In this document: positions 1 through 64,000 of the stretch, in pieces
Position numbering within the stretch: the stretch's first letter is position 1
Layout of the letters: each line of letters begins with the position of its first letter
Source: a virus
Taxonomy: Duplodnaviria > Heunggongvirae > Uroviricota > Caudoviricetes
DNA: 64,000 bases
Reading direction: 5' to 3' (one strand)
IMG/VR virus record: IMGVR_UViG_3300043466_001354
Translations under genes and position numbers: made by a program
Notes under the pieces: generated by a model
Database searches by the model: none
What the model saw: only the letters and a program-made list of their open reading frames with translations
What the model was told of the DNA's origin: nothing

Positions 1-1
1 T

Positions 2-400
2 CAGCATTACTACATGGCTCTATCGCACCTACAATTTCTTCAGGAAATTCTCGTGGGTAAACCTCTTATAAGATATAACCGCCACATAAATCGTTTGTAT
101 CTCGATGTAAATAAGAACATCTTAAATCCTGGGTCGTTTATCATTATAGAAGGATACGACATTATTGATGGCAACACATATTCCGATGTATGGAGCGATC
201 GCTTTCTTCAGAACTATGCGTCTATCCTAATACGTGAGCAGTGGGGTGTAAACCTAACAAAGTTCACAAACATGCAGCTTATCGGTGGTGTTCAGTTCAA
301 CGGTGAACAGATCCTATCGGAAGCAAAGGCAGACCGCAAAGAGATGGAAGAAAACGCGAAGACTTCACTTCAACCACTCGTTTACAATTTCGTTGGATGA
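2..400 (+). CDS. Neck protein gp13-like, C-terminal fragment (5' end lies outside the window)
   Basis: Open frame runs to the window edge and lies immediately upstream of a gp14 homologue, as in T4. Confidence 0.4.
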   Translation, partial: QHYYMALSHLQFLQEILVGKPLIRYNRHINRLYLDVNKNILNPGSFIIIEGYDIIDGNTYSDVWSDRFLQNYASILIREQWGVNLTKFTNMQLIGGVQFNGEQILSEAKADRKEMEENAKTSLQPLVYNFVG

Positions 401-403
401 TAA

Positions 404-1150
404 ATGGCGACTAACGTCTTTTTTCAAAACTATGGATACTTCAATGAGCAACAACTCATTGACGACTTGGTCATTGAAGCAATTCAGATCTATGGCGTTG
501 ATACTTACTACTTAACTAGAAAGTTAGAAGCAACGGATCACATACTTAACGAAGACGATCTGTCTATCTTTAATGCTGCTTACTCGATGGAAGTTTATGT
601 AAAGAGTGTTGACGGGTTCCAAGGTGAAGGCGACTTTCTTAGTAAGTTTGGTCTTCAGATACGTGATCAAGTTACTTTCACAGTTGCTATGAGAACGTTT
701 GAAAGATATGCGACAAGACTGAACACTACATTAATACGTCCTAAAGAAGGCGACCTAGTCTACCTGCCGTTGAACGATAAGTTCTTTAAGATAATGTTTG
801 TTGAACACGAGAGTGTATTCTATCAGAGTGGATCACTGCAAGTTTTTGATCTTAAGTGTGAACTATTCGAATACTCGAACGAAATGTTCAATACCGGAAT
901 CCAAGAGATAGACACTTACTTCGATAGCATAAATACAGAAGATCCGCATGTATATTCTCTTGATAAACTTCTAAGCAAGGATCCGATAGCTAAGAACATA
1001 TTCTTTGAAGAAGAAGGTGAAGATATCATCGACTTTACAGAGATAGATCCGTTTAGTGAGATTATTACTAGACCAACGAATTATTCAATCACCGCCGACA
1101 GTAACAATATAACTGCTGACACTACTGAGATCACAGCAGACACCGTATAA
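404..1150 (+). CDS. 14: Neck protein gp14
   Basis: Shares blocks with T4 gp14 (EMYV..DGF.G.GD.LSK.G; EGDL...P.....F....VE.E..FYQ.G); N-terminal MAT. Confidence 0.8.
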   Translation: MATNVFFQNYGYFNEQQLIDDLVIEAIQIYGVDTYYLTRKLEATDHILNEDDLSIFNAAYSMEVYVKSVDGFQGEGDFLSKFGLQIRDQVTFTVAMRTFERYATRLNTTLIRPKEGDLVYLPLNDKFFKIMFVEHESVFYQSGSLQVFDLKCELFEYSNEMFNTGIQEIDTYFDSINTEDPHVYSLDKLLSKDPIAKNIFFEEEGEDIIDFTEIDPFSEIITRPTNYSITADSNNITADTTEITADTV

Positions 1151-1159
1151 GAGGAAGAC

Positions 1160-3562
1160 ATGGCAAAGCAAACCATCAATATCGGTACAACAGCGAACGA
1201 TAGAACCGGTGATCCGTTAAGAACGGCATTCACGAAGATTAACCAGAACTTTACTGAACTCTATAACGATGACGCTGCAGATTTTTCTGGAAACTATAAC
1301 GATCTGTCGAATAAGCCAAACTTAAACTTGTATCAGTTAGTAAGTACCGCTTTTTCTGGTGACTATGATGACTTGGATAACAAACCAACGATACCAACTG
1401 ACATTTCTGATCTTACAGATGCGAATAATTTAATTGTATCTGACGTGTCAGACTTGACGGATACTTCCAATATCATTGAAAGAAAATATAGTATCATAAA
1501 ACAGAACTATGTTATTAAAGATAAGGCAGCGACCGCAATTGAAAATGGTGAGCTTATACCACAAGACTTAAGCGAAAACTATATAGGTAACACTGAGGAC
1601 ACTCGTGTTCTAAACTTTAGCACAGAGTCTGAGGACGGCGCTTCTTTCTCTACTCTTTTTGAAAGCGCGGTATTTAATAAGCAAGCTTTTGAACTGTTCA
1701 TTACAGATCACCAAGGTAACGATGACGTATTCTTTACAAAGGCGGTGTCATATATACCAACCGACACAAACAACTATAGAGGGTTTAGCGCGTCGTTCTC
1801 TACAATATATAACACCGGTATACCAAGTATAAATCAAATCGTAATTACATCAGAAGCCGTAAACCCAAATACAAGTGTTACACAAACTGAGGACGACGAT
1901 TTCGCAGTTTCGAATATAAGTGGTTCCGCAACGGTTGCTGTTATATCAATCTTTAGAGGTTCTGAAGATCCGATCGGAAGAGGACAGCTGTGGGAATTCT
2001 TTAAAGAGTACGTTGATCTAGTTCTATACACAGGAGATACTCAGAATAGCACTGCGACTATAAAGACTAGGTTCTATCAACATATTGAGTCTCTTAAGTC
2101 AAAAGTTCCAGTTCTTTATCCAGATTTTTGGTTCTACGAAGGTAGCGAAATAACTGCCAATTCGAGCATAGTTACGGGCGGGTCTGGAACTGGCGCCGCA
2201 TTCGGTCTGCTTTTTGGTAGATATGAAGGCGAGTCTTGGAGAGACAATAGCTTACTTAATGGCGGGACTGGTTATGAAGTCGGCGACACTCTAACGATAT
2301 TGGGAACTAACTTAGGTGGAACTAGTAACAATAATGTAAGTATTCTAATCTCGGGTGCTGATGAAAACGGTGTTATTACCTCATACACAGTTTCAGGAAC
2401 GGCCGTGAATATATGGCCTGCTACTGAAATTTCAGGTGGTGGATCTGGCCAGTACGATACTTCCGGAAATATTATAAACACGAACCGATCAACGGGCATA
2501 GATTATAATGATGGCAACAGAGTACCATCTGCTGGAACTGCAGCCACACCGTTTGGATCGGCAAGTAGCTATGTAACTCTATATAAAGACTCTATCTTTT
2601 CTATGGTTGCAAAAGATGCAGACATAACGAGTGTATACTTCTCAGGTACACTTGGATCCGAAGGCGACATAGAAAAGACGCATGGAGAGCTTGAAGGAGT
2701 AATCGGTTATAAAGTAGAAGTTGGCGGCCTATCTGTAACAGGGAACTGGGTTGAAGATAGAGAGTACACCGTTTCTTACAGCTATGCAGGGTATGATTTC
2801 CCAAGAACTGCGGCTGGTTCTATAACCAGTACAAATGTGTCTAACTGGAACACAGCTTATTCTTGGGGTGATCATGCTCTAGCTGGGTATTTAACAGGAG
2901 CAGCTTCATTCACTGAGTTGGAAGACATAATCCCGGCAGAAGATCTAACTTACGACATCGGTTCTCTGTCAAACTATTGGAGCGACCTCTATGTAAATAC
3001 AATATTTATGAAAGGTGACGAGTTCAATGACACGTCTGGAAGTATAAGAACTGACTTTTCTTCGATTCTATTCACTGCTATTCCTGCAAACACGGTTTCA
3101 GTCGCTGCAAACACCGGACCTTTCTATGCTATAGGGCTGTTTCCGACAGTAGACTCAGGTTCTGAGGACCATTTTATAATCGTAGATGCAATAAGACCGA
3201 ATGATATTCGTATCCGTGCCGGCGGAATTGAAGATGACAGTGAGTCGAATTTAACAATAGGCGGAAATAACAGTTACTTTAGAGTTGAGTCCGGATTAAA
3301 TCCTGATTTACAAGTCGCTGCAAATAACAATGTTTGGACATTTGGTGCGAATGGATCTATAATTTTTCCAGACGAAACCTTACAGAATACTGCCTGGTCT
3401 GGCGGAAGGGTAGTGCCAGTTCCATCAAGTAGTATTGGGGCATTAGGAGATAAGACTGGCGACATATCCTTTAGTTCTTCTTACATATATTATTGCACTG
3501 CGAACTATAATGGTTCTACTAATATCTGGAAAAGAACTGCTTGGTCACTAGACACTTGGTAA
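1160..3562 (+). CDS. Large Gly/Ser/Thr-rich structural protein (fibre- or collar-like) between gp14 and gp15
   Basis: 800 aa with a low-complexity G/S/T/N-rich composition typical of fibres; sits inside the late module; no catalytic motifs. Confidence 0.5.
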   Translation: MAKQTINIGTTANDRTGDPLRTAFTKINQNFTELYNDDAADFSGNYNDLSNKPNLNLYQLVSTAFSGDYDDLDNKPTIPTDISDLTDANNLIVSDVSDLTDTSNIIERKYSIIKQNYVIKDKAATAIENGELIPQDLSENYIGNTEDTRVLNFSTESEDGASFSTLFESAVFNKQAFELFITDHQGNDDVFFTKAVSYIPTDTNNYRGFSASFSTIYNTGIPSINQIVITSEAVNPNTSVTQTEDDDFAVSNISGSATVAVISIFRGSEDPIGRGQLWEFFKEYVDLVLYTGDTQNSTATIKTRFYQHIESLKSKVPVLYPDFWFYEGSEITANSSIVTGGSGTGAAFGLLFGRYEGESWRDNSLLNGGTGYEVGDTLTILGTNLGGTSNNNVSILISGADENGVITSYTVSGTAVNIWPATEISGGGSGQYDTSGNIINTNRSTGIDYNDGNRVPSAGTAATPFGSASSYVTLYKDSIFSMVAKDADITSVYFSGTLGSEGDIEKTHGELEGVIGYKVEVGGLSVTGNWVEDREYTVSYSYAGYDFPRTAAGSITSTNVSNWNTAYSWGDHALAGYLTGAASFTELEDIIPAEDLTYDIGSLSNYWSDLYVNTIFMKGDEFNDTSGSIRTDFSSILFTAIPANTVSVAANTGPFYAIGLFPTVDSGSEDHFIIVDAIRPNDIRIRAGGIEDDSESNLTIGGNNSYFRVESGLNPDLQVAANNNVWTFGANGSIIFPDETLQNTAWSGGRVVPVPSSSIGALGDKTGDISFSSSYIYYCTANYNGSTNIWKRTAWSLDTW

Positions 3563-3571
3563 GGAAAATAC

Positions 3572-4387
3572 ATGGCCTTTGTAAATCACTTCTATAATGC
3601 GACTACGCGGAAGTATGTTGCGCTATTCGGTACTATCTTTAATAAGATCTCGATCACTCGAGACGGCTTAGATGGTGCTGAAGTGCAGCGTATGGTAGTT
3701 CCAATTGCATACGGCCCGTTTCAAAAGTTTCTTGCTCGTATCACGCAGGATCCAGATCTAACTCGTAAGACTGCTATCTCTCTTCCTCGTATGTCTTTTG
3801 AAATCACAAATATGACATACGATGGAGCGAGAAAGATACCATCGAAGCAAAAGATTCAAAAGAACCTAGGTGAGACAGATAGCCAAAAATCATATGTGTG
3901 GACGGCGACACCATATAACCTCGACTTTTCTCTTTATATAATGACTAAGTATTCGGAAGATGCAACAAAGATCGTAGAGCAGATCATACCATTCTTTAAA
4001 CCAGAGTGGACAGCTACGGTTAAGTTGATTAACGACCTTGATCCTATTGATATTCCTATCATTTTGAATGGAATTACGAACGAGGATCTATACGAAGGAG
4101 GCTTTGAAGAAAGAAGATCCGTCCTATGGACTCTTAACTTTACTATGAAGGGCTGGTACTTTGGTCCTGAAAGAGAAAAGAAGATCATTAAGTTCATAGA
4201 CACAGATATCTGGACATCTATGGACGCATCTTCGGATCCTTCTGAAGGTGTCAATGTATATCCAGGTCTAACCGCAAACAACGTGCCGACGACAGATCCT
4301 GACCTAACTATTCCATACGAAGAAATCCAGTTTGACGATGATTGGGGAATCATACGAGTCATAACAAGTAACCCAGAAGAAGAGTGA
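3572..4387 (+). CDS. 15: Tail completion / sheath stabiliser gp15
   Basis: N-terminus KYVALFGTIFNKISITR parallels T4 gp15 RYATLMGDLFSNIQIKR; 271 aa versus 272 aa in T4. Confidence 0.75.
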   Translation: MAFVNHFYNATTRKYVALFGTIFNKISITRDGLDGAEVQRMVVPIAYGPFQKFLARITQDPDLTRKTAISLPRMSFEITNMTYDGARKIPSKQKIQKNLGETDSQKSYVWTATPYNLDFSLYIMTKYSEDATKIVEQIIPFFKPEWTATVKLINDLDPIDIPIILNGITNEDLYEGGFEERRSVLWTLNFTMKGWYFGPEREKKIIKFIDTDIWTSMDASSDPSEGVNVYPGLTANNVPTTDPDLTIPYEEIQFDDDWGIIRVITSNPEEE

Positions 4388-4824
4388 AAATGAACAATGA
4401 TAAAATTTCAGAGGTTCTTGGTCTTAGACCTTTAGAAGAAGCAAAATCAGAAGAACTTGTGGTTGTATACGAAGAAAAGGAAGTCATCACTGCTGTTGCA
4501 ACAGTCGTAGAAGACGATGAAACAATTCGAGATATCGAACAGGTTCGCGGAAACATCAAGAACATTATAGAGCAAGGCGATGACGCATTAAAGGAAATGA
4601 TTAGTCTTGCAAAACAATCTGAGTCTCCACGTGCGTTTGAAGTTGCGTCAACTCTTATGAAGACTCTCCTCGATGCTAACAAAGATTTCGTTGAAATCTC
4701 TACGAAGAAGAAGTACGCAATTGAAGAAAAGAATGGTCCTAAGGAAGCTGCTCAGACGAACGTAACGAATAACAATCTCATACTCTCGACAGCAGATCTT
4801 CTTAAGATGTTAAAGGGTGAATAA
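4384..4824 (+). CDS. 16: Terminase small subunit gp16-like
   Basis: 146-aa acidic protein directly upstream of gp17 and translationally coupled to it (ATGA overlap). Confidence 0.55.
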   Translation: MKMNNDKISEVLGLRPLEEAKSEELVVVYEEKEVITAVATVVEDDETIRDIEQVRGNIKNIIEQGDDALKEMISLAKQSESPRAFEVASTLMKTLLDANKDFVEISTKKKYAIEEKNGPKEAAQTNVTNNNLILSTADLLKMLKGE

Positions 4825-6437
4825 TGGGTGACGGATATCTTGGTAATATACACTTAAAGAAAACTGGTGAACCAATCGAATGGACGCCGGAACTCATAAA
4901 GGAATACGTTAAGTGTTCTGAAGATCCAATATATTTCGCTAAGAAGTATATTAAGATCGTTCACGTTGATCACGGTCTCATTCCTCTCGACATGTATGAC
5001 TATCAGAAAGAGATAGTTGAAAAGATTACAAACAATCGTCGTCTTGCAGTTCTTACGGCTCGCCAGTCTGGTAAAACGACTACGGCCGTCGCAGTGATTC
5101 TACACTACATACTCTTTAACGAGTTTAAGACTGTCGCCATCCTTGCGAACAAGGGAGACGCAGCGAGGGAAGTTCTTGCTCGTATTAAACTTGCGTATGA
5201 AGCTCTACCTAAGTGGCTACAGCAGGGCATTGAAGAATGGAACAAAGGAAACATCGCTCTCGAGAACGGATGTAACGTTTTGGCCGGAACAACGTCTTCT
5301 TCGGCTATTCGTGGTAAGACGGTGTCGTTCCTCTATCTAGACGAGGTAGCCTTCATCGAGGGATACGATGAATTCTTTGCATCGGTATATCCAACCATTT
5401 CATCAGGCGAGTCTACAAAGCTTCTAATGACCTCTACACCAAACGGATTGAACCACTTTTGGAAAACATGTAAGGGAGCCGAAGAAGGCACTAACGGTTA
5501 CGAATACGTTAAAGTCATGTGGTATGACGTCCCTGGCCGTGATGAGAAATGGAGAAAAGAAACGATCGAGTCGCTCGATCACGACGAGGAAAAGTTCAAT
5601 CAGGAATACTGCTGTCAGTTCCTCGGATCTTCTGGTACTCTCATATCGGGTTCAAAGCTCAAAGAGCTGTCATACTCAACACCACTATACGCAAACGAAG
5701 GTCTTTCACAATATGAAAAGCCAGTCGGTAATCATGTGTATGCGATGACTGTTGACGTATCGAGAGGAAAGGGTCTAGACTATTCTACCTTTAGCGTGAT
5801 AGATATAACTTCTATGCCATATAAACAGGTATGTACATTTAGAGATAACTTTGTATCGCCGATTGATTTCGCTTCGATAATATATAGAGTAGGTACCGCA
5901 TATAATGGAGCCTTGATTCTAACTGAGATTAACGACATCGGAGCTCAAGTGTCTGATACTCTTATCATGGATTTTGGATATGAAAATATGCTTTACACTG
6001 AGAACGCTGGAAGAGAAGGAAAGCGTATTTCAAATGGTTTCGGAAAAATAACCGATACAGGAATAAGAACCACAAAATCTGTGAAGGCCGTTGGGTGTTC
6101 TATGCTTAAGCTATTAATCGAACAGAACCAGTTACTCATTAATGATTTTCAAACTATCCAAGAACTATCACGTTTTTCAAAAAAGGCGAACTCATACGAA
6201 GCAGAACCGGGATCTCACGACGATTTAGTTATGAACCTCGTATTATTTGCTTGGTTGACTAACCAGGCGTATTTCAAAGAGATTACTGACATTAATACGC
6301 TGCACAGATTAAGAGAGAAGACCGAAGAACAGATCGAAGATGATCTTCTTCCCTTTGGGTTTATTGATATAGGCGCCGACGACCTAAAACCTGGTTGGAA
6401 GCAGGCATCCGATAAATCAGACAACTGGATGATGTAA
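4824..6437 (+). CDS. 17: Terminase large subunit gp17
   Basis: Walker A RQSGKTT; blocks TSTPNGLNHF, TKAVGCS.LK.LIE, HDDLVM shared with T4 gp17. Confidence 0.95.
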   Translation: MGDGYLGNIHLKKTGEPIEWTPELIKEYVKCSEDPIYFAKKYIKIVHVDHGLIPLDMYDYQKEIVEKITNNRRLAVLTARQSGKTTTAVAVILHYILFNEFKTVAILANKGDAAREVLARIKLAYEALPKWLQQGIEEWNKGNIALENGCNVLAGTTSSSAIRGKTVSFLYLDEVAFIEGYDEFFASVYPTISSGESTKLLMTSTPNGLNHFWKTCKGAEEGTNGYEYVKVMWYDVPGRDEKWRKETIESLDHDEEKFNQEYCCQFLGSSGTLISGSKLKELSYSTPLYANEGLSQYEKPVGNHVYAMTVDVSRGKGLDYSTFSVIDITSMPYKQVCTFRDNFVSPIDFASIIYRVGTAYNGALILTEINDIGAQVSDTLIMDFGYENMLYTENAGREGKRISNGFGKITDTGIRTTKSVKAVGCSMLKLLIEQNQLLINDFQTIQELSRFSKKANSYEAEPGSHDDLVMNLVLFAWLTNQAYFKEITDINTLHRLREKTEEQIEDDLLPFGFIDIGADDLKPGWKQASDKSDNWMM

Positions 6438-6448
6438 AATCTCGTTAT

Positions 6449-6456
6449 TATAAATA
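6449..6456 (+). promoter_or_regulatory. T4-type late promoter TATAAATA upstream of gp18
   Basis: Exact TATAAATA about 55 nt upstream of the gp18 ATG, followed by AAGAAG...AAAGGAG. Confidence 0.6.
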
Positions 6457-6509
6457 AAGAAGAAAAGATTGAAACTTATCAAATAAATCTTACGAAAAAG
6501 GAGAAAAAT

Positions 6510-8369
6510 ATGGTTTTTTCTGTAAGCCCATCCGTCATTGTTAGAGAAGTGGACGCGACTGCCGTAATACCGGCCGTAGCTACACCTCCTGCTGCTGTTG
6601 CCGGTGTGTTTCGCTGGGGACCAACCAACGAACGCATTCTAATCACATCAGAAGATGAACTTGCTTCACGTTTTGGAAAGCCGTTTGCTAACACAACATG
6701 GCAGAATCATGAGACATTCTTTACCGCAGCTGACTTTCTGTCATACTCGAATGCTCTATATATAACTCGAGTAACGTCAGATTCTGCTGCATCTGCTAAC
6801 AGCACATACTTCGAAGCAAAGTATGAAGGTGCACTCGGTAACTCTCTCCAGGTTGCGGTAGTATCTTCCGCTTCGTTTTCTGATACACTTGCTGCGGTTG
6901 GAGACGCGACAGGTATCTTTAACTTTAACTCTAACACGGTAAACCTATCTCTTGAAGACGAGATCACAACTGCGCTTCAAGTAGATGATATAGTTCGTAT
7001 CGGCAATCCAACGATTGGTTATCAAGATTTAATCGTCACCGCTTTCACGGACAACGAAGCAAACACTACGCCGTTTACATACAGTGTTAGTTTTAAGAAC
7101 AGATACACTCTAACGGAAACGGATATGGCGTTTCTTAGCCTAGAAAGAAGATGGGGATACGGCGACCGCGTAGGTGCTGCTCCATCTAACAATACTCTAG
7201 TTCATATCTCTGTTATTGATAAACTAGGAACAATCAGCGGTATCGTAGGAAGCGTTCTTGAACTATACGAAAACGTATCAGTTTCATCGTCTGCAAAACT
7301 TCCAGATGGAACGACAAACTACTATGTTGACGTAATTGCAAACCGTTCCGCATACATTAAAGCGATCGGGACTGACGCTGCGCTAGGCGATAACACGCCA
7401 TCCGCTGCACTCACAGGAACGTTTACATCCCCGATCTATGGAGCTCTAAGCGGTGGTTCTGACGGTGACGGTGAAGCTGCAATCTCTCTTGGAAAAGTTG
7501 CTCTTGGATACGATCTCTATAAGGATCCTAACGAGGTTGACATCTCTGCGCTTCTAACCGGCAAGTCATCAAGTTCTAACCTTGCTAACTATCTAACACA
7601 GAACATAGCAGAGTCACGTAAAGACTGCGTTGTGTATGCGTCTCCGACGTATGCTAACGTTGTAACACCAGCAAATCCAACCGATAAGATGAACAACGCG
7701 ATTGCATTTAGAAATAGCTGTACATCGTCATCCTATCTTGTGATTGACACTGGATACAAGTATCGTTACGATAAGTATAACGATGCATATCGTTGGGTTC
7801 CACTTAACGGTGACATTGCAGGTCTATCAGCTCGCATCGAGTCATGGGAGTCTCCGGCTGGATACAAGCGTGGTGTTATCAAGAACGTCGTAAAGCTTGC
7901 ATTCAATCCAAACAAAGCACAGCGAGATCAACTTTACGGCAGCGACATTAACCCAGTCATCGCGCAGGTTGGGCAAGGTGTTCTTCTGTTCGGTGATAAG
8001 ACTGCTCTTGGAACTGCGACAGGAAGCGCGTTCACTCGCATCAATGTTCGCAGACTCTTCATCACTGTTGAGAAAGCAATCGCCACTGTGGCTGCTTCGT
8101 TCCTCTTTGACTTCAACGACGAGTTCACTCAGACACAGTTCAAGAACTTGGTCGAACCGTTCCTTCGTGACATTCAAGGAAGAAGAGGTATCATAGACTT
8201 TAGAGTCGTCTCTGATGCTACAGTAAATACACCAGACGTAATCGACCGTAACATCTTTAGAGGCAACATCTTCATTAAGCCAGCGCGTTCAATCAACGTG
8301 ATCGAGCTTACATTCGTTGCGACTAGAACCGGTGTAGAATTCGATGAAATCGTTGGTCAGCCACTCTAA
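6510..8369 (+). CDS. 18: Tail sheath protein gp18
   Basis: YRYDKYNDAYRWVPLNGDIAGL.AR...W.SPAGY.RG matches the conserved T4 gp18 block. Confidence 0.9.
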   Translation: MVFSVSPSVIVREVDATAVIPAVATPPAAVAGVFRWGPTNERILITSEDELASRFGKPFANTTWQNHETFFTAADFLSYSNALYITRVTSDSAASANSTYFEAKYEGALGNSLQVAVVSSASFSDTLAAVGDATGIFNFNSNTVNLSLEDEITTALQVDDIVRIGNPTIGYQDLIVTAFTDNEANTTPFTYSVSFKNRYTLTETDMAFLSLERRWGYGDRVGAAPSNNTLVHISVIDKLGTISGIVGSVLELYENVSVSSSAKLPDGTTNYYVDVIANRSAYIKAIGTDAALGDNTPSAALTGTFTSPIYGALSGGSDGDGEAAISLGKVALGYDLYKDPNEVDISALLTGKSSSSNLANYLTQNIAESRKDCVVYASPTYANVVTPANPTDKMNNAIAFRNSCTSSSYLVIDTGYKYRYDKYNDAYRWVPLNGDIAGLSARIESWESPAGYKRGVIKNVVKLAFNPNKAQRDQLYGSDINPVIAQVGQGVLLFGDKTALGTATGSAFTRINVRRLFITVEKAIATVAASFLFDFNDEFTQTQFKNLVEPFLRDIQGRRGIIDFRVVSDATVNTPDVIDRNIFRGNIFIKPARSINVIELTFVATRTGVEFDEIVGQPL

Positions 8370-8376
8370 TAAATAA
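8368..8376 (+). promoter_or_regulatory. Late-promoter variant TAATAAATA upstream of gp19
   Basis: Near-consensus late box followed by AAAGGAG; a similar AATAAATA lies at about 60469-60480 (-) upstream of the acidic-protein gene. Confidence 0.35.
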
Positions 8377-8394
8377 AGAAAAAGGAGTATAAAC

Positions 8395-8928
8395 ATGGCC
8401 TTCAATATAAACGAATTCAAATCACAACTAGTAGGAGGAGGAGCGAGACCATCGCTCTTCCAAGTCCAAATTACAAACCCAATCAATGCTATCGCCGACT
8501 TTAAAGTTCCTTTCATGGTAAGAGCAGCTGCTCTTCCTGAGTCAACTACAGGATCATATCAGATACCATACTTTGGACGTTTCATAAAGTATGCTGGAGA
8601 TAGAACGTTTGCCGACTGGACAGCTACAATCATCAACGACGAGGACTTCCTTGTTCGTAACGCGATGGAAGCTTGGTCAAACGCAATTAACTCTCACGAC
8701 TCAAATACGAGAGCTCTACCACAGACTTATAAGTCGAACGCAATCATAACTCAGTACAGCAAAGATGGTAGACCTCTTCGCACGTATGTATTCGAAGGAA
8801 TTTATCCTATCAGTATCGGTGCGATACCGGTTGCTTGGGAAAACACAGATCAAATTGAAAACTTTGATGTCACATTCCAATACGATATGTGGAGAGTTGA
8901 AGGCTCGACTGGCATTTCCACTACTTAA
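8395..8928 (+). CDS. 19: Tail tube protein gp19
   Basis: RP.LFQV.I and AGDRTF.DWT.T..NDE blocks shared with T4 gp19. Confidence 0.9.
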   Translation: MAFNINEFKSQLVGGGARPSLFQVQITNPINAIADFKVPFMVRAAALPESTTGSYQIPYFGRFIKYAGDRTFADWTATIINDEDFLVRNAMEAWSNAINSHDSNTRALPQTYKSNAIITQYSKDGRPLRTYVFEGIYPISIGAIPVAWENTDQIENFDVTFQYDMWRVEGSTGISTT

Positions 8929-9000
8929 TAGTTGATAAAGGAATTGCTAATTGGACTGTTTTGTAATACCGTTTGGTAAATCACAGAACGATATATTTCA

Positions 9001-9019
9001 CGGCGGGATCAAATCCCGC
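9001..9019. terminator. GC-rich hairpin GGCGGGAT-CAA-ATCCCGCC between gp19 and gp20, with no U-tract
   Basis: 8-bp perfect stem; may be a processing or attenuator hairpin rather than an intrinsic terminator. Confidence 0.35.
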
Positions 9020-9120
9020 CACATGATAGATATTATGAAAGACGCTGCGACCTCTTTAGGCACTGCTGATTGTTTTATCAATAAGATACTAAAGAATGGC
9101 GAAGCAAGGAGATTGAAATA

Positions 9121-10788
9121 ATGCGTGTATTTGGATTTGAAATCAAAAGAGAAATCGGCGGAGCCGAAGAAGAAAGAGCTGTCTCTTTTGTAGAACCTAA
9201 CAACGACGAAGGCGCAATCACCATAGGAAACTCTCTAGGAGGATCCTATGGTATCGCTATTAATATGGAAGGCGACGCCAAGACTGAAGGCGAGCTTATC
9301 ACCAAGTATCGTGGAATGGTAATGCAGCCTGAGATTGCACAGGCCGTAGACGAAATTGTAAACGAAGCAATTAACGTCGATAGTCATGAGAATGTTGTAG
9401 AGATTATTCTTGACGATACAGAATTACCAGACAAAGTAAAAGATCGTATCGTCGAAGAGTTTGAAGAAGTGCTACGTCTTCTCGACTTTTCCAACTACGG
9501 CTATGATATTTTTCAGAAGTTCTATGTAGATGGAAGATTGAATTATCATATCATTATTGATAACGAAGATCTGAAAGCTGGCATCAAAGAGCTACGCTAC
9601 ATTGACCCACGTAAGCTTCGTCTCGTCAAAGAGATGGACGAGAAGTCAAAGGATCCGCACTCCGGTATACCTCTTAAGAAGATCAAGAAGGAGTACTATC
9701 TATACTCCGATTCTGGTTTTGGTTCAAAGTCAACAACGAGCAATGTTAACTCTGGTCAGACGGTTCAGGGATACCGCATCGCAAAAGATTCCGTTGCTCG
9801 TGTAACGTCTGGTCTCATGAATGAGACGAATTCGCTTGTACTATCGCACCTGCATCCTGGTATTAAACCTCTAAACCAACTGCGTATGCTTGAAGATGCG
9901 ACTGTTATCTATACGATTACCCGTGCTCCGGAAAGAAGAATTTTCTATATCGACGTCGGTCAGTTACCAAAGGCTAAGGCTGAGCAGTATCTACACGATA
10001 TGATGACTCGCCATAAGAACAAACTACAGTACGACTCCGACAGCGGTGACATTACAGACGGTCGTAAGTTTATGACAATGACTGAAGACTTCTGGTTCCC
10101 TCGTCGTGGCGGCGAGCGTTCCACAGAAGTTGACATTCTTGCTGGTGGATCCGCGCCCGCTCTAAGCGGTGACGAAAACCTTCAGTACTTCCAAAGAAAG
10201 CTTTATAAGTCCCTTAAAGTTCCGATATCACGTTTAGAACCAGAGACTATGTATAGCTTCGGCAGAGTGTCCGAGATATCAAGAGACGAACTCAAATTTA
10301 GTAAGTTCATTCGCCGTCAAAGACTACGTTTCTCTGGTATATTTGATCTCTTCTTAGAAAAGCAACTCATTCTTAAAGGTATTCTCGATCCTGAGGAATG
10401 GGCTGACATAAAGAATAAGATACGATATGACTTCATGAAAGATAACTACTTCGAAGAACTCAAGCAGACGGAAATACTTCGTGAAAAAGTAACGATGCTT
10501 AGAGATATCGAGGAACAGATCGGTAAGTACTACTCAAGAGAATGGGTTATCAAAAACGTTCTATTCATGTCAGATGAAGACATACGTGAAATGAAAAAGC
10601 AGATCAAGAAAGAAACTGACGAAGGCTTGTACGACGTTGGTATGCCTGATGATGAACAACCTCCAGCACCAGCAGATCAGCCGCCAGAAAATCAGCAACA
10701 GCCTCCTCAGAATGATCAAGAGGCCGAAGAATCATTAAAAGTTATAAATAATAAAGTAAAACCATTCAAAAGAGGGCTTAAAAGATGA
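9121..10788 (+). CDS. 20: Portal protein gp20
   Basis: YTITRAPERRIFYIDVG, MTMTEDFWFPRR.G...TEVD.L.G, SRDELKFSKFIRR match T4 gp20. Confidence 0.95.
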   Translation: MRVFGFEIKREIGGAEEERAVSFVEPNNDEGAITIGNSLGGSYGIAINMEGDAKTEGELITKYRGMVMQPEIAQAVDEIVNEAINVDSHENVVEIILDDTELPDKVKDRIVEEFEEVLRLLDFSNYGYDIFQKFYVDGRLNYHIIIDNEDLKAGIKELRYIDPRKLRLVKEMDEKSKDPHSGIPLKKIKKEYYLYSDSGFGSKSTTSNVNSGQTVQGYRIAKDSVARVTSGLMNETNSLVLSHLHPGIKPLNQLRMLEDATVIYTITRAPERRIFYIDVGQLPKAKAEQYLHDMMTRHKNKLQYDSDSGDITDGRKFMTMTEDFWFPRRGGERSTEVDILAGGSAPALSGDENLQYFQRKLYKSLKVPISRLEPETMYSFGRVSEISRDELKFSKFIRRQRLRFSGIFDLFLEKQLILKGILDPEEWADIKNKIRYDFMKDNYFEELKQTEILREKVTMLRDIEEQIGKYYSREWVIKNVLFMSDEDIREMKKQIKKETDEGLYDVGMPDDEQPPAPADQPPENQQQPPQNDQEAEESLKVINNKVKPFKRGLKR

Positions 10789-11918
10789 AGACTCTACGTC
10801 AAATAATATCAGAGGTCTCTCAGCCAAAAGCAGACGACGAAAAAGATTTCAAAGATAAGCATATCGTAACAAAGGTTCAGCATCCTGTAGCTACAGATCA
10901 TACTTTCACTGGAAAGCTCGGAAAGGCTCCTAAGCGTCGTGCGGATTATAACAAGGGCGAGGACGAAGCTGTCTATGAAAATAGCTTTAAATCGCCAACT
11001 GCAGCTGGCGGAGAATACGACTCAGAAGATAGTCACCAGAAGTATAAAAAAAGTAACAAGTCTTCTAAGACAATGAAAGAAGCAAAGAAGATGGACCCGG
11101 TCGGCAAGGAAGATGACGACATTGATAACGACGGCGACACGGACAAGTCTGATAAGTACCTTCACGCTCGTCGTAAAGCGATTGGTAAGGCCATGTCTGA
11201 AAGAGTAAGAGAACCATACGCGATTGGTATGGCTGCTGCTATGAAGGCAACCGGAGATAAGCCACCTCTAAAGAAAAGCACAATCACTAAGGCTCATAAG
11301 ATTGCAAAGTCAATCGCAAAGAATGAGCAAGCCGACCTAGTTGCCGAAGACGCGATGGAAGAAATTCCAATGATGATGAATCAGCTATATTACATCGCAT
11401 ACGGTGCTGAAGAAATCATGGGATATCTCGAGGGTATGGATTTTGATCCAGAAGAGTGGTTCCAAAATAAACTTTCTGCCGTACATAAAGAAATGATGAG
11501 CCTACACGCTTACATGGAAGGTGACAGACGTATGATGTCAGCCATGGATTACGAAGATATGTATGGCGAAGAAACAAACCTCGGTGAAGTAACTCGTTCT
11601 GCAATAAAGAAAACAGTATCCTATACAGGTGCAGACGGAAAGTCTCATACTCGAAATGTTCCTATTCGTAAAGTGGAACGCGACGACGATGGTGAAGAAA
11701 AGATCCGTGAATCTGCAGAACTAACTGAAGTTTTTAGCCAGGGTATTGTTAAGCTCAAGGACGGTGGTTCAGTTATTCTTAAGAAAGAAGACGCCGATCT
11801 TCTAAACCAGATGCTTAAAGATCTTTCTTCTGCAAATCGTAAAAAGATGGAAGAAGTAGCACTCAAAGATAAAGTTGGCTTTAATGAGATCCTAGGATTT
11901 GCGAGGGAAGCACTATGA
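10785..11918 (+). CDS. Hypothetical charged protein (prohead core or internal protein candidate)
   Basis: Highly charged K/E/D-rich 377-aa ORF between portal and protease, where T4 places gp67/gp68 and internal proteins. Confidence 0.4.
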   Translation: MKTLRQIISEVSQPKADDEKDFKDKHIVTKVQHPVATDHTFTGKLGKAPKRRADYNKGEDEAVYENSFKSPTAAGGEYDSEDSHQKYKKSNKSSKTMKEAKKMDPVGKEDDDIDNDGDTDKSDKYLHARRKAIGKAMSERVREPYAIGMAAAMKATGDKPPLKKSTITKAHKIAKSIAKNEQADLVAEDAMEEIPMMMNQLYYIAYGAEEIMGYLEGMDFDPEEWFQNKLSAVHKEMMSLHAYMEGDRRMMSAMDYEDMYGEETNLGEVTRSAIKKTVSYTGADGKSHTRNVPIRKVERDDDGEEKIRESAELTEVFSQGIVKLKDGGSVILKKEDADLLNQMLKDLSSANRKKMEEVALKDKVGFNEILGFAREAL

Positions 11919-12157
11919 TGATAATCAAACCTACTGATGTAGAAATTTCATTCACGACTGCAAACACAGTATACGATGCAAAACTCGTTCGTATCTATGC
12001 CGCAGCAAATTCTGTAGTTACTATTGTAACTGAAGCACACGCAAATACTACGTTTACGATGCATCAGGGAACTGTTGAAATTGTGGAAAAGCTGCCAACC
12101 GAAACAATCGCTGGCACCACTACTCTTCGTTGCACTCCAGTTTCATATAAGTACTAA
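11915..12157 (+). CDS. Hypothetical small protein in the head module
   Basis: 80-aa ORF overlapping the previous stop; no motif. Confidence 0.3.
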   Translation: MMIIKPTDVEISFTTANTVYDAKLVRIYAAANSVVTIVTEAHANTTFTMHQGTVEIVEKLPTETIAGTTTLRCTPVSYKY

Positions 12158-12160
12158 AAG

Positions 12161-12168
12161 TATAAATA
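12161..12168 (+). promoter_or_regulatory. Late promoter TATAAATA upstream of gp21
   Basis: Exact box, then AAGAACAAAGGAG RBS and the ATG at 12189. Confidence 0.6.
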
Positions 12169-12188
12169 AAGAACAAAGGAGAAATCAT

Positions 12189-12863
12189 ATGAAACTGATC
12201 ACGGAAACAATTGAAGAAGTTAGAGTTCTAACTGAAACAAGCGAACACGAGCCAAAGCAGTATTTCATCGAAGGTATCTTCATGCAAGGAGATATCAAGA
12301 ACCGTAATGGAAGAATATATCCATCGACGATTCTAGAAAAAGAAATGATGAGATACGGCGAGCAGTTCATTAAGACTAAAAGAGCTCTTGGAGAACTTGG
12401 GCACCCAGATGGTCCTCAGATCAACGGTGATCGCGTATCTCACCTTATTACTGAGATGAAGCGCGACGGTTCAAACTTCGTTGGTAAGGCAAAGATCCTA
12501 GGTACTCCAATGGGTAACATTGTAAAGACGTTCATTGACGAGGGTGTCAAGGTTGGTGTTTCTACTCGCGGCCTTGGATCTGTAAAGGCAACGAAAGAAG
12601 GCATCATGGAAGTTCAAAACGACTTTCATCTTGCGACTGTCGATATCGTCACAGATCCATCGGGTCCAAACTGCTTTGTGAACGGTATTATGGAAAACAC
12701 GGACTACTATTACGATATAGTATCTGGAACTTGGAGAGCTCAGCAGATGATTGAGCAGGCCGTTCAAGAAGTGAAAAAAGAGTATAAGAGAACTGTAAGA
12801 AAGGTAGACGAAGCATATGCTGCGCGTCTATTCGAAAACTTCATTCGTTCTCTGAAGAACTAA
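12189..12863 (+). CDS. 21: Prohead core protease gp21
   Basis: IEGIFMQ...NRN.R.YP..ILEK and ALGEL.HP, STRGLGS shared with T4 gp21; start chosen after the AAGGAG RBS. Confidence 0.85.
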   Translation: MKLITETIEEVRVLTETSEHEPKQYFIEGIFMQGDIKNRNGRIYPSTILEKEMMRYGEQFIKTKRALGELGHPDGPQINGDRVSHLITEMKRDGSNFVGKAKILGTPMGNIVKTFIDEGVKVGVSTRGLGSVKATKEGIMEVQNDFHLATVDIVTDPSGPNCFVNGIMENTDYYYDIVSGTWRAQQMIEQAVQEVKKEYKRTVRKVDEAYAARLFENFIRSLKN

Positions 12864-12867
12864 GTTT

Positions 12868-12875
12868 TATAAATA
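12868..12875 (+). promoter_or_regulatory. Late promoter TATAAATA upstream of gp22
   Basis: Exact box; it overlaps the first in-frame ATG of the track ORF, so translation more likely starts at 12914. Confidence 0.55.
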
Positions 12876-12913
12876 TGGATATGAAACACGAATCCAATAA
12901 AAGGAGAGTAAAT

Positions 12914-13861
12914 ATGTCAGGGTTAGACGAACAAAATTTTGTAAGTGACGACGGAATATCTACCGTTCCTGGTCCAGTCACACCAGTAGGTGGAGAGATC
13001 AAGAAGCGTAAGGCAGATGTAAGCAAAGTCGTTGACGCAAAGGCAGGAACAGTGGCAAAGCCACCAATGTCCGAAGCTGAAGAAGCTTCAGACGAAGAAG
13101 TAATCGAAGAAGAGGTAATCTCTGTCGAAGAATCGATTAAGAACATGTTCGAAGGAATGGATCTTTCAGAAGAGTTCAGATCAAAGGTAACACTTGTATT
13201 TGAAGCAGCTGTAAACGAAGCTGTTACTCTTCGTCTAGAAGAAGCTACCGCTTCTCTTGAAGAGCAGTTCGAAAATGATCTTAATGAGTCGCTCAATGAA
13301 GCGATGGCAGAAGTTGTAGAGAACCTCGATTCATATCTTGACTACGTAGTCGAAGAGTGGATGACTGAGAATAAAGTTGCTATTGAAGCTGGTATCAAAG
13401 TAGAAATGGCAGAGTCCCTAATGGATGGACTTAGAGAACTATTCACTGAGCACAACATTGAAATCGATGATGAGACAATCGATGTTGTAGCAAGTCTAGA
13501 AGAAGATAACGCTTCTATCACAGAACAAGCTAACGAAATAATCAACGAAAACATCGAACTTAAGAAAGAGGTTGCTGCACTAAAAGCTGAAATCGCTTTC
13601 GAAGAAGTTTCAGAAGGTCTTACCGTTTCTCAAAAAGAGAGACTTAAGGTTCTTTCAGAAAAGCTCGATGTAGATGAAATCGATGGTTATAAGTCAGATC
13701 TTGCAACTCTTAAGGAGTCATTCTTTAAGACTAAAAAAGCTCAGGTGATTAACGAAGAAGCAGAAGAAGTTGTTCAGGAAGACACCGCCAAAAAGCCAGT
13801 ATCTTCTTACTCAACCGTTAATGCTATCGTTGAAGCTCTAAATAACAAAACTATTAAGTGA
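12914..13861 (+). CDS. 22: Prohead scaffold protein gp22-like
   Basis: Very acidic, coiled-coil-like (EEASDEEVIEEE...) protein between protease and major capsid; AAGGAGAG RBS. Confidence 0.65.
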   Translation: MSGLDEQNFVSDDGISTVPGPVTPVGGEIKKRKADVSKVVDAKAGTVAKPPMSEAEEASDEEVIEEEVISVEESIKNMFEGMDLSEEFRSKVTLVFEAAVNEAVTLRLEEATASLEEQFENDLNESLNEAMAEVVENLDSYLDYVVEEWMTENKVAIEAGIKVEMAESLMDGLRELFTEHNIEIDDETIDVVASLEEDNASITEQANEIINENIELKKEVAALKAEIAFEEVSEGLTVSQKERLKVLSEKLDVDEIDGYKSDLATLKESFFKTKKAQVINEEAEEVVQEDTAKKPVSSYSTVNAIVEALNNKTIK

Positions 13862-13873
13862 AAACAACAAAAT

Positions 13874-13881
13874 TATAAATA
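13874..13881 (+). promoter_or_regulatory. Late promoter TATAAATA upstream of gp23
   Basis: Exact box about 37 nt before the ATG; AAAGGAGAG RBS. Confidence 0.6.
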
Positions 13882-13917
13882 CAACCAGACAATAACAACA
13901 GCCAAAGGAGAGACAAA

Positions 13918-15228
13918 ATGAGTCAATCTAATAAAACTTTAGTCGAAAAGTGGGGTCCTCTTCTTGAGCACTCTTCCTTCTCGCCAATCACAGACAACCA
14001 CAGAAAAGCAGTAACTGCTACTCTTCTAGAGAACACAGAGAAAGCACTTCTTGAGACCAGCGACGCGTCAATCAACATGACTTCGCTTCTTCAGGAAACA
14101 CCAACCAACTTCGCTGGAACCGGCGGTTTTGGTGCTGGTGCTAGCACACCACAAGCTGGTTACGATCCAATCCTTATCAGCCTAGTTCGTCGTGCTATGC
14201 CAAACCTAATGGCATACGACATCGCTGGTGTTCAGCCAATGACTGGCCCAACTGGTCTTATCTTCGCAATGCGTTCTAACTACAACGCAATGTCAGGTAA
14301 CACCGCAGTTGAAGCATTCTACAACGAAGCTGACACTGACTTCTCCGGTACTGGCTCTATGACTGGCGTTACTGGTTCTGCTGCAACAGCACCAACCGGT
14401 ACTGGTCTAACAACCGCTGCTGCTGAAGCGCTTGGCGACGGAAACGGAACAAACTTCGCAGAGATGGCTCTTGCTATCGAAAAAGTTACTGTGTCTGCAA
14501 AGAGCCGCGCTCTTAAAGCAGAATATACCAGTGAACTTGCACAGGATCTCCGCGCTGTTCACGGTCTTGACGCTGAAACAGAACTTGCAAACATTCTACA
14601 GTCTGAAATCCTTGCAGAAATCAACCGTGAAGTTGTTCGTACTGTTTACACCTCAGCCGTAACCGGTGGTGCAAACACTGCTGTAACTGGTATCTTCGAT
14701 CTTGACGTTGACTCAAACGGCCGTTGGTCAGTTGAGAAGTTCAAGGGTCTTATGTTCCAGATCGAACTCGAAGCCAACGCGATTGCAAAAGCAACTCGTA
14801 GAGGCAAGGGTAACATCGTTATCTGTTCTTCTGACGTAGCTTCTGCTCTTCAGATGGCAGGTGTTCTCGATTACACCCCAGCTCTTAACAGCAACGCTCT
14901 AAACGTTGACGACACCGGAAACACCTTCGCTGGTGTTCTAAACGGTCGTTACAGAGTTTACATCGACCCATACGCTGGTGCAAACTACCTCGTAGTTGGC
15001 TATAAGGGATCCTCCGCATTCGACGCAGGTCTCTTCTACTGCCCATACGTTCCACTACAGATGTACCGCGCAGTTGGTGAAAACAGCTTCCAGCCAAAGA
15101 TCGGCTTCAAAACCCGTTACGGTATGGTTGCTAACCCATTCGCTTTCGGCCCAACCCGTAGCGAAGGTGCTCTTACCGCTAACAGCAACGTCTACTACCG
15201 TAGAGTTCGCGTTTCGAACCTATTCTAA
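13918..15228 (+). CDS. 23: Major capsid protein gp23
   Basis: 436-aa A/G/T-rich protein at the gp23 position with its own late promoter and a strong terminator downstream. Confidence 0.8.
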   Translation: MSQSNKTLVEKWGPLLEHSSFSPITDNHRKAVTATLLENTEKALLETSDASINMTSLLQETPTNFAGTGGFGAGASTPQAGYDPILISLVRRAMPNLMAYDIAGVQPMTGPTGLIFAMRSNYNAMSGNTAVEAFYNEADTDFSGTGSMTGVTGSAATAPTGTGLTTAAAEALGDGNGTNFAEMALAIEKVTVSAKSRALKAEYTSELAQDLRAVHGLDAETELANILQSEILAEINREVVRTVYTSAVTGGANTAVTGIFDLDVDSNGRWSVEKFKGLMFQIELEANAIAKATRRGKGNIVICSSDVASALQMAGVLDYTPALNSNALNVDDTGNTFAGVLNGRYRVYIDPYAGANYLVVGYKGSSAFDAGLFYCPYVPLQMYRAVGENSFQPKIGFKTRYGMVANPFAFGPTRSEGALTANSNVYYRRVRVSNLF

Positions 15229-15232
15229 TAAT

Positions 15233-15262
15233 AAAAGAGGCCGGAAACAACCGGCCCCTTCT
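15233..15262. terminator. Hairpin GAGGCCGG-AAACAA-CCGGCCCC; with its TTTTATTATT tail it terminates the minus-strand unit, and it is the first of two hairpins downstream of gp23
   Basis: GC stem flanked by A-run and T-run between the convergent gp23 and methyltransferase genes. Confidence 0.7.
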
Positions 15263-15268
15263 AATAAC

Positions 15269-15300
15269 TCGGCGGGTCTTCGGATCCGCCTTTTATTTAA
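15269..15300. terminator. Hairpin GGCGGGTC-TTCG-GATCCGCC followed by TTTTATTT (plus-strand terminator)
   Basis: Stem-loop with a U-tract; it overlaps the stop codon of the minus-strand methyltransferase gene. Confidence 0.65.
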
Positions 15301-15928
15301 TAGACGTCCGCTTAAAGATGATAGCGCCGTCAATCCATCGTTGTTCTTCGAACCCAATCTCTTTAAGAGCATCAGGAACGAGAGAAACATCTCCCCAGTT
15401 AATATCGTCCGCAATACAGTAACCACCAAGTTTTACTTGGCGCGCATACTTATTTACATCACGAATTGCTTGGATTGTATGCTGACCATCAATATAAAGA
15501 AAATCAATATCGAAGATAACAGGCGCATCGTCGCTTGGCTTTCGAATGATCTCTACGTACTTTCCACAGTCGTTTTCTTCCAAGACTGTAGTAAAGACAT
15601 TATAGATCCAAGGCATGTTGACGTTGGTCCAAAACTTGTAGTTGTCGCCGTCATAGCCCTTGGTTGCCTCTACGTTATCCCATGGATCAATCGCATAGAA
15701 CTTGCCAGAGTTCATTCTCTTAAGTTCTAGAACTGCAGGAATGACACTCTTTCCACCATAGACGCCAATCTCTACGCATACCGGATCTTTCACGTGAGTA
15801 AAGATATCATCAATACAGTCAATAATACACCCAGCTTTGTTTAGAGAACACCAGCCCCACTCGCCAAAACGATTATCGAAGTCAGGATATATCTTTTCAA
15901 TAAGGCGTTTACTTTCTTCCTTACTCAT
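15293..15928 (-). CDS. Class I SAM-dependent methyltransferase-like
   Basis: VEIGVYGGKS glycine-rich motif resembling SAM-binding motif I, followed by an acidic loop; TylF/CmcI-like architecture. Confidence 0.5.
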   Translation of the reverse strand: MSKEESKRLIEKIYPDFDNRFGEWGWCSLNKAGCIIDCIDDIFTHVKDPVCVEIGVYGGKSVIPAVLELKRMNSGKFYAIDPWDNVEATKGYDGDNYKFWTNVNMPWIYNVFTTVLEENDCGKYVEIIRKPSDDAPVIFDIDFLYIDGQHTIQAIRDVNKYARQVKLGGYCIADDINWGDVSLVPDALKEIGFEEQRWIDGAIIFKRTSIK

Positions 15929-16173
15929 TAGATCATACCCAATGCAGCTTTGTACATCTCAAGAACTGCTTCTTCTTCGGCGATTGCATCTGCTTTACGT
16001 TTACGAATGGCGATGATCTTCTTCATGACTTTCGTGTCGTATCCACGACCCTTAGCTTCTGCCATCAATTCCTTTTGAGAATTTGTGACGTCTTTCTTTT
16101 CTGACTCAAGCTGTTCGTAGCGTTCGATGAACTGACGAAGTTCATCGGCGGTTACGTTATATGCATCGTTCAT
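15928..16173 (-). CDS. gapR: GapR-like DNA-binding protein (DUF2312)
   Basis: LRQFIERYEQLESEKKD...AEAKGRGYDTKVMKKIIAIRKRK...LEMYKAALG aligns along its length with Caulobacter GapR. Confidence 0.7.
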   Translation of the reverse strand: MNDAYNVTADELRQFIERYEQLESEKKDVTNSQKELMAEAKGRGYDTKVMKKIIAIRKRKADAIAEEEAVLEMYKAALGMI

Positions 16174-16355
16174 ATCTCTTCTCCTTTTGTTAATTCATTC
16201 AATCGAATGGTTGCAGTAACTGCGGCATCCAATTCTTCTCTTGTTTGGGACAGTGATACACAATCCCAAAGTTGTTCAAAGGAAACTCCACTGAAAAACG
16301 CATTTCCAATCGAGCTTCCAATATAGTCATAGTCTGAGATCTTAAAGTCAGACAT
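16170..16355 (-). CDS. Hypothetical protein
   Basis: 61-aa ORF coupled to its neighbours; no motif. Confidence 0.3.
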   Translation of the reverse strand: MSDFKISDYDYIGSSIGNAFFSGVSFEQLWDCVSLSQTREELDAAVTATIRLNELTKGEEI

Positions 16356-16767
16356 TCTTTACCTGTAGAACTCCCTCTTTTACGATAAGTGTTGCATATC
16401 GAGATTCATCAACCAAGCTAACTCTTGTATAGGATCGACCGCCGTCAATGAAAACAGAACCATCGGATGAGGATCGATAGTCGTGTCGAAACCTACTATA
16501 TACAATCTCGCCGTCATCAGCGATCACGGCAGAGATCTCTTGATCTTCAACGAATCCGCCGTTAGTAATATAGAGTTGATTATCTAGACTGCTAAAGTAT
16601 AGGCCAAAGTATCGTCCGCCAGCAACATGCGCATCCTCTGAGTAGAATATCTCGATAGTCTTATCGTCTCTTTCGGTTGCGCATACATATCTTGCTCGCT
16701 TCAGATCTTCGATCTTTGCGATCTGTTCTCGGTTAAATAGAACCGGTTCGTTAAGGATCTTATTCAT
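16348..16767 (-). CDS. Hypothetical protein
   Basis: 139-aa ORF with coding-like composition. Confidence 0.4.
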   Translation of the reverse strand: MNKILNEPVLFNREQIAKIEDLKRARYVCATERDDKTIEIFYSEDAHVAGGRYFGLYFSSLDNQLYITNGGFVEDQEISAVIADDGEIVYSRFRHDYRSSSDGSVFIDGGRSYTRVSLVDESRYATLIVKEGVLQVKNV

Positions 16768-16797
16768 AGTACTCTTTCTAAAGTAAAGAGAGGCTGC

Positions 16798-17754
16798 TCA
16801 CGCAGCCTCTGCCATTTCTACTGCCAGGTTTAGAGCGTCAACCTTGCGCTTTGCGTTGGCACCGAACCAAGCCGACGAAAGACGAGTGTCGTTCGAACGG
16901 CCGAGTTCATGGTCAGTCAGGTAGGTAACTGCGTTGAACATCTGCCAGAACGAACCCTTCTTGAACTCTGCGCCGGGCTGAGTCTCGACGACTTCGAGGG
17001 CACGTTCAGCGGTCGGCGACAGAAGCTTACCTTCCTTCGTCGACTCACCGAAGATCTTACCGAAGTACTTTTCCAGATCTTTCTGACCGTACTGCTTCGA
17101 ACCAAGCAGTTCAGCAGCCGATTTGAAGGTTTCGACCTTACGGTGCGAGATGCCGAGCAGTTCTTTCACGCGCTCAGCGTCGAAGACCGAACGGTGGTTG
17201 ACACGAACAGCAGCCTGACCGCTCTCAGCCAGAGCAACAGTCAGAGTGTTGTTGCAGACAACGCGCTCAAGTACGAAACGAACGTCGATCGACTTACCGT
17301 ACTGGTGCGGGTTGGAGAAGAGCAAGTAACCCTTCACTTCATCGCCACCGAACAGAGTGAAACCGTCACGAACATCTGCAAGAGCCCAGACGATACGACC
17401 GTCGCGGAGCGAACCAGCGGTGTCCATCACCATGTCGCCTTTGGAAACAAAGTCGGTGAAGAAGTTAAAGGCTTCTTCGTTCTGAACCGGATTCCAACCA
17501 GGACCGACCTGAGTCAGGATCTTACCGTCAGTTTCGCGAATGAGCGACTGCTGACCGGTCGGAATGCGCTTGCCGTTGAATTCGACGAAGGAGTCAACCT
17601 TCTGAACATTCCAATCAAGGCCAGCGGCCTTCATCATTTCGGCAGGAGTCATATCGTCGCCAACCGGAGTACCAAGGCCATGCCAAGGTTTGCCTTTCGA
17701 CGAGCGGTAAGCCATCTGGGCAACGCCGTCGATCATTTCAATCATGTGAGCCAT
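16798..17754 (-). CDS. DUF932-family phage/plasmid-like protein
   Basis: 318-aa protein with the conserved layout of the TIGR03299/DUF932 family; first gene after an early-promoter cassette. Confidence 0.5.
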   Translation of the reverse strand: MAHMIEMIDGVAQMAYRSSKGKPWHGLGTPVGDDMTPAEMMKAAGLDWNVQKVDSFVEFNGKRIPTGQQSLIRETDGKILTQVGPGWNPVQNEEAFNFFTDFVSKGDMVMDTAGSLRDGRIVWALADVRDGFTLFGGDEVKGYLLFSNPHQYGKSIDVRFVLERVVCNNTLTVALAESGQAAVRVNHRSVFDAERVKELLGISHRKVETFKSAAELLGSKQYGQKDLEKYFGKIFGESTKEGKLLSPTAERALEVVETQPGAEFKKGSFWQMFNAVTYLTDHELGRSNDTRLSSAWFGANAKRKVDALNLAVEMAEAA

Positions 17755-17790
17755 TCTGTAGACCTTTCAGTTTGTGTTCCTTACATTATT

Positions 17791-17819
17791 AGAATACACT
17801 GATTCTAAACGAATGTCAA
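17791..17819 (-). promoter_or_regulatory. Early sigma70-like promoter cassette (-35 TTGACA, 17-bp spacer, -10 TATTCT)
   Basis: Copy of the about 50-bp repeat tccttacattattagaatacactgattctaaacgaatgtcaacc, immediately upstream of 16798..17754. Confidence 0.6.
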
Positions 17820-17835
17820 CCATTAAATGAAAAAA

Positions 17836-18135
17836 TTAGTGCATAGTTGTAGAAGTCATAGGAATGAAATCAATCATCTTATGAGTATACTTTCCATAAC
17901 CATTCTTCACTAGGTATACGACACTAACGTATTCGTCTTTCGTGTCGACCGGAATTACTTTCCAGACTCCACGATCTCGTCCGAGAAAATCGTCGATGTA
18001 TAGATTCGCTTCATCCTCGGTATCAAATGCGATTGCCTTTGAGAGACCTATGACATCATTCTTAGCAAAGATTCCATACTTCTGGAACGCGCCCAGAAAG
18101 AAACCTAGATCTTCTTCTGCAATCGCGTATCTCAT
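17836..18135 (-). CDS. Hypothetical protein
   Basis: 99-aa ORF. Confidence 0.35.
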   Translation of the reverse strand: MRYAIAEEDLGFFLGAFQKYGIFAKNDVIGLSKAIAFDTEDEANLYIDDFLGRDRGVWKVIPVDTKDEYVSVVYLVKNGYGKYTHKMIDFIPMTSTTMH

Positions 18136-18692
18136 TAAGCTGCTACTTTAAACCACTCAGGGATATCACGTTTAGTCCACACCATTTTGAACCTTGCTTG
18201 TTTCGTCTGATAGAACTCTCGATAAGAACGAACAGGATCGTTAGGGAACATGCACTCAGGATTAGCTTTCATTGCGAGCGGCTGCTGAGTTAGATATCCG
18301 ATAGGAATGTTTCGTGGTAGTTCCTTCAGCTTTTCGCGAAGAAGTTTGTCAGTCGAATGAACCTTGCCATAACGATAGGTGTACTCGTCGCAGAGAGCAG
18401 CGAAGTGAACCCAGTGCCAAGTGTAGTTGTTATTCGACTGAGTAGTCCATACGGTACAAGGGTGCGCCATGTGAACTGCTTTGTATAGAATATGTTCGCG
18501 CTCATCAGGAAGAGTCCAATGCTTTGACATCGTCTTACCCGACTTCGATGGCGCACGTTTAAGAACACCATCAAGCATACGATGCGCAGTCGACAACATC
18601 TGTGCCGACTCCACGATCATTTTGACTACGTGCTTATCACACTGCAGTTGCGCTGCGACAACTGGGTCTTTATCCAAAATAAAAAGATTCAT
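18135..18692 (-). CDS. Hypothetical protein
   Basis: 185-aa ORF rich in W/H/C; no recognised motif. Confidence 0.4.
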   Translation of the reverse strand: MNLFILDKDPVVAAQLQCDKHVVKMIVESAQMLSTAHRMLDGVLKRAPSKSGKTMSKHWTLPDEREHILYKAVHMAHPCTVWTTQSNNNYTWHWVHFAALCDEYTYRYGKVHSTDKLLREKLKELPRNIPIGYLTQQPLAMKANPECMFPNDPVRSYREFYQTKQARFKMVWTKRDIPEWFKVAA

Positions 18693-18905
18693 GATGATTT
18701 ATCCAAAAAGATGCATTCCTGACAAGAACCAGGCAATGAGAATGAACCCCATCCGCCCAGTGAAATAATGCTTACGTATTTTCATTCTACGCTGAAAGTC
18801 ACTTACTGTAAACTGAAAAATGCTGTCCAATAGCGCAATGAAGATAAAAAAGATCCAACAACAAATGCGATCCATGCAACAATAGTCGTGAACATAGGAT
18901 TTCCT

Positions 18906-19109
18906 CTATAGTTTATACTTAATCTGATTTACACCTAGAATGCCAAGTTCTACGCTCTTTACGTGATTGCACTTTGCAAAGTGGCGCTTCTTGCAGTTAC
19001 AAGAAAAGCCATTCGCATGCATCTCTACTTGGCATCCACGAAACTTCCAGACATATCCAATGAACTGGTGTCCATTCGTATTGATTGACTTAGACTGAAA
19101 CAGCGTCAT
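18906..19109 (-). CDS. Hypothetical Cys/His-rich small protein
   Basis: C..C..........C.H pattern (CNCKKRHFAKCNH) suggests a zinc-binding fold. Confidence 0.3.
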   Translation of the reverse strand: MTLFQSKSINTNGHQFIGYVWKFRGCQVEMHANGFSCNCKKRHFAKCNHVKSVELGILGVNQIKYKL

Positions 19110-19306
19110 TCGAATTCACAGACGAGTTCTTCGTGATAGTAGCAGTCGTCTACATATTCAGGATCGTAATCCTTTTCATGAGCTTGCTGAGTATGATACT
19201 GATGGCGAGCAAAGTCAGCTTCGGCTTCAAGATGAGCTTTCAGCTCGGGGTCCATCGAAGAGCAAGCCGACATAGTCAAAGCAAAGAGAACGATTGCGTA
19301 TTTCAT
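19106..19306 (-). CDS. Putative small secreted protein or lipoprotein
   Basis: N-terminal hydrophobic signal ending in ..MSAC (lipobox-like); acidic mature part. Confidence 0.35.
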   Translation of the reverse strand: MKYAIVLFALTMSACSSMDPELKAHLEAEADFARHQYHTQQAHEKDYDPEYVDDCYYHEELVCEFE

Positions 19307-19320
19307 GATGTTTCTTTCGA

Positions 19321-19680
19321 TTAAGCTGCGAAGCGGATCTTAGTCATCATTTCGGTGCACTTATAGAGCTTACCGTCTGCAGCGTTACGATAGACGAACG
19401 GCATCTTCGGGGCGCGAGTGTTATAGTCAACGAGCTCGTCACCTGCTTTATTCTTCAGCTTGATGCCGAGAGCAGCTACACGAGACTCAAGGATCACATT
19501 GGTGAGAGTCTTTGCACCTTTGACCTTCGCTTTGACTTTAATCTCAACTTCGTTCGCGCTGAACTTCATATTGCCGACTTCAAACTCAAGGTTCGAGTCA
19601 ACGCCGTACTTATTCAGAAGAACGGCCATCTCGGCACGAAGAGCATTCAGATTGGTACGGTCAAACTTGGAGAATTTCAT
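19321..19680 (-). CDS. Hypothetical early protein
   Basis: 119-aa ORF directly downstream of a promoter cassette, with an AGGAGG RBS. Confidence 0.5.
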   Translation of the reverse strand: MKFSKFDRTNLNALRAEMAVLLNKYGVDSNLEFEVGNMKFSANEVEIKVKAKVKGAKTLTNVILESRVAALGIKLKNKAGDELVDYNTRAPKMPFVYRNAADGKLYKCTEMMTKIRFAA

Positions 19681-19709
19681 AGGAGGTTCCTTTCGTTCCT
19701 TACATTATT

Positions 19710-19738
19710 AGAATACACTGATTCTAAACGAATGTCAA
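19710..19738 (-). promoter_or_regulatory. Early promoter cassette copy (TTGACA-17-TATTCT)
   Basis: Near-identical repeat (19688-19739). Confidence 0.6.
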
Positions 19739-19745
19739 CTACTTT

Positions 19746-19976
19746 TTAGATTTCTCGGATTGCGTCGAGGATATGTTGATAGTCGATGTCACCTAGTACT
19801 TGAGAGACGAGTTCCTCGAGGCAGTCTTGACTGTTAGACGAGAACTGATAGAGAGGGTTACCGCCGGCAGGGCCGTATTCCATGATAAGAAGAGCGGTGC
19901 AGCCGTGTTCGGTTGCGAACTGATGAATGGATTCTTGCGAGGCTTCGGCGGAGATGTCGAGTTCGGCGACGTACAT
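19746..19976 (-). CDS. Hypothetical early protein
   Basis: 76-aa ORF directly downstream of a promoter cassette. Confidence 0.45.
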   Translation of the reverse strand: MYVAELDISAEASQESIHQFATEHGCTALLIMEYGPAGGNPLYQFSSNSQDCLEELVSQVLGDIDYQHILDAIREI

Positions 19977-20003
19977 GGTGTATCCTTTCGTTTGATATAG
20001 AAC

Positions 20004-20032
20004 AGTCTATACTGATTCTGAACGAATGTCAA
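20004..20032 (-). promoter_or_regulatory. Early promoter cassette, diverged copy (TTGACA-17-TAGACT)
   Basis: Same gattctgaacgaatgtcaacc core. Confidence 0.5.
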
Positions 20033-20700
20033 CCGTTTTCATGAAGAAGTTTGTACTTTTTTCGAACCTTTAAGAACTCTGGCAAGTAATCGTATGTGTT
20101 GACTTTAAAGACTTGTGGCTCTGAGTCGTCAACCATTATGACTATGGCAGCTTGCTTGATAGGTATGCCAGTCATCTCGTAGAAAGCAGCCGCATAGAAC
20201 GCAGCCTGAATGAAATACCCAAGGATCCATTCCTTCTTCTTTTCTTTTCTTGATGTTTTGAAATCTATGATAGAGAGTTCGCCGTCGAACTCGGCTATAC
20301 AGTCAGTCTGACCTGCGCACTTTAGGCTATCGCTGTATAGAAAGGTTTCTTGGAACCATACATTGTTTACTCTTTCATCAAGTATCTTTTTGATCTGATT
20401 GAACGAGAATAGGTTCCCCGGCATATGATCTTTTTGCCATTCTGGTTCGTTATTGAGATAGTCCTCGGCTAGCTTGTGTACTGCGGTACCTCGCCCTGCG
20501 GCTTGTTTAGAGATACGGTTCGCTTCTTCTTCGCCGACTCTCTTACGCCATTCGATTAGGCCATCTTTGTCCATAACAGACAAAACCGTCGTGATTGACG
20601 GATACGCATTGCCTTCTGGCGTATAATACTTTCTTCCACTTTCGGTAGTCTTCCTAGTGATAACAGGAAGCACCAACCCATGATCTACGTGTTGAAACAT
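20029..20700 (-). CDS. PD-(D/E)xK-type nuclease-like protein
   Basis: D...E...IIDFKTS-like arrangement reminiscent of the RecB/Cas4-like nuclease core; weak. Confidence 0.35.
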   Translation of the reverse strand: MFQHVDHGLVLPVITRKTTESGRKYYTPEGNAYPSITTVLSVMDKDGLIEWRKRVGEEEANRISKQAAGRGTAVHKLAEDYLNNEPEWQKDHMPGNLFSFNQIKKILDERVNNVWFQETFLYSDSLKCAGQTDCIAEFDGELSIIDFKTSRKEKKKEWILGYFIQAAFYAAAFYEMTGIPIKQAAIVIMVDDSEPQVFKVNTYDYLPEFLKVRKKYKLLHENG

Positions 20701-21006
20701 TCACCCTCCGCATGATACTTTACCTGACCCAGTTGCCACAGACCCAGCGTCGGCCGAGTCTCCTACACGCGCAACCGGTATTCCTGCTATCGTTACTTTT
20801 GAAGAACCCGCATTGATAACAGAAGAATGCGGGACACAAACTGGTCCCGCATTAATAGTATGAGGTGCAATTGCATCACCTTGCACAGCGACTCTCTTTC
20901 CACCTATCGTAACCTTTGTCTGAAGAGAACCTTGTATGAGAGCGGTGCCGTCACAACCGTGACCGGTGGTGATCGTATCAACAGTACAGACGGCAACCGC
21001 TGGCAT
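20701..21006 (-). CDS. PAAR-repeat spike-tip protein (gp5.4-like)
   Basis: 101 aa, Gly/Val-rich with GD...G...PVARVGD (PAAR-like motif). Confidence 0.5.
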   Translation of the reverse strand: MPAVAVCTVDTITTGHGCDGTALIQGSLQTKVTIGGKRVAVQGDAIAPHTINAGPVCVPHSSVINAGSSKVTIAGIPVARVGDSADAGSVATGSGKVSCGG

Positions 21007-21021
21007 ACGTAATTCTCCTCT

Positions 21022-21771
21022 TTACGCGTAGTCTAAAACTTTTTCTTCTGCGAGGATAAACGACTTCACGAGACCAGATCTTACGATGTCATCGACTGTG
21101 AATTCTATCGTTTTAAACTCTCTTATCTCTTTCAACACATTGATAAAGCTCGATAGTCCAGAGCGATCCAATCGGTTCTTAGAATTTCGAAGGTCGTCCT
21201 GCTTCGTATCACCACAGAAAATAATCTTAGAAGACTCGCCAACACGAGTCATAATTGATCTTATTTCTTCGTATGTCATGTTCTGGCATTCGTCAACTAC
21301 GATGACTGAGTTATCGAAAGTAAGACCACGAACAAACGAAGAGCTCATGAATTCGATGCATCCTTGCTGTTTCATAATGCTATAGCCATCAGATCTTCCA
21401 AACAAATCGTTTACTATATCTATATATGGCGTCTCATAGTATGCTATTTTTTCCTTAAGACTACCTGGCATAAATCCTTGATCGCGAGTCTGAACCGCAG
21501 ATCGAATGACTATGACCTTTTCGTAGTTCTTTGTCTCCATCACGTCGTTCAACGCGAGATAGAGAGCACACATTGTTTTACCTGTTCCTGCTGTTCCGAT
21601 GGCCGCTATGTTGTATCCTTGTTTATAATCGTCGAATAGCATCTCTTGAGTTGAAGTAATTGGTTGTATCTTTTTCATTGTGAACTTCTGATTAACTACG
21701 TTCACTATATTATCTAGATTTCTTTCATGTCTTCTTTTTTCTTTTCGAGATAGACGACGTGATACTACCAT
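21022..21771 (-). CDS. phoH: PhoH-like ATPase
   Basis: Walker A GTAGTGKT and DExQ-like VDECQN; typical PhoH length. Confidence 0.9.
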   Translation of the reverse strand: MVVSRRLSRKEKRRHERNLDNIVNVVNQKFTMKKIQPITSTQEMLFDDYKQGYNIAAIGTAGTGKTMCALYLALNDVMETKNYEKVIVIRSAVQTRDQGFMPGSLKEKIAYYETPYIDIVNDLFGRSDGYSIMKQQGCIEFMSSSFVRGLTFDNSVIVVDECQNMTYEEIRSIMTRVGESSKIIFCGDTKQDDLRNSKNRLDRSGLSSFINVLKEIREFKTIEFTVDDIVRSGLVKSFILAEEKVLDYA

Positions 21772-21787
21772 GCGGCCTCCTTATGAC

Positions 21788-22021
21788 TTAAAAGTCATTG
21801 ATTGTGTTATGTTTATGAACCTTTGCTTTTTTCAACACATCACGAAAATTATCATCGGGCTTGCGAATGCCGATGCGTACCGAGTCAACTGTCCCCGGGA
21901 ATCGAGTAAATATTTGTACTATGTGGGAGTTGTTTTTTAGATACTCATCAAGCTCAGAGTATCGCATTGTAGCTTCGTATTCTTCTTTAGTTTCAGTATC
22001 TCTAAAGCTATATACCGGCAT
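21788..22021 (-). CDS. Hypothetical protein
   Basis: 77-aa ORF with RBS AACAGGAGACT. Confidence 0.4.
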   Translation of the reverse strand: MPVYSFRDTETKEEYEATMRYSELDEYLKNNSHIVQIFTRFPGTVDSVRIGIRKPDDNFRDVLKKAKVHKHNTINDF

Positions 22022-22039
22022 TTAGTCTCCTGTTAATAA

Positions 22040-22068
22040 CAAAGGGCGATCCCGCAAGATCGCCACAT
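22040..22068 (-). terminator. Rho-independent terminator GGCGATC-TTGCGG-GATCGCC plus CTTTGTTATT
   Basis: Perfect 7-bp GC stem with a U-rich tail downstream of the HAD gene on the minus strand. Confidence 0.6.
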
Positions 22069-22105
22069 CATGATATAGATCTGCTTAATTGTATTTATTC
22101 CTGTA

Positions 22106-22738
22106 CTACTCTGAGTCTACGACGATATCGTAGATTTGTTTCCAATTATTTACTCTTAGGTACTGAGGTTCATCAAATGGATGTTCAATGTAATTTAGGT
22201 TGTATGAATGATTGATGAGAATTGATCGCAGGCCAAGTTCGTGCCCCATGATAGCATTCGATACTTTATCCTCTACCCAGTAGAGTCTAGAGTCTTTGTA
22301 CTCTTCAAGGATTGGTCTCTTTGCCCTACTTGACTCTGTACATACAAGCCGTTTAATCACATTAGAACCAAAGAGATCGTTAAGATTCTTGAGGCGAAGA
22401 TCATGTACGCGATGATGAGTACCACAGGCAGTGATGCAATGGAATACATATCCGTGCTCTTCGTGTAGCTTTCGAATGTACTTAATCGCATCTTTCAGAG
22501 GAGGTAGATGGCCTAGGTGGATACTCTCGTTAAACATATCGACCATAAAGTCAGCTTGCTGTTTACTGATACCATAGAGATCTTCAATCTCATATACGTC
22601 GTCGCGATACAACCACGGATGAATATTATTATCTCTTTCGACAACGTTTTCGAAACCGTGTCTCTCCATGAAATTGTTGAATTCGTTTTTCCAAACAACC
22701 ATACAACCATCGACGTCAGATAGTATCACCTTAGACAT
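22106..22738 (-). CDS. HAD-superfamily hydrolase (nucleotidase or phosphatase-like)
   Basis: N-terminal motif I ILSDVDGCMV (DxDG). Confidence 0.5.
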   Translation of the reverse strand: MSKVILSDVDGCMVVWKNEFNNFMERHGFENVVERDNNIHPWLYRDDVYEIEDLYGISKQQADFMVDMFNESIHLGHLPPLKDAIKYIRKLHEEHGYVFHCITACGTHHRVHDLRLKNLNDLFGSNVIKRLVCTESSRAKRPILEEYKDSRLYWVEDKVSNAIMGHELGLRSILINHSYNLNYIEHPFDEPQYLRVNNWKQIYDIVVDSE

Positions 22739-22893
22739 TAATCATCAGCCTTTTCATCAAATCGAGAAAATTTCTCAGCGGTCTTTTTTCGACGCTGATC
22801 GCGACGTTTCTGAAGTTCACGATCCTTGTCATCAGAATCGTCATTCCAATCATCATCCCACTGCTCGCGGAATTTCTTAAACGACTTTGCCAT
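22738..22893 (-). CDS. Small highly charged protein (51 aa; below the ORF-track cutoff)
   Basis: ATG..TAATG stop-start overlap with the HAD gene; E/D/K/R-rich. Confidence 0.3.
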   Translation of the reverse strand: MAKSFKKFREQWDDDWNDDSDDKDRELQKRRDQRRKKTAEKFSRFDEKADD

Positions 22894-23323
22894 CTTGTTC
22901 CTCTTTTACTCCTTCGATTAATCCTGGGAACGATTGTACTATAACACTTCGAGGCAGACCTGTCAATGGTTTTTGTGCAATCATCTTACACAAAAGTTCT
23001 GCATCACCATTATCAATATCTTCTAAAAGACTGATGAAAAGGTTTTCGCGTTTGACTTGATTAAGAGTATCGTAGCCGCCACCCTTCACAAAGATACGAA
23101 GACGTCTTGCTTCTTTCAAAAGCATACCTTCAACGCCGATGTAGCTGTTCTTCTTCCAAGGCGGAGGAGTGTTTGGAATAAGGAATTCCACACTCTTATC
23201 ATAGGTGTTCTTAAGTATTGTTCGAAGTGGAACAGAATCATTCTTACGAAGCCATTCGATCTTTTCTTGATTCGTCTTTAGTTCTGCCGCTTTATTTACA
23301 ATTTCCGATAGGGAGAGTAACAT
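22877..23323 (-). CDS. Hypothetical protein
   Basis: 148-aa ORF. Confidence 0.4.
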   Translation of the reverse strand: MLLSLSEIVNKAAELKTNQEKIEWLRKNDSVPLRTILKNTYDKSVEFLIPNTPPPWKKNSYIGVEGMLLKEARRLRIFVKGGGYDTLNQVKRENLFISLLEDIDNGDAELLCKMIAQKPLTGLPRSVIVQSFPGLIEGVKEEQDGKVV

Positions 23324-24184
23324 TCAAAAGTCCTGTATATCAGTGATTAAATTTTTAAGTTTGTTCTTCATAAAGTAATCAAATAGTTGAGATCTCCCAA
23401 CTTCTTTATCCACGCTGTAGTCTTCAAGGATTTTCTTTTTATAAGCATCTGGAATCTCAGTCAGATCAATCATCATCTTATTACGATGATAGTTTCTAAC
23501 TGTATTTTCATCCATGTGATCAGGGCCTTTCAAAAAATTGGCCAGGCGATTCGCAGTCATCATTTTTTGGCGTTCACCAATCGCAAGACAGTTGTCTGGA
23601 GATAGAATGTTCGGTACACCGTCACCGCTGTCGCCTTTAATGATATGTTCCATGAGGTATTTATCGGGATCTGAATTCTGAACCCATTTCTTGCGAACCG
23701 GATCGTACTGCTTTACGTTTGCATACTTATGCAATTGGATGTAGTCTTTATCACCCGAAAGGATAAGGAACTGCTCAGCGCCGATGTTTAGTTCTGTTCC
23801 ATGCTCATGGACGACAGCACCGATGATGTCGTCTGCTTCACAGTGGTCGATATGAATGACCTTATAAGGGAAGTGATCTTTAAGCTCAGAACGAATGGTA
23901 TTGATCATTCGAAACAGTTCGTTCCAATCGAGCTCAGACTCTTCACGAGACTTTCTGCGGTTTGCTTTGTAGTAAGGAAAGGTTTCTCGCCGCCAAGAGT
24001 TCTTACCGTCGGCGCAGATAACGATCTCACCGAACTCTTTATGAAACTTTTTTCGGTTTGAACGGATTGAGTTTAGAAACATATGACGAAGAAGATTTTC
24101 ATCCAAGTCAATGTTGTGGTGATTGCCGATACCGACAAATAGTGATGCTAGGATCACTTGGTTGAAGTCAATGAGTATTGCCAT
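23324..24184 (-). CDS. rnh: RNase H / 5'-3' flap exonuclease (T4 rnh-like)
   Basis: IDFNQ, WRR..FPYYKANR, REES.WDW, IDHCEADDIIG, SGDKDY.QLHKY.NVKQ match T4 RNase H. Confidence 0.85.
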   Translation of the reverse strand: MAILIDFNQVILASLFVGIGNHHNIDLDENLLRHMFLNSIRSNRKKFHKEFGEIVICADGKNSWRRETFPYYKANRRKSREESELDWNELFRMINTIRSELKDHFPYKVIHIDHCEADDIIGAVVHEHGTELNIGAEQFLILSGDKDYIQLHKYANVKQYDPVRKKWVQNSDPDKYLMEHIIKGDSGDGVPNILSPDNCLAIGERQKMMTANRLANFLKGPDHMDENTVRNYHRNKMMIDLTEIPDAYKKKILEDYSVDKEVGRSQLFDYFMKNKLKNLITDIQDF

Positions 24185-24226
24185 GTTGTATGTGTTTCTC
24201 TTATATTTGGATCTTATGAGTCTATA

Positions 24227-24568
24227 CTACTCTAGTAATTCACCAATGTCAATCATTTCTTTGTCGATTTCTTCATTTTCTATAAATTCATCTGCAAAGT
24301 CTTGCAGAGGATGATATATGTCGCTTGCCATTAAATGAAGCGAGCGAATTGATTCGAGAAGAAGAATGATGGACGGGTAGTACCTTTCGGTGTCTTGTTC
24401 GAACCTGCACCCAGACCTTACCATCTCGATAAGAACAAGGTTCCAAAGACTTTCTGCGACGTCGTTCGAAAAACTCGTTCTGTATTCCGTAAGTTTTTCG
24501 GATAACTCTTCGAGTGATTGTGGTGGTGAGTCGAGTTTCATTCGAGGGAATTTTATGATTTCAGCCAT
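24227..24568 (-). CDS. Hypothetical protein
   Basis: 113-aa acidic ORF. Confidence 0.4.
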   Translation of the reverse strand: MAEIIKFPRMKLDSPPQSLEELSEKLTEYRTSFSNDVAESLWNLVLIEMVRSGCRFEQDTERYYPSIILLLESIRSLHLMASDIYHPLQDFADEFIENEEIDKEMIDIGELLE

Positions 24569-25514
24569 TACTTAAACGCCTCAACAAGTTAATCCAAGAG
24601 TTCTTAAAGGTATTTATGCTATTCCGTGGAAGGTTACATGCGTCCGAATTCGTTATCTTATTAATGAAGTTTTCGTCGATACGCTGGGCATCAAGTATGT
24701 TCTTTACTGCAGAAAAAGAACGGTTCGCATGCTCGTTTCTATCCTCAGTATATTCATACATTAGAGTAGCGTTAGAAGACGTTTCTGGCAGAGCTGCATA
24801 ATTAGGATGGATCACCAATACACCAGAACGTATCGCTTCTATCATCGCGATACAAGACGTTTCCTGCCATATTGAAGGGAAAAGGAAGATATGAGATTCC
24901 TTCAGAGCTTCGAGAACTTCTTCGTTACTCTTTGATCCATGATATGTAATTCGTGGATGAGCTTTGAGTTTTTCGAACAAGTTTTCATATGGCTTATCAC
25001 GTTGTTCCCAACCATAAATCTTAAAGGATGAGTATACATCCAGATGAATGTTGTCGTATTGTTTGCTGAGAGCATCAAAGATCGGATAGACGAGTTCCAA
25101 TCCACGATGCGGAGTCGTGTGATAGATGAAACGAATTTGATCGGTTCTCTTTTGATGCGGGTGATACTCCAACTCAATCGCATTGTGTATTACGCTACAC
25201 TTCGAGTATGGAATCTGATAGATGAGCATGTATTGATCACGCTGCCAATACGAAACGAAAACAAAGTGATCGAACTTTTGCCAACCGCCGTCACGAAGAA
25301 CAGCATTCTCTGGATCAAAAACTAAATCATGGCAGTAGAAAATGTTTTTCACATCTTTGTGCATCTCACGAGGCCTCGAGAAGTGAACTGCAAAATTCTG
25401 TAGAAGTTCCGGCGGAACATTATTAAGCAGCCTCTCTCGCATCATCTCAGTGCCTCCACGAGCATTGCGAGAGAGGTTTGTATCTACAATGTTTCCCTTG
25501 TAAATACAGCTCAT
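24561..25514 (-). CDS. Glycosyltransferase (GT-B fold, GT4-like C-terminal domain)
   Basis: C-terminal IFLFPSIWQETSCIAMIEAIRSGVLVI resembles the GT4 E-x7-E donor-binding region. Confidence 0.5.
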   Translation of the reverse strand: MSCIYKGNIVDTNLSRNARGGTEMMRERLLNNVPPELLQNFAVHFSRPREMHKDVKNIFYCHDLVFDPENAVLRDGGWQKFDHFVFVSYWQRDQYMLIYQIPYSKCSVIHNAIELEYHPHQKRTDQIRFIYHTTPHRGLELVYPIFDALSKQYDNIHLDVYSSFKIYGWEQRDKPYENLFEKLKAHPRITYHGSKSNEEVLEALKESHIFLFPSIWQETSCIAMIEAIRSGVLVIHPNYAALPETSSNATLMYEYTEDRNEHANRSFSAVKNILDAQRIDENFINKITNSDACNLPRNSINTFKNSWINLLRRLSNG

Positions 25515-25774
25515 TATTTGTCTACTGTGCTGAACTCTTTAAGAGAGTCCCAACGGAAAGAACGCCATCCGTTTGCTTCAACATCCCAGACCGCAAGCAC
25601 AGTGTGGTTTGGAATCTTCTTTTGAATTGCTTCTTCAAGATCTACTTGAGCTGGCAGAAACTCATTTGATAGAGTGCAGTGCATCACTCGAGTCTCACCG
25701 TTTGCTTTTGTGAAAACGACCTTGCAGATCGTTTCGTTTAGCTTTTTAATGATATCGTCTTTATCATAATTCAT
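25514..25774 (-). CDS. Hypothetical protein
   Basis: 86-aa ORF coupled to the GT gene. Confidence 0.4.
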   Translation of the reverse strand: MNYDKDDIIKKLNETICKVVFTKANGETRVMHCTLSNEFLPAQVDLEEAIQKKIPNHTVLAVWDVEANGWRSFRWDSLKEFSTVDK

Positions 25775-25784
25775 AACTGTTTCC

Positions 25785-26063
25785 TTAGGTCATAGCAAAG
25801 ATTTTTTTGGAGCGCTCTTTTGCGGGTCCACCGTTCAGATCGTTCATTCGAACACGAATGAAACGCTTATTCGTCTGTTCTTTGTTTGGATTCTCGATGG
25901 TCAGCCATGGGTTCGATCCATTCACCCATGCACGCTGCTTATTGAGCATGTCATCGGCGCCAGTTCTTTCGGCGCGAATGCTATTCAAAAGCTTGGAGTT
26001 AACGTTTTTGTTTTCGCCCTTAGAAACATAATTTTTACCGGACGAGCTCTTTCCCTTTGCCAT
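25785..26063 (-). CDS. Hypothetical basic protein
   Basis: 92-aa K/N-rich ORF. Confidence 0.4.
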   Translation of the reverse strand: MAKGKSSSGKNYVSKGENKNVNSKLLNSIRAERTGADDMLNKQRAWVNGSNPWLTIENPNKEQTNKRFIRVRMNDLNGGPAKERSKKIFAMT

Positions 26064-26077
26064 AATATAGTATCTCC

Positions 26078-26368
26078 TTAGTTGGTCATTTCAAGTGTTA
26101 CGAGGTTAAGATCTTTAAGTATCTTGAAGTTAAGAGTTGTTAGATCGACTTCTGGGTCTAATCTCAATAGAGAGATGAGTCTATCGACGAATATAAGTTC
26201 CTTATCATGTTCTGACGCAATTGATAACGATTCGAATAATGTCTCTAAGTCGTATGGATTTTCATAGAAAACCCTAGGTTTTGTTTTCTGTTTTTGCATC
26301 ACGTTCCTTATCGTAAATATCTTGGAGAACATCATGGAACTCCTCAAGAGAACCATTGTTATGTACAC
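26078..26368 (-). CDS. Hypothetical protein
   Basis: 96-aa ORF; the start is uncertain because it overlaps the next gene. Confidence 0.3.
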   Translation of the reverse strand: MYITMVLLRSSMMFSKIFTIRNVMQKQKTKPRVFYENPYDLETLFESLSIASEHDKELIFVDRLISLLRLDPEVDLTTLNFKILKDLNLVTLEMTN

Positions 26369-26909
26369 GATAGGTACGGATTGGAAATTTGTGAGAGAGC
26401 ACGTGTTCGCTATCGATCTCTGTCGTCTCGCGAATAACGTATTCTTTTTCTAATCTTCCATTGAAATATCGGCGTGAGTCTGAAGAGTAGTCGCACCCAT
26501 TGCGTGTAAGCTGAACCAATAGTATATTTTCAGCTCTAACTCTATTTATTAATGGAACTAATTCCTCTTCGAAGCCGCCGTCTGAGATCGCGTAGTCAAC
26601 GCCATCTTCGATCTTCGATGCCACTGCGACACCAAATACGTCCTTACCGAAGGCAGGTTTCGTGATCACTTCTGATACATAGATCATAGCTTCTCGTCTC
26701 GACATGTCTTCGAGAAGTTCTTCTTTTCTCTCTTTGACGGATCTATCGTTATAGCCATCCATGAACCATTCTTTGTCAACGCCAAAGAAAGAGATGGTCT
26801 CTTCGAATAGAACATCCTTAAAACTTAAATGAGTAAATCCGCGGCGAGCGAAATACGCCGCAGATTCATCTTTACCAGATCCAGGAGGACCATTAAAAAT
26901 TACGATCAA
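26274..26909 (-). CDS. dNMP kinase (T4 gp1-like P-loop kinase)
   Basis: FNGPPGSGKDESA P-loop and YAISDGGFEEE parallel T4 gp1 SGVKRSGKDT and YIVPDTRQDHE. Confidence 0.5.
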   Translation of the reverse strand: MIVIFNGPPGSGKDESAAYFARRGFTHLSFKDVLFEETISFFGVDKEWFMDGYNDRSVKERKEELLEDMSRREAMIYVSEVITKPAFGKDVFGVAVASKIEDGVDYAISDGGFEEELVPLINRVRAENILLVQLTRNGCDYSSDSRRYFNGRLEKEYVIRETTEIDSEHVLSHKFPIRTYRVHNNGSLEEFHDVLQDIYDKERDAKTENKT

Positions 26910-27127
26910 AACCTATGCTCCTCCGTCGATGCTTCTGCAAATGCTTCATCCCACTCCTTGGCAGTGATACCGGAAAGAATGAACTCGCGGTCGGTATCGT
27001 TAAGATACGGCATCAGCTCCTGAATGTTGCCTAGGCCAGTTTCCCAAGCAGCCATGTCGTCAGGGTTAACCGGAATGTTGCGAGTACGCTCAACACCAGT
27101 CAGAATGCTCTTACGCTTGATCCACAT
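26906..27127 (-). CDS. Hypothetical protein
   Basis: 73-aa ORF. Confidence 0.4.
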   Translation of the reverse strand: MWIKRKSILTGVERTRNIPVNPDDMAAWETGLGNIQELMPYLNDTDREFILSGITAKEWDEAFAEASTEEHRF

Positions 27128-27677
27128 TTTCTTTTTCCTTTATGAAGCCTAGCTTTGCGATATAGTAGGAATCAACAATGTCCGAAACCGGATTCCATTG
27201 ATTCTTATTTAATATATCCAATTCTACGCGAATGTCAACCATTGTTTCTTCAAAAAAGCTTTCATACATCTTTTCTTTGTTTGCGTTTCCCTTCGTGGTA
27301 GCAAACTTTTTGATCTCGGGTGGCGCAAACACTTGAAAGGGAATCTTGTCTTTCCAAAGACGATACTTTAGTTGGCCGGTGTTCTCTGCTATCTGAAAGA
27401 CTCGGCCGACAGCATTGAAGGCGTATCCTTCAATGAAGCACTTAGTTACGTTGTTTGATGTGAGAGTCTTGAGTGACCACTTTGAGAGGTTATCGTATCG
27501 ATGCGCGTCGCAAAGATACTCTTGATACATCTCTCCATAGAACTGCCCAGAGACAACGACTGATTTCTCTCGATGTACGACATAGTAGAAACGGCAGTTT
27601 TTCACGTTCCATTCATCGCCCTCGTGAACGCATATAGCGGGGCTCGTCAAACTATAATCAATACCAGCAACTATCAT
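27111..27677 (-). CDS. Hypothetical protein
   Basis: 188-aa ORF; contains an internal promoter-like TTGACA-16-TATATT at 27211-27238. Confidence 0.45.
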   Translation of the reverse strand: MIVAGIDYSLTSPAICVHEGDEWNVKNCRFYYVVHREKSVVVSGQFYGEMYQEYLCDAHRYDNLSKWSLKTLTSNNVTKCFIEGYAFNAVGRVFQIAENTGQLKYRLWKDKIPFQVFAPPEIKKFATTKGNANKEKMYESFFEETMVDIRVELDILNKNQWNPVSDIVDSYYIAKLGFIKEKENVDQA

Positions 27678-27680
27678 AAA

Positions 27681-27707
27681 ATATCTCCATCTTGTAGAGA
27701 TATTTAT
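27681..27707 (-). terminator. Hairpin AAATATCTC-N9-GAGATATTT just after the epimerase stop codon
   Basis: Perfect 9-bp AT-rich inverted repeat followed by TTTT; possibly an attenuator. Confidence 0.35.
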
Positions 27708-27713
27708 CTTAGA

Positions 27714-28649
27714 CTACTTATGATATGAAGTGTACCAATCAACGAATGAAGCAACACCTTCTTCGATATTGACTGAAGGTTGATAACCATACTTTACAAG
27801 TTTTGATACGTCAGACTGAGTCTCAAGACAATCGCCTGCTTGGTGTTCGATATACTCAATATCAGCTTTCTTTCCAGTCGCCGTTTCGATTGCTTCTACG
27901 AAACGTTTAAGAGTGACTTGCTGAGTGTTACCTATGTTAAAGATCTCGTTCGAAGGAATACTGTCGTTTTCCATCACTATCTGAACACCTTTCACGATAT
28001 CATCAATGTACGTGAAATCGCGCTTCATGTTTCCATAGTTATACAGCTTTATCTTTTCACGATTGAGAATGTTCTTTGTGAAGTCATAGAGAGCCATGTC
28101 GGGTCTACCCCAAGGTCCATATACTGTGAAGAAACGAAGACCGATGTCGTTCAGGCCAGACATCTTAAACTGGCATTCATTAACAAACTTAGTGTATCCA
28201 TACGGACTTATCTGATGAAGAACCGGTTCGTCTTCTCTCCATGGAAGTTGTTCGATTCCAGCGCAGACGCTAGAAGTAGATGCATAGACGACTTTTTCTA
28301 TGCCGTTTTCTTTGCACGCATCAATAACGTTTTGAGTTCCGTCTATGTTTACCTTATGGTAGATACCAGGGTTCTTCATAGAATATCTTACACCCGCCAT
28401 CGCTGCTAGGTGTACAACAATGTCTGGCTTCGCACTCTTAATAAAGCGAGATAGAGCTTCTTTATGAATGATATCTACTAGGTGTACTGGAGGCAAGCGA
28501 AAATGCTTAACTCTATCCACCTTAAGTGTAGCTGGATAGTAATCACAATAGTTGTCAATACCAATTATCTCGTAACCGCAATCGCGAAGACGAGCGGATA
28601 GTGAAGCTCCAATAAATCCTGCTGCACCAGTTACAAGAACTCTTTTCAT
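27714..28649 (-). CDS. NAD-dependent sugar-nucleotide epimerase/dehydratase (UDP-glucuronate or UDP-glucose 4-epimerase-like SDR)
   Basis: GAAGFIG Rossmann motif, catalytic YGYTK (YxxxK) and extended-SDR length. Confidence 0.8.
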   Translation of the reverse strand: MKRVLVTGAAGFIGASLSARLRDCGYEIIGIDNYCDYYPATLKVDRVKHFRLPPVHLVDIIHKEALSRFIKSAKPDIVVHLAAMAGVRYSMKNPGIYHKVNIDGTQNVIDACKENGIEKVVYASTSSVCAGIEQLPWREDEPVLHQISPYGYTKFVNECQFKMSGLNDIGLRFFTVYGPWGRPDMALYDFTKNILNREKIKLYNYGNMKRDFTYIDDIVKGVQIVMENDSIPSNEIFNIGNTQQVTLKRFVEAIETATGKKADIEYIEHQAGDCLETQSDVSKLVKYGYQPSVNIEEGVASFVDWYTSYHK

Positions 28650-29473
28650 TTAAAAAATAAACCTTCTTCGAAGTCTTTATAAATTAGTTTTTTAGATGCG
28701 CCTTCATAATGAATAAAGCTTGGAGACACCTCAATCATTTCCGATCCACTTCTAAAGAATGGCTTTTCGCTAAATTTTCTGCGATAGTTATACTTTCTTC
28801 CGATATGGAATGGAAGTAGAGTATATAAGTTCACAATGTAGTGAAAGAAATTTTCATCTGAAGCTGTTTTGTTCTTTAGATAAATTACGTTTTCAGAATG
28901 CTTTTCTTCCCAATGCTCCCACCATTTGCCCTTTGAAAATTTCTCAAGTATATGAGTTTCAGATGGAGTTCCTCTGCATGGATAGTTACCAGAAAATATA
29001 TCCATGTTATATAGTTTTCCATGTCCGTTCTTTAAATTTCTATTTGTGTTATTAAACAGTATGACACCAGAATTTATCTTTCCGAGCGAGCTGCTATCCC
29101 TATGAATATATCTATCAGCGACATTATCAAAGTAACCGACGAGTCCGCTATGCATAAATTCTTCAAAGATGTTATCGGCATTTTGGTGTATGATCACGTC
29201 GGTGTCTACGTATAGAACCTGATCGTAATCCTTTAGATGTTGAACTGCTCTATACTTATCAAAGGTCTCAACGCCAAATGCCCAAGGTTTATATTCCTCT
29301 TCACTTAGGAACTCAAACTTATAGTCGATACCATATCTCTCACAGTATGCTTTTGCAAAAGTTGTGCTATGTTTCCAGTATTCTCCAACCGAAACTCGAT
29401 CAAAGCTTTCGCCGAAAACATTCTTACTTCTATCTTTAAAGTCGACGTGAAACTGGTACAGTAATCTCTTCAA
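28646..29473 (-). CDS. Glycosyltransferase family 8-like
   Basis: DTD (DxD) and NSGVILFN resemble GT8 LgtC/glycogenin motifs. Confidence 0.45.
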   Translation of the reverse strand: MKRLLYQFHVDFKDRSKNVFGESFDRVSVGEYWKHSTTFAKAYCERYGIDYKFEFLSEEEYKPWAFGVETFDKYRAVQHLKDYDQVLYVDTDVIIHQNADNIFEEFMHSGLVGYFDNVADRYIHRDSSSLGKINSGVILFNNTNRNLKNGHGKLYNMDIFSGNYPCRGTPSETHILEKFSKGKWWEHWEEKHSENVIYLKNKTASDENFFHYIVNLYTLLPFHIGRKYNYRRKFSEKPFFRSGSEMIEVSPSFIHYEGASKKLIYKDFEEGLFFK

Positions 29474-29476
29474 TAT

Positions 29477-29821
29477 CTATCTTCTCATACTCGCTGCATC
29501 AACCGCAGCCTGTTTATTGTCTTTACGAATAGGAACCATGTTGGACTTGTGCGTGGTCGCAATGCCGAGGATCTCATTGCCTGTGTACTTAACGCTAGCT
29601 TTCTTTGCGCCGTTGGCGGCAACAACATCGCTTGTGACTCGAGGGCCAGTGTTGTAGTCCGGAATCTCGTAACGGTAGTCCTTTGAGTTTCCTTTATAGC
29701 CAGCACGAGCAAGAAACCGAGCGTGTTCCGCTTCGGCTTCGATCATACGCTTCGTTTTGGTCTTTGGCTTTCTCTTACGAGTGTTGAGGGAAGTCATCCC
29801 TCGAATCAAATGCATAGTCAT
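29477..29821 (-). CDS. Hypothetical basic protein
   Basis: 114-aa ORF. Confidence 0.4.
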   Translation of the reverse strand: MTMHLIRGMTSLNTRKRKPKTKTKRMIEAEAEHARFLARAGYKGNSKDYRYEIPDYNTGPRVTSDVVAANGAKKASVKYTGNEILGIATTHKSNMVPIRKDNKQAAVDAASMRR

Positions 29822-30075
29822 TATTGGATCTTCTTCAGTTCAATATCCAGCTCTTGGCCGGTCCATACCATCATGTAGTACATGACCTTTTCAAGGTCAA
29901 CAAGTTTTTCTTCAAGAAATTCGCACGGATCAAAGACGTTTGATATATCGATGCATTCTGCTTCAAAGTCAAAGCTGAGTGCTTCCGATAGAGTTAGATG
30001 ATAGTCCCTCATAAGAGTAACAAGATGAATCTCATAGTCAGAAGCTTCTGTCTTGGTAGCCATGTCTATCTCCAT
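29821..30075 (-). CDS. Hypothetical early protein
   Basis: 84-aa ORF directly downstream of a promoter cassette. Confidence 0.45.
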   Translation of the reverse strand: MEIDMATKTEASDYEIHLVTLMRDYHLTLSEALSFDFEAECIDISNVFDPCEFLEEKLVDLEKVMYYMMVWTGQELDIELKKIQ

Positions 30076-30087
30076 ATGATATTTACT

Positions 30088-30116
30088 AGAGTATACTGAT
30101 TCTATCAGAATGTCAA
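30088..30116 (-). promoter_or_regulatory. Early promoter cassette, diverged copy (TTGACA-17-TACTCT)
   Basis: tactgattctatcagaatgtcaact core. Confidence 0.5.
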
Positions 30117-30117
30117 C

Positions 30118-30369
30118 TCAAAAAGCTGACTGGCCGTAATTTCCTAGTGTATCTTCGATCTCTTTTACGAATTCCGAGTATCCTCCGATGTGTCTCTCAT
30201 CCCACCAGATCTGCGGAACCGTCTTTACTTCTGGATAACGTTCAAACATTTCATCGCGGTTATCTGTAAACCCGGTATTCTTGTATTCGTACTTTAAGTC
30301 GTATTGCTCGGCGATCTTTTTTGCTTCTTGGCACCAGTGGCAGTTGTCCTTACCGTATATTGTAATCAT
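30118..30369 (-). CDS. nrdC: Glutaredoxin (NrdC-like)
   Basis: 83 aa with CHWC active site and thioredoxin-fold hallmarks (TVPQIW..GG). Confidence 0.8.
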   Translation of the reverse strand: MITIYGKDNCHWCQEAKKIAEQYDLKYEYKNTGFTDNRDEMFERYPEVKTVPQIWWDERHIGGYSEFVKEIEDTLGNYGQSAF

Positions 30370-30406
30370 TTATGCTCCAATCCTATTGAAATACCTAACT
30401 TATTTA

Positions 30407-30580
30407 TCAGTCCGACCAGTTAAAAAATCCTTCGACGAATGCCCATAGTACAAAGAGAGGAAGGATTAAAAAGAATAGCGCTAGCGCTAACCAAAAATTT
30501 TTTGAAAACACGATGATCGCGCCACGAATGAATGTAGCTACGAGCAATAACACAATGCCTAGAACAACAAATTCATTCAT
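30407..30580 (-). CDS. Small membrane protein (57 aa; below the ORF-track cutoff)
   Basis: MNEFVVLGIVLLLVATFIRG..., two predicted TM helices. Confidence 0.35.
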   Translation of the reverse strand: MNEFVVLGIVLLLVATFIRGAIIVFSKNFWLALALFFLILPLFVLWAFVEGFFNWSD

Positions 30581-30782
30581 ATTTTTCTCGTATCTCTTTT
30601 AGTTTTTCATTATCAATCCGATAGTCGGATACTTGCTTTACGATAGTAAGCAACCAAAGAATATCATTCAGCATCTCTGCTTCAGTTATCTTCGTCTTCA
30701 TCATATACCCATTCTTGAGCTTCGTCAATAAAACCATCATCGTGCATTGCTTCAAAGATATCATCCACCATGAAATCCTCAC
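30573..30782 (-). CDS. Hypothetical protein
   Basis: 69-aa ORF. Confidence 0.3.
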   Translation of the reverse strand: MRISWWMISLKQCTMMVLLTKLKNGYMMKTKITEAEMLNDILWLLTIVKQVSDYRIDNEKLKEIREKYE

Positions 30783-31029
30783 CCTCGATTAGCATCATAC
30801 ACCATTTTGCATATTCTTGCTTCGTTGCCATATCGCCCTCTTATTCTAAAGTTACTTTCTTACAACCTTGCGCTCTTCGTGAAATTTCACGAAGAGCTTT
30901 TTGCAGATTTACTTAGTTGTTCTAAAACTCTCGTCAGGATCTCTCTGTCGTGATGAGAGCCAGTTCTTCTTATGAGATCTTCTAGTTCCTGTACCAAAGA
31001 CATGCAATCACTCCCATCCTATTAAAGAA

Positions 31030-31263
31030 CTATTTATTTTGTTTCCAATAGGGATGTTCAAGAATATATTCGGCACATAGCATAAAGATGATGTCTTCTT
31101 CTACGTCTTCTTTTGAAGACAGATGAAACACCACGCTTCGGTCCATGCTTTGTGGTTTTTCAATACCTACAACGAGCTTATCCTTAAAGGATGGATTGAT
31201 GCTGCGAAGGAACTTTGTAACTGAAACAAGGTCGCTAATTGCTACATCTACAAATTCGACCAT
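31030..31263 (-). CDS. Hypothetical protein
   Basis: 77-aa ORF. Confidence 0.4.
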   Translation of the reverse strand: MVEFVDVAISDLVSVTKFLRSINPSFKDKLVVGIEKPQSMDRSVVFHLSSKEDVEEDIIFMLCAEYILEHPYWKQNK

Positions 31264-31266
31264 CTT

Positions 31267-31509
31267 TCAATTCTCTTTAGCGTATTTTTCATCGATGCCG
31301 AGCTCTTCCATCTCGCAGCTCACGGCGAATTCATTCGTCGGAAACATGAACAAAGTTTGCGGATCGATATTTTCCGGTTCCGCATAACTCTGCTCAAGGT
31401 CTAACGTCATCGTTCGCGTGAGTGACAAACACTCGTCGGCAGTTTGACCTTCATAGCCAAGCTGCATCACGACCGCACCAGAGTACCATAGTGTAGCCCA
31501 ATAAGTCAT
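31267..31509 (-). CDS. Hypothetical protein
   Basis: 80-aa ORF with TAATG-type coupling to the RNA ligase gene. Confidence 0.4.
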   Translation of the reverse strand: MTYWATLWYSGAVVMQLGYEGQTADECLSLTRTMTLDLEQSYAEPENIDPQTLFMFPTNEFAVSCEMEELGIDEKYAKEN

Positions 31510-32652
31510 TTACTTCATTCCCATCCAAGTTGCGCATTCATCCCACTTGACGTTAGACGACAATTGCTTTTCGATATGATCAAGGATCATCTCGCGACCG
31601 TCACGGCCAGCGAAACGCCCAAACACATAGTTAGGAGCGAATGAGTCGTTGTCCTTGATGGACGGCATCCACTCCAAAGCGTAACGCTTGCGGTCGAGAC
31701 CGCTTGCGACCACGGTGTTCCAGTAGCGATCGTAGATTTCTACGACAGCATGAAGCCGCTCTGCAAAACGAACCTCAAAGTTACGAACACGGTTTGCCTG
31801 AATGACAGGTAGCATCGGCATCACGTCGTCCATTTCCTCGTTGAGGATAAGAGCAACGATGTTACGGTCGAACACGATACGATCCACAGTCTTGTGGATA
31901 CGCACATACCAATCATTCTTGACCTTAACCATATGGCCATCAGCAAAACGAATGATGTCACCCTCACGACCTTCTGCACCGCGCTGACGGCTAATGTAGT
32001 CAGCAAGGTTGCCTTCTACACTACCATAACGAGGAACAGTGGAGAACGGACAAGACTTATCCATTACATACGCACCGGTTGCGTTGTCACGAGTACCAAG
32101 ATACACGAGGTCTGCTTCTTCGTATGCCAACACGATCTGGTTGAACGGGCTTACCCACTCAAAGATCGGAGTCACCGAGTCGTGTACACACTGACGAAGC
32201 CATTCGTTCAACGAAGGGTCCTGAGCAGCAAGCCAGGTCTCAGCCTGCATAGCCACTTCAGTCACGCCCATCTTGGTAGCAAGACGAAGGTAACCATCGA
32301 CCAAGATAGGACGGATCATCGAACCATCGAGCTTTTCCATGATCACGTGATCAAACAAAACACTGAGATCCAACCGATGTGCTTGAGTCTCTTCACGTTC
32401 GTTCACGTTGAAGAACTTGTGAAACGGGCGGCTCATCAGGTTACCATCAGCATCAAAGATAAGACCACGGCATTCACGGCGGATCGCGCCACCAAGGTCA
32501 TCGGGGCCAGTCATATCAAAGGTGTCAGCCATCGCCACCACATAGTTGACGATGGTATACCCTTCACGTTCTGCCACAACGAACTCAGGACGACCTTCGA
32601 TGTGAGGAAGGACGTCTTCGATGGTGCGTATGATAGGAAAGGCGTAGTGCAT
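31510..32652 (-). CDS. rnlA: RNA ligase 1 (T4 RnlA-like)
   Basis: Nucleotidyltransferase motif I EKLDGSMI (KxDG); 380 aa versus 374 aa for T4 Rnl1. Confidence 0.65.
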   Translation of the reverse strand: MHYAFPIIRTIEDVLPHIEGRPEFVVAEREGYTIVNYVVAMADTFDMTGPDDLGGAIRRECRGLIFDADGNLMSRPFHKFFNVNEREETQAHRLDLSVLFDHVIMEKLDGSMIRPILVDGYLRLATKMGVTEVAMQAETWLAAQDPSLNEWLRQCVHDSVTPIFEWVSPFNQIVLAYEEADLVYLGTRDNATGAYVMDKSCPFSTVPRYGSVEGNLADYISRQRGAEGREGDIIRFADGHMVKVKNDWYVRIHKTVDRIVFDRNIVALILNEEMDDVMPMLPVIQANRVRNFEVRFAERLHAVVEIYDRYWNTVVASGLDRKRYALEWMPSIKDNDSFAPNYVFGRFAGRDGREMILDHIEKQLSSNVKWDECATWMGMK

Positions 32653-32954
32653 TAGGTGTTCCTTTTTCGACTCGATAGATACTCTGTCATCTCAAGAGTG
32701 AGTTCACGAATTCGTGGCTTTACCGAAGCGTCATTATCTTGAACGAGTTTCTTCATAAGCTTCTCTCGTTCGCGGCGGAGGTCTCCAAATTTAGAACCAA
32801 TCCAGAGACCATTCGCCACTTCGTATTGTTTTTCGTCAGTCATTTTTAATCTTTGCTTTGCGCCATACACGATACCGATAGACAAACAAACCCAACACGA
32901 TGGCACCATCTGCATAGCTGTAACCATCAGTGACTTCTTCAAAATCTTCGGCAC
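32652..32954 (-). CDS. Hypothetical protein
   Basis: 100-aa ORF. Confidence 0.4.
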   Translation of the reverse strand: MPKILKKSLMVTAMQMVPSCWVCLSIGIVYGAKQRLKMTDEKQYEVANGLWIGSKFGDLRREREKLMKKLVQDNDASVKPRIRELTLEMTEYLSSRKRNT

Positions 32955-33165
32955 GATACCAATGAAAACCGGACCACTTAATCCGAAGGAAGCCTACTCT
33001 TTCAATACTACTTCGGCTTGGGCAGGCACGACCCTGGTTGCAGTCACTGTTACACGAAGAACAAGTCATTCTGCTTTTCCTAGCACAAGATCTTCGATTG
33101 CACCGTACACAACGAGTACGATAAGAAAGACGACGGGGATCATTACAGCGGTCATTAGAAGTCAC
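32836..33165 (-). CDS. Hypothetical Cys-rich protein (start uncertain)
   Basis: Multiple CxxC pairs; overlaps its upstream neighbour extensively. Confidence 0.25.
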   Translation of the reverse strand: MTSNDRCNDPRRLSYRTRCVRCNRRSCARKSRMTCSSCNSDCNQGRACPSRSSIERVGFLRIKWSGFHWYRAEDFEEVTDGYSYADGAIVLGLFVYRYRVWRKAKIKND

Positions 33166-33360
33166 TCCAGTTCATTGCCATACCGACATTCGTTTCGGCG
33201 TTACGCTTAGCAGCTTCGAAGTCCACGAAAGGACCGGCTGAGGTGAAGTTGTCGAGCAGACGACCCTCGGGGGTAAAGACCATGTAACCTTTGAAAGTCT
33301 TATGGATCATAACCGGCTTGATGGAGTTGGTAGCTTCGTTGTGTTCGTTGAAGGTCATCA
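33155..33360 (-). CDS. Hypothetical early protein (ORF-track start trimmed to the first ATG after the promoter)
   Basis: The promoter cassette at 33369-33425 lies inside the longer track ORF; ATGATG start at 33360. Confidence 0.45.
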
Positions 33361-33391
33361 TGGTCAGTTTCCTTTCGTTCCTTACATTATT

Positions 33392-33420
33392 AGAATACAC
33401 TGATTCTAAACGAATGTAAA
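33392..33420 (-). promoter_or_regulatory. Early promoter cassette (TTTACA-17-TATTCT) with an upstream GGAAAGTGCACT extension
   Basis: About 68 bp that is 97% identical to the copy at 35779-35847. Confidence 0.6.
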
Positions 33421-33446
33421 TAGGAAAGTGCACTGACCACGATTTT

Positions 33447-33758
33447 TTAGGAAATATTTTTCCAATTGCGAACGTATTCGACCTTCTTCTCACGAGTCCA
33501 ATCTTTAAGATAGTCGTTGTCAGCGTCGAACTTCTCGAGCATCTGTTCTTCGGTGAGAATCTCCGAGTCGATGATAGTCTCGCCAACGTGCTTCTGAGAA
33601 AACTCTACTACCTCGTCACAGGTAACACAGTCTTCAGCCCATTCGATCTCACGTCCTTCGACAGGAACTTCAACGTTCAATTCCTGCAGTTCATCTACAG
33701 GAATACAATACCGCATACGGTAAGACGAGATAGCAGTTACGATTACATATTTGGTCAT
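33447..33758 (-). CDS. Hypothetical protein
   Basis: 103-aa acidic ORF. Confidence 0.45.
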   Translation of the reverse strand: MTKYVIVTAISSYRMRYCIPVDELQELNVEVPVEGREIEWAEDCVTCDEVVEFSQKHVGETIIDSEILTEEQMLEKFDADNDYLKDWTREKKVEYVRNWKNIS

Positions 33759-34120
33759 TTAATTAAATTACTCCAAGTTTTAAGTTTATTTCGCTTTACA
33801 TCTACTCTATCATCTAATTCATCATTAGTCAAGACGCCGTGTTCTACCATTAGTTTAATCATACAAAGCACATCACCTGCTTCTTCAACTAGTTGATACC
33901 TATATTTGTCTTTAGACATATCTTCCATGTTATCATACTTACGCATAATTTTCATGCAGACTTGAGTTAATTCGCCCGATTCTTCTGCTGTAATTGCCAT
34001 TAACTGTTGGAAGGCATTAATTGGAGATTTTAGTTCTTCGTTACTTACCATGTCTTCTTTCCCGCAATCTCGCCCAGCGTGGTGCGGGCCATATCTCTTG
34101 CATACGTGTCTTCTCCCCAA
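33755..34120 (-). CDS. mazG: MazG-like nucleotide pyrophosphohydrolase
   Basis: All-alpha NTP-PPase motifs EESGEL ... EEAGDVL; the true start is probably an internal Met. Confidence 0.55.
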   Translation of the reverse strand: MGRRHVCKRYGPHHAGRDCGKEDMVSNEELKSPINAFQQLMAITAEESGELTQVCMKIMRKYDNMEDMSKDKYRYQLVEEAGDVLCMIKLMVEHGVLTNDELDDRVDVKRNKLKTWSNLIK

Positions 34121-34314
34121 ACATAGATTGCATTAAGACCCCCGACGGCCTTCGCCAGATTGTCCTCTAGTTCTTCGATGCGGTCGGCGGCTTCGAGAGC
34201 ATCTTCATCTTTCCACTCAATCCGCTTGTACCCGTCAATAGACTCAAACTCTTGCCGCTTCCGCAGCCGCTTCACCAGTTCTTCGTCAGTCATTTTACTT
34301 CCTTTGCAATACAA
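34045..34314 (-). CDS. Hypothetical protein
   Basis: 89-aa ORF overlapping the mazG 5' region. Confidence 0.3.
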   Translation of the reverse strand: MYCKGSKMTDEELVKRLRKRQEFESIDGYKRIEWKDEDALEAADRIEELEDNLAKAVGGLNAIYVWGEDTYARDMARTTLGEIAGKKTW

Positions 34315-34617
34315 TATCCTTCCAAGGCGCGCACCGGCTCAAGCTGTGTAATAGCAGATTTGCAAGAATCATAATTAGGGAATTCCAGTGTTGTAATAGC
34401 AGCTCCGTTATAAGAGCTGATTAGAATAAGAATATATGCGCCTGCTGTGTCAATCATTTGCTCACCTTTGTAACTGCCTTACGCAGCTCTCCACCTTCAA
34501 AGTTATCCATTGCCAGATAGTGTTTCAGTTTAGCATTATCTGGATCCACTCGATGCAACTCCTGTGCAAGAGTTTCGATTAGATCGTAGTCCAGTTGAGT
34601 TTTGATATGTTTACCCA

Positions 34618-35064
34618 TTAGAAGTCCTCCTCACCTTGATAGACGTTAAACACAAAGATACCAGCATCACGCCACATGCGAACCACGCGAGGACGATCGT
34701 CAAACACCATGTCTGGCTTCTTACCAAAGTCAGAGATGATTTGATCCAGCATTTCACGCTTTACAATATCATCACCACGGAAGTCATCTGCGGGACGCAT
34801 GTAGAGCTTGTCCCACGTATGCAGGTTGTTCTTAGTCAACCATGCGACTGTGGCTTCACGACTGCGCTCGTTGCGACCGCTCGCTAGGACAATGGTGTTC
34901 CTAGCAGCACTTAGAGAGTGAAAGGCTTCCGCAACAAATCGGTTCACTTTATCATTCGGAATGCCAGCATCAAATGCAGCCCAGTTCTTAGGCTTGCTAC
35001 GAACATAGTCCAAACGATGCTCGATGTTAGCGAGTGTTCCGTCCAAGTCAAATACGATTAGCAT
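34618..35064 (-). CDS. Polynucleotide 3'-phosphatase (HAD domain of T4 Pnk/PseT-like)
   Basis: IVFDLDGTLA (DxDGT), VLASGR, DDR, VVRMWR parallel the T4 Pnk phosphatase domain. Confidence 0.7.
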   Translation of the reverse strand: MLIVFDLDGTLANIEHRLDYVRSKPKNWAAFDAGIPNDKVNRFVAEAFHSLSAARNTIVLASGRNERSREATVAWLTKNNLHTWDKLYMRPADDFRGDDIVKREMLDQIISDFGKKPDMVFDDRPRVVRMWRDAGIFVFNVYQGEEDF

Positions 35065-35413
35065 TTATAATCCTCAGATAGTTGTTCAGCAAGCCTTCGA
35101 TGTTTGCTTTGCCGATAGGGTTTTGTGAGTGGACGTAGAAGTCAAAGTTGTCTGGAAGCGGGTAGCGCTTATCATTCATATCCCAATACATAATACGTTT
35201 AGCGACATCGTGACCGGTGGGTTCATCTTGACCAAGATCGTGATCAAATGAAATATATGATGGCATTCCTCTCGTCCTAACAGCTATAACAACTTCATAA
35301 AAATTGCGGCAGATCACCCACTCTTCGTTACGATACTTCTCGCGAACCTGCCAAGGTGCCCAAGTGGCATCCTCGAGGTTACGTTCGTCATCAAGAAACA
35401 GGTTCCAAGTCAT
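35048..35413 (-). CDS. Hypothetical protein
   Basis: 121-aa ORF. Confidence 0.4.
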   Translation of the reverse strand: MTWNLFLDDERNLEDATWAPWQVREKYRNEEWVICRNFYEVVIAVRTRGMPSYISFDHDLGQDEPTGHDVAKRIMYWDMNDKRYPLPDNFDFYVHSQNPIGKANIEGLLNNYLRIINANRI

Positions 35414-35414
35414 C

Positions 35415-35576
35415 TTAGATCACCTTTGCGATTTCAATAAAAACATAGTACTCTTTGTCGAGACCTTCAACGATCTTTTCGACCTCTTCTTTTGTGTCTG
35501 CTCTAAACATGTCGTAAGACTCGAGTCGATCGCCGTAACGATCGAACTCTTCGTAGTGTGCGTAGACCTTGTACAT
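35415..35576 (-). CDS. Hypothetical small protein (start moved to an internal Met)
   Basis: The track ORF 35415..35708 overlaps 35587..35772; only the MYKVYAHY... segment is non-overlapping. Confidence 0.3.
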   Translation of the reverse strand: MYKVYAHYEEFDRYGDRLESYDMFRADTKEEVEKIVEGLDKEYYVFIEIAKVI

Positions 35577-35586
35577 CTGATTCTCC

Positions 35587-35772
35587 TTAGAAGCGATATT
35601 CTGCAGGTGCATCAACTGCGACTTCACGAACAACGAACTGCTCATAAGATGGCAGATCACGTTCAGCATCAACCAGATACTGTTGCGAAGCAGCTTCTGC
35701 GAGTTCACGAGACGAGTATACGCCTAGAAGGGTTTCACCTTCGTAGTCAGCAGCAAGAGTGAGTACAAACAT
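35587..35772 (-). CDS. Hypothetical early protein
   Basis: 61-aa ORF directly downstream of a promoter cassette. Confidence 0.45.
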   Translation of the reverse strand: MFVLTLAADYEGETLLGVYSSRELAEAASQQYLVDAERDLPSYEQFVVREVAVDAPAEYRF

Positions 35773-35801
35773 CGGATGTTCCTTTCGTTCCTTACATTAT
35801 T

Positions 35802-35830
35802 AGAATATACTGATTCTAAATGAATGTAAA
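35802..35830 (-). promoter_or_regulatory. Early promoter cassette (TTTACA-17-TATTCT)
   Basis: Near-identical to the 33369-33437 copy. Confidence 0.6.
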
Positions 35831-35853
35831 TAGGAAAGTGCACTCTTTTTCAT

Positions 35854-36978
35854 TTAATCTTCTCTTTTTCCAAAGCCCCAATCGATTACGACTGGAAACC
35901 GAGGAACGCCATCCGGAGTCGGAGTGAAGTAGCGAAGAGTAACCCAATCGGGTTTCTTGCCTGCATCCCAGAGAGCACGTAGAGTGTCCATGTCACCACG
36001 AACACCAGCTTGGAAGTCACGAGTATCATTCAGTTTCAAAACAAAATGTTTAGTGCATCCCTGCCAGTTTCCAATACCAGACATCATTTCCTTGACTTCG
36101 AACTCGTCGGTCAAGAACTCTTTACGCTTCAGCAAGTTTTTCGTACGCTTGTTCTCGTAACGACCATCGATGCGGATCATCTGACCTTCGTATCCATGTT
36201 CGAGATAACCCTCATACAGAGTATCGATCGACTGCGGATCGTTGACCTGCATGGTCGGAACCATCTTTACGAATTCGTTCGAAGCTTCGTAGCGCAACAG
36301 CTCACGCTTACGGAACGGCAGATCCGGACTATCAGTCACATAGACGTCATAGACGTGATACTGCACGAGTTCCTTCGATTTCATGATGTCTTCGGGCTTC
36401 GGTTTTGTCTTACGAACCATCGAGGTGATGGTGTTGAAGTCATCCTTCAGCTCGTGATTATAGAGTTCGCCGTCAAGAATTAAGTTTGGATTCTTTTCAA
36501 AATAAGACTGCAGCGACTCCCAGACGTGAGGAACAGCGACGATTTCTTTTCCTGCGCGAGTCCATAGACCATCCTTACGAGCGATGCAACGAATGCCATC
36601 GAGCTTCGGTTGACTATAGATGTATCCCTTTGACCAGTTAACCGGAACCTCTTCATACTTCTCAGCCAACATCGGCTTGAACTTATCAAAGGTATGGATC
36701 ATATCGATGTTAGAGAAATAGCCAGTATCTTCTTTCTTCTGCATTTCAGATACCATCTCAGCGTTTGCTTGCGCTTCGAGAGACGTCTCGTTTGAGCGTC
36801 CGACGTTCTTTTGTTCAACGAAGGTCCATTCAGAAGTAATCTGTTTTCCGTCCTGAAGCCCTGAGATCGTCCGTAGACCCCATCGAGTTCCATCAGTGCC
36901 GGTCTCTGCTCGCCAGACTCGCGTCTTACCTTTTGTATCTACCTTATACAGGTTCTCAGTGCTTGTTTTAACTTCCAT
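35854..36978 (-). CDS. ATP-dependent DNA ligase
   Basis: Motif I PKLDGIRC (KxDGxR); size fits the adenylation plus OB domains. Confidence 0.7.
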   Translation of the reverse strand: MEVKTSTENLYKVDTKGKTRVWRAETGTDGTRWGLRTISGLQDGKQITSEWTFVEQKNVGRSNETSLEAQANAEMVSEMQKKEDTGYFSNIDMIHTFDKFKPMLAEKYEEVPVNWSKGYIYSQPKLDGIRCIARKDGLWTRAGKEIVAVPHVWESLQSYFEKNPNLILDGELYNHELKDDFNTITSMVRKTKPKPEDIMKSKELVQYHVYDVYVTDSPDLPFRKRELLRYEASNEFVKMVPTMQVNDPQSIDTLYEGYLEHGYEGQMIRIDGRYENKRTKNLLKRKEFLTDEFEVKEMMSGIGNWQGCTKHFVLKLNDTRDFQAGVRGDMDTLRALWDAGKKPDWVTLRYFTPTPDGVPRFPVVIDWGFGKRED

Positions 36979-37009
36979 AACGATTCTCCGAATTGGTTCA
37001 TACTTGTTC

Positions 37010-37038
37010 TGTATAAACTAGTTTTATGAGATTGTAAA
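37010..37038 (-). promoter_or_regulatory. Early promoter TTTACA-17-TATACA upstream of the DNA ligase
   Basis: Lies immediately downstream of the 37040-37068 terminator; GGAGAA RBS follows. Confidence 0.5.
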
Positions 37039-37039
37039 C

Positions 37040-37068
37040 AAAAAAGAGCGCCGAAGCGCTCTTTTTCT
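37040..37068. terminator. Bidirectional rho-independent terminator AAAAAGAGCGC-CGAA-GCGCTCTTTTT
   Basis: Perfect 7-bp GC stem with a GNRA-like loop, flanked by A-run and T-run. Confidence 0.8.
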
Positions 37069-37081
37069 TCATATTTTTATC

Positions 37082-38038
37082 TTACTGGGCTGGCTTAGCA
37101 ACAACGTCCATGAATGGAACAGTCGAGTCTGGGATCATAGTGGTAGGAAGAGCACCGTTCCACTTTTCAGCTTGAACTAGAGCAATCAAACCTGCGTTAT
37201 CCTTCAGAGCTTCTGCTTTCGCCTTAATCGCGCTTGCTTCTGCTTCACCTTGAATACGAGTTGCTTCTGCGGCCGCAACTGCTTGAGCTAGTTGAGCGTC
37301 GGCTTGTGCCTGTGCCTGAGTCACGACGATCTCAGCCTGAACCTTTTCACGTTCTGCGTTCTGCCGAACCTTTTGCACTTCGACTTCTGCAAGCATACGA
37401 GCTTCAATCGATTGTTCATAAGCATCAGAGAAGTCGATGTTCTCAATTTGAACCGACTCAACGATGATAGGACCAATTACAGCTTTCTGGATTGCCATCT
37501 GAACTTCTGCAGCAAGACGTTCACGTTCCTGAATAGCGGTTGCTGCGTTGAACTTACCAAAGACGTTCTTGACTTCTTCAAGAACCTGACGATCAAGCAA
37601 GCGAGAGATCACGCCAGCTTCGCCACCATATTCACGATAGATCGTCTCAACTTGATCTGCAGGGAAGCGATAGTTAACAGACAGGTTTAGACCCGCAGTC
37701 TGTTGATCACGAGAGTAAGCAAGGATGTTCTCGTACAACTGAGCCTGTGATTGAACAGAAATATCAACCACCTTTTCGATCAAAGGGATTTTAAATCCAA
37801 GACCTGGTTCTGCAGTACCAACCACGGCACCGTTACGAAGAGTTACACCACGGTAACCTTCATCAACAGTATACCACGATCCGCCAATTACAGTCAGTGC
37901 AGTAAGACCGACGACAGTAGCGATAGTTCCACCAACGATAGCATTCATTTTCATTTTCCTTTTACGTTCATTATATTGATTTAGTGCTGCTTCATACTCA
38001 GCTTTAGTGTTAAAGTCATAGCGATCAGGTTTAAACAT
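37082..38038 (-). CDS. SPFH/band-7 (prohibitin/HflC-like) membrane protein
   Basis: N-terminal TM, an SPFH-domain-like region, then an A/Q/E-rich coiled coil. Confidence 0.75.
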   Translation of the reverse strand: MFKPDRYDFNTKAEYEAALNQYNERKRKMKMNAIVGGTIATVVGLTALTVIGGSWYTVDEGYRGVTLRNGAVVGTAEPGLGFKIPLIEKVVDISVQSQAQLYENILAYSRDQQTAGLNLSVNYRFPADQVETIYREYGGEAGVISRLLDRQVLEEVKNVFGKFNAATAIQERERLAAEVQMAIQKAVIGPIIVESVQIENIDFSDAYEQSIEARMLAEVEVQKVRQNAEREKVQAEIVVTQAQAQADAQLAQAVAAAEATRIQGEAEASAIKAKAEALKDNAGLIALVQAEKWNGALPTTMIPDSTVPFMDVVAKPAQ

Positions 38039-38216
38039 CAGGTTTATCTTTCGTTGTTACAGTGTTATCACGGACGTATTCATTACCATCTTCATCTTTG
38101 GTATACGTGAAGCGTTCAGGCTGGCGTTTAAACGTGATATTTGACACCACCCAATACGCACCAACACCAATCACAGCCGCAACGACAATGAAGCCAATCA
38201 TAGTATAAAAAGCCAT
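38031..38216 (-). CDS. Small membrane protein coupled to the SPFH gene
   Basis: Single N-terminal TM (IGFIVVAAVIGVGAYWVV); overlaps the SPFH start. Confidence 0.4.
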   Translation of the reverse strand: MAFYTMIGFIVVAAVIGVGAYWVVSNITFKRQPERFTYTKDEDGNEYVRDNTVTTKDKPDV

Positions 38217-38256
38217 CTATTCCTCCAATTTCCAATTAATAACTAAGTACGCAATA

Positions 38257-38781
38257 TCATGCATTTTTCTTCTCCATAATTACATTGCAAAAGATGTCGA
38301 CAATGGTGATCTTATCGAAGCCTTCATCGAGTTCAGGTTCAACATAGGAATCAGCCATAGCTTCAATGATGTGATGAGGGATAGTCTTCCCAGGACGAGA
38401 ATCAAGGCGACGATCGAGTTCAGCCCACTCTTCAGCAGTCTGAGGAACACGAACGCACCAACATTCCTTGTGATAGTTCTTAGGGAACTTCGACAAGATG
38501 CTCTTACGCTTCTTCGAAGACATATTAGTCTGATCCCAGTACACATCAATCCCTGCGCTGATAGCAATTGCAAGCACATTATTCATATGCTTAGTTGCTT
38601 CGTTGATGTGATCACCGAACACGTCGTCGTAAGACTTACCAGCTTCTTTGGCTCGAGCTTCGATATATGCATCAGTGCTATACACAAAGACGTCTCCACC
38701 AAACTCCGGATCGTCAACAAACGACAATCGAGTCGACTTACCTGAACCAGGCAGACCTACGAGAACTTCAACCTTAGGCAT
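38257..38781 (-). CDS. Polynucleotide 5'-kinase (P-loop kinase domain of T4 Pnk-like, stand-alone)
   Basis: VGLPGSGKST P-loop and WDQTN...R..W parallel the T4 Pnk kinase domain; start set at MPKVEV with a GAGG RBS. Confidence 0.55.
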   Translation of the reverse strand: MPKVEVLVGLPGSGKSTRLSFVDDPEFGGDVFVYSTDAYIEARAKEAGKSYDDVFGDHINEATKHMNNVLAIAISAGIDVYWDQTNMSSKKRKSILSKFPKNYHKECWCVRVPQTAEEWAELDRRLDSRPGKTIPHHIIEAMADSYVEPELDEGFDKITIVDIFCNVIMEKKNA

Positions 38782-39052
38782 CTTCGCCAACCTCTGCATC
38801 TTCAAAAATCTTGTTAAAGGTAATCTCGTTGTATTCGCCACGGCCGGTCATGCCGAGTTCATAAAGTCGGGCCATCATCTTTGCATCGTGTTCAGTCTTG
38901 ATATACATCGATGTGTCGAGATCGCCGTGCAACATACCTACTTCAGTTCTAAAGAAGTCAACTACATACATAGTTTTGGTATAGGAACCGTCAAAGTTGC
39001 CGTAGCAGACGTCGACTTCAACTTCTTCGGGGGTCACGATTGCGATAGCCAT
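38774..39052 (-). CDS. Hypothetical protein
   Basis: 92-aa ORF downstream of a promoter-like element. Confidence 0.4.
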   Translation of the reverse strand: MAIAIVTPEEVEVDVCYGNFDGSYTKTMYVVDFFRTEVGMLHGDLDTSMYIKTEHDAKMMARLYELGMTGRGEYNEITFNKIFEDAEVGEDA

Positions 39053-39078
39053 AGTTGTTCTCCATTGCTTACAATATA

Positions 39079-39107
39079 GATATAATCAATGTAGAAGCAA
39101 ATGTCAA
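39079..39107 (-). promoter_or_regulatory. Early promoter TTGACA-17-TATATC
   Basis: Exact -35 hexamer with a 17-bp spacer upstream of 38774..39052. Confidence 0.45.
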
Positions 39108-39115
39108 TGGCTTTC

Positions 39116-39874
39116 TTAAACTTTTTTTCGAACAGACTCATTATATTTTACGGCAGCTTCTAGCGTCTGTAGCTCGACGCCTGAGTTCTTTGCCGTCTGC
39201 AGAATCGCCGCGGTATCCTTTGGAAAACACGCTCCGCCCCAGCCTCTATCGTTCTCATTTACAAAAGTATGGCTCTCACCGATACGAGAGTCTAACGTGA
39301 CACCAGAGCGAACCGACTCGTAATCCAATCCGAGCGTTTCACAGAAATCGTAGATCTCGTTGAAGAAGCTACACTTTGCCGCAAGAAACGAGTTTCGAAA
39401 ATACTTGATGGCAATTGCGTGCTTTGGCTTACATACAGTTATGCTGATGTCTGGATACACCGTCGTGTAAAAATCTAACCAGTATTGAACGTTACCGCCA
39501 GCCAAGAACGCATGAGTGAGGTTCTTAAGGTCGTCGTCTGCGCTTGCAGCTCGAAGAAATTCTGGACTAAATGTGATGGAGTGTTCAGGAAAGTTTCTTT
39601 CGAGAGTTTCCCATCCCTCCATCGATATCGTGCTCTTAATGAGAATTGGAGCTTCTTTTGGAATGTCTTGAATTACATTATAGATTATGCTCATATCACA
39701 GCTTCCATCTTCAGATGATGGAGTCGAAACACAGACGATAGCACCACTAATGTTTTCTATGTCTTTGATACGAATATTGCTGAAGGCCGGATCTACGATA
39801 GACATTTCGTGATGAGGGCTAAACGCTTTATAGTGAGCTTTACCAACGAAGCCGTATCCTAATAGTACAATCAT
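39116..39874 (-). CDS. ugd: UDP-glucose/GDP-mannose 6-dehydrogenase family protein (short; lacks the C-terminal domain)
   Basis: N-terminal GYGFVG NAD motif and catalytic GWGGACFPKD; only 252 aa versus about 390-450. Confidence 0.55.
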   Translation of the reverse strand: MIVLLGYGFVGKAHYKAFSPHHEMSIVDPAFSNIRIKDIENISGAIVCVSTPSSEDGSCDMSIIYNVIQDIPKEAPILIKSTISMEGWETLERNFPEHSITFSPEFLRAASADDDLKNLTHAFLAGGNVQYWLDFYTTVYPDISITVCKPKHAIAIKYFRNSFLAAKCSFFNEIYDFCETLGLDYESVRSGVTLDSRIGESHTFVNENDRGWGGACFPKDTAAILQTAKNSGVELQTLEAAVKYNESVRKKV

Positions 39875-39884
39875 GGTTTATCCT

Positions 39885-40892
39885 CTAGTTAGTTTTACAG
39901 TTTATAAGATTGTCTCGAAAAATGTTCCAAGCGTTTCCCCAATCCCATTTCATGCTGAATTTGTATACTGATTCTCTATCGAGGTCAAGAGATTTTTTAA
40001 TAGCGATAGTGATATCCTCATCCATATAACCAGTTACATCTTGATCTATTACGTCTAATGGTCCTTGCACAGGATAAGCAGCGACCGGAGTACCGCATGC
40101 CATTGCCTCAATCATCACCAATCCAAATGTATCCCAACGACTAGGAAACACAAAAACATCAGCCTGTTGATAATAATGCGCGAGTTCAGCACCACGTTTG
40201 GCACCTACAAAGTTCACGTAAGGATATTGCTTCTTGTATGTTTCTAACATAGGACCATCGCCTACGATAGTTTTAACTGCATTGGGGTAGTTTATCTCAA
40301 GAAAAGCTTCCAGATTTTTTTCTTTGCTTACTCGACTCACGCAAACGAGGTTAATGTGCGAGCATGGTTCTTTCACTGCCGGTTTGAATATATCCCTATC
40401 AACTCCTCGAGTCCAATGAATAACATTGTTATTAAATCCATGCGCATGAAGTTCATCGACCATTGATTTTGTCGTAGTGAGTACCTTATTGCTATTCTTA
40501 TGGAACCAGCGCACAACTGCCCAAGTAATTCCTTCAGGAATTCCTAGTAACGTCCTTACACCTTCAGGAAACTTAGTATGGTAAGCAGTATTGTACTTAA
40601 TCCCACGTATTGCAAGATACCTTCTAGCAGACATACCCATAGGACCTTCTGTGGCGATGTGTATATAATCCGGATCAATCTTCTTGATCTCTTTCCCAAC
40701 AACCCAAGGAGGTGCCCAGGCAAGCTTAACTTCATTGTACTTTGGGCAATCAATATGGCCGTACATCCCGGGATGAATATAATCAACAGTATAACCGTCG
40801 CGAATCGCATACGTCTCAATATTTTTGTAGGTCGTAACCACACCATTAATCTGATTCGGTAAGTTGTCTGTAACTATTAAGATCTTCGGCAT
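39885..40892 (-). CDS. GT4-family glycosyltransferase (Agt/SqdX-like glycolipid synthase candidate)
   Basis: GT-B architecture with a GT4 C-terminal E-x7-E region (FPSRWDTFGLVMIEAMACGTPV). Confidence 0.65.
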   Translation of the reverse strand: MPKILIVTDNLPNQINGVVTTYKNIETYAIRDGYTVDYIHPGMYGHIDCPKYNEVKLAWAPPWVVGKEIKKIDPDYIHIATEGPMGMSARRYLAIRGIKYNTAYHTKFPEGVRTLLGIPEGITWAVVRWFHKNSNKVLTTTKSMVDELHAHGFNNNVIHWTRGVDRDIFKPAVKEPCSHINLVCVSRVSKEKNLEAFLEINYPNAVKTIVGDGPMLETYKKQYPYVNFVGAKRGAELAHYYQQADVFVFPSRWDTFGLVMIEAMACGTPVAAYPVQGPLDVIDQDVTGYMDEDITIAIKKSLDLDRESVYKFSMKWDWGNAWNIFRDNLINCKTN

Positions 40893-41616
40893 AATGCACT
40901 ATCTCCCATCTTCCATCAAAGTGTTCTACCAGAGCGGTGGCACTCTCGACCCAGTCGCCATCGTTCATGTATATAACACCATTTATTTCTTTTATTTCAG
41001 CATGATGAATGTGACCACAAATTATTCCGTCATATCCATGTTGCTTACAATAGGCAGCTAGATGTTCTTCGTAACGATTGATAAAGTTTAACGCGTGTTT
41101 AGTATTCTGTTTTAGATATTTACTTAAACTCCAATAGTCCATACCAAACAAACTTCTTACTCGATTAAACTGAACATTGGCATATATCATAGCGTCATAC
41201 AAAGTATCTCCAATGTGCATCAACCATTTTTTATCATGCATCAATACGTCAAAGAAGTCACCATGAATAACCAGATAACGTTTGCCGTCTAAACCTATGT
41301 AGTCTTGTCTGTTAGTTACTTTAATATTACCGAAGCTGATATCAAAGTTTAAAAACTTACGGCCTGCTTCATCGTGATTACCTAATATGTATTCTACTCT
41401 AGTGCCACGCTTAGCTGCCGTGAGTATTCTGCGTATCACATTGGCATGACTCTGTGGAAAGTACCAACGTTTCTTTAAGCGCCAACCATCCAGCATATCA
41501 CCAACTAGGAATAGGTTTTCGCTTGTGTTGTTTTTTAAGAAAACACAGAGGGCGTCTGCTTGACACCCTCTGGTTCCTAAATGCACATCACTTATGAAGA
41601 TGCTTTTATATTTCAT
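40846..41616 (-). CDS. Calcineurin-like metallophosphoesterase (PlcP/LpxH-like)
   Basis: Metallophosphoesterase motifs DVHLG, GDMLDGW, GNHD, HGD, GHIHH; 256 aa; overlaps the GT4 start by 47 nt. Confidence 0.65.
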   Translation of the reverse strand: MKYKSIFISDVHLGTRGCQADALCVFLKNNTSENLFLVGDMLDGWRLKKRWYFPQSHANVIRRILTAAKRGTRVEYILGNHDEAGRKFLNFDISFGNIKVTNRQDYIGLDGKRYLVIHGDFFDVLMHDKKWLMHIGDTLYDAMIYANVQFNRVRSLFGMDYWSLSKYLKQNTKHALNFINRYEEHLAAYCKQHGYDGIICGHIHHAEIKEINGVIYMNDGDWVESATALVEHFDGRWEIVHYAEDLNSYRQLTESD

Positions 41617-41618
41617 TC

Positions 41619-42584
41619 TTATTTAAGAGCAGAAACTTCAGCCTGAGTAGCTGCAAGTTCTGGATCTGGAACCAATCCATACTGTGCAAGAGCGCCATCA
41701 GGACCTGCCATCTCATCACTCACGAAGAACTCGATGTATTCCTTCAGACCAGGAATGACGCTGAGGTGAGCGTTCTTCACGTAGAAGTAAAGTGGACGGC
41801 TGATTGGATAGTCACCGCTTGAGATGGTTTCTACGCTTGGTGCCACGCCACTTACCGTGGCAACTTCTAGTTTATCAGTGTTGTTCTGATAGAAGCTAAG
41901 ACCAAACACACCTAGCGATGTTTTATTAGCATCAAGACGAGCAAGTGTTTCTGTGTAGTCGCCATCGATGTCAACTGCTGCACCGTCAGTTCTTACTTTC
42001 ACACAAGCTTTCTTTTGATCGTCATCGAGTTTCTCAACACCGAGAGCTGCTTTACAACCTTCTTCCATCACCTTTACATCGAACACTTCACGAGTGCCGT
42101 GTTTGGTACCTGGAATGTATGCAAGGATTGCTACTTCTGGAAGAGTCGAGTCGACTTCACTCCAGAGTTTTGCAGTGCTCGACTCGTGTAGAGCGCTATA
42201 GAGTTGTTCGACTGTTAGATTATCGATATTAAGTTGATCGATGTTCGATGCAAACACGATACCGTCATAACCAATACGAACCTCAGTCACTTCACCAATT
42301 GCTTCTTCACACTTGGCTCTTTCTTCATCCTTCATCTTTGAAGAACTATTTGCGATGTCAACAGTGTTTTCACCAACACCTTCGCAGAGCTTCTTACGGC
42401 CTGCACCCGAACCACCACCTTCAACTACTGGCGACGGAAAATCAAAATTTTCACCAAATGCCTCTGCGACAATGGTTGCATATGGTAGTACTGTAGACGA
42501 TCCTGTTACTTGAACGTTATCTCTTGCAAACGCAGTCGTGGACGCCAAAGCAATAATTGCCGCCGCTGATAGTAAAGCTTTCAT
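41619..42584 (-). CDS. pstS: Phosphate ABC transporter substrate-binding protein PstS
   Basis: Signal peptide plus TGSSTVLP, GGGSGAG, FGLSFY, YPISRPLYFYV PstS hallmarks. Confidence 0.9.
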   Translation of the reverse strand: MKALLSAAAIIALASTTAFARDNVQVTGSSTVLPYATIVAEAFGENFDFPSPVVEGGGSGAGRKKLCEGVGENTVDIANSSSKMKDEERAKCEEAIGEVTEVRIGYDGIVFASNIDQLNIDNLTVEQLYSALHESSTAKLWSEVDSTLPEVAILAYIPGTKHGTREVFDVKVMEEGCKAALGVEKLDDDQKKACVKVRTDGAAVDIDGDYTETLARLDANKTSLGVFGLSFYQNNTDKLEVATVSGVAPSVETISSGDYPISRPLYFYVKNAHLSVIPGLKEYIEFFVSDEMAGPDGALAQYGLVPDPELAATQAEVSALK

Positions 42585-42643
42585 ATAATTCTCCTTTGTT
42601 TAAATATCCCTATTCATTGGGGATATTACTATATTATATTGAA

Positions 42644-42664
42644 GATGTAACAATCGTATAACAG
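42644..42664 (-). promoter_or_regulatory. Pho-box-like direct repeat CTGTTAT-N4-TTGTTAC upstream of pstS
   Basis: Two 7-bp repeats at 11-bp periodicity, with a TATAAT-like -10 about 10 bp downstream and a 5'-UTR hairpin at 42604-42628. Confidence 0.45.
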
Positions 42665-42685
42665 TTGGAATAAATTTTTGTAAAA

Positions 42686-43345
42686 TTAATCCCAAAGTGA
42701 AAAATAATACTTTCCAAAAAGTCGGTGGCCGTTCTTGATGCGATCGTAGTGAGCTTTCTTACCTTCTTCGTCTACCTTGAACGTATGGTTCGGGCCATAT
42801 TCCATTCTAGAGTATTTGTCGTCTTCTTTTACAAACTTCCAATCAACCTCACCAGAGTAGAATTGATCGTCACCAGTGTCGTCCTTTGCGCATTGCTCGA
42901 ATGCCCAGATCATCTCGTCGAGAACCCAGTCCCAACGTGCTTCGTGGTTATCATCAATGTCCCATTCATCCCTTTTTGGTGGTGCAGCAGTGCTACGAAG
43001 ATGCTCAGGAACATCCTCATCATCAACATAAGGTGCACCGTGCTTGTTCTCTTTCAGCTTCAACAGCAAAGGATGAACAAGCATTGCGATCGTATGATCC
43101 GCACCCCAAACATCGTATCCGTCAACGTGGATCTTAACCTTGCGTTGAGCTTTGTCAAGATACTTATTGATAGTTTTGTTATAGAGAGTTTGAAGGGCAC
43201 TCTCGAGTTTGTAAGTAAACTTGTCCATCCAAGTATACTTGTCTTCATCCATATCCCACCATGTCTCGGCGTACTTTCTATCCATCCAACGATCATGGAC
43301 TTTAGAAATCCAACGGTAGCGATAAGGTCCTATGTATACACGCAT
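42686..43345 (-). CDS. Hypothetical Trp-rich protein
   Basis: 219-aa ORF. Confidence 0.45.
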   Translation of the reverse strand: MRVYIGPYRYRWISKVHDRWMDRKYAETWWDMDEDKYTWMDKFTYKLESALQTLYNKTINKYLDKAQRKVKIHVDGYDVWGADHTIAMLVHPLLLKLKENKHGAPYVDDEDVPEHLRSTAAPPKRDEWDIDDNHEARWDWVLDEMIWAFEQCAKDDTGDDQFYSGEVDWKFVKEDDKYSRMEYGPNHTFKVDEEGKKAHYDRIKNGHRLFGKYYFSLWD

Positions 43346-43347
43346 CT

Positions 43348-43530
43348 TTATCCCTCGTATTTTTCTTTTAGTCGAGCAAGTTCGGCTCGTTCTTTACGTT
43401 CTTTGTCTTTACGCAGCCATCTGATATAGATATCTTGGTCGTATGTACAATCCTTATTGCAGCATTCCCAACCGATAGGACCACAATCGGTGAGTGGCTG
43501 TTTACACCCTTCACATACTAACTCAGTCAT
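43348..43530 (-). CDS. Zinc-ribbon small protein
   Basis: CxxC...CC..C cysteine pattern. Confidence 0.4.
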   Translation of the reverse strand: MTELVCEGCKQPLTDCGPIGWECCNKDCTYDQDIYIRWLRKDKERKERAELARLKEKYEG

Positions 43531-44051
43531 TCGATTACCTCGTTTGGAAACTGTTCTGTTGGTACAAAAACATACTCAGGCTTTTCTGGTTGTGTCCACG
43601 GAAACTCAATAAACACTCGGCTTTCACGACCCGTATAGTAGCTCTTATATGGTTTACCTTCGTCAATATCTGGCGATGAATACCATTCCCAAAACACTCG
43701 ACCATCCATCCAGTATGGTCGCCCATCTTCATCCTTAAAGACAGAACTGTTACGTTTGTTCTGCCACATATCTGCGCTGACTTCCGTCCACTCGTCAGAT
43801 TCGCCAGTCAAAGGAGCAATAGGTTTCCATGATGCGAGCTTCTCAAACAAAGCTACTGCATACGGTGCCGACATACCGCTGTGTCCTTGTTCTGAGAACA
43901 CTTTGAGAAGCTCAAGCGTTCCTTCTGCAAGCCAACGGTTTGGTCCATCTTCTGGATCATTAATATCATATCCAGCCAGTTTAAGTTCGGCTTCCGCCCA
44001 TTTCAACATGTTGCTCATTTGCTTTCCTCTATTAGATTTTTCAAGCGCCAC
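43527..44051 (-). CDS. Hypothetical protein
   Basis: 174-aa ORF. Confidence 0.45.
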   Translation of the reverse strand: MALEKSNRGKQMSNMLKWAEAELKLAGYDINDPEDGPNRWLAEGTLELLKVFSEQGHSGMSAPYAVALFEKLASWKPIAPLTGESDEWTEVSADMWQNKRNSSVFKDEDGRPYWMDGRVFWEWYSSPDIDEGKPYKSYYTGRESRVFIEFPWTQPEKPEYVFVPTEQFPNEVIE

Positions 44052-44203
44052 ATAACGAAGTCATAGTCGCCATCTTCATTTTTATACATTTGGTCATAAG
44101 CAGTTTGAAGCCCTGCGATGTATGCTTTCTTCATAAGGTCAAGCGAGTCTTCACCTGTATCAATATCCATACTGTGATAACCAAGCCATTCATACCAGTT
44201 CAT
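44015..44203 (-). CDS. Hypothetical protein
   Basis: 62-aa ORF. Confidence 0.3.
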   Translation of the reverse strand: MNWYEWLGYHSMDIDTGEDSLDLMKKAYIAGLQTAYDQMYKNEDGDYDFVMWRLKNLIEESK

Positions 44204-44523
44204 TCTTTAGGCTTCTCATTATATGATTGCCAGGGAGTGTACCCTGTGGTGACAATTTTCGTGCCGTAATACGGTCTCATAAACGTAGGACAGTGAATAT
44301 CAGCACAGACATATCCCATTACTCCTCTAAACTCCATTCCACACTTTGAACATTTCACTGGAGGAGTTGGAATACCGTCACGAGGATATGGAACATGAGG
44401 AGGAATTGGATTAGGTTCATCTTTCTTAAGGAGGTGCTGAATGATCAAAGCAACATCATGCTTGATATCTTCAACATCAGACTGAATCTTCTCGATTGCC
44501 TTATTGCGTTCTTCTTTATTCAT
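44200..44523 (-). CDS. Hypothetical protein with a C-terminal zinc-ribbon-like region
   Basis: CSKCG...C...HC pattern. Confidence 0.4.
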   Translation of the reverse strand: MNKEERNKAIEKIQSDVEDIKHDVALIIQHLLKKDEPNPIPPHVPYPRDGIPTPPVKCSKCGMEFRGVMGYVCADIHCPTFMRPYYGTKIVTTGYTPWQSYNEKPKE

Positions 44524-44885
44524 TAGTTAATATCCTCATCTTCCCATTCTTTGGTGTATATCACATTTGAAGGTCGGTTGTACTTTTCAATCAGTGGCTT
44601 GATCTGGTCACGACGATAGCCAGCAAGACCACAACCAATAGGAGTCAGTAGAAACTCATCATCAGGATTAGCATATGCATACTTGATAAAGTCAGCGATG
44701 TGTTGCTCAATTGCTTCAAGAGTAAGAGTCTTAAGACTAAAGTCTTTGGTGGGAATGGCATATGAACAGCCAGTCCGACCAACACCTACACCATACTCTG
44801 CGCCGTAGCGCTCGTGTGCATACTTAGCTGCCCCGGCACCGTGGCGACCAGCAAGGTTAGAACCAAAGACAAAGATCTTAGTCAT
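44523..44885 (-). CDS. Hypothetical Gly-rich nucleotide-binding-like protein
   Basis: FVFGSNLAGRHGAGAA ... PIGCGLAGY, resembling SLOG/macro-like Gly motifs; family not identified. Confidence 0.35.
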   Translation of the reverse strand: MTKIFVFGSNLAGRHGAGAAKYAHERYGAEYGVGVGRTGCSYAIPTKDFSLKTLTLEAIEQHIADFIKYAYANPDDEFLLTPIGCGLAGYRRDQIKPLIEKYNRPSNVIYTKEWEDEDIN

Positions 44886-45030
44886 TTGCGTTCCTCCGCA
44901 ATTCGAATTAACTCAGCCAATAGCAACAGACCAGCAGTTACTTCGGCAACCAGAAACCCTGCAGCCAATCCACCAAATGCGATGACTCGAAGCACGCTCT
45001 TGGCGTATGATAGATACAGAGTAGGTATTT

Positions 45031-45288
45031 TCATTTCTGCACCGCGGTAAATCGTTTCATCCAGTCCGAATGAATTGACTTTTGACCCAAACCAGAAACT
45101 CTGAAGTGTGTTACTCTCATAGATTTTTGATTGGTGTATTGTTCTATGTAAATTTCGCCGTTTTCATCTTCAACAAGTTCTATGGTTCTTTCTTCAATAC
45201 CATCTACGAGTGCTGGATATACTAGATTAAATGTTGGGTGTGGCCAATCCCTAGTGTCTCCGGGTTTTTCTATTAGATAGAGTTTCAT
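45031..45288 (-). CDS. Hypothetical protein
   Basis: 85-aa ORF. Confidence 0.4.
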   Translation of the reverse strand: MKLYLIEKPGDTRDWPHPTFNLVYPALVDGIEERTIELVEDENGEIYIEQYTNQKSMRVTHFRVSGLGQKSIHSDWMKRFTAVQK

Positions 45289-45713
45289 TTATCATACTCC
45301 ACCATTGGGCAGACCTTAGACTTGTACGACTTATACTTTGCAACGAACAGAGAGTCTGGAACTTCTTTGTTTTGGTATTTACGCTTTTCAAAATACTCGC
45401 TGAGGAACATTCCACATACAATTATCGTACCAAACGCAAAAATTACACCAACTACGCTACCTACAACCTTAAAAGTATCCCAAGGATTTTGATAGGCAAC
45501 TACACCAATAACGAAAAGGAACGATAGAATACCGGCCGTGCCGGCCGCTGCGGCCACTAAACGAAACATAGTCACTCGCCAGTATGCGCAGAAGTTATTG
45601 TGCTTTTGCTCCCAAGTGTCTCGCATATACCATTCGTTATCACCACGTTCGTTAAAGAAGTGTTGATTCAGTTTATAGTGCCAAGAGTCACGATTTACTT
45701 TAAATGGTTTCAT
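45285..45713 (-). CDS. Membrane protein
   Basis: Two long hydrophobic helices in the central region. Confidence 0.45.
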   Translation of the reverse strand: MKPFKVNRDSWHYKLNQHFFNERGDNEWYMRDTWEQKHNNFCAYWRVTMFRLVAAAAGTAGILSFLFVIGVVAYQNPWDTFKVVGSVVGVIFAFGTIIVCGMFLSEYFEKRKYQNKEVPDSLFVAKYKSYKSKVCPMVEYDK

Positions 45714-45877
45714 TTCACACAGCTCCCACTAATATATTGCATGCCACTTTCAATGCATTGCTTCTTGAACTCTCTTGTTTGTTCTTCAGTAGTCAGAATC
45801 ATATACCCAACTCCCCACAAGAAGAAGATTGCAACAATTGCAACAAGAATCTCTACCGTATAATCAAGTAGTTTCAT
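45710..45877 (-). CDS. Small membrane protein (55 aa; below the ORF-track cutoff; coordinates approximate)
   Basis: ATGA overlaps at both ends; one TM helix. Confidence 0.3.
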   Translation of the reverse strand: MKLLDYTVEILVAIVAIFFLWGVGYMILTTEEQTREFKKQCIESGMQYISGSCVK

Positions 45878-46350
45878 AGCGAAATTTTCTCCATAATCTT
45901 TTCAAGTTTTTTCAAAGAAGGACTATTATAGTAATTCATCTCATTACGCATTTCCATCCGCAAATCAAATAGATCTCTACGCAGTTCGCCATACACATGT
46001 TCAATGATTGCGTGTTTCATATTCTCGACTGCATGCGTGATCACTTCACCATCTGATGCTCGAATTAGATCTTCTGCAATCCATTCATTAGTACCAATAG
46101 TGACAATGATTGCATATTCTCTAGCAAATCTGGAGCGGTGGTCAATTGGGTCTTTGTCAAAAGTTAGCTTAATCGAATGAAGAGGTTCGAAGATATGCCG
46201 ACGATTGCCGGTTTCTACAGCCTTGAGATTTTCAATTAGTTTCATTCGGTTTCCTTTACGACTTTGTCCACGGAGTAGACCAATAAAAACAGAAGAAGTA
46301 TAAGTCAAGTTGAGCATGTGGTCCATCATGCCAAAACCGATTAATACCAA
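45874..46350 (-). CDS. Hypothetical protein (start uncertain)
   Basis: 158-aa ORF. Confidence 0.4.
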   Translation of the reverse strand: MVLIGFGMMDHMLNLTYTSSVFIGLLRGQSRKGNRMKLIENLKAVETGNRRHIFEPLHSIKLTFDKDPIDHRSRFAREYAIIVTIGTNEWIAEDLIRASDGEVITHAVENMKHAIIEHVYGELRRDLFDLRMEMRNEMNYYNSPSLKKLEKIMEKISL

Positions 46351-46506
46351 AGATCTTCCACTTTAACTTTTTTCGTGCCTCTCTTCCAGTCTTACTAATC
46401 CAATCCCACTTAAAATAATAGAAGTAATGGTCAGTACCAAGAGTTACATCACTCTGCCACCACTCAATACCATCCCGTTCTAGTTTGAACTTCCAAGGAT
46501 ACTGTT

Positions 46507-46836
46507 TCATTTTTCGATGATCCAATCCATATTCATCCAGTCCGTATCTTCTGGCATCATTTCAACTTCGCCTCCATATTCATCTTGTAGCCGCGACCAG
46601 ATATGAGCATTGTTCATACGAAGGCAATACGAAGTCTTGCGGCACTGGTAGCAAGAACCAGTGGAACCATAGAAGTTGAAGCAGTGTTTGTCCTCGGTGA
46701 CTCGAACAATACCACTGTTCATACGCCAAGAGTCACCAGTGGTGTAACCGCCGGACCAACCAGCAAGAACACGATAGTGAGGATCATCACCTTTGAATTT
46801 GATCACGACCCAGTTATCAGGAAAATAGTTTCTCAT
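46507..46836 (-). CDS. Hypothetical protein
   Basis: 109-aa ORF. Confidence 0.4.
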   Translation of the reverse strand: MRNYFPDNWVVIKFKGDDPHYRVLAGWSGGYTTGDSWRMNSGIVRVTEDKHCFNFYGSTGSCYQCRKTSYCLRMNNAHIWSRLQDEYGGEVEMMPEDTDWMNMDWIIEK

Positions 46837-47123
46837 TAATAGTTCCTTGGCAACTCGATGTTACGAATCATATCCAGCATCTTGTCTTTCGCCTTGCGGA
46901 ACGTGTCTTGAGCCCAGTGAATCGTGTTTTCCCAGTCAGTCACTTCTTCAATCATTTTATCAAGGATTTCTTTCGTCTCAAAACCATCAGTACCAACTTC
47001 TCTGATGCGGTTGAGAGCATTTTCCTTGATCTTTTTAATCTCATTCTGAGCCTTCGTGTAGTCACGGGCAGCTTGTTCGAGTTCAAACGTAAGACGTTCA
47101 AAATTACGATTGTCGATCATCAT
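46836..47123 (-). CDS. Hypothetical coiled-coil protein
   Basis: 95-aa ORF. Confidence 0.4.
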   Translation of the reverse strand: MMIDNRNFERLTFELEQAARDYTKAQNEIKKIKENALNRIREVGTDGFETKEILDKMIEEVTDWENTIHWAQDTFRKAKDKMLDMIRNIELPRNY

Positions 47124-47280
47124 TTAGCATCCTTTACTTTAATATTGCCGCAGTGATCGCACTGCAACGTATAGCGATCACACGACCCTTTTGAAAAGTC
47201 GGTTTCATAATCAACTCTAAGTTTATCAATGATCTTCCACTTATGGATATGACCAAAGAAGAGTAGTTGAATTAGACGAA

Positions 47281-47673
47281 TCATTCCTTCACCTCATATA
47301 CTGGAATTCCAGCTTTCTTTCCTTGTCGAATCATATCAGCGGTACCTTTACCACCTCTAAAAGCTATTATAACATGCGGTTGCCCAGATGTCAACATTAA
47401 TTTATTGCGAATTGGTCCTGCAGATCTTCCATGATTTGCCCAGTCTGCAGGAAATGATAGAACCTTAAGCGATCTCTCTCTTGCGTATTGATCTGCGAGA
47501 AGATCCGCCCCTCGTGCGTTTCCATGAATGATGACCAGAACTTTTTCTGCATTCCGGACTCCTTCATGTACTGCGTCAAGTACTCTTCTAAGTCGAACGG
47601 AGTCTGAATAGTCTCTGCCTCCGCAGACGAGGACTCGGAACTCATCACCATCCATCCTTGAAATTGACTCCAC
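47281..47673 (-). CDS. DUF2493 / SLOG-family Rossmann-fold protein
   Basis: VCGGRDY, IIHGNARGAD, GPIRN, AFRGGKGT motifs. Confidence 0.5.
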   Translation of the reverse strand: MESISRMDGDEFRVLVCGGRDYSDSVRLRRVLDAVHEGVRNAEKVLVIIHGNARGADLLADQYARERSLKVLSFPADWANHGRSAGPIRNKLMLTSGQPHVIIAFRGGKGTADMIRQGKKAGIPVYEVKE

Positions 47674-47890
47674 GAATGAGTATTTCGATTAGTTTATCAA
47701 TCTTATTGTTCACGTCGTCAACGTCGGTCACTCGCGTAAAACGAATATCATTCAATTCGTCAAGCAGATTTGATACTTGTGCGTTATGTCTTGCGACCAT
47801 CATAGGAACTTCTTTATCGGTTCCTTGCTTACGCCATTGCTTAACCTGTTCTACAGTGACAGGAGTATGTCCAATAATACTATACATCAT
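47645..47890 (-). CDS. Hypothetical protein
   Basis: 81-aa ORF. Confidence 0.4.
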   Translation of the reverse strand: MMYSIIGHTPVTVEQVKQWRKQGTDKEVPMMVARHNAQVSNLLDELNDIRFTRVTDVDDVNNKIDKLIEILIRGVNFKDGW

Positions 47891-47891
47891 C

Positions 47892-48095
47892 TCAGTACCC
47901 TTGCTTGATCAAGAAGTTCTTCATAGCTGTAGCTTCTTCTGCAGTCATAGTAAAGCTGGCTCGTTGACTATCCCAACCGTTGTCTTCATTCGTAGTGATC
48001 ATAATATCACCACCCGCAAACACATAGGCTTCTACGCTGCGGCCACCACCAGAGACTTCAAAACTACGATCATCTTCAAAAACACGATCAGTCAT
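47892..48095 (-). CDS. Hypothetical early protein
   Basis: 67-aa ORF downstream of a promoter cassette. Confidence 0.45.
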   Translation of the reverse strand: MTDRVFEDDRSFEVSGGGRSVEAYVFAGGDIMITTNEDNGWDSQRASFTMTAEEATAMKNFLIKQGY

Positions 48096-48124
48096 GATAG
48101 GTTCCTCTCGTTCCTTATAGAATC

Positions 48125-48153
48125 AGTATAAACCATTTCGCAACGAATGTAAA
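48125..48153 (-). promoter_or_regulatory. Early promoter cassette, diverged copy (TTTACA-17-TATACT)
   Basis: Shares the acgaatgtaaa and ttcctt leader core. Confidence 0.5.
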
Positions 48154-48160
48154 CAACTTT

Positions 48161-48811
48161 TTAGAGTTCAACGTCCACGTGATCGTATATTCCTATACAA
48201 TGAAACAGGGTTCTTCCAGATTTATATTGCATCGTATTGTGCCAATGACCAAAATACCAACTTTCCGGTTGATGAAGCTCGAATAGTTTCTGCAAGAAGT
48301 CGCCAGTTCGAGTGTTGTATCGAGGTCCTTTTAGAAATCCGGTGTTCCAGAACATTTCAGTGGCGATGTTATGCGGGCAGTCGTGAGTAATCATAATCCG
48401 AGGCTTGACTGCCAGATATGTATCTAACATCAAGTCAAACTGTTCATCCGAACACTCTTCGTCTTCCCACCAGTCAAGATCCTTAGTACGTTTGTACCAG
48501 CCAGGAGGAGCATCAGGGTTATCAATGCTCCATGCACCACCGATGAACATCACATCGTTCTCTACAGTGCCGTCCTTGATCCAGCCAACCATCTCTTTGC
48601 ACTTAGCAGGGTTGTCGTGGTTGCCACGGATGAAGCGGTGAGTGCCATCAGAATGAAAGCTATTGATACTCTCGTGCCAATAGTCCGACTGACCAAAGCC
48701 TACGCCAAAGTCACCGATCTGAATCGTAGGACCTTCGAAATTATTAATGCCATATACTTTGTATTCAGCCATCTGGCCGTGGATATCGCCAATCAGTCGT
48801 GTAAGTGTCAT
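48161..48811 (-). CDS. Ser/Thr protein phosphatase-family metallophosphoesterase
   Basis: GDIHG, GDFG, GNHD, GHWH motifs. Confidence 0.7.
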   Translation of the reverse strand: MTLTRLIGDIHGQMAEYKVYGINNFEGPTIQIGDFGVGFGQSDYWHESINSFHSDGTHRFIRGNHDNPAKCKEMVGWIKDGTVENDVMFIGGAWSIDNPDAPPGWYKRTKDLDWWEDEECSDEQFDLMLDTYLAVKPRIMITHDCPHNIATEMFWNTGFLKGPRYNTRTGDFLQKLFELHQPESWYFGHWHNTMQYKSGRTLFHCIGIYDHVDVEL

Positions 48812-49023
48812 CGTTTCCTCATCTTCTCATAAATGTGGTAGCCCATCGTTCCAGGCGCATGGGTTGAAAACGTTGCTAGGATAAAGTCAACCTCTTCTGG
48901 AATCAAATCACCAGGAACAAACTCATCATCTTCAACGACTCGATACCCACGATCTTCGATTTCATCGATCAAGTCATCGTCATCGAATTCTCTTAGGCTT
49001 ATGTCAATTGTTGCGTATGCCAT
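48808..49023 (-). CDS. Hypothetical acidic protein
   Basis: 71-aa ORF. Confidence 0.4.
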   Translation of the reverse strand: MAYATIDISLREFDDDDLIDEIEDRGYRVVEDDEFVPGDLIPEEVDFILATFSTHAPGTMGYHIYEKMRKR

Positions 49024-49024
49024 C

Positions 49025-49198
49025 TTACACCTTTATCTGGTTAATCTTTTCTTCGATAACATCGAGACGACGCAACACGTCTTCGAACAACTCAGCAATC
49101 GTCGGCTCTTGTTCATGGATTGCCATAGGTTCGTACTGCTGAGTGTTCATATTATCACCTTCAACCCACATGATGTCTTTCAGTTTTTTGATATACAT
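49025..49198 (-). CDS. Small protein (57 aa; below the ORF-track cutoff)
   Basis: TAAGATG stop-start coupling with 48808..49023. Confidence 0.3.
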   Translation of the reverse strand: MYIKKLKDIMWVEGDNMNTQQYEPMAIHEQEPTIAELFEDVLRRLDVIEEKINQIKV

Positions 49199-49209
49199 GT
49201 CTCTTCTCC

Positions 49210-50310
49210 TTACGATTTGACTAGAGTAATTTTTTCAGAAGCTCGAGTGATTGCAGTATACAACCACCTTTGCCAGTCGTCTCGGAAACACCAAGACTCG
49301 TCATATATGAGAACATTTTCCCACTGCGAACCCTGCGACTTATGACACGTGATCGCGTATCCAAAGTCGAACTCTTGACTTCCTTTTAAGAACTTCCAAT
49401 CTGGAACTGCAACTTCTGAACTAAAGAAGCTCTTATGAACCTTTACCATCACAGGAAGACTCGTGTCGTCGTCTTCTGGATTGAGACTCATATTCAGAAA
49501 GCTAGTCTTATACTTTGACTCAAAGACACGATCCACATTAAACATACCGCCGTTAAAGATTGCTCGATCGCGATCGTTACGAAGGCAGATGAGTTTTTCT
49601 CCTTTGATTGGATACTCATCATAGATCTTTAGAAGTTTGCGAACCTTTAAGTTCATCGTGTCACGAGTCGCATTCCTTCCTACGAGGATCTGGCTCGCCT
49701 CGAGTGCATCAGTCGAGGACACCTTCGAAACGATACGAGAATCTCCGTAGTCACCAATGTCTGGTTGAATTCCTTGGCGAACCTGAGACGCAAGATAGAC
49801 GATTGGATTGTCTTGTGCTTGACGATGGATCTCAGTCAACATAACGTCAGGCTTTGCTTCTGTGAAGAAACCAGCTCCTGAGACTGGAGGCAGCTGAGCC
49901 GGATCTCCTAGAACCAAGACAGGAACTCCAAACGAAAGAAGATCCTTCGCCAGTTCTTCGTCAACCATCGAACACTCGTCAATGATCAAAAGAGATGCTT
50001 CCTTGAGCATGCTCTCTTTATTCAGACGCCACCAAACCTCGCCCGTCTTTTTGTCCGGTTCGGCGATATAGATTAGACTGTGGATGGTTCTTGCACCTTC
50101 GCAACCACGCTTTCTCATTACGAGCGCAGCTTTACCGGTGAATGCCGCAAACAAGACGAGACCGTCAATGTTTTGAGCGAAGTGTGTGGCCAGTGTAGTT
50201 TTTCCCGTGCCAGCATAACCAAAGATGCGAAAGACCTGCTTCTTTTTTGATTCCGTATAGAACCATCTATCGACCGCTTTAAGTGCGGTCTCTTGTTGTG
50301 GTGACCACAT
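49210..50310 (-). CDS. dda: Dda-like SF1 DNA helicase
   Basis: Walker A GYAGTGKTT, DExx IIDECSMV, LGDPAQLPPV and QGSQW motifs. Confidence 0.85.
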   Translation of the reverse strand: MWSPQQETALKAVDRWFYTESKKKQVFRIFGYAGTGKTTLATHFAQNIDGLVLFAAFTGKAALVMRKRGCEGARTIHSLIYIAEPDKKTGEVWWRLNKESMLKEASLLIIDECSMVDEELAKDLLSFGVPVLVLGDPAQLPPVSGAGFFTEAKPDVMLTEIHRQAQDNPIVYLASQVRQGIQPDIGDYGDSRIVSKVSSTDALEASQILVGRNATRDTMNLKVRKLLKIYDEYPIKGEKLICLRNDRDRAIFNGGMFNVDRVFESKYKTSFLNMSLNPEDDDTSLPVMVKVHKSFFSSEVAVPDWKFLKGSQEFDFGYAITCHKSQGSQWENVLIYDESWCFRDDWQRWLYTAITRASEKITLVKS

Positions 50311-50339
50311 AACTGCCCCTTATCTTACCATACAAAACC

Positions 50340-50369
50340 ATAATATCACACAACTAAAGGGTTGTAAAT
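50340..50369 (-). promoter_or_regulatory. Early promoter TTTACA-18-TATTAT upstream of dda
   Basis: Shares the CTATTTACA -35 context with the cassette family. Confidence 0.45.
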
Positions 50370-50385
50370 AGATAAATACTAGCAG

Positions 50386-50607
50386 TTACAAATCTGCACC
50401 CGCAGCATCCCAGTGATAACACGAATATTTCTTTGGCTCATAGCCAACGTACGCCGTCTGAAAATATTCGTTGCTGACGAAAGACGCAATCGCATCTTCG
50501 CATTCTCTTTCAGACTCTAAAATATTTTGATTTGATAGTATGATACAGTTACTTGAGCTTATAGGATTGTCGATAAGACATATCATGATCATTGCTGTAA
50601 ACATCAA
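50386..50607 (-). CDS. Hypothetical protein
   Basis: 73-aa ORF. Confidence 0.35.
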   Translation of the reverse strand: MMFTAMIMICLIDNPISSSNCIILSNQNILESERECEDAIASFVSNEYFQTAYVGYEPKKYSCYHWDAAGADL

Positions 50608-50621
50608 GGGAATCCTTTCAT

Positions 50622-51173
50622 ATGAAAATAACCATGATTTTATTTATATTAACATTCTTAACTGCTTGCACGAATCCTGAATATCTTGCTAAACGTGAAG
50701 AAAAGCTTGCAAAAGAAAATAGTGAAAAGGTGGTTTACTATGCTAGTAACTACGTAGGCATGCATGAGGTAACAGACAGAAAGCAACTAAAGAGTCTAAT
50801 GGGTATGGATCCATCACGTTTCGAGTGGTGCGCCGCCTTCGTAAATTCAATTCTATCCACAAAGGGTATACCAGGATCCGAGTCAGTCAGTAATCATCCT
50901 CTCGTGGCAAAAAGCTTTTTAAAGTGGGGTGAAGAAGTTACTGAGAGTCCTCGACCTGGAGATGTAGTCGTGTTTCCGAGAGGAAGGCAACAGTGGCAAG
51001 GACACGTCGGATTCTTTGTTACTTCCTATGTCGACGAAGGAAAGATGTACTATGTTATTCTTGGTGGAAATCAAGGAAACGAAGTAAGCTACAAGGTATA
51101 TGAAGCAAGAAAGGCCATCTCCGTTAGAAGATGGCCTACAGATGTGAACACAACAGTTATGACTATGAACTAG
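50622..51173 (+). CDS. Secreted lipoprotein with an NlpC/P60-CHAP-like (TIGR02594-type) peptidoglycan hydrolase domain
   Basis: Lipobox LTAC; conserved Cys (EWCAAFVN) and His (GHVGFF) plus GDVVVF; the only plus-strand gene inside the minus-strand block. Confidence 0.55.
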   Translation: MKITMILFILTFLTACTNPEYLAKREEKLAKENSEKVVYYASNYVGMHEVTDRKQLKSLMGMDPSRFEWCAAFVNSILSTKGIPGSESVSNHPLVAKSFLKWGEEVTESPRPGDVVVFPRGRQQWQGHVGFFVTSYVDEGKMYYVILGGNQGNEVSYKVYEARKAISVRRWPTDVNTTVMTMN

Positions 51174-51520
51174 GTCAGCTGCGGATATTTGCCAACAGCG
51201 ACGAAGCCAAAGGTATCGCAGACGAAGCAATCACCGCTATCGTCGATGAAGATATCACCGACAGAACTGGAATAAGCACGGCCGATGCGCTTACCCTTGT
51301 AACGATCACCAATCCCATTCGAAACTTCGAACGCTTCGTCCAGGTCGGTAGTATCGATTTCCCAACCTTTGACGTAGTGCTTCAGATAAGCTTCAGAGAA
51401 CTTAGACTTATCAAAGCCGAACTGCATTCGGTTGCGAACCGTAAAAGCTTCAACCTCACGACCTGCGTTGATAGCGATGATCTGATCGTCGGTCAGTTGG
51501 ATCTGGTAGATGGTAATCAT
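51170..51520 (-). CDS. Hypothetical early protein
   Basis: 116-aa ORF downstream of a promoter cassette, with an AAGGAGG RBS. Confidence 0.5.
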   Translation of the reverse strand: MITIYQIQLTDDQIIAINAGREVEAFTVRNRMQFGFDKSKFSEAYLKHYVKGWEIDTTDLDEAFEVSNGIGDRYKGKRIGRAYSSSVGDIFIDDSGDCFVCDTFGFVAVGKYPQLT

Positions 51521-51549
51521 GGTGGCCTCCTTGCCATTCCTTATATTAT

Positions 51550-51578
51550 CAATCTACACTGATTCTAAACGAATGTAA
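51550..51578 (-). promoter_or_regulatory. Early promoter cassette (TTTACA-17-TAGATT)
   Basis: cactgattctaaacgaatgtaaatag core. Confidence 0.55.
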
Positions 51579-51589
51579 ATAGAAAAGTG

Positions 51590-51775
51590 TTATGATAAAG
51601 ACTTTTTTAGAGTCTCCATAACGTTTTCTGGAAGTTCGCCTGCCTTGAGCGAGTCCTTCATATAGTCATTCTCTGGTTCGTACCCAGGATTATCCACGAT
51701 CATTTGAGCTCTCTTTTGCTCGTATTCTTTCCACTCTTCTGGAGTGATGGTCGGTACAAATTCTATTTCAGCCAT
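51590..51775 (-). CDS. Hypothetical protein
   Basis: 61-aa ORF. Confidence 0.4.
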   Translation of the reverse strand: MAEIEFVPTITPEEWKEYEQKRAQMIVDNPGYEPENDYMKDSLKAGELPENVMETLKKSLS

Positions 51776-52191
51776 GCTATCTTCTTACCCTCTTTAACTC
51801 TTTGATCGTGTTCTTCTACACTTCCTGGATATCTCCATCCCCACACTGCTACGAAGAACATAAACAATGCAGACCACATAACGGCGTTGATGTTCTGAGT
51901 AGCGATCCACAACATAAGAAGTGATACCGACATCGTTCCTATCATAAGGTACTTTGCTTTCGTAGGAAAGACTTTCTTTTCATTCCAATTGGTCAGAAAA
52001 GGACCGAACACACGATGGTTATAGATCCAAGCGTGCATTCGGTTGCTTGACTTTGCAAAACAGATAGCAGCAAGAACTGCTGGCGTACTCCATGGAATAC
52101 CAGGAAGTATGATACCTAGGTATGCAATGCCTAACAGCACGATACCTAGGATCAACCAGAACAATTTCTTTACTTCTGAATACTTACTCAC
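51763..52191 (-). CDS. DUF454 (YbaN-like) inner-membrane protein
   Basis: GIILPGIPWSTPAVLAAICFAKSS...HAW pattern typical of DUF454; multiple TM helices. Confidence 0.5.
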   Translation of the reverse strand: MSKYSEVKKLFWLILGIVLLGIAYLGIILPGIPWSTPAVLAAICFAKSSNRMHAWIYNHRVFGPFLTNWNEKKVFPTKAKYLMIGTMSVSLLMLWIATQNINAVMWSALFMFFVAVWGWRYPGSVEEHDQRVKEGKKIAWLK

Positions 52192-52375
52192 GTTTTTCTT
52201 CCATACGCAGCCTTACCTGACAATATATATTAGTCCAAAGATCCCAGATAAGAGCAAAAAGTAAACTTATGCCTATCTGCAGCCAAAAAGTCTCTGCTAT
52301 CGCAGCATTTATAATCAATCCTGTTAAAAGATCGGCAACCAGAAAGGCCATCGCATAGTCATACCATCGAATCAT
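52184..52375 (-). CDS. Small membrane protein
   Basis: Two hydrophobic helices. Confidence 0.4.
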   Translation of the reverse strand: MIRWYDYAMAFLVADLLTGLIINAAIAETFWLQIGISLLFALIWDLWTNIYCQVRLRMEEKRE

Positions 52376-52866
52376 AGTTTACTTCCAACACGATAAAAGA
52401 CATGACCACCATAGTATCCTACTTTTGTATAGTGTTTAGCCCAATGAGGCTTTACACGTTTTGTGTGATAGTGTGTGGCGTTAGTACCAATTAGGTCTGC
52501 GGTACCATCAACTAGACCAGTCGCAATCTCTACTGATTCAGACCACAACTCTCGATCACGAGGCATATCAGATCTACCATCGCAGTACCAAGAGAACTGA
52601 CATTTTCCACGAAGTGGATTACCGTTAGAATCGGTTTTCGCCTGATAGACTACATCGCATATGGTACTTGGAAAGAGGTTATTTCCTGCTCGATTAAGTG
52701 TTACTTCACCGACCATCTGCATTGCATCGCTTCCTTCACCTCTTGCCTCGTGATACATGTTGAGTGCCAGAGCATGAATTTTATCCTCTGTGTCACAAGC
52801 CGAAGCATATGCCAAAGAAGAACTTAAAAGCATGGTTAACGTAAATGTTAGTGTTGATAAACGCAT
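52372..52866 (-). CDS. SleB-like cell-wall hydrolase (Hydrolase_2 family) with a signal peptide
   Basis: LALNMYHEARGE ... VGEVTLNR ... FPSTICDVVYQ signature of the SleB/CwlJ family. Confidence 0.7.
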   Translation of the reverse strand: MRLSTLTFTLTMLLSSSLAYASACDTEDKIHALALNMYHEARGEGSDAMQMVGEVTLNRAGNNLFPSTICDVVYQAKTDSNGNPLRGKCQFSWYCDGRSDMPRDRELWSESVEIATGLVDGTADLIGTNATHYHTKRVKPHWAKHYTKVGYYGGHVFYRVGSKL

Positions 52867-52890
52867 TAGATTTCCTGTTCGTTGTTTCGA

Positions 52891-53085
52891 TTACGAAGCT
52901 TCAACCCAATCGTTTTGCATTTGAATAATCATCTGCAGTTCAACACGTTCAGCAACTTCTTCGTAGTTCTGAGCGACATCAATAATGGCTTCTAGGATTT
53001 GTTGGCGACTATAACCAAAGGAGTCTGCCCGACGAGCCAAACTACGCATTTTACGGGCAAACTCAATCGCGGATTGAAGTTCCAT
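52891..53085 (-). CDS. Hypothetical early protein
   Basis: 64-aa ORF downstream of a promoter-like element. Confidence 0.4.
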   Translation of the reverse strand: MELQSAIEFARKMRSLARRADSFGYSRQQILEAIIDVAQNYEEVAERVELQMIIQMQNDWVEAS

Positions 53086-53117
53086 TGTATTTATCCCTTA
53101 TCGGTTTCTGTAATACT

Positions 53118-53146
53118 ACAGTATACCGATTCGGGGACAATGTAAA
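53118..53146 (-). promoter_or_regulatory. Early promoter, diverged (TTTACA-17-TACTGT)
   Basis: Shares the CTATTTACATT -35 context. Confidence 0.4.
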
Positions 53147-53153
53147 TAGAAAA

Positions 53154-54809
53154 TTAGGCTTCGCAGGCTGCGCAGCTGCTTGCCATCACTCTTTTTCTAG
53201 TCAACGACTGCGCAGCAGACATCGAGTAGCTGTAGTAGAGACTCTTAACACCCATTTCATGCGCATATAGGTATAGTTGGTTTATTTCCTTCACGGACAT
53301 GTGAGGATCCAACATGAGGTTAAGGCTTTGCCCCTGATCTATATATTCTTGACGGACAGCCGCATGATCGATGATCGTGTATGGATTGATTTCTGCGAAC
53401 GTCTTGAATACATCCTTCTCTTCCTGAGACAAGAAGCTTAGGTGTTGAACGGAACCGTCTGCTATCTTAATGGAGTCCCAAACTTCTTCCGTGTCCATAC
53501 CTTTTTCCTGAAGCAGCTGAAGAAGATAAGGGTTCTTAATCGTAACCTTCATCTTTGCGAGATCCTTCACGTAGCAGTTAGAGAACTCTGGCTCGATGGA
53601 TTGACTTACTTGACCAAGGATGAACGAGCTGCTCTTTGTTGGAGCGATAGCCATCGTAGTCGTATTGCGCATTCCGTAACCAACAAGAAGAGGAGCCTCG
53701 CCAAACATTTCTGCGAGAACTTTAGAAGCTCTATGGCTCTGTTCACGAAGGACCTTTGCGATCTCAAGATTCTTTTGAGCGGCTTCTTTTGACTCAAATG
53801 CAATCATCTTTGACTGAAGATATGAATGCCATCCAAGTATTCCTACACCAAGTGCTCTGTGATTGATTGCGAACTGACGAGCTCTCTTGAGATATTCTTG
53901 GCCTTCAGTCTTACGAATGAACTCCTCGCATACTGTGTCGAGGAAATAAGTCATGACTTCGATCGCATCGGTCTTAATGATCTCATCCCAATGAAGAACG
54001 TTGATTGACGATAGAACGCAAGTAAAGGTTTCTTCTACGGAAGAAGGAAGCGCGATCTCAATACACATGTTCGATGCATGGATCTTGAGGTCTTTATCCT
54101 TATATACTTGAGGCTTGTTATTGTTAACATTATCTCCGAAGAGAACATATGGATAACCAATCTCAGAACGACGCTGAAGAACCTTTGCCCAAAGACGACG
54201 TTTTTCTGCGTCTCCATCCTTCATTGCCTGAATGAATTCGTTTGAAACAACAACACCGGTCGTTAGTCCCTGAATTGGATTTCCTTCCGTTCCGATGTCA
54301 AGAAACTCGTCTGCGTCTGGGTGATCGATGTCGTGATATGCAGCAAAGAAGCCACGACGAACAGAACCCTGAGATACGACTGAAGCCAACGAATCATATA
54401 GCTGCATAAAGTGCACAGAACCCGAAGACTCGCCCGAGTCACGAATAGGAGCACCACGATGACGTACTGCACCGAAGTAACCGGAAGTACCTCCGCCGTT
54501 CTTCATAAGCATTCCGTTCTCGGCGACACCGTATAGAATGGATTCCATGTTATCGTCGATGTAAGAACCAAAGCAGGATACTGGAAGTCCTCTTTCCTTA
54601 CCATAGTTTGCCCAGACTGGCGACGACAGAGAGTAGAAACCACGAGCCATGTAGTCATAGAACTTGTCAGCATATCCTGGCATGGTCAAATACTTTTCTG
54701 CAGTATCAGCAATCGCACGAATGCGTTCCTCAGGAGTTTCACCTTCGCTTAGATATCCGCGAGACAAAAACTTTCTTGAGTCATCGTTGAGCCAATAGAA
54801 TTTTTCCAT
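53154..54809 (-). CDS. nrdA: Ribonucleotide reductase large subunit NrdA (class I, no ATP-cone)
   Basis: Catalytic NxCxE motif SNMCIEI; Gly-rich effector regions; 551 aa with the N-terminal cone absent. Confidence 0.8.
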   Translation of the reverse strand: MEKFYWLNDDSRKFLSRGYLSEGETPEERIRAIADTAEKYLTMPGYADKFYDYMARGFYSLSSPVWANYGKERGLPVSCFGSYIDDNMESILYGVAENGMLMKNGGGTSGYFGAVRHRGAPIRDSGESSGSVHFMQLYDSLASVVSQGSVRRGFFAAYHDIDHPDADEFLDIGTEGNPIQGLTTGVVVSNEFIQAMKDGDAEKRRLWAKVLQRRSEIGYPYVLFGDNVNNNKPQVYKDKDLKIHASNMCIEIALPSSVEETFTCVLSSINVLHWDEIIKTDAIEVMTYFLDTVCEEFIRKTEGQEYLKRARQFAINHRALGVGILGWHSYLQSKMIAFESKEAAQKNLEIAKVLREQSHRASKVLAEMFGEAPLLVGYGMRNTTTMAIAPTKSSSFILGQVSQSIEPEFSNCYVKDLAKMKVTIKNPYLLQLLQEKGMDTEEVWDSIKIADGSVQHLSFLSQEEKDVFKTFAEINPYTIIDHAAVRQEYIDQGQSLNLMLDPHMSVKEINQLYLYAHEMGVKSLYYSYSMSAAQSLTRKRVMASSCAACEA

Positions 54810-54812
54810 TTA

Positions 54813-55016
54813 TTATTCCTTAAAATATGTATTAATAATTTCGAGTTGATCGTGGTACTTTGCCATCTCCTCGAGTTCCTTTTCTATTGTGTCCATGATA
54901 TCTGAATGCTCACCAACTCCGACTGGATTATTCAAATAGATTTCAACGTTTACCTTATGCTTATTGATATGCGCAATCGCGTGGTCTCGAAGCGCAATTA
55001 AGATTTCTTTTCTCAT
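54813..55016 (-). CDS. Hypothetical small protein between nrdB and nrdA
   Basis: 67-aa ORF. Confidence 0.4.
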   Translation of the reverse strand: MRKEILIALRDHAIAHINKHKVNVEIYLNNPVGVGEHSDIMDTIEKELEEMAKYHDQLEIINTYFKE

Positions 55017-55028
55017 TATATGTTCTCC

Positions 55029-56309
55029 TTAGAATAGATCTGATTCTGTGAATGACTTTGTCTTCTTTGAGTATGCAGTGCTACGCTTGACGAAGAAGTC
55101 AACGTTCTTTGTGCTGAGGATTTCTTCAACAAACCAGTTCGTGCTCTTCACTACATTGACATCGGTTTCATAGATAGGTTTAAGGTCGATTGCCTGAAGC
55201 GACTGATTGAAACGGTGCTTGAGGAATTCTTTTACGGTTTCTTTCGGAAGAAAGTCAAGATCCGAATCACCATAGATCCAATCAACGATCATAGCTTCTG
55301 CCTTATATGCTTCTTTGCAGAGACGGTTGACTTCGGATATGGTATCCTTGTTCCACCAGTCTGGGTTCTCTGCTTTAATGATATTCACGAGTTCGAAACC
55401 AAAACGAGCGTGAATGTCTTCTTCTTTTGAGGTAGCTTCAACAGCGTTAGAGATACCCTTAAGGACGTTCTTATGTTTATTGAATGCCATCATAATAAGG
55501 AACTGAGAGAATAGCGATACATTTTCAACGAACATAGAAAAGAGAATGATCTTATGGAAGTAGTCCTTATCATCAACTGGAGTCTGAAGCGACTGCTCGA
55601 GATATGCGATACGCTTCTTAATCGCTGGTACTTCAACTAGGTTCTCAAACTCAGAGTTAAGACCCATTATCTCAAGAAGGTTTGAATACGCATCAGCATG
55701 ACGAACTTCAGACTCACCAAAGGTAACACCAACGGCTTGTACTTCTGGCTTTGGCATCTTATCGCCAACCTTCGCCCAGAACGTTTTGACTTGAACTTCG
55801 ATCTGAGAGATAGCAAGCATTGCCTTCTTTACAATATCTGCTTCCTGAGGAGTCATACGAACCTTCATATCCTGAATGTCGGATGAATAGTTAAACTCTG
55901 TATGAACCCAATAGGAATGGCGGATTGCTTCAAGGTACTCGATGAGTTGTGGATATTCGTAAGGTTTAAGATTTGTTCTCTTACGAAAGATACTTGGCAT
56001 ATTGTTATAACGATAGAGGATGTATTCTCGAGCGAGATCGTGCAGACCCATATCCATGATTACGTTTTCAACTGTTCTATGAATTGCGTCGACGCTTACG
56101 ATAACATCATTGAGAGCATCGCTGTTAAGTTTATCGGCCACTTCCAATGAAACTTCTTCTGGTATAGTTTTACTTTTAATTCCAACTGATCTCATAGCTT
56201 TTGAAACTGCGGTAACAATTTTATTTCTATCGAAGTTTTCAGTTGAACCGTCTCTTTTCGAAACATAGCTCACTGTCTTTCTTATTTCGTTATTCGAAAC
56301 GTCCAGCAT
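55029..56309 (-). CDS. nrdB: Ribonucleotide reductase small subunit NrdB with an N-terminal ATP-cone
   Basis: N-terminal about 90 aa match the ATP-cone (VSKRDGSTENFDRNKIVTAVSKA...LAREYILYR); the R2 ferritin-like E..H motif follows (SEVRHADAYS). Confidence 0.8.
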   Translation of the reverse strand: MLDVSNNEIRKTVSYVSKRDGSTENFDRNKIVTAVSKAMRSVGIKSKTIPEEVSLEVADKLNSDALNDVIVSVDAIHRTVENVIMDMGLHDLAREYILYRYNNMPSIFRKRTNLKPYEYPQLIEYLEAIRHSYWVHTEFNYSSDIQDMKVRMTPQEADIVKKAMLAISQIEVQVKTFWAKVGDKMPKPEVQAVGVTFGESEVRHADAYSNLLEIMGLNSEFENLVEVPAIKKRIAYLEQSLQTPVDDKDYFHKIILFSMFVENVSLFSQFLIMMAFNKHKNVLKGISNAVEATSKEEDIHARFGFELVNIIKAENPDWWNKDTISEVNRLCKEAYKAEAMIVDWIYGDSDLDFLPKETVKEFLKHRFNQSLQAIDLKPIYETDVNVVKSTNWFVEEILSTKNVDFFVKRSTAYSKKTKSFTESDLF

Positions 56310-56466
56310 GCGTAAGTACCTCTTATCGTTATTAGTGAAAATGAATCAACACCCTACGAATAGGGTTTATCAAATACATATATTGTGGATTTTAGTCTGT
56401 TTTAGTCAACATGTAGTATTTATTCTTATCTCAAGAGCTTTTTGAAGTTATATACAATATTTTACT

Positions 56467-57357
56467 TCACACTGCCATGTCCATTTTGATAGTTGAATGA
56501 TGAAAATAGTTTATAAGTTGAAACTTATTTACGTCGTCGAGTCTAAATCCGTTCTTAAGTCTATCCATGAGATCAAAGTCGGTGTCTATGTGTAGAGTAG
56601 GAAGAGGAAACTCTTCGCGAGTCAATTGTTCTCTTACTTGTTCGATATGGTTCGTATAGATATGTGCGTCTCCGATAGTATGAACAAAATCGCCAACGCC
56701 TAGATTACATTCTTTTGCTATGATATGAGTTAATAGAGAGTATGAAGCAATGTTAAATGGAATTCCGAGACCGGCGTCGCCGCTTCTCTGATACATCTGG
56801 CAACTCAACTTACCGTTAACGACCCGAAACTGCGTGAGTACGTGACAGGGCGGTAGGGCCATTTCGGAGGTCTGTAGAGGGTTCCATGCTGAAAGGATAA
56901 TTCTTCTTGAGTCAGGGTTGGTTTGTATCTGTCGGATAACATCCACGATCTGGTCGACTCCCCAGTCTCCACCCTTGATGTTGTTGAAGTTGCGCCACTG
57001 AGCTCCATAGACTGGGCCAAGCTCTTTGGTGAATTCATTGTTGATGTATCCAAGAGCCTTCCCTTGAGTGTCGGCATTGGCGGTCCAAATTGTAGATCTT
57101 CCGATAAGGTCGACGCGATGTTTGTTAAAAGTGAGTTCCGCCAAACGCCGTTCGTCTGTTCCACCTTCGAGGAACCAGAGTAGTTCTCCAACGACTGCTT
57201 TCCATGCGAGCTTTTTTGTCGTAACTGCAGGGAATCCGTCTTGTAAATTAAATCGCATTTGGTAACCGAATATGGATCTTGTCCCTGTTCCTGTCCTGTC
57301 ATTTACGTCCTCTCCGTACTCTAGGATATCTTCGAGTAATTTATGATACTGTTTCAT
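56467..57357 (-). CDS. td: Thymidylate synthase ThyA (T4 td-like)
   Basis: Classic ThyA blocks DRTGTGT.S.FG.Q.RF and LPPCH..F.F; 296 aa. Confidence 0.9.
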   Translation of the reverse strand: MKQYHKLLEDILEYGEDVNDRTGTGTRSIFGYQMRFNLQDGFPAVTTKKLAWKAVVGELLWFLEGGTDERRLAELTFNKHRVDLIGRSTIWTANADTQGKALGYINNEFTKELGPVYGAQWRNFNNIKGGDWGVDQIVDVIRQIQTNPDSRRIILSAWNPLQTSEMALPPCHVLTQFRVVNGKLSCQMYQRSGDAGLGIPFNIASYSLLTHIIAKECNLGVGDFVHTIGDAHIYTNHIEQVREQLTREEFPLPTLHIDTDFDLMDRLKNGFRLDDVNKFQLINYFHHSTIKMDMAV

Positions 57358-57863
57358 CTTTTAACCCACTTTGTAATAATTCCAAAACTTAAAACTTCTA
57401 CGCTACCCATATGAAACTGTTCCGTGATCTTTTGTTTAGGAAGGAATGTATCGCAATCATAAACACCGCCGACATCGTTTAACCAGAGTTCATCAATGAT
57501 TTCAAGACAACTCTCAACGAGCTGCGCACCACCGATGATCCAGATTTTAGAATGATCCGAGTATCGTTTCACAATCTTATCTTTAATTACTTCTACAATA
57601 TCATTGCCGCCATACGTACCATGATAGCCACGCGAAATATTATTCGAAGACGAGATAACGTAGTTGAGTCTATTAGGTAATGGCTTGACGTGTAGACTCT
57701 CCCAAGTCTTTCTACCCATCACAACGACACCACCGAGCGTCTTTTCTTTAAACCATTTAAGATCATCGCTATTCTTTGGCCAAGGAAGATCACCGTCCTT
57801 TCCAATTCCCCAAAAAGCATCGTGAGCTAAAATAGCATTTACATTCTTCATACTTTTCTCCAT
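57354..57863 (-). CDS. frd: Dihydrofolate reductase
   Basis: IGKDGDLPW, VVMGRKT..S and WIIGG motifs. Confidence 0.85.
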   Translation of the reverse strand: MEKSMKNVNAILAHDAFWGIGKDGDLPWPKNSDDLKWFKEKTLGGVVVMGRKTWESLHVKPLPNRLNYVISSSNNISRGYHGTYGGNDIVEVIKDKIVKRYSDHSKIWIIGGAQLVESCLEIIDELWLNDVGGVYDCDTFLPKQKITEQFHMGSVEVLSFGIITKWVKR

Positions 57864-58855
57864 GATGCTAACTTAAGTGTCGCTTGAAGACCCTTATAAG
57901 TGTTTTCTCGAATGACTTCTTCAACGTTTGATATACCGTTTAGAACCATTTCATTTATATCCTTGCCAGGCACGCTAGAGGGCCATACGCACACTCGATA
58001 ACCGGCGTTGATGAGCCTCTCAATCCTTTTATGGATCTCTTTATTCCGAGGCTCAGCATCGAATACAAAGATCGCGTTGTCAGCTCTTTTCAGACCACTT
58101 ACGTTTCCGTCAGCACCTGCCATTGCAACAGCGTTTGAAAGAAACATACAGTCGAGAGCACCTTCAACTACGAAGTATGTCTGTTCAAAATTTACAGTGT
58201 CGAGGCCAAAGATCTTAGAACGTTCTTCAAACATAATGGTAATGTATCTTACGCCGTTCGGATCAAAACCACGAGCCGACACACCAAACATCTTTCCGTT
58301 CTCATCAAAGAATGGAATTACGAGACGAGGTTCGTCTTTGCCTACGTTCTCAAACTTATTTGGAATAATGCTATTGATCCAAGTTTTAAACTTTGGGGCA
58401 AAATACATTCGATAGTGGTGCTGTGGTGGAATTCCTCTTTTCATTACGTACTTTTTAAGAGGATGATCCGTGGATAGTTGACTCACCTTCTTAAGTTGTT
58501 TAAGAGGGTCAACATTGAACACAGGCTTTTCAAATTTTGTTTTTTCTAAGATGGACGCATCGGACTTCTTCGCGTCCTTCACAAACTTTTCTGCGATGTA
58601 ATCATTATATGCCATACCGTCAATACTCTTGAGAAAGTACGAGAACGATTGGCTTGCGCCGCAGTTATGGCAGTAGAAGTGGAAGCTGTTATCTTTTTCG
58701 AGCAGCCAGCCTCGTGCCTTCGTCTTTGACGTCTGAGAGTCGCCGCAGACAGGGCACCTGAAGTTTATCTTATACGGATTCGTCGACCGAACTTTAAACC
58801 GATCCAATCGGCTCGAAAGCATAGTCGCGTATTGGAGATCTACAAAATCTACCAC
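57848..58855 (-). CDS. 61: DNA primase (T4 gp61-like; zinc-binding plus TOPRIM domains)
   Basis: N-terminal CPVCGD...H..C..C zinc ribbon; TOPRIM region EGALD ... FDAEPRN; GTG start with a GAGG RBS. Confidence 0.7.
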   Translation of the reverse strand: MVDFVDLQYATMLSSRLDRFKVRSTNPYKINFRCPVCGDSQTSKTKARGWLLEKDNSFHFYCHNCGASQSFSYFLKSIDGMAYNDYIAEKFVKDAKKSDASILEKTKFEKPVFNVDPLKQLKKVSQLSTDHPLKKYVMKRGIPPQHHYRMYFAPKFKTWINSIIPNKFENVGKDEPRLVIPFFDENGKMFGVSARGFDPNGVRYITIMFEERSKIFGLDTVNFEQTYFVVEGALDCMFLSNAVAMAGADGNVSGLKRADNAIFVFDAEPRNKEIHKRIERLINAGYRVCVWPSSVPGKDINEMVLNGISNVEEVIRENTYKGLQATLKLASWRKV

Positions 58856-58889
58856 GTTGCCTCACATTAGTTGCATGATATTGAATTAC

Positions 58890-58917
58890 AATATATTCCA
58901 TATATCCCAAATGTCAA
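58890..58917 (-). promoter_or_regulatory. Early promoter TTGACA-16-TATATT upstream of primase
   Basis: aaatgtcaacc core shared with the cassette family. Confidence 0.4.
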
Positions 58918-59381
58918 CCAAAAAGTGACATCAGGGATTCATATCTGTCAAAGAGGAAGATCAAGACCGCGGCTGCACCGAGGATCCACCATCTCCAGTT
59001 TTCAAGGGCTTGTATTCTTGCATCCTGAGTCTCAAGTTTTGCAGTTATGACCGTATGCATATTCTGTATTGACTCTAATACTTCTTTGTGACGACGTTCT
59101 CTTTGTATCTGAGCGTCCTCTCTCATGTCGGCGATTACTTTGCTGAGTTCTTTACGATGCTCAGCCTCATCATCGGCATGTTTAATAAAGGTATCTTCTA
59201 GGTTTTCAATTCTTCTTTCAGCGTTCTCAAGAATCTTCTCTTGAACCGCAGCTATCTTATGTAGCTCGGCCATGTCACCAACTGCGTGGTCGACTTTATT
59301 AAATACTCTCTCTATCTGTTTAATGTCTTTTTTGATAAGAGCGACATCTGTCTTTAGAACGTTTACTTCGGTGTCAGTCAT
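58914..59381 (-). CDS. Coiled-coil protein with a C-terminal TM anchor (possible lysis regulator or holin-like)
   Basis: Long heptad-repeat region then WRWWILGAAAVLIFLF; preceded by TATAAATA plus a hairpin. Confidence 0.35.
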   Translation of the reverse strand: MTDTEVNVLKTDVALIKKDIKQIERVFNKVDHAVGDMAELHKIAAVQEKILENAERRIENLEDTFIKHADDEAEHRKELSKVIADMREDAQIQRERRHKEVLESIQNMHTVITAKLETQDARIQALENWRWWILGAAAVLIFLFDRYESLMSLFG

Positions 59382-59452
59382 TTTGTTTCCTGAAAGAAAT
59401 CACATTCTATAAAGAACAATGGCCCCTGAAGGGCCATCTAAAACCAATCGAG

Positions 59453-59460
59453 ACTATTTA
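59453..59460 (-). promoter_or_regulatory. T4-type late promoter TATAAATA on the minus strand
   Basis: Exact late box between the spanin genes and 58914..59381; hairpin ATGGCCC-CTGAA-GGGCCAT at 59417-59437. Confidence 0.4.
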
Positions 59461-59464
59461 TATT

Positions 59465-59821
59465 TTAGTCCCACTGCTTTTCATATATCACAATGATTTC
59501 TTTTTGCTGCTGTATGTATGCTCGAATGTCACTTAAGTTGAGAGAAATGTTCTCATAGTCCTTCGCTGTGAGAGCAAAGAGAACTTTGTCTCCCTTTACC
59601 TTTGAGAAAATTTCTTCTGCGTTTTCGGGTGTAATGACCGCGAATTTTACTTCTCTTAGATTCAATTCGTCAGGGGTTGGAACCGACGGTTTCGGAGGTT
59701 TCACTATTTGTGTCTCCGTTATTATCTTCGGTGGTGGTTCCACTGGCGCTGGGCGTGAGCATGCCGCTAGCGACAAGACGATCATAAATCCAAGGACACT
59801 CGCTGTTAAACGCTCTTGCAT
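59465..59821 (-). CDS. o-spanin-like outer-membrane lipoprotein
   Basis: Signal peptide with lipobox LAAC; Pro-rich mature N-terminus; overlaps the i-spanin in a different frame. Confidence 0.5.
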   Translation of the reverse strand: MQERLTASVLGFMIVLSLAACSRPAPVEPPPKIITETQIVKPPKPSVPTPDELNLREVKFAVITPENAEEIFSKVKGDKVLFALTAKDYENISLNLSDIRAYIQQQKEIIVIYEKQWD

Positions 59822-60245
59822 TCTTTGCTTCCTTTTCTTTGTCTGTTAGAACCGATCCAGACTCAAGTTCAAAACATCTCATTGCTTTTTCAGCTGCGCT
59901 GTTTAGTATCTTTTCAACCAAACCCGGTTTTGCAGCTGCGAGGACATCCAACTCGTGCTTTCCGAGTCTGTCTCTCAATTCGTTATTCTGACGACGTATT
60001 TCCGTAAAGTTATTCTGAAGCGCAGCAAAGTTCTCCTGTGCCTGCTGATAACCAGCCTGAAGATTATTAATCGTAGCGATGTTCTGTTTGTTCACTTGTT
60101 CCATCTGTTCAACATTCGCCATAAGAGTGGCGTTATATTGAGTAAGCTGCTCTATCTTGGCTTGCGTGGAGGTGTAATAATAGTATACGCCTCCACTTAC
60201 CATAGAAGCCGCCATAAACATTGCTATGATGATATAGATCTTCAT
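59670..60245 (-). CDS. i-spanin-like protein (N-terminal TM plus periplasmic coiled coil)
   Basis: N-terminal TM helix then a Q/N/A-rich coiled coil; 152-nt out-of-frame overlap with the lipoprotein gene. Confidence 0.5.
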   Translation of the reverse strand: MKIYIIIAMFMAASMVSGGVYYYYTSTQAKIEQLTQYNATLMANVEQMEQVNKQNIATINNLQAGYQQAQENFAALQNNFTEIRRQNNELRDRLGKHELDVLAAAKPGLVEKILNSAAEKAMRCFELESGSVLTDKEKEAKNARAFNSECPWIYDRLVASGMLTPSASGTTTEDNNGDTNSETSETVGSNP

Positions 60246-60452
60246 TTATTTTTTGGCTTCGTCTTCGTCCTCATCTTCTTCGTCTTCGTCTTCGTCTTCA
60301 TCTTCCTCTTCTTCATCTTCGTCTTCTTCGTCATCAGACATCTTTGCTTCGAGAGCAAGACGAATACGTGCTGCAAGCTCTGCTTCTAGAGCTTCCTTCA
60401 TCGCTAGAGGATTTTTATCAACTGAATGCTTTATAATATCAGTAACAGACAT
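60246..60452 (-). CDS. Small protein with a poly-Asp/Glu C-terminal tail (DNA-mimic or acidic-tail candidate)
   Basis: MSDDEEDEDEEEEDEDEDEDEEDEDEDEAKK encoded by GAA/GAC/GAG triplet repeats. Confidence 0.5.
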   Translation of the reverse strand: MSVTDIIKHSVDKNPLAMKEALEAELAARIRLALEAKMSDDEEDEDEEEEDEDEDEDEEDEDEDEAKK

Positions 60453-60492
60453 TTTTGTCTCCTTTTCTATTAGGTTTCTAACCTACTATTTA

Positions 60493-61386
60493 TTATTTGA
60501 GTAGCTTTGCTAGAGTCGCTGGCCCAGCGACACCGTCGGCTTCTAATCCATTCTCTCGCTGCCACTTCTTGAGTGCGCCGGCAGTTCCAAAACCAAAGTC
60601 ACCGTCTGCGGCAATTCCGAGAGCTTGCTGCATTCTTTTAACATCGTCGCCCTTCATCCCTCTCGTGAGAGTTCTCTGGGCAGCCTTAGGAGCAGCGGCC
60701 GCTGGTTTTGCTGCCGACGCTGGTTTTGCTTGCTCAGTAACAGGAGGTGCAGAAACCTTACCGCCAAGTAGTGCTTTCGCTTTTGTATAACGAGTAGTAC
60801 GATCTTCAAGACCAATCGTTCCACCATTGATTTTCTTAGTCATTCCAACAATGTCGTCTGCATCTGCAAACTTAGCGATGTTGTTCGTTTTCCAGAACCA
60901 GCATGCGGACTCAAGAGCACCTTTCTTTGTGTCAAGATAAGCTGATGCCTGTTCTGCGGTCATGTTAACAGTCTTTGCGAATGCGGTGTAGTTATTACGT
61001 CCAGTTAACTGCTTAACTCCGCGACCACGGAATCTCCAACCATCTCCTGCTTGAGTATTTCCCATAGCACCCTGCTTACTTCTAAACTCGTCCATATAGA
61101 CGTAGTTCGCAATCTTCTCTGGGTTCTTTGCATACTCAGCTGCATTGCGCTTTCCAGCTCCGAAGTAGCGTGGGAATACCTTGAGAAGAGTTTCTTCACG
61201 ATAGTTAAGGTTCTCTTCAAGCATTGTAAAGTCAGCTGACTCGTGAGCACACTGTGCCATGAAAGCCGCAATGCGAAGTGGTGTTGTGATTTCATACTTT
61301 TCAAACATGTCGATAGCTACATCATACCATTCTTTAGCTTCTTTATTCTTCGGTATCATTGCGCTGAACTGTTCTAATGTAATCAT
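60493..61386 (-). CDS. Endolysin: GH19 chitinase-like lysozyme domain plus C-terminal peptidoglycan-binding domain
   Basis: AAFMAQCAHESADF GH19 catalytic region; C-terminal GDDVKRMQQALG...DGDFG...AL..WQ PG_binding_1 repeat. Confidence 0.75.
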   Translation of the reverse strand: MITLEQFSAMIPKNKEAKEWYDVAIDMFEKYEITTPLRIAAFMAQCAHESADFTMLEENLNYREETLLKVFPRYFGAGKRNAAEYAKNPEKIANYVYMDEFRSKQGAMGNTQAGDGWRFRGRGVKQLTGRNNYTAFAKTVNMTAEQASAYLDTKKGALESACWFWKTNNIAKFADADDIVGMTKKINGGTIGLEDRTTRYTKAKALLGGKVSAPPVTEQAKPASAAKPAAAAPKAAQRTLTRGMKGDDVKRMQQALGIAADGDFGFGTAGALKKWQRENGLEADGVAGPATLAKLLK

Positions 61387-61937
61387 GTGTTTGCTCCTAT
61401 TATATCTCTAAGTCTCTTAGGACCGGGGTTCTTCTTTTTATACTTCTTCATCTGCGAAGGTGTTAATCCAGGTTCGCCCTGCGGTCCAACACCGAGACCA
61501 GCTATGTTACCAGACCCGACATTTACTGTCGGTTCTTCTATCATTTTTTCCTTGACATCTTCTTCTATACCGATATAATAGCAATATCTGCTAAAAAATA
61601 AATCTAGAGATTCATCGAGTTGCTCATCGGTGATAGACTCAGTGAGTAAAGAATCCTCGGAAAAATGGTTCCACTCTTTTATGAGCCACAACGCAGCAGT
61701 GTATGAAGCAAGACGAGTGGAACCACCTGGGATCTTTGCAAGAAGCTTCTTAAGCTTTAGCACCATAAGATCGAATATACCAAAGGAATCTTTTTCACCT
61801 CTAGTGTTTCTTTCTTTTTTCTTCTTTAGAATATTTCCATCTTTATCGATTACGCCTTGTGCATACGCTTCCCATTTTTCAAATGGAGTTGTAAGTCTAC
61901 GAATAAAGCTATATACAAGGAAAAGATCTACGACCAT
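61383..61937 (-). CDS. Hypothetical protein
   Basis: 184-aa ORF coupled to the endolysin. Confidence 0.4.
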   Translation of the reverse strand: MVVDLFLVYSFIRRLTTPFEKWEAYAQGVIDKDGNILKKKKERNTRGEKDSFGIFDLMVLKLKKLLAKIPGGSTRLASYTAALWLIKEWNHFSEDSLLTESITDEQLDESLDLFFSRYCYYIGIEEDVKEKMIEEPTVNVGSGNIAGLGVGPQGEPGLTPSQMKKYKKKNPGPKRLRDIIGANT

Positions 61938-61939
61938 TG

Positions 61940-62314
61940 TTAGATGCCTTTAAGAGTTTCTTCAATTGTTCTATCGGATTCGATATGGTTGTTGTGTATC
62001 TTTTTATTTTCATACTCTATGAAAGCGGGCATGAAGTTTAAGTATTCAACAAACGGTTTTAAGTATTTATGATACTCTTCTAGCTTCATAAAGAGCATGT
62101 TCGTAGCATCTACACCAAAACAATTATACAGAATGATAAGATGATTGAGAATCAACCTTTCCTTAAGATCTCCTGTCTGCTTATATCTACTAAAAAGCTT
62201 TCGTAAGTACTGAAATCTTTTTAGGTCTTCCTCAAACTCTGCTATGTCTGAACAATGCGGATTATCATAGTGTTTTGCAGCGTAGAGAAGAAAGGTTGAT
62301 TCTCCTAGTTTCAT
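61940..62314 (-). CDS. Hypothetical protein
   Basis: 124-aa ORF. Confidence 0.4.
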   Translation of the reverse strand: MKLGESTFLLYAAKHYDNPHCSDIAEFEEDLKRFQYLRKLFSRYKQTGDLKERLILNHLIILYNCFGVDATNMLFMKLEEYHKYLKPFVEYLNFMPAFIEYENKKIHNNHIESDRTIEETLKGI

Positions 62315-62320
62315 TTCAAA

Positions 62321-62944
62321 TTATGATGCAGTTACCGTTAGTACTGCGGTAGAAGATGTTACAACAGTAGGTGTATTATTTGGTGCTGAAACAAGTACAC
62401 GATACTTATCGCCGTTAGTTGCGCCAGATCCTGGTGCCACTGCAGTTACACCTGTGGTATAGCTAGCGGCGTTCGTACCTACGTTAGTCCATGTAGTTCC
62501 AGATTCGTTAGATTGCTGAATCTGCCACTGGTAAGTAAGTGTTGCGGTAGGTGTCGCTGTTGCGGTAACAGTAAATGTTGCAGTGTTAGGTGCAACTCGT
62601 GAAACGCTAGCTGGTTGTACTGTAATCGCAATGATAGTGTCAGGTACAGTAGTATCTTCAATATTAGTGTTACCGCTAATACCTAGGTCGCCTGCGGCTG
62701 CAGCTGTTACCTTCATCACGATAAGCGGTTCAGCTTTGTGACGTGTATTTCCAGTTCCATCGACGTATGTATGATAAAGGTTCCAGCCAGGAGTACCTAG
62801 GCCTTTTGCTATGTTTGAAGCAACTGCTGCTTCTGTTAGGTCAACGAAGAATGCGTTGTCTAGGTCGTTGGACTTGTTTGGATCGTTAGCATTGAGCCAC
62901 TTAGGCACCGAAGCTAGCGTATCTGTTTTTCCCCATAAACTCAT
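62321..62944 (-). CDS. Ig-like domain protein (Hoc-like decoration protein candidate)
   Basis: T/A/V-rich beta-strand pattern (TATFTVTATATPTATLTYQWQ) typical of Ig-like/BIG domains. Confidence 0.4.
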   Translation of the reverse strand: MSLWGKTDTLASVPKWLNANDPNKSNDLDNAFFVDLTEAAVASNIAKGLGTPGWNLYHTYVDGTGNTRHKAEPLIVMKVTAAAAGDLGISGNTNIEDTTVPDTIIAITVQPASVSRVAPNTATFTVTATATPTATLTYQWQIQQSNESGTTWTNVGTNAASYTTGVTAVAPGSGATNGDKYRVLVSAPNNTPTVVTSSTAVLTVTAS

Positions 62945-63171
62945 TTTATTTTCTCCTTATTATTGAGTTTTGTTTTTTCATGATGTTTTTTATTTAACTC
63001 AATATCAGTCTGTTCTTTTATTCCGTATGGATCGAAGTTATTTATGACATCTTCGATCCATTTTCCGTTCAGTACTTCTATTACTCTACGAAACACCTGA
63101 CTATTCAACTTAATCTGTAGCACGAACCTTTGGTTCACCAGCGATCGAAGGGTATGCTTTCTTACCAGCAA
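62941..63171 (-). CDS. Hypothetical protein
   Basis: 76-aa ORF. Confidence 0.3.
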   Translation of the reverse strand: MLVRKHTLRSLVNQRFVLQIKLNSQVFRRVIEVLNGKWIEDVINNFDPYGIKEQTDIELNKKHHEKTKLNNKEKIK

Positions 63172-64000
63172 GATTTAGACCAGGTCTACGCTTCTCAACT
63201 TGCTTGACGGATAGTTCTCCGGTGTTCGTCTTATCAGCAATTTTACGGATGTAACGACGAGCTAGGTCGCGAGAGATCTCGTCAAGACCTTCAACTTCTT
63301 CCTTCATCTTCTTTTTTCTCATAAGATGAAAATCATGCGAGTCGATTTTACCGTTCTTGTTGTGATCCAACTTCTTTTGACCGCCAACCAGTTTTTCTTC
63401 GAGATCTGCTTCTTCTTTTGCGAGTTTATCAGTAGCTCTAGTAATACCCTTCATACGGTTAACTATACCACGCTTTATATCTGGCGAAGATTTTCCCATT
63501 GAGGATGAGGCTTGTGCAGCAGCAACAGCAGTTTTACCAGCCATACTACCAGCAGCCTTCTTCACATATGAACCGAGGGTTGATTTCTTGAGTTCATCAA
63601 GATTTTCAACTTCTTCTTTAGTTAGTTTATCAACTGCTTTAGCGATGCCCATATCTCTTTTATAGGATTTTTGGAGATTTGACGTGCTTGTATCTTTTTC
63701 GGCTCCACGCTTATATTCTCTTCCAGCTAGATTGCGTGAGGCTTTCTTAACATATGAACCAAGGGTCTTCTTTGAAAGTTCGTCGATCTGTTCGAATTCT
63801 TCTTTAGCTAGTTTATTTGAAGCGAGGGATACTCCCTTGCTACGCTTGTCCATAGTCTTTTTTTCTTTTGAAATGTCTACAGACTGAGAATCCTTACTGC
63901 CTAGCATTTTATCAATTGCTGAGTCTGATGCACGATCCATGGCTTTACTTGCCGCAGATTTATATCTTTGCAAAGTTGCGGTCGAAACTTCATCAAGTTC
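63110..64000 (-). CDS. Lys-rich tandem-repeat protein (5' end beyond the window)
   Basis: At least three about 40-aa repeats, KL(A/T)KEE.E..DEL.KK.TLGSYVKKA...AG; the frame is open to the window edge. Confidence 0.4.
   Translation of the reverse strand, partial: ELDEVSTATLQRYKSAASKAMDRASDSAIDKMLGSKDSQSVDISKEKKTMDKRSKGVSLASNKLAKEEFEQIDELSKKTLGSYVKKASRNLAGREYKRGAEKDTSTSNLQKSYKRDMGIAKAVDKLTKEEVENLDELKKSTLGSYVKKAAGSMAGKTAVAAAQASSSMGKSSPDIKRGIVNRMKGITRATDKLAKEEADLEEKLVGGQKKLDHNKNGKIDSHDFHLMRKKKMKEEVEGLDEISRDLARRYIRKIADKTNTGELSVKQVEKRRPGLNLAGKKAYPSIAGEPKVRATD

Follow-up and report, generated by a model that had tools for sequence, protein, structure and literature searches.

A candidate phosphate-starvation operon of a T4-like phage, predicted to combine phosphate capture with host lipid remodeling

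What might a phage do with genes whose bacterial orthologues belong to the Pho regulon? The question is raised by four tightly packed genes on the minus strand of a 64,000-nucleotide stretch of viral DNA (the window; Table 1). The window carries the markers of a T4-like myophage, namely, terminase, sheath, portal, gp23-type capsid, RnlA, RNR, and Dda, and the cultured phages with the closest capsids infect Sinorhizobium, Stenotrophomonas, and Methylophilales. The original prediction had described a run of four consecutive codirectional genes, and all four open reading frames were recovered at their coordinates with domains that Pfam confirmed. Reading the sequence, we found 2 nucleotides between the stop codon of pstS and the ATG of the metallophosphoesterase (MPE) gene. 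The MPE and glycosyltransferase (GT4) genes overlap by 47 nucleotides, with the GT4 Shine-Dalgarno sequence (GGGAG) inside the 3' end of the MPE gene; given this overlap, the two are probably translationally coupled. A gap of 10 nucleotides, with an AGAGGA site ahead of the start codon, leads on to a ugd-like gene. Our analysis suggests that the core of this cassette is likely to be a phage-encoded, phosphate-starvation-responsive operon, pstS-plcP-agt, a reading that draws on gene order, orthology, conservation of catalytic residues, bacterial synteny, a motif in the promoter region, evidence of purifying selection, and a broad distribution among phage contigs.

Table 1. Features of the cassette and its upstream region, with positions in the window
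Feature	Position	Strand	Remarks
Pho-box-like site CTGTTAT-ACGA-TTGTTAC	42647..42664	-	two 7-mers, 11-nt period; putative host PhoB site
-10-like hexamer TATAAT	42633..42638	-	8 nt downstream of the Pho-box-like site; read from sequence
Hairpin AATATCCCC-AATGAAT-AGGGATATT	42603..42627	-	between putative promoter and pstS ribosome-binding site
pstS ribosome-binding site AAGGAG	42596..42591	-	downstream of hairpin
pstS	42584..41619	-	321 aa
MPE gene (metallophosphoesterase)	41616..40846	-	256 aa
GT4 gene	40892..39885	-	335 aa
ugd-like gene	39874..39116	-	252 aa

The cassette genes plainly derive from bacteria, and two sequences from Hyphomonas metagenome-assembled genomes are nested within the viral MPE clade, as might be expected if host DNA had been misassembled onto a phage or captured very recently in nonfunctional form. 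Nevertheless, we regard this explanation as extremely improbable. Phage genes of T4 type lie on both sides of the cassette, its GC content is similar to that of the remainder of the window (~42%), and its genes overlap or are closely packed. Furthermore, the module occurs in many independent phage contigs, and in the tree the viral MPE copies largely group together in one coherent clade. The pstS-MPE-GT4 trio travels as one unit and is found again, in differing neighborhoods, in L171/L172 and L173. Between phage lineages, dN/dS is 0.11 to 0.15 across the cassette genes (0.12 for pstS against L171, 0.13 for the MPE gene, and 0.11 to 0.15 for the GT4 gene), indicating purifying selection.

The first gene has precedents. 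On the strength of its Pfam match (PBP_like_2, E 8e-54), its product is predicted to be a periplasmic high-affinity phosphate-binding protein; it scores 156 bits against the PstS family TIGR02136, under the cutoff of 206.6, and begins with a signal-peptide-like segment (MKALLSAAAIIALASTTAFA). Identity is 40 to 41% to PstS of five Pelagibacteraceae loci and 39 to 41% to PstS of Pelagibacter phage Mosig. Like the pstS auxiliary metabolic genes of cyanomyophages and of the pelagimyophages Mosig and VG-LRMED-216, it is a phage-borne gene for a periplasmic phosphate-binding protein behind a Pho-box-like promoter, and it shares their rationale, that is, a raised phosphate supply during infection under host PhoBR control (PMC12379486). 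In Mosig, pstS lies divergently beside an MPE homologue. The window differs from these known cases in that pstS heads an operon that also holds predicted lipid-remodeling enzymes.

The identity of the second gene is central to this reading. The MPE (Pfam Metallophos, E 3e-13) has a complete set of metal ligands (D10, H12, D40, N80-H81, H118, H202, and H204), which is invariant over 157 relatives. Current databases name genes of this kind differently: JGI calls the homologues LpxH and "glycosyltransferase involved in cell wall biosynthesis," GenBank does the same for phages Mosig and S-SRM01, and the labels LpxH and RfaG are used in the HIMB59 paper (PMC10734472). If these names were right, the MPE would be a UDP-2,3-diacylglucosamine diphosphatase, GT4 would belong to lipopolysaccharide (LPS) core or cell wall synthesis, and the phage would alter lipid A or LPS. 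LpxH is indeed the best NCBIfam match of the MPE, both are calcineurin-type phosphoesterases, and the closest solved folds to the MPE model are LpxH-lipid X complexes (5k8k and 5b4a). The model is of moderate confidence (pLDDT 77) and has a helical cap at residues ~121 to 192, as LpxH has a helical lipid-binding cap; this likeness suggests that the MPE is a lipid-handling enzyme. Yet, the MPE scores only 46 and 39 bits against the two LpxH equivalogs, whose cutoffs are 134 and 190, and a phmmer search of the PDB failed to recover LpxH at E<0.01. Motif III reads GNHD in the window, in 80/80 bacterial sequences, and in 76/76 metagenomic viral sequences, whereas LpxH has GNRD. In a trimmed alignment, the MPE is 52 to 60% identical to its best bacterial homologues but 20% identical to LpxH of Escherichia coli and Klebsiella, and the tree separates it from LpxH. 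It also differs from LpxH in genomic partners and regulation. Many alphaproteobacteria that carry the plcP-like MPE gene use LpxI rather than LpxH, which likewise counts against the database names. The MPE thus does not cluster with LpxH; such clustering is what the original prediction had named as grounds for overturning it.

With orthologues serving as proxies for the sequences of the characterized SMc00171, MED193_17359, PB7211_983, and PA3219, the MPE is best described as plcP-like, a predicted Mn-dependent phospholipase C that would yield diacylglycerol and a phosphorylated head group. Its identity to bacterial homologues is 46 to 64% by tblastn. Those homologues are 42 to 97% identical among themselves (median, 55), and characterized PlcPs are mutually just 46 to 47% identical (PMC8528852).

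The third gene points in the same direction. GT4 has the domains Glyco_transf_4 and Glycos_transf_1 (E 8e-17 and 5e-23) and is 37 to 46% identical by tblastn to the GT4 encoded directly downstream of bacterial plcP homologues. Mutation of any of 14 residues abolishes the activity of the SAR11 enzyme Agt/GTcp (PMC8231724). Measured against Pelagibacteraceae GT4 orthologues, which match the published GTcp numbering exactly, all 14 are kept (G17, G83, G86, H105, T161, R162, R187, K192, D254, T255, F256, G257, E262, and W318), among them the Asp of the H-D dyad, which is specific to the clade, and residues T, R, and W of the diacylglycerol pocket. The protein contains the motifs SRVSKEKN and FPSRWDTFG, and it matched no LPS or cell wall glycosyltransferase equivalog in NCBIfam, so that the grouping with such enzymes, which would also have told against the original prediction, did not appear. 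GT4 is therefore predicted, from sequence, to be an Agt/GTcp-like enzyme that would convert diacylglycerol and a UDP-sugar to glycosyl-diacylglycerol. Together with the scores and motif of the MPE, and with bacterial orthologues that are mostly agt linked and enriched in upstream Pho boxes, these observations make the lipid A or LPS interpretation very improbable.

How closely does the cassette resemble its bacterial counterparts? In 60/80 bacterial loci, the MPE gene is followed immediately, on the same strand, by a gene for a full-length counterpart of the phage GT4, the plcP-agt order that Sebastian et al. (PMC4796936) class as "type 2." Within 200 nucleotides upstream, 35/80 bacterial homologues reached a Pho-box score of 10 or more out of 14, versus 1/80 coding controls. 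It had been claimed that the bacterial operon has exactly the phage layout. This holds only for plcP-agt; pstS is near the MPE homologue in some bacterial loci only, five Pelagibacteraceae loci included, and the ugd-like gene is in 0/80. Members of the bacterial pathway include Sinorhizobium meliloti SMc00171, Phaeobacter MED193_17359, SAR11 HTCC7211 PB7211_983/PB7211_960 (GTcp), Agrobacterium Atu2297, and Pseudomonas aeruginosa PA3219/PA3218/PA0842. What the phage shares with them is the order of an MPE-type enzyme and then a GT4 of the Agt clade, a Pho-box-type promoter, and the essential GTcp residues, and the identity of its MPE and GT4 to members of the bacterial operon is within or near the spread among those members. 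In contrast, bacterial plcP and agt are separated by roughly 30 to 170 nucleotides where the phage genes overlap, and the phage cassette is encoded by a T4-like virus, forms one operon with pstS, and has an additional short gene.

The region upstream of pstS is consistent with control by the host. The pattern CTGTYAY-N4-YTGTYAY occurs once in the 64 kb, versus 0.02 expected occurrences. CTGTTAY repeats with an 11-nucleotide period also precede pstS in the related phages L171/L172 and L091, although the remaining intergenic sequence there does not align. The TATAAT hexamer has no accompanying -35 hexamer, and a consensus scan that requires one did not list it; a missing -35 is typical of PhoB-activated promoters. 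These features suggest that host PhoB may bind upstream of pstS. Across viral MPE genes as a whole, the upstream regions showed no overall enrichment of the motif. Visual inspection shows an inverted repeat in L171 as well, different in sequence (AATAAGGAA...TTCCTTATT), at the position corresponding to that of the hairpin. Taken together, the separation from LpxH, orthology, bacterial synteny, the GTcp residues, and the Pho-box-like site all argue for the phage-borne pstS, plcP-like, and agt-like cassette that had been proposed.

The same cannot be said of the fourth gene, which had been put forward as a supplier of UDP-glucuronic acid. As a functional UDP-glucose 6-dehydrogenase (UGDH), it would allow Agt to make anionic glucuronosyl-diacylglycerol, and UDP-glucuronic acid is accepted by GTcp and Agt (PMC8231724). 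The gene has its own Shine-Dalgarno sequence in the same operon, and its product matches the Pfam central domain UDPG_MGDP_dh (E 6e-25) and, weakly, the N-terminal domain. It belongs to a conserved family of ~250 residues (4,443 matches, mostly on phage-like contigs) in which GxGxxG, K157, N161, C216, and D220 are invariant. Like Ugd (PDB 4a7p, 3gg2, and 1dli), it has a Rossmann NAD-binding domain and a central domain that carries the catalytic residues Lys, Asn, Cys, and Asp. All top structural matches listed for its model (pLDDT 92.5) are UGDHs, and the model superposes on their N-terminal and central domains (TM-score, 0.85 by query and about 0.5 by target). Members of the family also lie beside a glycosyltransferase gene in L089/L090 (MPE-GT2-ugd-like), in L148, and in Microbacterium phages.

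We nevertheless consider a functional UGDH unlikely. Unlike Ugd, the protein is without the entire C-terminal UDP-sugar-binding domain and an insert of ~40 residues in the N-terminal domain, and no separate open reading frame for the C-terminal domain is near the gene. Its score of 133.5 is below the NDP-sugar dehydrogenase cutoff of 189.8, and the PEFLREG motif, as read from the sequence, has Ala in place of its second Glu. Moreover, the linkage is rare, being found in only 4/80 viral MPE loci and 2/80 loci of the short family, and is absent from L173, whose pstS-MPE cassette is 98% identical. In L208, the ugd-like gene directly follows pstS and there is no MPE-GT4. The usual context of the family in viral contigs is a different nucleotide-sugar cluster, with a cytidylyltransferase-like gene, a PMM-like gene, and a 242-residue gene. 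Most likely, the short gene is an accessory nucleotide-sugar gene that landed beside the cassette; its status as an established part of the lipid pathway is not supported.

Beyond the window, the MPE is encoded on at least 573 IMG/VR stretches, and a glycosyltransferase gene is directly downstream in 65 of the best 80 viral loci (38 Agt-like GT4 and 27 GT2). The MPE-glycosyltransferase pairing is common in phage contigs, where it is annotated with other functions; we found no prior description of a phage plcP-agt pairing in the searchable literature. Only 1 of those 80 loci has pstS within its flank, so most phage modules have no physical tie to a phosphate-uptake gene. From this it can be argued that the spread of the module does not depend on phosphate uptake, and that the same enzymes serve instead to condition the membrane or surface of the host, for example by blocking superinfection through the lipid environment of receptors or by keeping the envelope stable until lysis. 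The exchange of GT4 for GT2 within the viral clade, a substitution that sets some phages apart from the bacterial pathway, suggests selection on the product lipid. Host lipid remodeling has been tied to phage attachment and membrane-protein composition (PMC9804370; PMC9938194), and pelagimyophage glycosyltransferases have been read as anti-superinfection genes (PMC7029224). Still, we think it quite unlikely that surface conditioning, rather than phosphorus scavenging, is the benefit: the module is joined to pstS behind a Pho-box-like promoter in the window and its relatives, and the bacterial orthologues belong to the Pho regulon. One benefit does not preclude the other.

For the favored phosphate-starvation operon, we infer enzyme activities, PhoB control, a sugar donor, and a fitness benefit that would fit together as follows. 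In a phosphorus-starved infected cell, phosphorylated host PhoB would act on the Pho-box-like site and turn the operon on. Exported PstS would speed phosphate capture, as has its precedent in cyanophage and pelagimyophage pstS. The PlcP-like MPE would cleave host glycerophospholipids to diacylglycerol and phosphorylated head groups, which, not being free phosphate, would need a further phosphatase step. The Agt-like GT4 would then glycosylate the diacylglycerol with a UDP-sugar, so that glycolipid devoid of phosphorus would refill the bilayer and the phosphorus of the lipids would become available to metabolism. That phosphorus would most plausibly pass into phage nucleotide synthesis, and phosphate freed for the synthesis of phage DNA may be what the virus gains by remodeling the membranes of its host.

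The window belongs to a T4-like myophage that encodes a terminase, tail sheath, portal, gp23-type capsid, RnlA, ribonucleotide reductase and Dda helicase. Its nearest cultured relatives by capsid, at 64-67% identity, are Sinorhizobium phiM12-type, Stenotrophomonas, Methylophilales and Synechococcus T4-like phages, and GC content is ~42% throughout, cassette included. All four genes of the predicted phosphate-stress cassette lie on the minus strand where the original prediction had placed them, and their domains were borne out by Pfam. The gene junctions show a tightly packed operon. Specifically, in the window sequence 2 nt separate the pstS stop codon from the ATG of the metallophosphoesterase (MPE) gene, the MPE and glycosyltransferase (GT4) genes share 47 nt, a GGGAG Shine-Dalgarno sequence lying within the 3' end of the former, and a 10-nt gap separates GT4 from the ugd-like gene, which has an AGAGGA site ahead of its start. 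PstS matches PF12849 (PBP_like_2) over residues 15-291 (E 8e-54), and its translation begins with a signal-peptide-like N-terminus. It is a divergent member of its family, since it scores 156 bits against TIGR02136, under the cut-off of 206.6.

The cassette also has neighbors of other kinds. A homolog of Tad3, a Type I Thoeris inhibitor, is an anti-defense gene located ~1 kb upstream in the same variable region. Immediately 3' of the cassette are genes for an AAA_33/Zeta-toxin-like P-loop kinase and an SPFH/Band-7 membrane-scaffold protein, and a comparable Zeta/AAA kinase is found ~2 kb upstream of the MPE-GT4 pair at loci L002-L004.

Coordinates of the cassette, its surroundings in the window, and related features at comparison loci
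Feature	Position	Strand	Remarks
pstS	42584..41619	minus	321 aa
Metallophosphoesterase (MPE)	41616..40846	minus	256 aa
GT4 glycosyltransferase	40892..39885	minus	335 aa
ugd-like gene	39874..39116	minus	252 aa
Pho-box-like site	42664..42647		CTGTTAT-ACGA-TTGTTAC
Hairpin upstream of pstS	42603-42627	minus	
Hairpin inside 5' end of MPE gene	41546-41572	minus	11 pairs
Tad3 homolog	43527-44051	minus	174 aa; PF25185, E 7e-39
AAA_33/Zeta-toxin-like P-loop kinase	38257-38841	minus	
SPFH/Band-7 membrane-scaffold protein	37082-38038	minus	
GT4-type gene, second sugar cluster	24561-25514	minus	
GalE-like SDR epimerase/dehydratase, second sugar cluster	27714-28649	minus	
MPE and pstS region of Pelagibacter phage Mosig (L001)	4897-6732		MPE annotated 'UDP-2,3-diacylglucosamine hydrolase'
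MPE matches in Hyphomonas MAGs (L009, L010)	6001-6735		
GT2/GT21-like partner of MPE	L005 8707-9441; others among L089-L168		244 aa
Short-UGDH cluster, examples	L174 2671-5536; L175 3282-5540; L176 2878-6254; 36-42 of L177-L256		
pstS followed by ugd-like gene (L208)	1-1338		

The central question for the MPE is whether it resembles PlcP, the phospholipase C of bacterial lipid renovation, or LpxH of lipid A synthesis, the name given to its relatives in database records. The protein is a calcineurin-type phosphoesterase (Pfam Metallophos, E 3e-13) with the complete motif set (DxH, GD, GNH[D/E], H and GHxH), whose metal ligands D10, H12, D40, N80-H81, H118, H202 and H204 are invariant in 157 relatives. 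Motif III reads GNHD in all 157 PlcP-like sequences, including that of the window, and GNRD in the LpxH of Escherichia coli and Klebsiella, which served as outgroups. Scores against the NCBIfam LpxH equivalogs fell far below their cut-offs (46.3 bits versus 134 for NF003743; 39.1 bits versus 190 for TIGR01854), and a phmmer search of PDB sequences did not retrieve LpxH, its sole match being Vps29 at E~0.008. In a single alignment, the MPE was 52-60% identical to its best bacterial homologs, which are 42-97% identical among themselves (median 55), and 20% identical to the two LpxH sequences. Characterized PlcPs are mutually just 46-47% identical (PMC8528852). Finally, a neighbor-joining tree placed LpxH on a long branch of its own, apart from the phosphoesterase. 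On these grounds, we rejected identification of the MPE as LpxH.

Sebastian et al. 2016 recognized PlcP by a BLASTP E value <1e-40 against MED193_17359. Our proxy for characterized PlcP was the Pelagibacteraceae genes directly upstream of Agt orthologs, whose numbering there matches that of the SAR11 diacylglycerol (DAG) glycosyltransferase GTcp; in tblastn, the MPE was 50-52% identical to these genes, with E values of ~1e-80 to 1e-81 computed over candidate stretches only. LpxH surfaced solely in a fold search, where the best matches of the AlphaFold model (pLDDT 77) were LpxH-lipid X complexes (E 4e-9, TM 0.56-0.60). The model has a helical cap at residues ~121-192, and both features would fit a lipid substrate. 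Taken together, our comparisons support the prediction that the phage MPE is a phospholipase C of the PlcP type.

The case for the adjoining glycosyltransferase is made at the level of individual residues. At 335 aa, with Glyco_transf_4 and Glycos_transf_1 domains (Pfam), the protein agrees with the GT-B architecture of ~334 aa. In SAR11 GTcp, the catalytic dyad pairs His104 with Asp256, where GT4 enzymes usually have Glu; UDP-sugar motifs are GRVAxEKN and FPSxTDTFG; and activity is abolished by mutation of donor-site residues G16, G82, G85, R190, K195, T257, F258, G259 and E264 or of DAG-pocket residues T162, R163 and W320 (PMC8231724). Using Pelagibacteraceae orthologs, which are numbered identically to published GTcp, as a ruler, we found that the phage protein retains 14 of 14 residues: G17, G83, G86, H105, T161, R162, R187, K192, D254, T255, F256, G257, E262 and W318. 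Among these, H105 and D254 align to the catalytic dyad, and T161, R162 and W318 are the residues of the DAG pocket. The corresponding motifs, SRVSKEKN and FPSRWDTFG, deviate from GTcp by G to S and T to W, neither at a position reported to be essential. No cut-off of any other GT4 equivalog in NCBIfam was reached, those for glycosyltransferases of LPS or the cell wall included. These findings support a predicted function as a DAG glycosyltransferase of the Agt/GTcp type. Across the alignment of viral Agt-like GT4s, Glu occupies the catalytic Asp256 position in 12 of 41 sequences, and the window protein has Asp. The D256E substitution lowers GTcp activity by >90% (PMC8231724).

Gene order in bacteria is in line with both assignments. 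When one genome of each bacterial species was scanned, 80 MPE loci emerged at 46-64% identity, mostly from Alphaproteobacteria (Hyphomonas, Pelagibacteraceae, Mesorhizobium, Bradyrhizobium, Labrenzia and Caulobacter among them), along with some Beta- and Gammaproteobacteria. At 60 of the 80, a full-length homolog of the phage GT4 (37-46% identity) is immediately downstream on the same strand, which corresponds to the "type 2" plcP-agt layout reported from SAR11 HTCC7211, among others (PMC4796936). Six loci carry pstS within the flank, namely five from Pelagibacteraceae, in which it starts 2-3.6 kb beyond agt, and one from Phenylobacterium. Furthermore, canonical Pho boxes scoring >=10 of 14 were present within 200 nt upstream of the MPE gene at 35/80 loci, compared to 1/80 for a coding control, with the best-scoring boxes ~55-90 nt from the start codon. 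Given this enrichment, the bacterial homologs are Pho-regulon genes, like PlcP.

A similar signal precedes the phage operon. The 101-nt region upstream of pstS contains a Pho-box-like site; TATAAT lies 8 nt beyond it, and next come a hairpin, AAGGAG and the pstS ATG. The Pho-box-type pattern occurs once in the 64-kb window versus 0.02 expected. Upstream of pstS on two related phage contigs are TTGTAAC-AGCA-TTGTTAT-AAAA-CTGTTAC (L171) and TAGTTAC-AAAA-CTGTTAC (L091), each followed by a -10-like hexamer. These two regions are otherwise unalignable, yet both have 11-nt-periodic CTGTTAY repeats. From the promoter motif, we infer that host PhoB may bind the phage site. Viral MPE genes overall had no significant Pho-box enrichment, with scores >=10 for 11/87 versus 10/87 in the control.

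Additional elements were seen in these regulatory stretches. A direct repeat, TTGTAAT-N4-CTGTAAT, lies 24-36 nt upstream of the MPE ATG at seven viral loci (L089, L090, L099, L153, L155, L162 and L167), mostly of the GT2 type described below; it shows no overall enrichment relative to the control and could represent a variant Pho box or just shared ancestry. The hairpin upstream of pstS sits between the Pho-box-type promoter and the ribosome-binding site, and L171 has, by eye only, an inverted repeat of different sequence in the same place (~45-70 nt upstream of pstS), then a T-run. A second, strong hairpin inside the 5' end of the MPE gene (-26.7 kcal/mol for the 65-nt stretch folded), with a T-run after it, is located 45-85 nt into the gene. 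Similar hairpin-plus-U-run structures exist in L173, L171 and L089, as well as in L091 with its bases paired in another register, and weaker ones in L002, L005, L092 and one Pelagibacteraceae gene. The MPE-internal hairpin could be an attenuator that sets the ratio of pstS to lipid-gene expression, or a side effect of coding for the conserved RGCQADALC-FLK sequence.

The fourth gene tells a different story. It had been proposed to supply UDP-glucuronic acid (UDP-GlcA) to the Agt-like enzyme, a role that we consider possible but unsupported. Its NAD-binding and central catalytic domains are present, with GxGxxG, K157, N161, C216 and D220 invariant in the family, and the structural model (pLDDT 92.5) overlays well with the N-terminal and central parts of UDP-glucose dehydrogenases (UGDHs; TM 0.85 by query, ~0.5 by target). 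However, Pfam returned no match to PF03720, the C-terminal UDP-sugar-binding domain. The protein ends at the equivalent of residue ~305 of the 446-aa 4a7p, has no counterpart to the ~40-aa N-domain insert of UGDHs, and scores 133.5 bits against the NDP-sugar dehydrogenase model TIGR03026, short of the 189.8 cut-off. This is not an artifact of truncation because the family is consistently ~250 aa: it returned 4443 matches, with lengths of 247-260 aa for almost every one of the top 120. A split UGDH was ruled out, as the UDP-binding domain is absent from neighboring open reading frames.

The usual company of the short UGDH also argues against the proposed role. At 36-42 of 80 viral loci, it occurs in another nucleotide-sugar cluster with cytidylyltransferase-like, PMM-like and conserved 242-aa genes, sometimes joined by an epimerase, and often beside DNA polymerase B. 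The PMM-like, cytidylyltransferase-like and 242-aa partners are absent from the window; the last has no Pfam match and is unrelated to a Microbacterium phage glycosyltransferase. Only 2/80 short-UGDH loci have the gene beside an MPE. On one of these 80 viral contigs (L208), a pstS 68% identical to that of the window is followed directly by the ugd-like gene, with no MPE-GT4 between them, which points to a shared hot-spot for insertion or to the lipid pair being gained and lost as a module. A second sugar cluster in the window, comprising a GT4-type gene and a GalE-like SDR epimerase/dehydratase, might instead consume the product of a nucleotide-sugar dehydrogenase; its neighbors are unannotated.

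Related modules are widespread among viruses. Because megablast of the cassette against catalogued phages matched nothing, protein searches were needed, and these identified at least 573 IMG/VR stretches encoding an MPE relative. Close homologs reside amid T4-type or other phage genes on phage-like contigs, the longest of them 347 kb. Among the best 80 viral loci of these 573 or more, an Agt-like GT4 is immediately downstream at 38, often overlapping, and within a few kb at about six more, while a 244-aa GT2/GT21-like protein takes its place at 27. This protein matches generic GT2/GT21 families only, and may be an alternative DAG glycosyltransferase. Reading Pseudomonas aeruginosa Agt1 as a GT2 proved wrong, given that Agt1 and Agt2 are both Agt homologs (PMC8528852); the phage GT2 partner is therefore without a characterized counterpart in that pathway. 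The viral MPEs group into one largely coherent clade in a tree, and GT4 and GT2 partners are intermingled within it.

The trio of pstS, MPE and GT4 recurs on a 98.7-kb T4-like contig (L171/L172) and on contig L173, where PstS and MPE are 98% and GT4 89% identical to those of the window. The neighborhood in L173 differs (gp59, gp32), and the ugd-like gene is missing. Owing to this recurrence in different surroundings, the trio behaves as a mobile cassette. Between phage lineages, dN/dS values of 0.11-0.15 for pstS, MPE and GT4 reveal purifying selection. The cultured Pelagibacter phage Mosig encodes an MPE (56% identity) divergent beside its pstS, with no glycosyltransferase next to them, and offers a ready experimental system. 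Separately, the top bacterial MPE matches (62-64% identity), from two Hyphomonas metagenome-assembled genomes, have no adjacent GT4 and nest within the viral clade. They may be prophage-derived, the result of phage-to-host transfer, or binned phage DNA.

In sum, orthology, synteny, GTcp residues and the Pho-box-like site support the pstS-plcP-agt portion of the original prediction; the ugd portion is unsupported. Under phosphate limitation, we infer, host PhoB would activate the phage operon and PstS would increase phosphate capture. The PlcP-like enzyme would cleave phospholipids into diacylglycerol and phosphorylated head groups, and the Agt-like GT4, with a UDP-sugar as presumed donor, would turn the diacylglycerol into glycosyl-DAG, the released phosphorus presumably benefiting phage fitness. 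Alternatively, and this is the main rival, the same enzymology could serve the phage by conditioning the membrane or receptors. That less likely explanation is in keeping with the fact that most viral MPE-GT modules have no pstS, which was found at only one of the best 80 viral MPE loci (a ugd-like gene was found at four).

The enzymes belong to known families. What appears to be new, judging from sequence, is their phage-borne, pstS-linked and putatively Pho-box-driven form, together with its wide viral spread. In the openly searchable full-text literature, no paper joined plcP with "auxiliary metabolic." Phage-encoded PlcP went unmentioned in the papers covered on PlcP/Agt, pelagimyophages, Mosig and Melnitz, and wider keyword searches found nothing relevant. 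Pelagimyophage glycosyltransferases and a "UDP-glucose 6-dehydrogenase" have been taken as LPS-related (PMC7029224), and bacterial genes in a HIMB59 island were labeled LpxH and RfaG (PMC10734472). We put forward a broader reading in three parts, tentatively, as one that falls somewhat short of probable. First, virus-driven conversion of phospholipids to glycolipids may be a widespread and previously unrecognized auxiliary metabolism of large aquatic phages, in which hundreds of lineages carry a PlcP-type enzyme with an Agt-type GT4 or a GT2, linked in some of them to pstS and to the host Pho regulon, with the effect that membrane phosphorus would pass into virion DNA. Second, part of the environmental plcP signal credited to bacteria may be viral. 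Third, the short UGDH-like protein could represent a novel nucleotide-sugar dehydrogenase, built of two domains and acting with a partner protein.

Phage particles are rich in phosphorus, and their marine hosts are frequently phosphorus-limited. The known phage answers to this limitation are uptake and regulatory genes (pstS, phoA and phoH). If our interpretation is true, phage PlcP-Agt would represent a different tactic, that is, the mining of host membrane phospholipids while sugar lipids keep the bilayer intact. Hundreds of phage genes now labeled "LpxH" or "cell wall glycosyltransferase" would need re-annotation. For marine phage ecology, the phage pstS-plcP-agt cassette holds clear interest, and it can be tested directly. 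More generally, lipid remodeling, plcP counts and glycolipid signals in phosphorus-poor waters would be read differently, since they would owe something to infected cells and viral genes.

Follow-up and report, generated by a model that had tools for sequence, protein, structure and literature searches.

A predicted class Id ribonucleotide reductase with an ATP-cone on its NrdB subunit in an uncultured T4-like myophage

A 64,000-nucleotide stretch of viral DNA, here called the window, encodes an aerobic ribonucleotide reductase (RNR) that we read as a class Id enzyme of an uncultured T4-like myophage, with a Mn2(IV,III) NrdB subunit and with its activity switched via an ATP-cone on NrdB. We give this reading a probability of about 0.8. 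The cone-on-NrdB arrangement was described in eLife in 2018 (PMC5794259), in JBC in 2018 (PMC6187632) and in Front Mol Biosci in 2021 (PMC8350387), viruses included. This is no new kind of system: its architecture and mechanism, its cofactor, its operon order and its occurrence in viruses are already in the literature. What emerged as new is a short-linker subtype of the cone, without the Asp73 salt-bridge residue, and the apparent recombination of the cone segment.

Results

Layout of the locus

The features of the locus are collected in Table 1. The gap between nrdB and the 67-aa ORF is 12 nt and that between the 67-aa ORF and nrdA is 3 nt, and a Shine-Dalgarno-like sequence precedes each of the three. 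Together they are probably a single transcription unit within a nucleotide-metabolism block of thymidylate synthase, DHFR and RNR genes. Two elements can be seen in the sequence of the thyA-nrdB spacer: a weak match of sigma-70-like type (TTGACT, 16 nt, CACAAT) and, at 56351-56366, a hairpin of 6 bp with the loop TTCG. A promoter scan of 52800-57000 returned 5 promoter-like sites against 9.3 expected, which is no excess over chance, and a terminator scan of the same region found none.

Table 1. Features of the RNR locus and of the glutaredoxin gene, with positions in the window
Feature	Position	Strand	Description
nrdB	55029-56309	(-)	ORF, 426 aa; ATP-cone fused to a predicted class Id (NrdBi) radical-generating subunit
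ATP-cone domain	56007-56267	(-)	NrdB residues 15-101, PF03477
cone-core linker	55980-56006	(-)	NrdB residues 102-110, from alignments
ferritin-like R2 core	55158-55979	(-)	NrdB residues 111-384, Ribonuc_red_sm (PF00268)
flexible NrdB C-terminal tail	55032-55157	(-)	NrdB residues 385-426; predicted NrdA-binding and radical-transfer segment
67-aa ORF	54813-55016	(-)	between nrdB and nrdA
nrdA	53154-54809	(-)	ORF, 551 aa; cone-less, predicted class Id (NrdAi) catalytic subunit
thyA-nrdB spacer	56310-56466	(-)	sole sizeable non-coding stretch of the block
glutaredoxin gene	30118-30369	(-)	83 aa, CHWC motif

A first-pass annotation of this DNA had pointed to the order nrdB, 67-aa ORF, nrdA as the reverse of that in T4. 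The order is as described, but it is nothing unusual, since beta before alpha is the published rule for the operons of cone-on-beta RNRs and is common in NrdAi (PMC9669993).

Is the intervening 67-aa ORF part of the RNR set? It belongs to phrog_1811 (PHROG E 1.9e-30), a family to which no function is assigned, and has 306 homologues, and its kin in cyanophages and other phages adjoin terminase, psbA/capsid or GTP cyclohydrolase I genes. Between nrdB and nrdA it is found only in loci L001, L002 and L006, and it is missing there in 77 of the 80 related loci. It has neither a Pfam nor an NCBIfam match. Its model is a helical hairpin with a pLDDT of 94, for which a fold search gave no significant match; the best was the DksA coiled-coil (E 0.49), a generic helical hairpin. 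An accessory role in the RNR, whether NrdI/NrdH-like or as a metallochaperone, is ruled out by the lack of any cysteine, the membership of phrog_1811, the neighbours elsewhere and the absence from the related loci. The ORF is a roaming phage gene that is unrelated to the RNR and is not a component of it, and it is probably co-transcribed with nrdB and nrdA.

A search with the 5.9-kb nrd/thyA/DHFR block by megablast found no match among 50,697 phage records; therefore the source phage, a T4-like myophage, is uncultured. Its lineage is abundant and probably marine.

NrdA lacks an ATP-cone

The only Pfam domains of NrdA are Ribonuc_red_lgN and the barrel domain, and there is no ATP-cone among them. 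The NCBIfam model TIGR02510 matches NrdA with 772.8 bits, against a cutoff of 602.25, over model positions 13-560 of 560. Among solved structures NrdA matches the class Id alpha subunits 6DQX (E 1.2e-214) and 6DQW (E 3.3e-188), and its alignment to their cone-less N-termini begins at residue 2-3. These matches exclude a cone exon missed upstream of nrdA, and the 220 nt before the gene are taken up by the unrelated 67-aa gene. The first-pass description of a cone-less 551-aa NrdA with the motif SNMCIEI (residues 246-252) was therefore right. The catalytic set is complete: N248/C249/E251 supply the catalytic Asn, Cys and Glu, C79 and C264 the redox cysteines, Y525/Y526 the Tyr-Tyr step of radical transfer, and C546xxC549 the shuttle cysteines near the C-terminus. 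The counterparts of E. coli C225/C439/C462/Y730/Y731 among them are assigned by motif. By its sequence, NrdA is a minimal cone-less protein of the "NrdE-prime"/NrdAi kind.

A glutaredoxin encoded elsewhere in the window (PF00462, E 2.9e-10, 40.6 bits against a cutoff of 22.9) is a candidate reductant for the C-terminal cysteine pair of NrdA.

The ATP-cone of NrdB

The first-pass annotation had placed an ATP-cone on about the first 90 residues of NrdB, and an HMM scan detects it there. The match to PF03477 (E 1.1e-18, 68.0 bits against a curated Pfam cutoff of 25.8) covers profile positions 2-84 of 88 and is far beyond chance. Both of the cone motifs quoted at that time, VSKRDGSTENFDRNKIVTAVSKA and AREYILYRY, are found in NrdB. 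None of the other ORFs of at least 50 aa in the window, the 67-aa ORF included, is cone-like. In the AlphaFold model the predicted fold is that of a cone, a beta-hairpin roof (residues 15-25, with strands at 15-17 and 23-25) over a bundle of four helices (28-42, 49-63, 73-86 and 90-103), most of it at a pLDDT of 85-93.

In the published text on Leeuwenhoekiella blandensis NrdB we found no explicit list of dATP-contacting residues, which are colour-coded in its figures only. The contacts were judged instead from conservation and from the residue list for P. copri NrdD, in which K7, R8, Y83 and R87 are the counterparts of the Lys-Arg, aromatic and Arg contacts described for cones that bind two dATP. 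The NrdB cone has the Lys-Arg pair of KRDG and, in its last helix, both the aromatic residue and the Arg. The residues K18, R19, K30, Y96, Y99 and R100 are near-invariant among diverse cone-NrdBs and all are present in the window NrdB; a counterpart of the second Arg (R91 in P. copri NrdD, K97/R98 in L. blandensis) is missing. By homology, the cone would be expected to bind ATP and dATP.

Could the fusion of cone and R2 core be an artefact, in which nrdB has become joined, by an assembly error or a frameshift, to a separate cone gene that was nrdR-like or came from the 5' end of nrdA? We found no point in support of this. Metagenome contigs of many independent samples carry the identical 426-aa NrdB, the same contiguous cone and R2 ORF recurs in at least 120 clusters (81-100% identity) and on 80 IMG/VR contigs, and the solved structure 5OLK shares the architecture. 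The independent contigs, clusters and IMG/VR loci refute an artefact, to which we attach next to no probability.

The NrdB core, metal site and tail

The match of the core to Ribonuc_red_sm has an E value of 3e-56 (Pfam). The best match of NrdB to a solved structure is to 5OLK, the dATP-bound cone-NrdB of L. blandensis (E 7.6e-138), so that an alignment with a characterised cone-NrdB runs over the full length of the protein (query residues 7-426). It is followed by 6SF4, 8DQ3 and 6CWO, with classes Ia, Ib and Ic far behind. The AlphaFold model of the whole NrdB (pLDDT 84.1) also has L. blandensis NrdB as its best Foldseek match (5OLK_A, TM 0.73/0.78), with both domains aligned. Its core superposes on the Mn-loaded 6SF5 with a TMt of 0.97 and an rmsd of 1.3 A, and on class Id cores with TMt values of 0.92-0.97.

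The ligand motifs E201-V-R-H204 and E297-D-I-H300 are found in NrdB, and the alignment equates the six metal ligands E171, E201, H204, E262, E297 and H300 with E170, E200, H203, E263, E298 and H301 of L. blandensis. The first ligand is Glu and not Asp. The NrdBi signatures, a strict Trp and, in a subgroup, a Lys three residues upstream of it (PMC6754362), are present as W178 and K175. Y208 occupies the position of the radical Tyr. The first metal-site helix of the AlphaFold model has the break known from class Id enzymes, at residues 174-175. Every published class Id signature was found, and NrdB can be assigned from its sequence to class Id (NrdBi). The first-pass annotation had proposed an R2 core with E..H iron ligands; the core and the ligand motifs are there, but the metal is almost certainly manganese and not iron, as judged by class Id homology. 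From the conserved residues, the cofactor is most likely a dimanganese Mn2(IV,III) centre; a class Id cofactor of this kind is activated by superoxide and has no tyrosyl radical.

The C-terminal tail, which ends ...STAYSKKTKSFTESDLF, shares 62% identity with that of L. blandensis and contains Y413. Neither this Tyr nor K415 varies in the NrdB alignment (A1), and the low pLDDT of residues 401-426 in the AlphaFold model fits a disordered tail.

Conservation and selection among relatives

The cone is kept in all 80 related loci, and in 77 of these nrdA is downstream of nrdB, mostly starting 12-40 nt after it. Cone-on-NrdB is a known arrangement, as the first-pass annotation had said, but the rarity claimed for it is relative: 93 RefSeq sequences, some of them viral, were reported in 2018, 75 records of cultured phages match at least 80% of NrdB, and the cone is present in about 29 of the best 150 clusters formed at 50% identity.

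The median dN/dS is 0.084 for the cone versus 0.029 for the core, as calculated from the less divergent pairs among the relatives, synonymous sites being saturated between the window and its relatives. The rate of evolution of the cone is about three times that of the core. Even so, none of K18, R19, E81, M85, Y96, I97 and R100 varies among 79 related viral sequences, and the cone is under strong purifying selection. The cone-coding segment appears to recombine among related phages.

Is the cone a relic that no longer binds nucleotide, comparable to the inner cones that have degenerated in NrdAs with several cones, so that the enzyme is unregulated? Activity regulation is often lost in viral RNRs (PMC9669993), and the faster evolution of the cone could be read in the same way. 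However, the low dN/dS, the invariance of K18, R19, Y96 and R100, the Pfam score well over the cutoff, the confidently modelled fold and the presence of the cone in every related locus all speak for a working domain, and we regard a relic as very improbable.

A short-linker cone subtype

In the tetramer interface of L. blandensis NrdB, Lys89 forms salt bridges with Asp73 (and with the residue that the paper calls "Asp76"), and Asp73 also has an internal bridge to Arg95. In the alignment the Asp73 position is Arg78 in the window NrdB; it is Lys or Arg in 64 of 79 relatives and Asp in none. The other positions align as E76 with E81, D77 with N82, K89 with R94 and R95 with R100. The Asp73 salt bridge of the cone-cone interface is thus absent from the window NrdB, which lowers confidence in an identical interface but not in cone-driven regulation. 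The hydrophobic core of the interface is kept, with M85, I97 and L98 conserved from or conservatively substituted for M80, I92 and I93.

The window cone belongs to a short-linker subtype, in which the linker is 4 residues shorter and the terminal basic residues are missing. Its helix-3 motif is IH(R/K/N)TVE, as against (I/V)QD.VE in the long-linker subtype, and across diverse cone-NrdBs the helix-3 motif, the linker length and the terminal basic residues co-vary. Both characterised cone-NrdBs, those of L. blandensis and Facklamia ignava, are long-linker, and no characterised member of the short-linker subtype is known. The oligomer and the nucleotide stoichiometry of the window NrdB could therefore differ from theirs.

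Discussion

Overall activity of this RNR is most likely controlled through the N-terminal ATP-cone of NrdB, if the nucleotide binding and oligomerisation of its homologues extend to it. When ATP is bound, NrdB would stay a dimer that enters the active alpha2beta2 complex. When dATP is bound, contacts between cones would build higher NrdB oligomers, which are beta4 in the characterised enzymes, and these would sterically block a productive alpha2beta2 complex and turn dNTP synthesis off. In a switch of the L. blandensis / F. ignava type the inactive complexes are alpha2beta4 or alpha4beta4. Biochemical and structural work on L. blandensis and F. ignava has established this mechanism (PMC5794259, PMC6187632, PMC8350387). 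We found no published biochemistry of any phage cone-NrdB, the window protein included.

Alternatively, the cone may be functional but the switch different, with one nucleotide per cone, another cone-cone or cone-core interface, an inhibited state other than beta4, or mainly a tuning of activation by ATP. The short-linker subtype is distinct in its co-varying features, and a basic residue replaces Asp73 of the published salt bridges in most relatives. ATP-cones are known to give alpha4beta4, alpha4, alpha6, beta4 and NrdD tetramers, and the ATP stoichiometry already differs between F. ignava and L. blandensis. On the other hand, the hydrophobic interface and the main residues contacting phosphate and base are conserved, and the characterised enzymes share the overall architecture and the operon. 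We consider such a variant switch unlikely, and prefer an off-switch by dATP-driven NrdB oligomers. A broader idea, that there is a second cone subtype with a different interface or nucleotide stoichiometry and that phages swap cone modules, separately from the catalytic core, to retune dNTP feedback, is put forward as speculative and rather improbable.

With this locus, the carriers of cone-on-NrdB class Id RNRs would now include an abundant lineage of uncultured T4-like phages that is probably marine. A presumed dATP off-switch, which viruses often discard, is kept in these phages under strong purifying selection. The window NrdB is a reasonable test case for the generality of the beta4 mechanism.

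Comparison with known systems

The class Ia NrdA/NrdB of phage T4 has in common with the window enzyme that it is an aerobic class I RNR, encoded in a T4-like genome with thymidylate synthase and DHFR as neighbours. In T4, nrdA comes before nrdB, the N-terminus of NrdA is of the cone type, and NrdB has a diiron-tyrosyl cofactor. The T4 RNR is insensitive to dATP, a point on which nothing was found in the literature searched. The window enzyme is in a different RNR subclass from that of T4, as seen from TIGR02510 and the PDB matches.

The class Id RNRs of Flavobacterium johnsoniae, Actinobacillus ureae and Aggregatibacter (6CWO/6CWP, 8DQ3, 6DQW, 6DQX) share the NrdAi/NrdBi subclass, the metal site and the minimal NrdA with the window. 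Unlike the window NrdB, theirs has no ATP-cone and so no activity switch.

Among phages, the Staphylococcus phages Romulus, Remus and SA11 (Silviavirus) and Sporosarcina phage Lietuvens also have a cone-NrdB fusion followed by a cone-less NrdA, with identities to the window of 47-49% for NrdB and 55-58% for NrdA. In Lietuvens, too, nrdB and nrdA are separated by small ORFs, and several phages of this group have homing-endonuclease insertions in nrdA. Their cones are of the long-linker, Asp-bearing type, unlike that of the window, and their hosts are Firmicutes. A search of the literature found no biochemical characterisation of these cone-NrdBs.

The Grx::ATP-cone::NrdBi protein of F. ignava (JBC 2018, PMC6187632), whose sequence was taken from supplementary Fig S4, shares the cone on NrdBi and the nrdA gene directly downstream. 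It forms dATP-driven NrdB tetramers and has a Mn(III)/Mn(IV) cofactor (PMC6187632). It differs in its additional fused glutaredoxin and its long-linker, Asp-bearing cone, whereas in the window the glutaredoxin has a gene of its own, about 25 kb from nrdB.

The closest system is the NrdAi/NrdBi of L. blandensis (5OLK, 6SF4/6SF5; PMC5794259, PMC8350387), with which the window shares the cone, a short linker, the R2 core, a disordered tail and a cone-less NrdA. The two NrdBs are 53% identical overall, 34% in the cone and 59% in the core, and have in common the metal ligands, K175, W178, Y208 and T293 (window numbering) and the C-terminal tail. The L. blandensis linker is 4 residues longer and includes K97/R98, its cone has Asp73 and Asp77 where the window has Arg78 and Asn82, and its NrdA has an N-terminal extension of about 40 residues that the window NrdA is without. 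L. blandensis is a flavobacterium, whereas the genes described here are those of a phage.

An ATP-cone on NrdB and none on NrdA

The nrd genes of the window lie on the minus strand in the order nrdB, a 67-aa ORF, nrdA. The first-pass annotation had described these three ORFs in this order, with nrdB at coordinates that match exactly, and an ATP-cone fused to NrdB beside a cone-less NrdA. This overall identification is correct. Every NrdB and NrdA motif that it quoted is found in the sequence, and an HMM check assigns NrdB residues 15–101 to the ATP-cone (Pfam PF03477, E 1.1e-18, 68.0 bits; curated cutoff 25.8) and residues 111–384 to the R2 family (E 3e-56). For NrdA, Pfam gives all-alpha and barrel domains only. 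No second cone was found among the other window ORFs of at least 50 aa, nor any cone signal by Pfam in the 67-aa ORF.

Features of the window discussed in the text
Feature	Position	Strand	Remarks
glutaredoxin	30118-30369	minus	83 aa; CHWC motif; PF00462, E 2.9e-10
nrdA	53154-54809	minus	ORF, 551 aa
67-aa ORF	54813-55016	minus	ORF
nrdB	55029-56309	minus	ORF, 426 aa
hairpin ACCCTA-TTCG-TAGGGT	56351-56366	minus	perfect 6 bp; thyA-nrdB spacer
thymidylate synthase (thyA)	56467-57357		just upstream of nrdB
DHFR	57354-57863		upstream of nrdB, beyond thymidylate synthase
primase	57848-58855		upstream of nrdB, beyond DHFR
68-aa ORF	60246-60452	minus	C-terminal half almost pure Asp/Glu run (DDEEDEDEEEEDEDEDEDEEDEDEDE)

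Is the fusion real, or is it an artefact? The exact 426-aa NrdB is encoded on contigs of many independent metagenomes. At least 120 clusters (90% identity level) are 81–100% identical to it, all with both domains, and 80 IMG/VR viral contigs encode a homologue (53–91% identity, all but one at least 70%) whose match extends into the cone in every case. Because the same two-domain protein recurs in this way, the fusion is real and no artefact.

The hairpin in the spacer lies about 40 nt 5' of the nrdB start codon and would have a UUCG-type tetraloop in RNA. It is preceded by a weak σ70-like match (TTGACT, 16 nt, CACAAT).

A class Id enzyme

The closest solved structure to NrdB, over residues 7–426, is 5OLK (E 7.6e-138), the cone-bearing NrdB of Leeuwenhoekiella blandensis with dATP bound, followed by the cone-less class Id beta subunits 6SF4, 8DQ3 and 6CWO. 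Overall the window NrdB is 53% identical to the L. blandensis protein, with values of 34% for the cone, 59% for the R2 core and 62% for the C-terminal tail. NrdBi proteins are marked, according to published work, by a Glu in the place of the first metal ligand, by a Trp that is strictly conserved and, three residues before this Trp, by a Lys specific to the subgroup (PMC6754362). All are present in the window NrdB (E171, W178 and K175), as are the six metal ligands (E171, E201, H204, E262, E297 and H300), and Y208 occupies the position of the non-radical Tyr. The cone topology recurs in the AlphaFold model (pLDDT 84.1), whose first metal-site helix is broken at 174–175. Foldseek ranks 5OLK top for this model with both domains aligned (TM 0.73/0.78), and the modelled core fits Mn-loaded 6SF5 at 1.3 Å rmsd (TMt 0.97).

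NrdA matches NCBIfam TIGR02510 ("NrdE-prime") with 772.8 bits against a cutoff of 602.25, over model positions 13–560 of 560, and the class Id alpha structures 6DQX (E 1.2e-214) and 6DQW. Its key residues are present (C79, N248/C249/E251, C264 and Y525/Y526), and its C-terminus carries a C546xxC549 pair. The window has a glutaredoxin gene some 25 kb away; by analogy its product is a plausible candidate reductant of this pair.

The 67-aa ORF and gene order

The 67-aa ORF is a genuine conserved gene, with 306 homologues (phrog_1811, E 1.9e-30) and its own AAGGAG ribosome-binding site. Its modelled product is a two-helix antiparallel hairpin (pLDDT 94) with an invariant His/Glu/Asp-rich set (H12, H16, H20, E25, H37, D39 and E47) and an invariant loop, NPVGVGEHSDIMD. 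No structural match to the model was significant, the best being the DksA coiled-coil (E 0.49). Could the gene encode an RNR component? This was rejected: the family adjoins other genes elsewhere (terminase, psbA or capsid genes in cyanophages, GTP cyclohydrolase I in closer relatives), and in 77 of the 80 IMG/VR loci nrdA follows nrdB with no such ORF between them, the gap mostly being just 12–40 nt. Only L001, L002 and L006 among these loci have the insertion in common. Members of phrog_1811, a small protein family, are common among cyanomyophages, cyanopodophages and pelagiphages. The family also occurs in the loci L003 (3989-4204), L004 (4001-4204) and L166–L171, and its neighbourhood differs between phages.

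The order nrdB then nrdA is the published rule for cone-on-beta operons and occurs in 70 of 104 NrdAi operons (PMC9669993), and cultured phages with a cone-NrdB likewise have it. In Sporosarcina phage Lietuvens two small hypothetical ORFs of 72 and 57 aa (locus L172, 4301-4749) lie between the cone-nrdB and nrdA. Since small ORFs stand at this junction both here and in Lietuvens, small genes seem to settle at it repeatedly.

Conservation, subtypes and probable exchange of the cone

Eight cone residues vary little or not at all among 22 diverse cone-bearing NrdBs (K18, R19, K30, A34, A93, Y96, Y99 and R100), and the window NrdB has all of them. They map to the K-R pair, stacking aromatic and Arg described as nucleotide contacts in two-dATP cones. 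Among 79 related viral sequences K18, R19, E81, M85, Y96, I97 and R100 never vary; the cone has a median dN/dS of 0.084 and the core one of 0.029. Conserved contact residues and this low cone dN/dS indicate a maintained domain, not a relic.

The hydrophobic interface core of the cone is retained (M85, I97 and L98). In L. blandensis Asp73 makes one inter-subunit and one internal salt bridge (PMC5794259), whereas the window NrdB has Arg78 there; of the 79 relatives, 64 have K or R at this site and none has Asp. The window cone-core linker is four residues shorter than that of L. blandensis, and the basic residues K97/R98 that follow the last cone helix in that protein are missing. The three features vary together and define two cone subtypes. 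Long-linker, Asp-bearing cones are found in L. blandensis, F. ignava, Staphylococcus phage Romulus, Lietuvens and a Campbellbacteria MAG, and short-linker cones in the window, its relatives and Balneolaceae/Bacteroidetes MAG contigs.

Related phages may have near-identical NrdB cores and strongly divergent cones. L019 and L033 share 99% sequence identity in the core and 60% in the cone, and among the 257 pairs whose cores reach 95% identity, 56 have cones with no more than 70%. Synonymous divergence in discordant pairs is 2–3 in the cone and 0.6–0.8 in the core, and in the most discordant pair (L022 and L055) identity switches at about residues 90–120. Together these observations point to exchange of the cone-coding 5' segment by recombination. 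The segment possibly takes in upstream genes too, because thyA and DHFR are upstream in only some loci. L027 and L033 are another mosaic pair; nrdB is at about 4001-5275 in each such locus.

P0255, a 1019-aa protein from the representative search, carries in one chain an ATP-cone (11–101), R2 (116–386) and the NrdA all-alpha and barrel domains from 465–841 onward. Such a chain is either a naturally occurring beta-alpha fusion RNR or an artefact of frameshift or read-through. In the relatives L009, L010, L068 and L078 (nrdA region about 5300-8260) the part that encodes the C-terminal half of NrdA (from query residue 240) is found about 2 kb downstream of its expected place, which implies inserted DNA, for example an intron, intein or homing endonuclease. 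Comparable nrdA insertions are annotated in Staphylococcus phages, whereas the window nrdA is uninterrupted.

The phage

The window also encodes a large terminase, tail sheath, portal (phrog_213), major head protein (phrog_138), Dda-like helicase, primase and ligase. The capsid shares 64–68% identity with its counterparts in Sinorhizobium phages phiM12/phiN3, Methylophilales phage Melnitz and cyanomyophages. Megablast of the 5.9-kb nrd/thyA/DHFR block against 50,697 phage records gave no nucleotide-level match to cultured phages. The source is an uncultured T4-like myophage, and the relatives of its genes suggest a marine or aquatic origin. The longest contigs with this NrdB recur at 213–219 kb (those encoding P0001, P0045, P0046 and P0116), which suggests a lineage genome of about that size, on the jumbo-phage borderline. 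A 43-kb contig labelled 'Rhodobacteraceae bacterium Water_Bin34' (L086, FZLS01000020.1) encodes a cone-NrdB 78% identical to that of the window; most likely this is phage DNA wrongly binned into the MAG, or at best a weak host hint. The 68-aa Asp/Glu ORF lies just 5' of a 297-aa gene (60493-61386) with a peptidoglycan-binding domain.

Comparison with known systems

In L. blandensis and F. ignava, ATP leaves NrdB a dimer and allows active α2β2 (PMC5794259; PMC6187632). Cone-bound dATP drives NrdB into β4 tetramers through cone helices 3 and 4, and the α2β4 and α4β4 complexes are inactive, probably as the asymmetric active complex cannot form (PMC8350387). The cofactor of both enzymes is Mn2(IV,III). 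By analogy, the window NrdB would be a dimer in an active α2β2 complex with ATP, would oligomerise through the cone into inactive complexes with dATP, and would carry Mn2(IV,III). We put the probability that overall identity and regulatory logic follow this scheme at roughly 0.8; the oligomer details are less certain. Both enzymes of known mechanism fall in the long-linker subtype, and the short-linker subtype has no characterised member. In F. ignava glutaredoxin is fused to the cone-NrdB, whereas the separate window gene is a candidate for an equivalent role.

Cone-on-NrdB architecture and mechanism were published in 2018, with 93 RefSeq sequences "encoded by viruses and bacteria" (PMC5794259), the cofactor in 2018–2019, the inhibited complex in 2021 (PMC8350387) and the operon rule in 2022 (PMC9669993). 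A 2026 preprint finds viruses with subclass Id RNR abundant in the ocean. Here, 75 cultured-phage records match at least 80% of the window NrdB. An exhaustive search covered 1.84 billion cluster representatives: among its top 150 clusters, about 29 have the cone and many lack it. Bacteroidota genome relatives are mostly cone-less. Because architecture, mechanism, viral occurrence, cofactor and operon order were already published, the window enzyme is a further case of a known system, to which the short-linker cone subtype and the cone/core mosaicism add modest new points.
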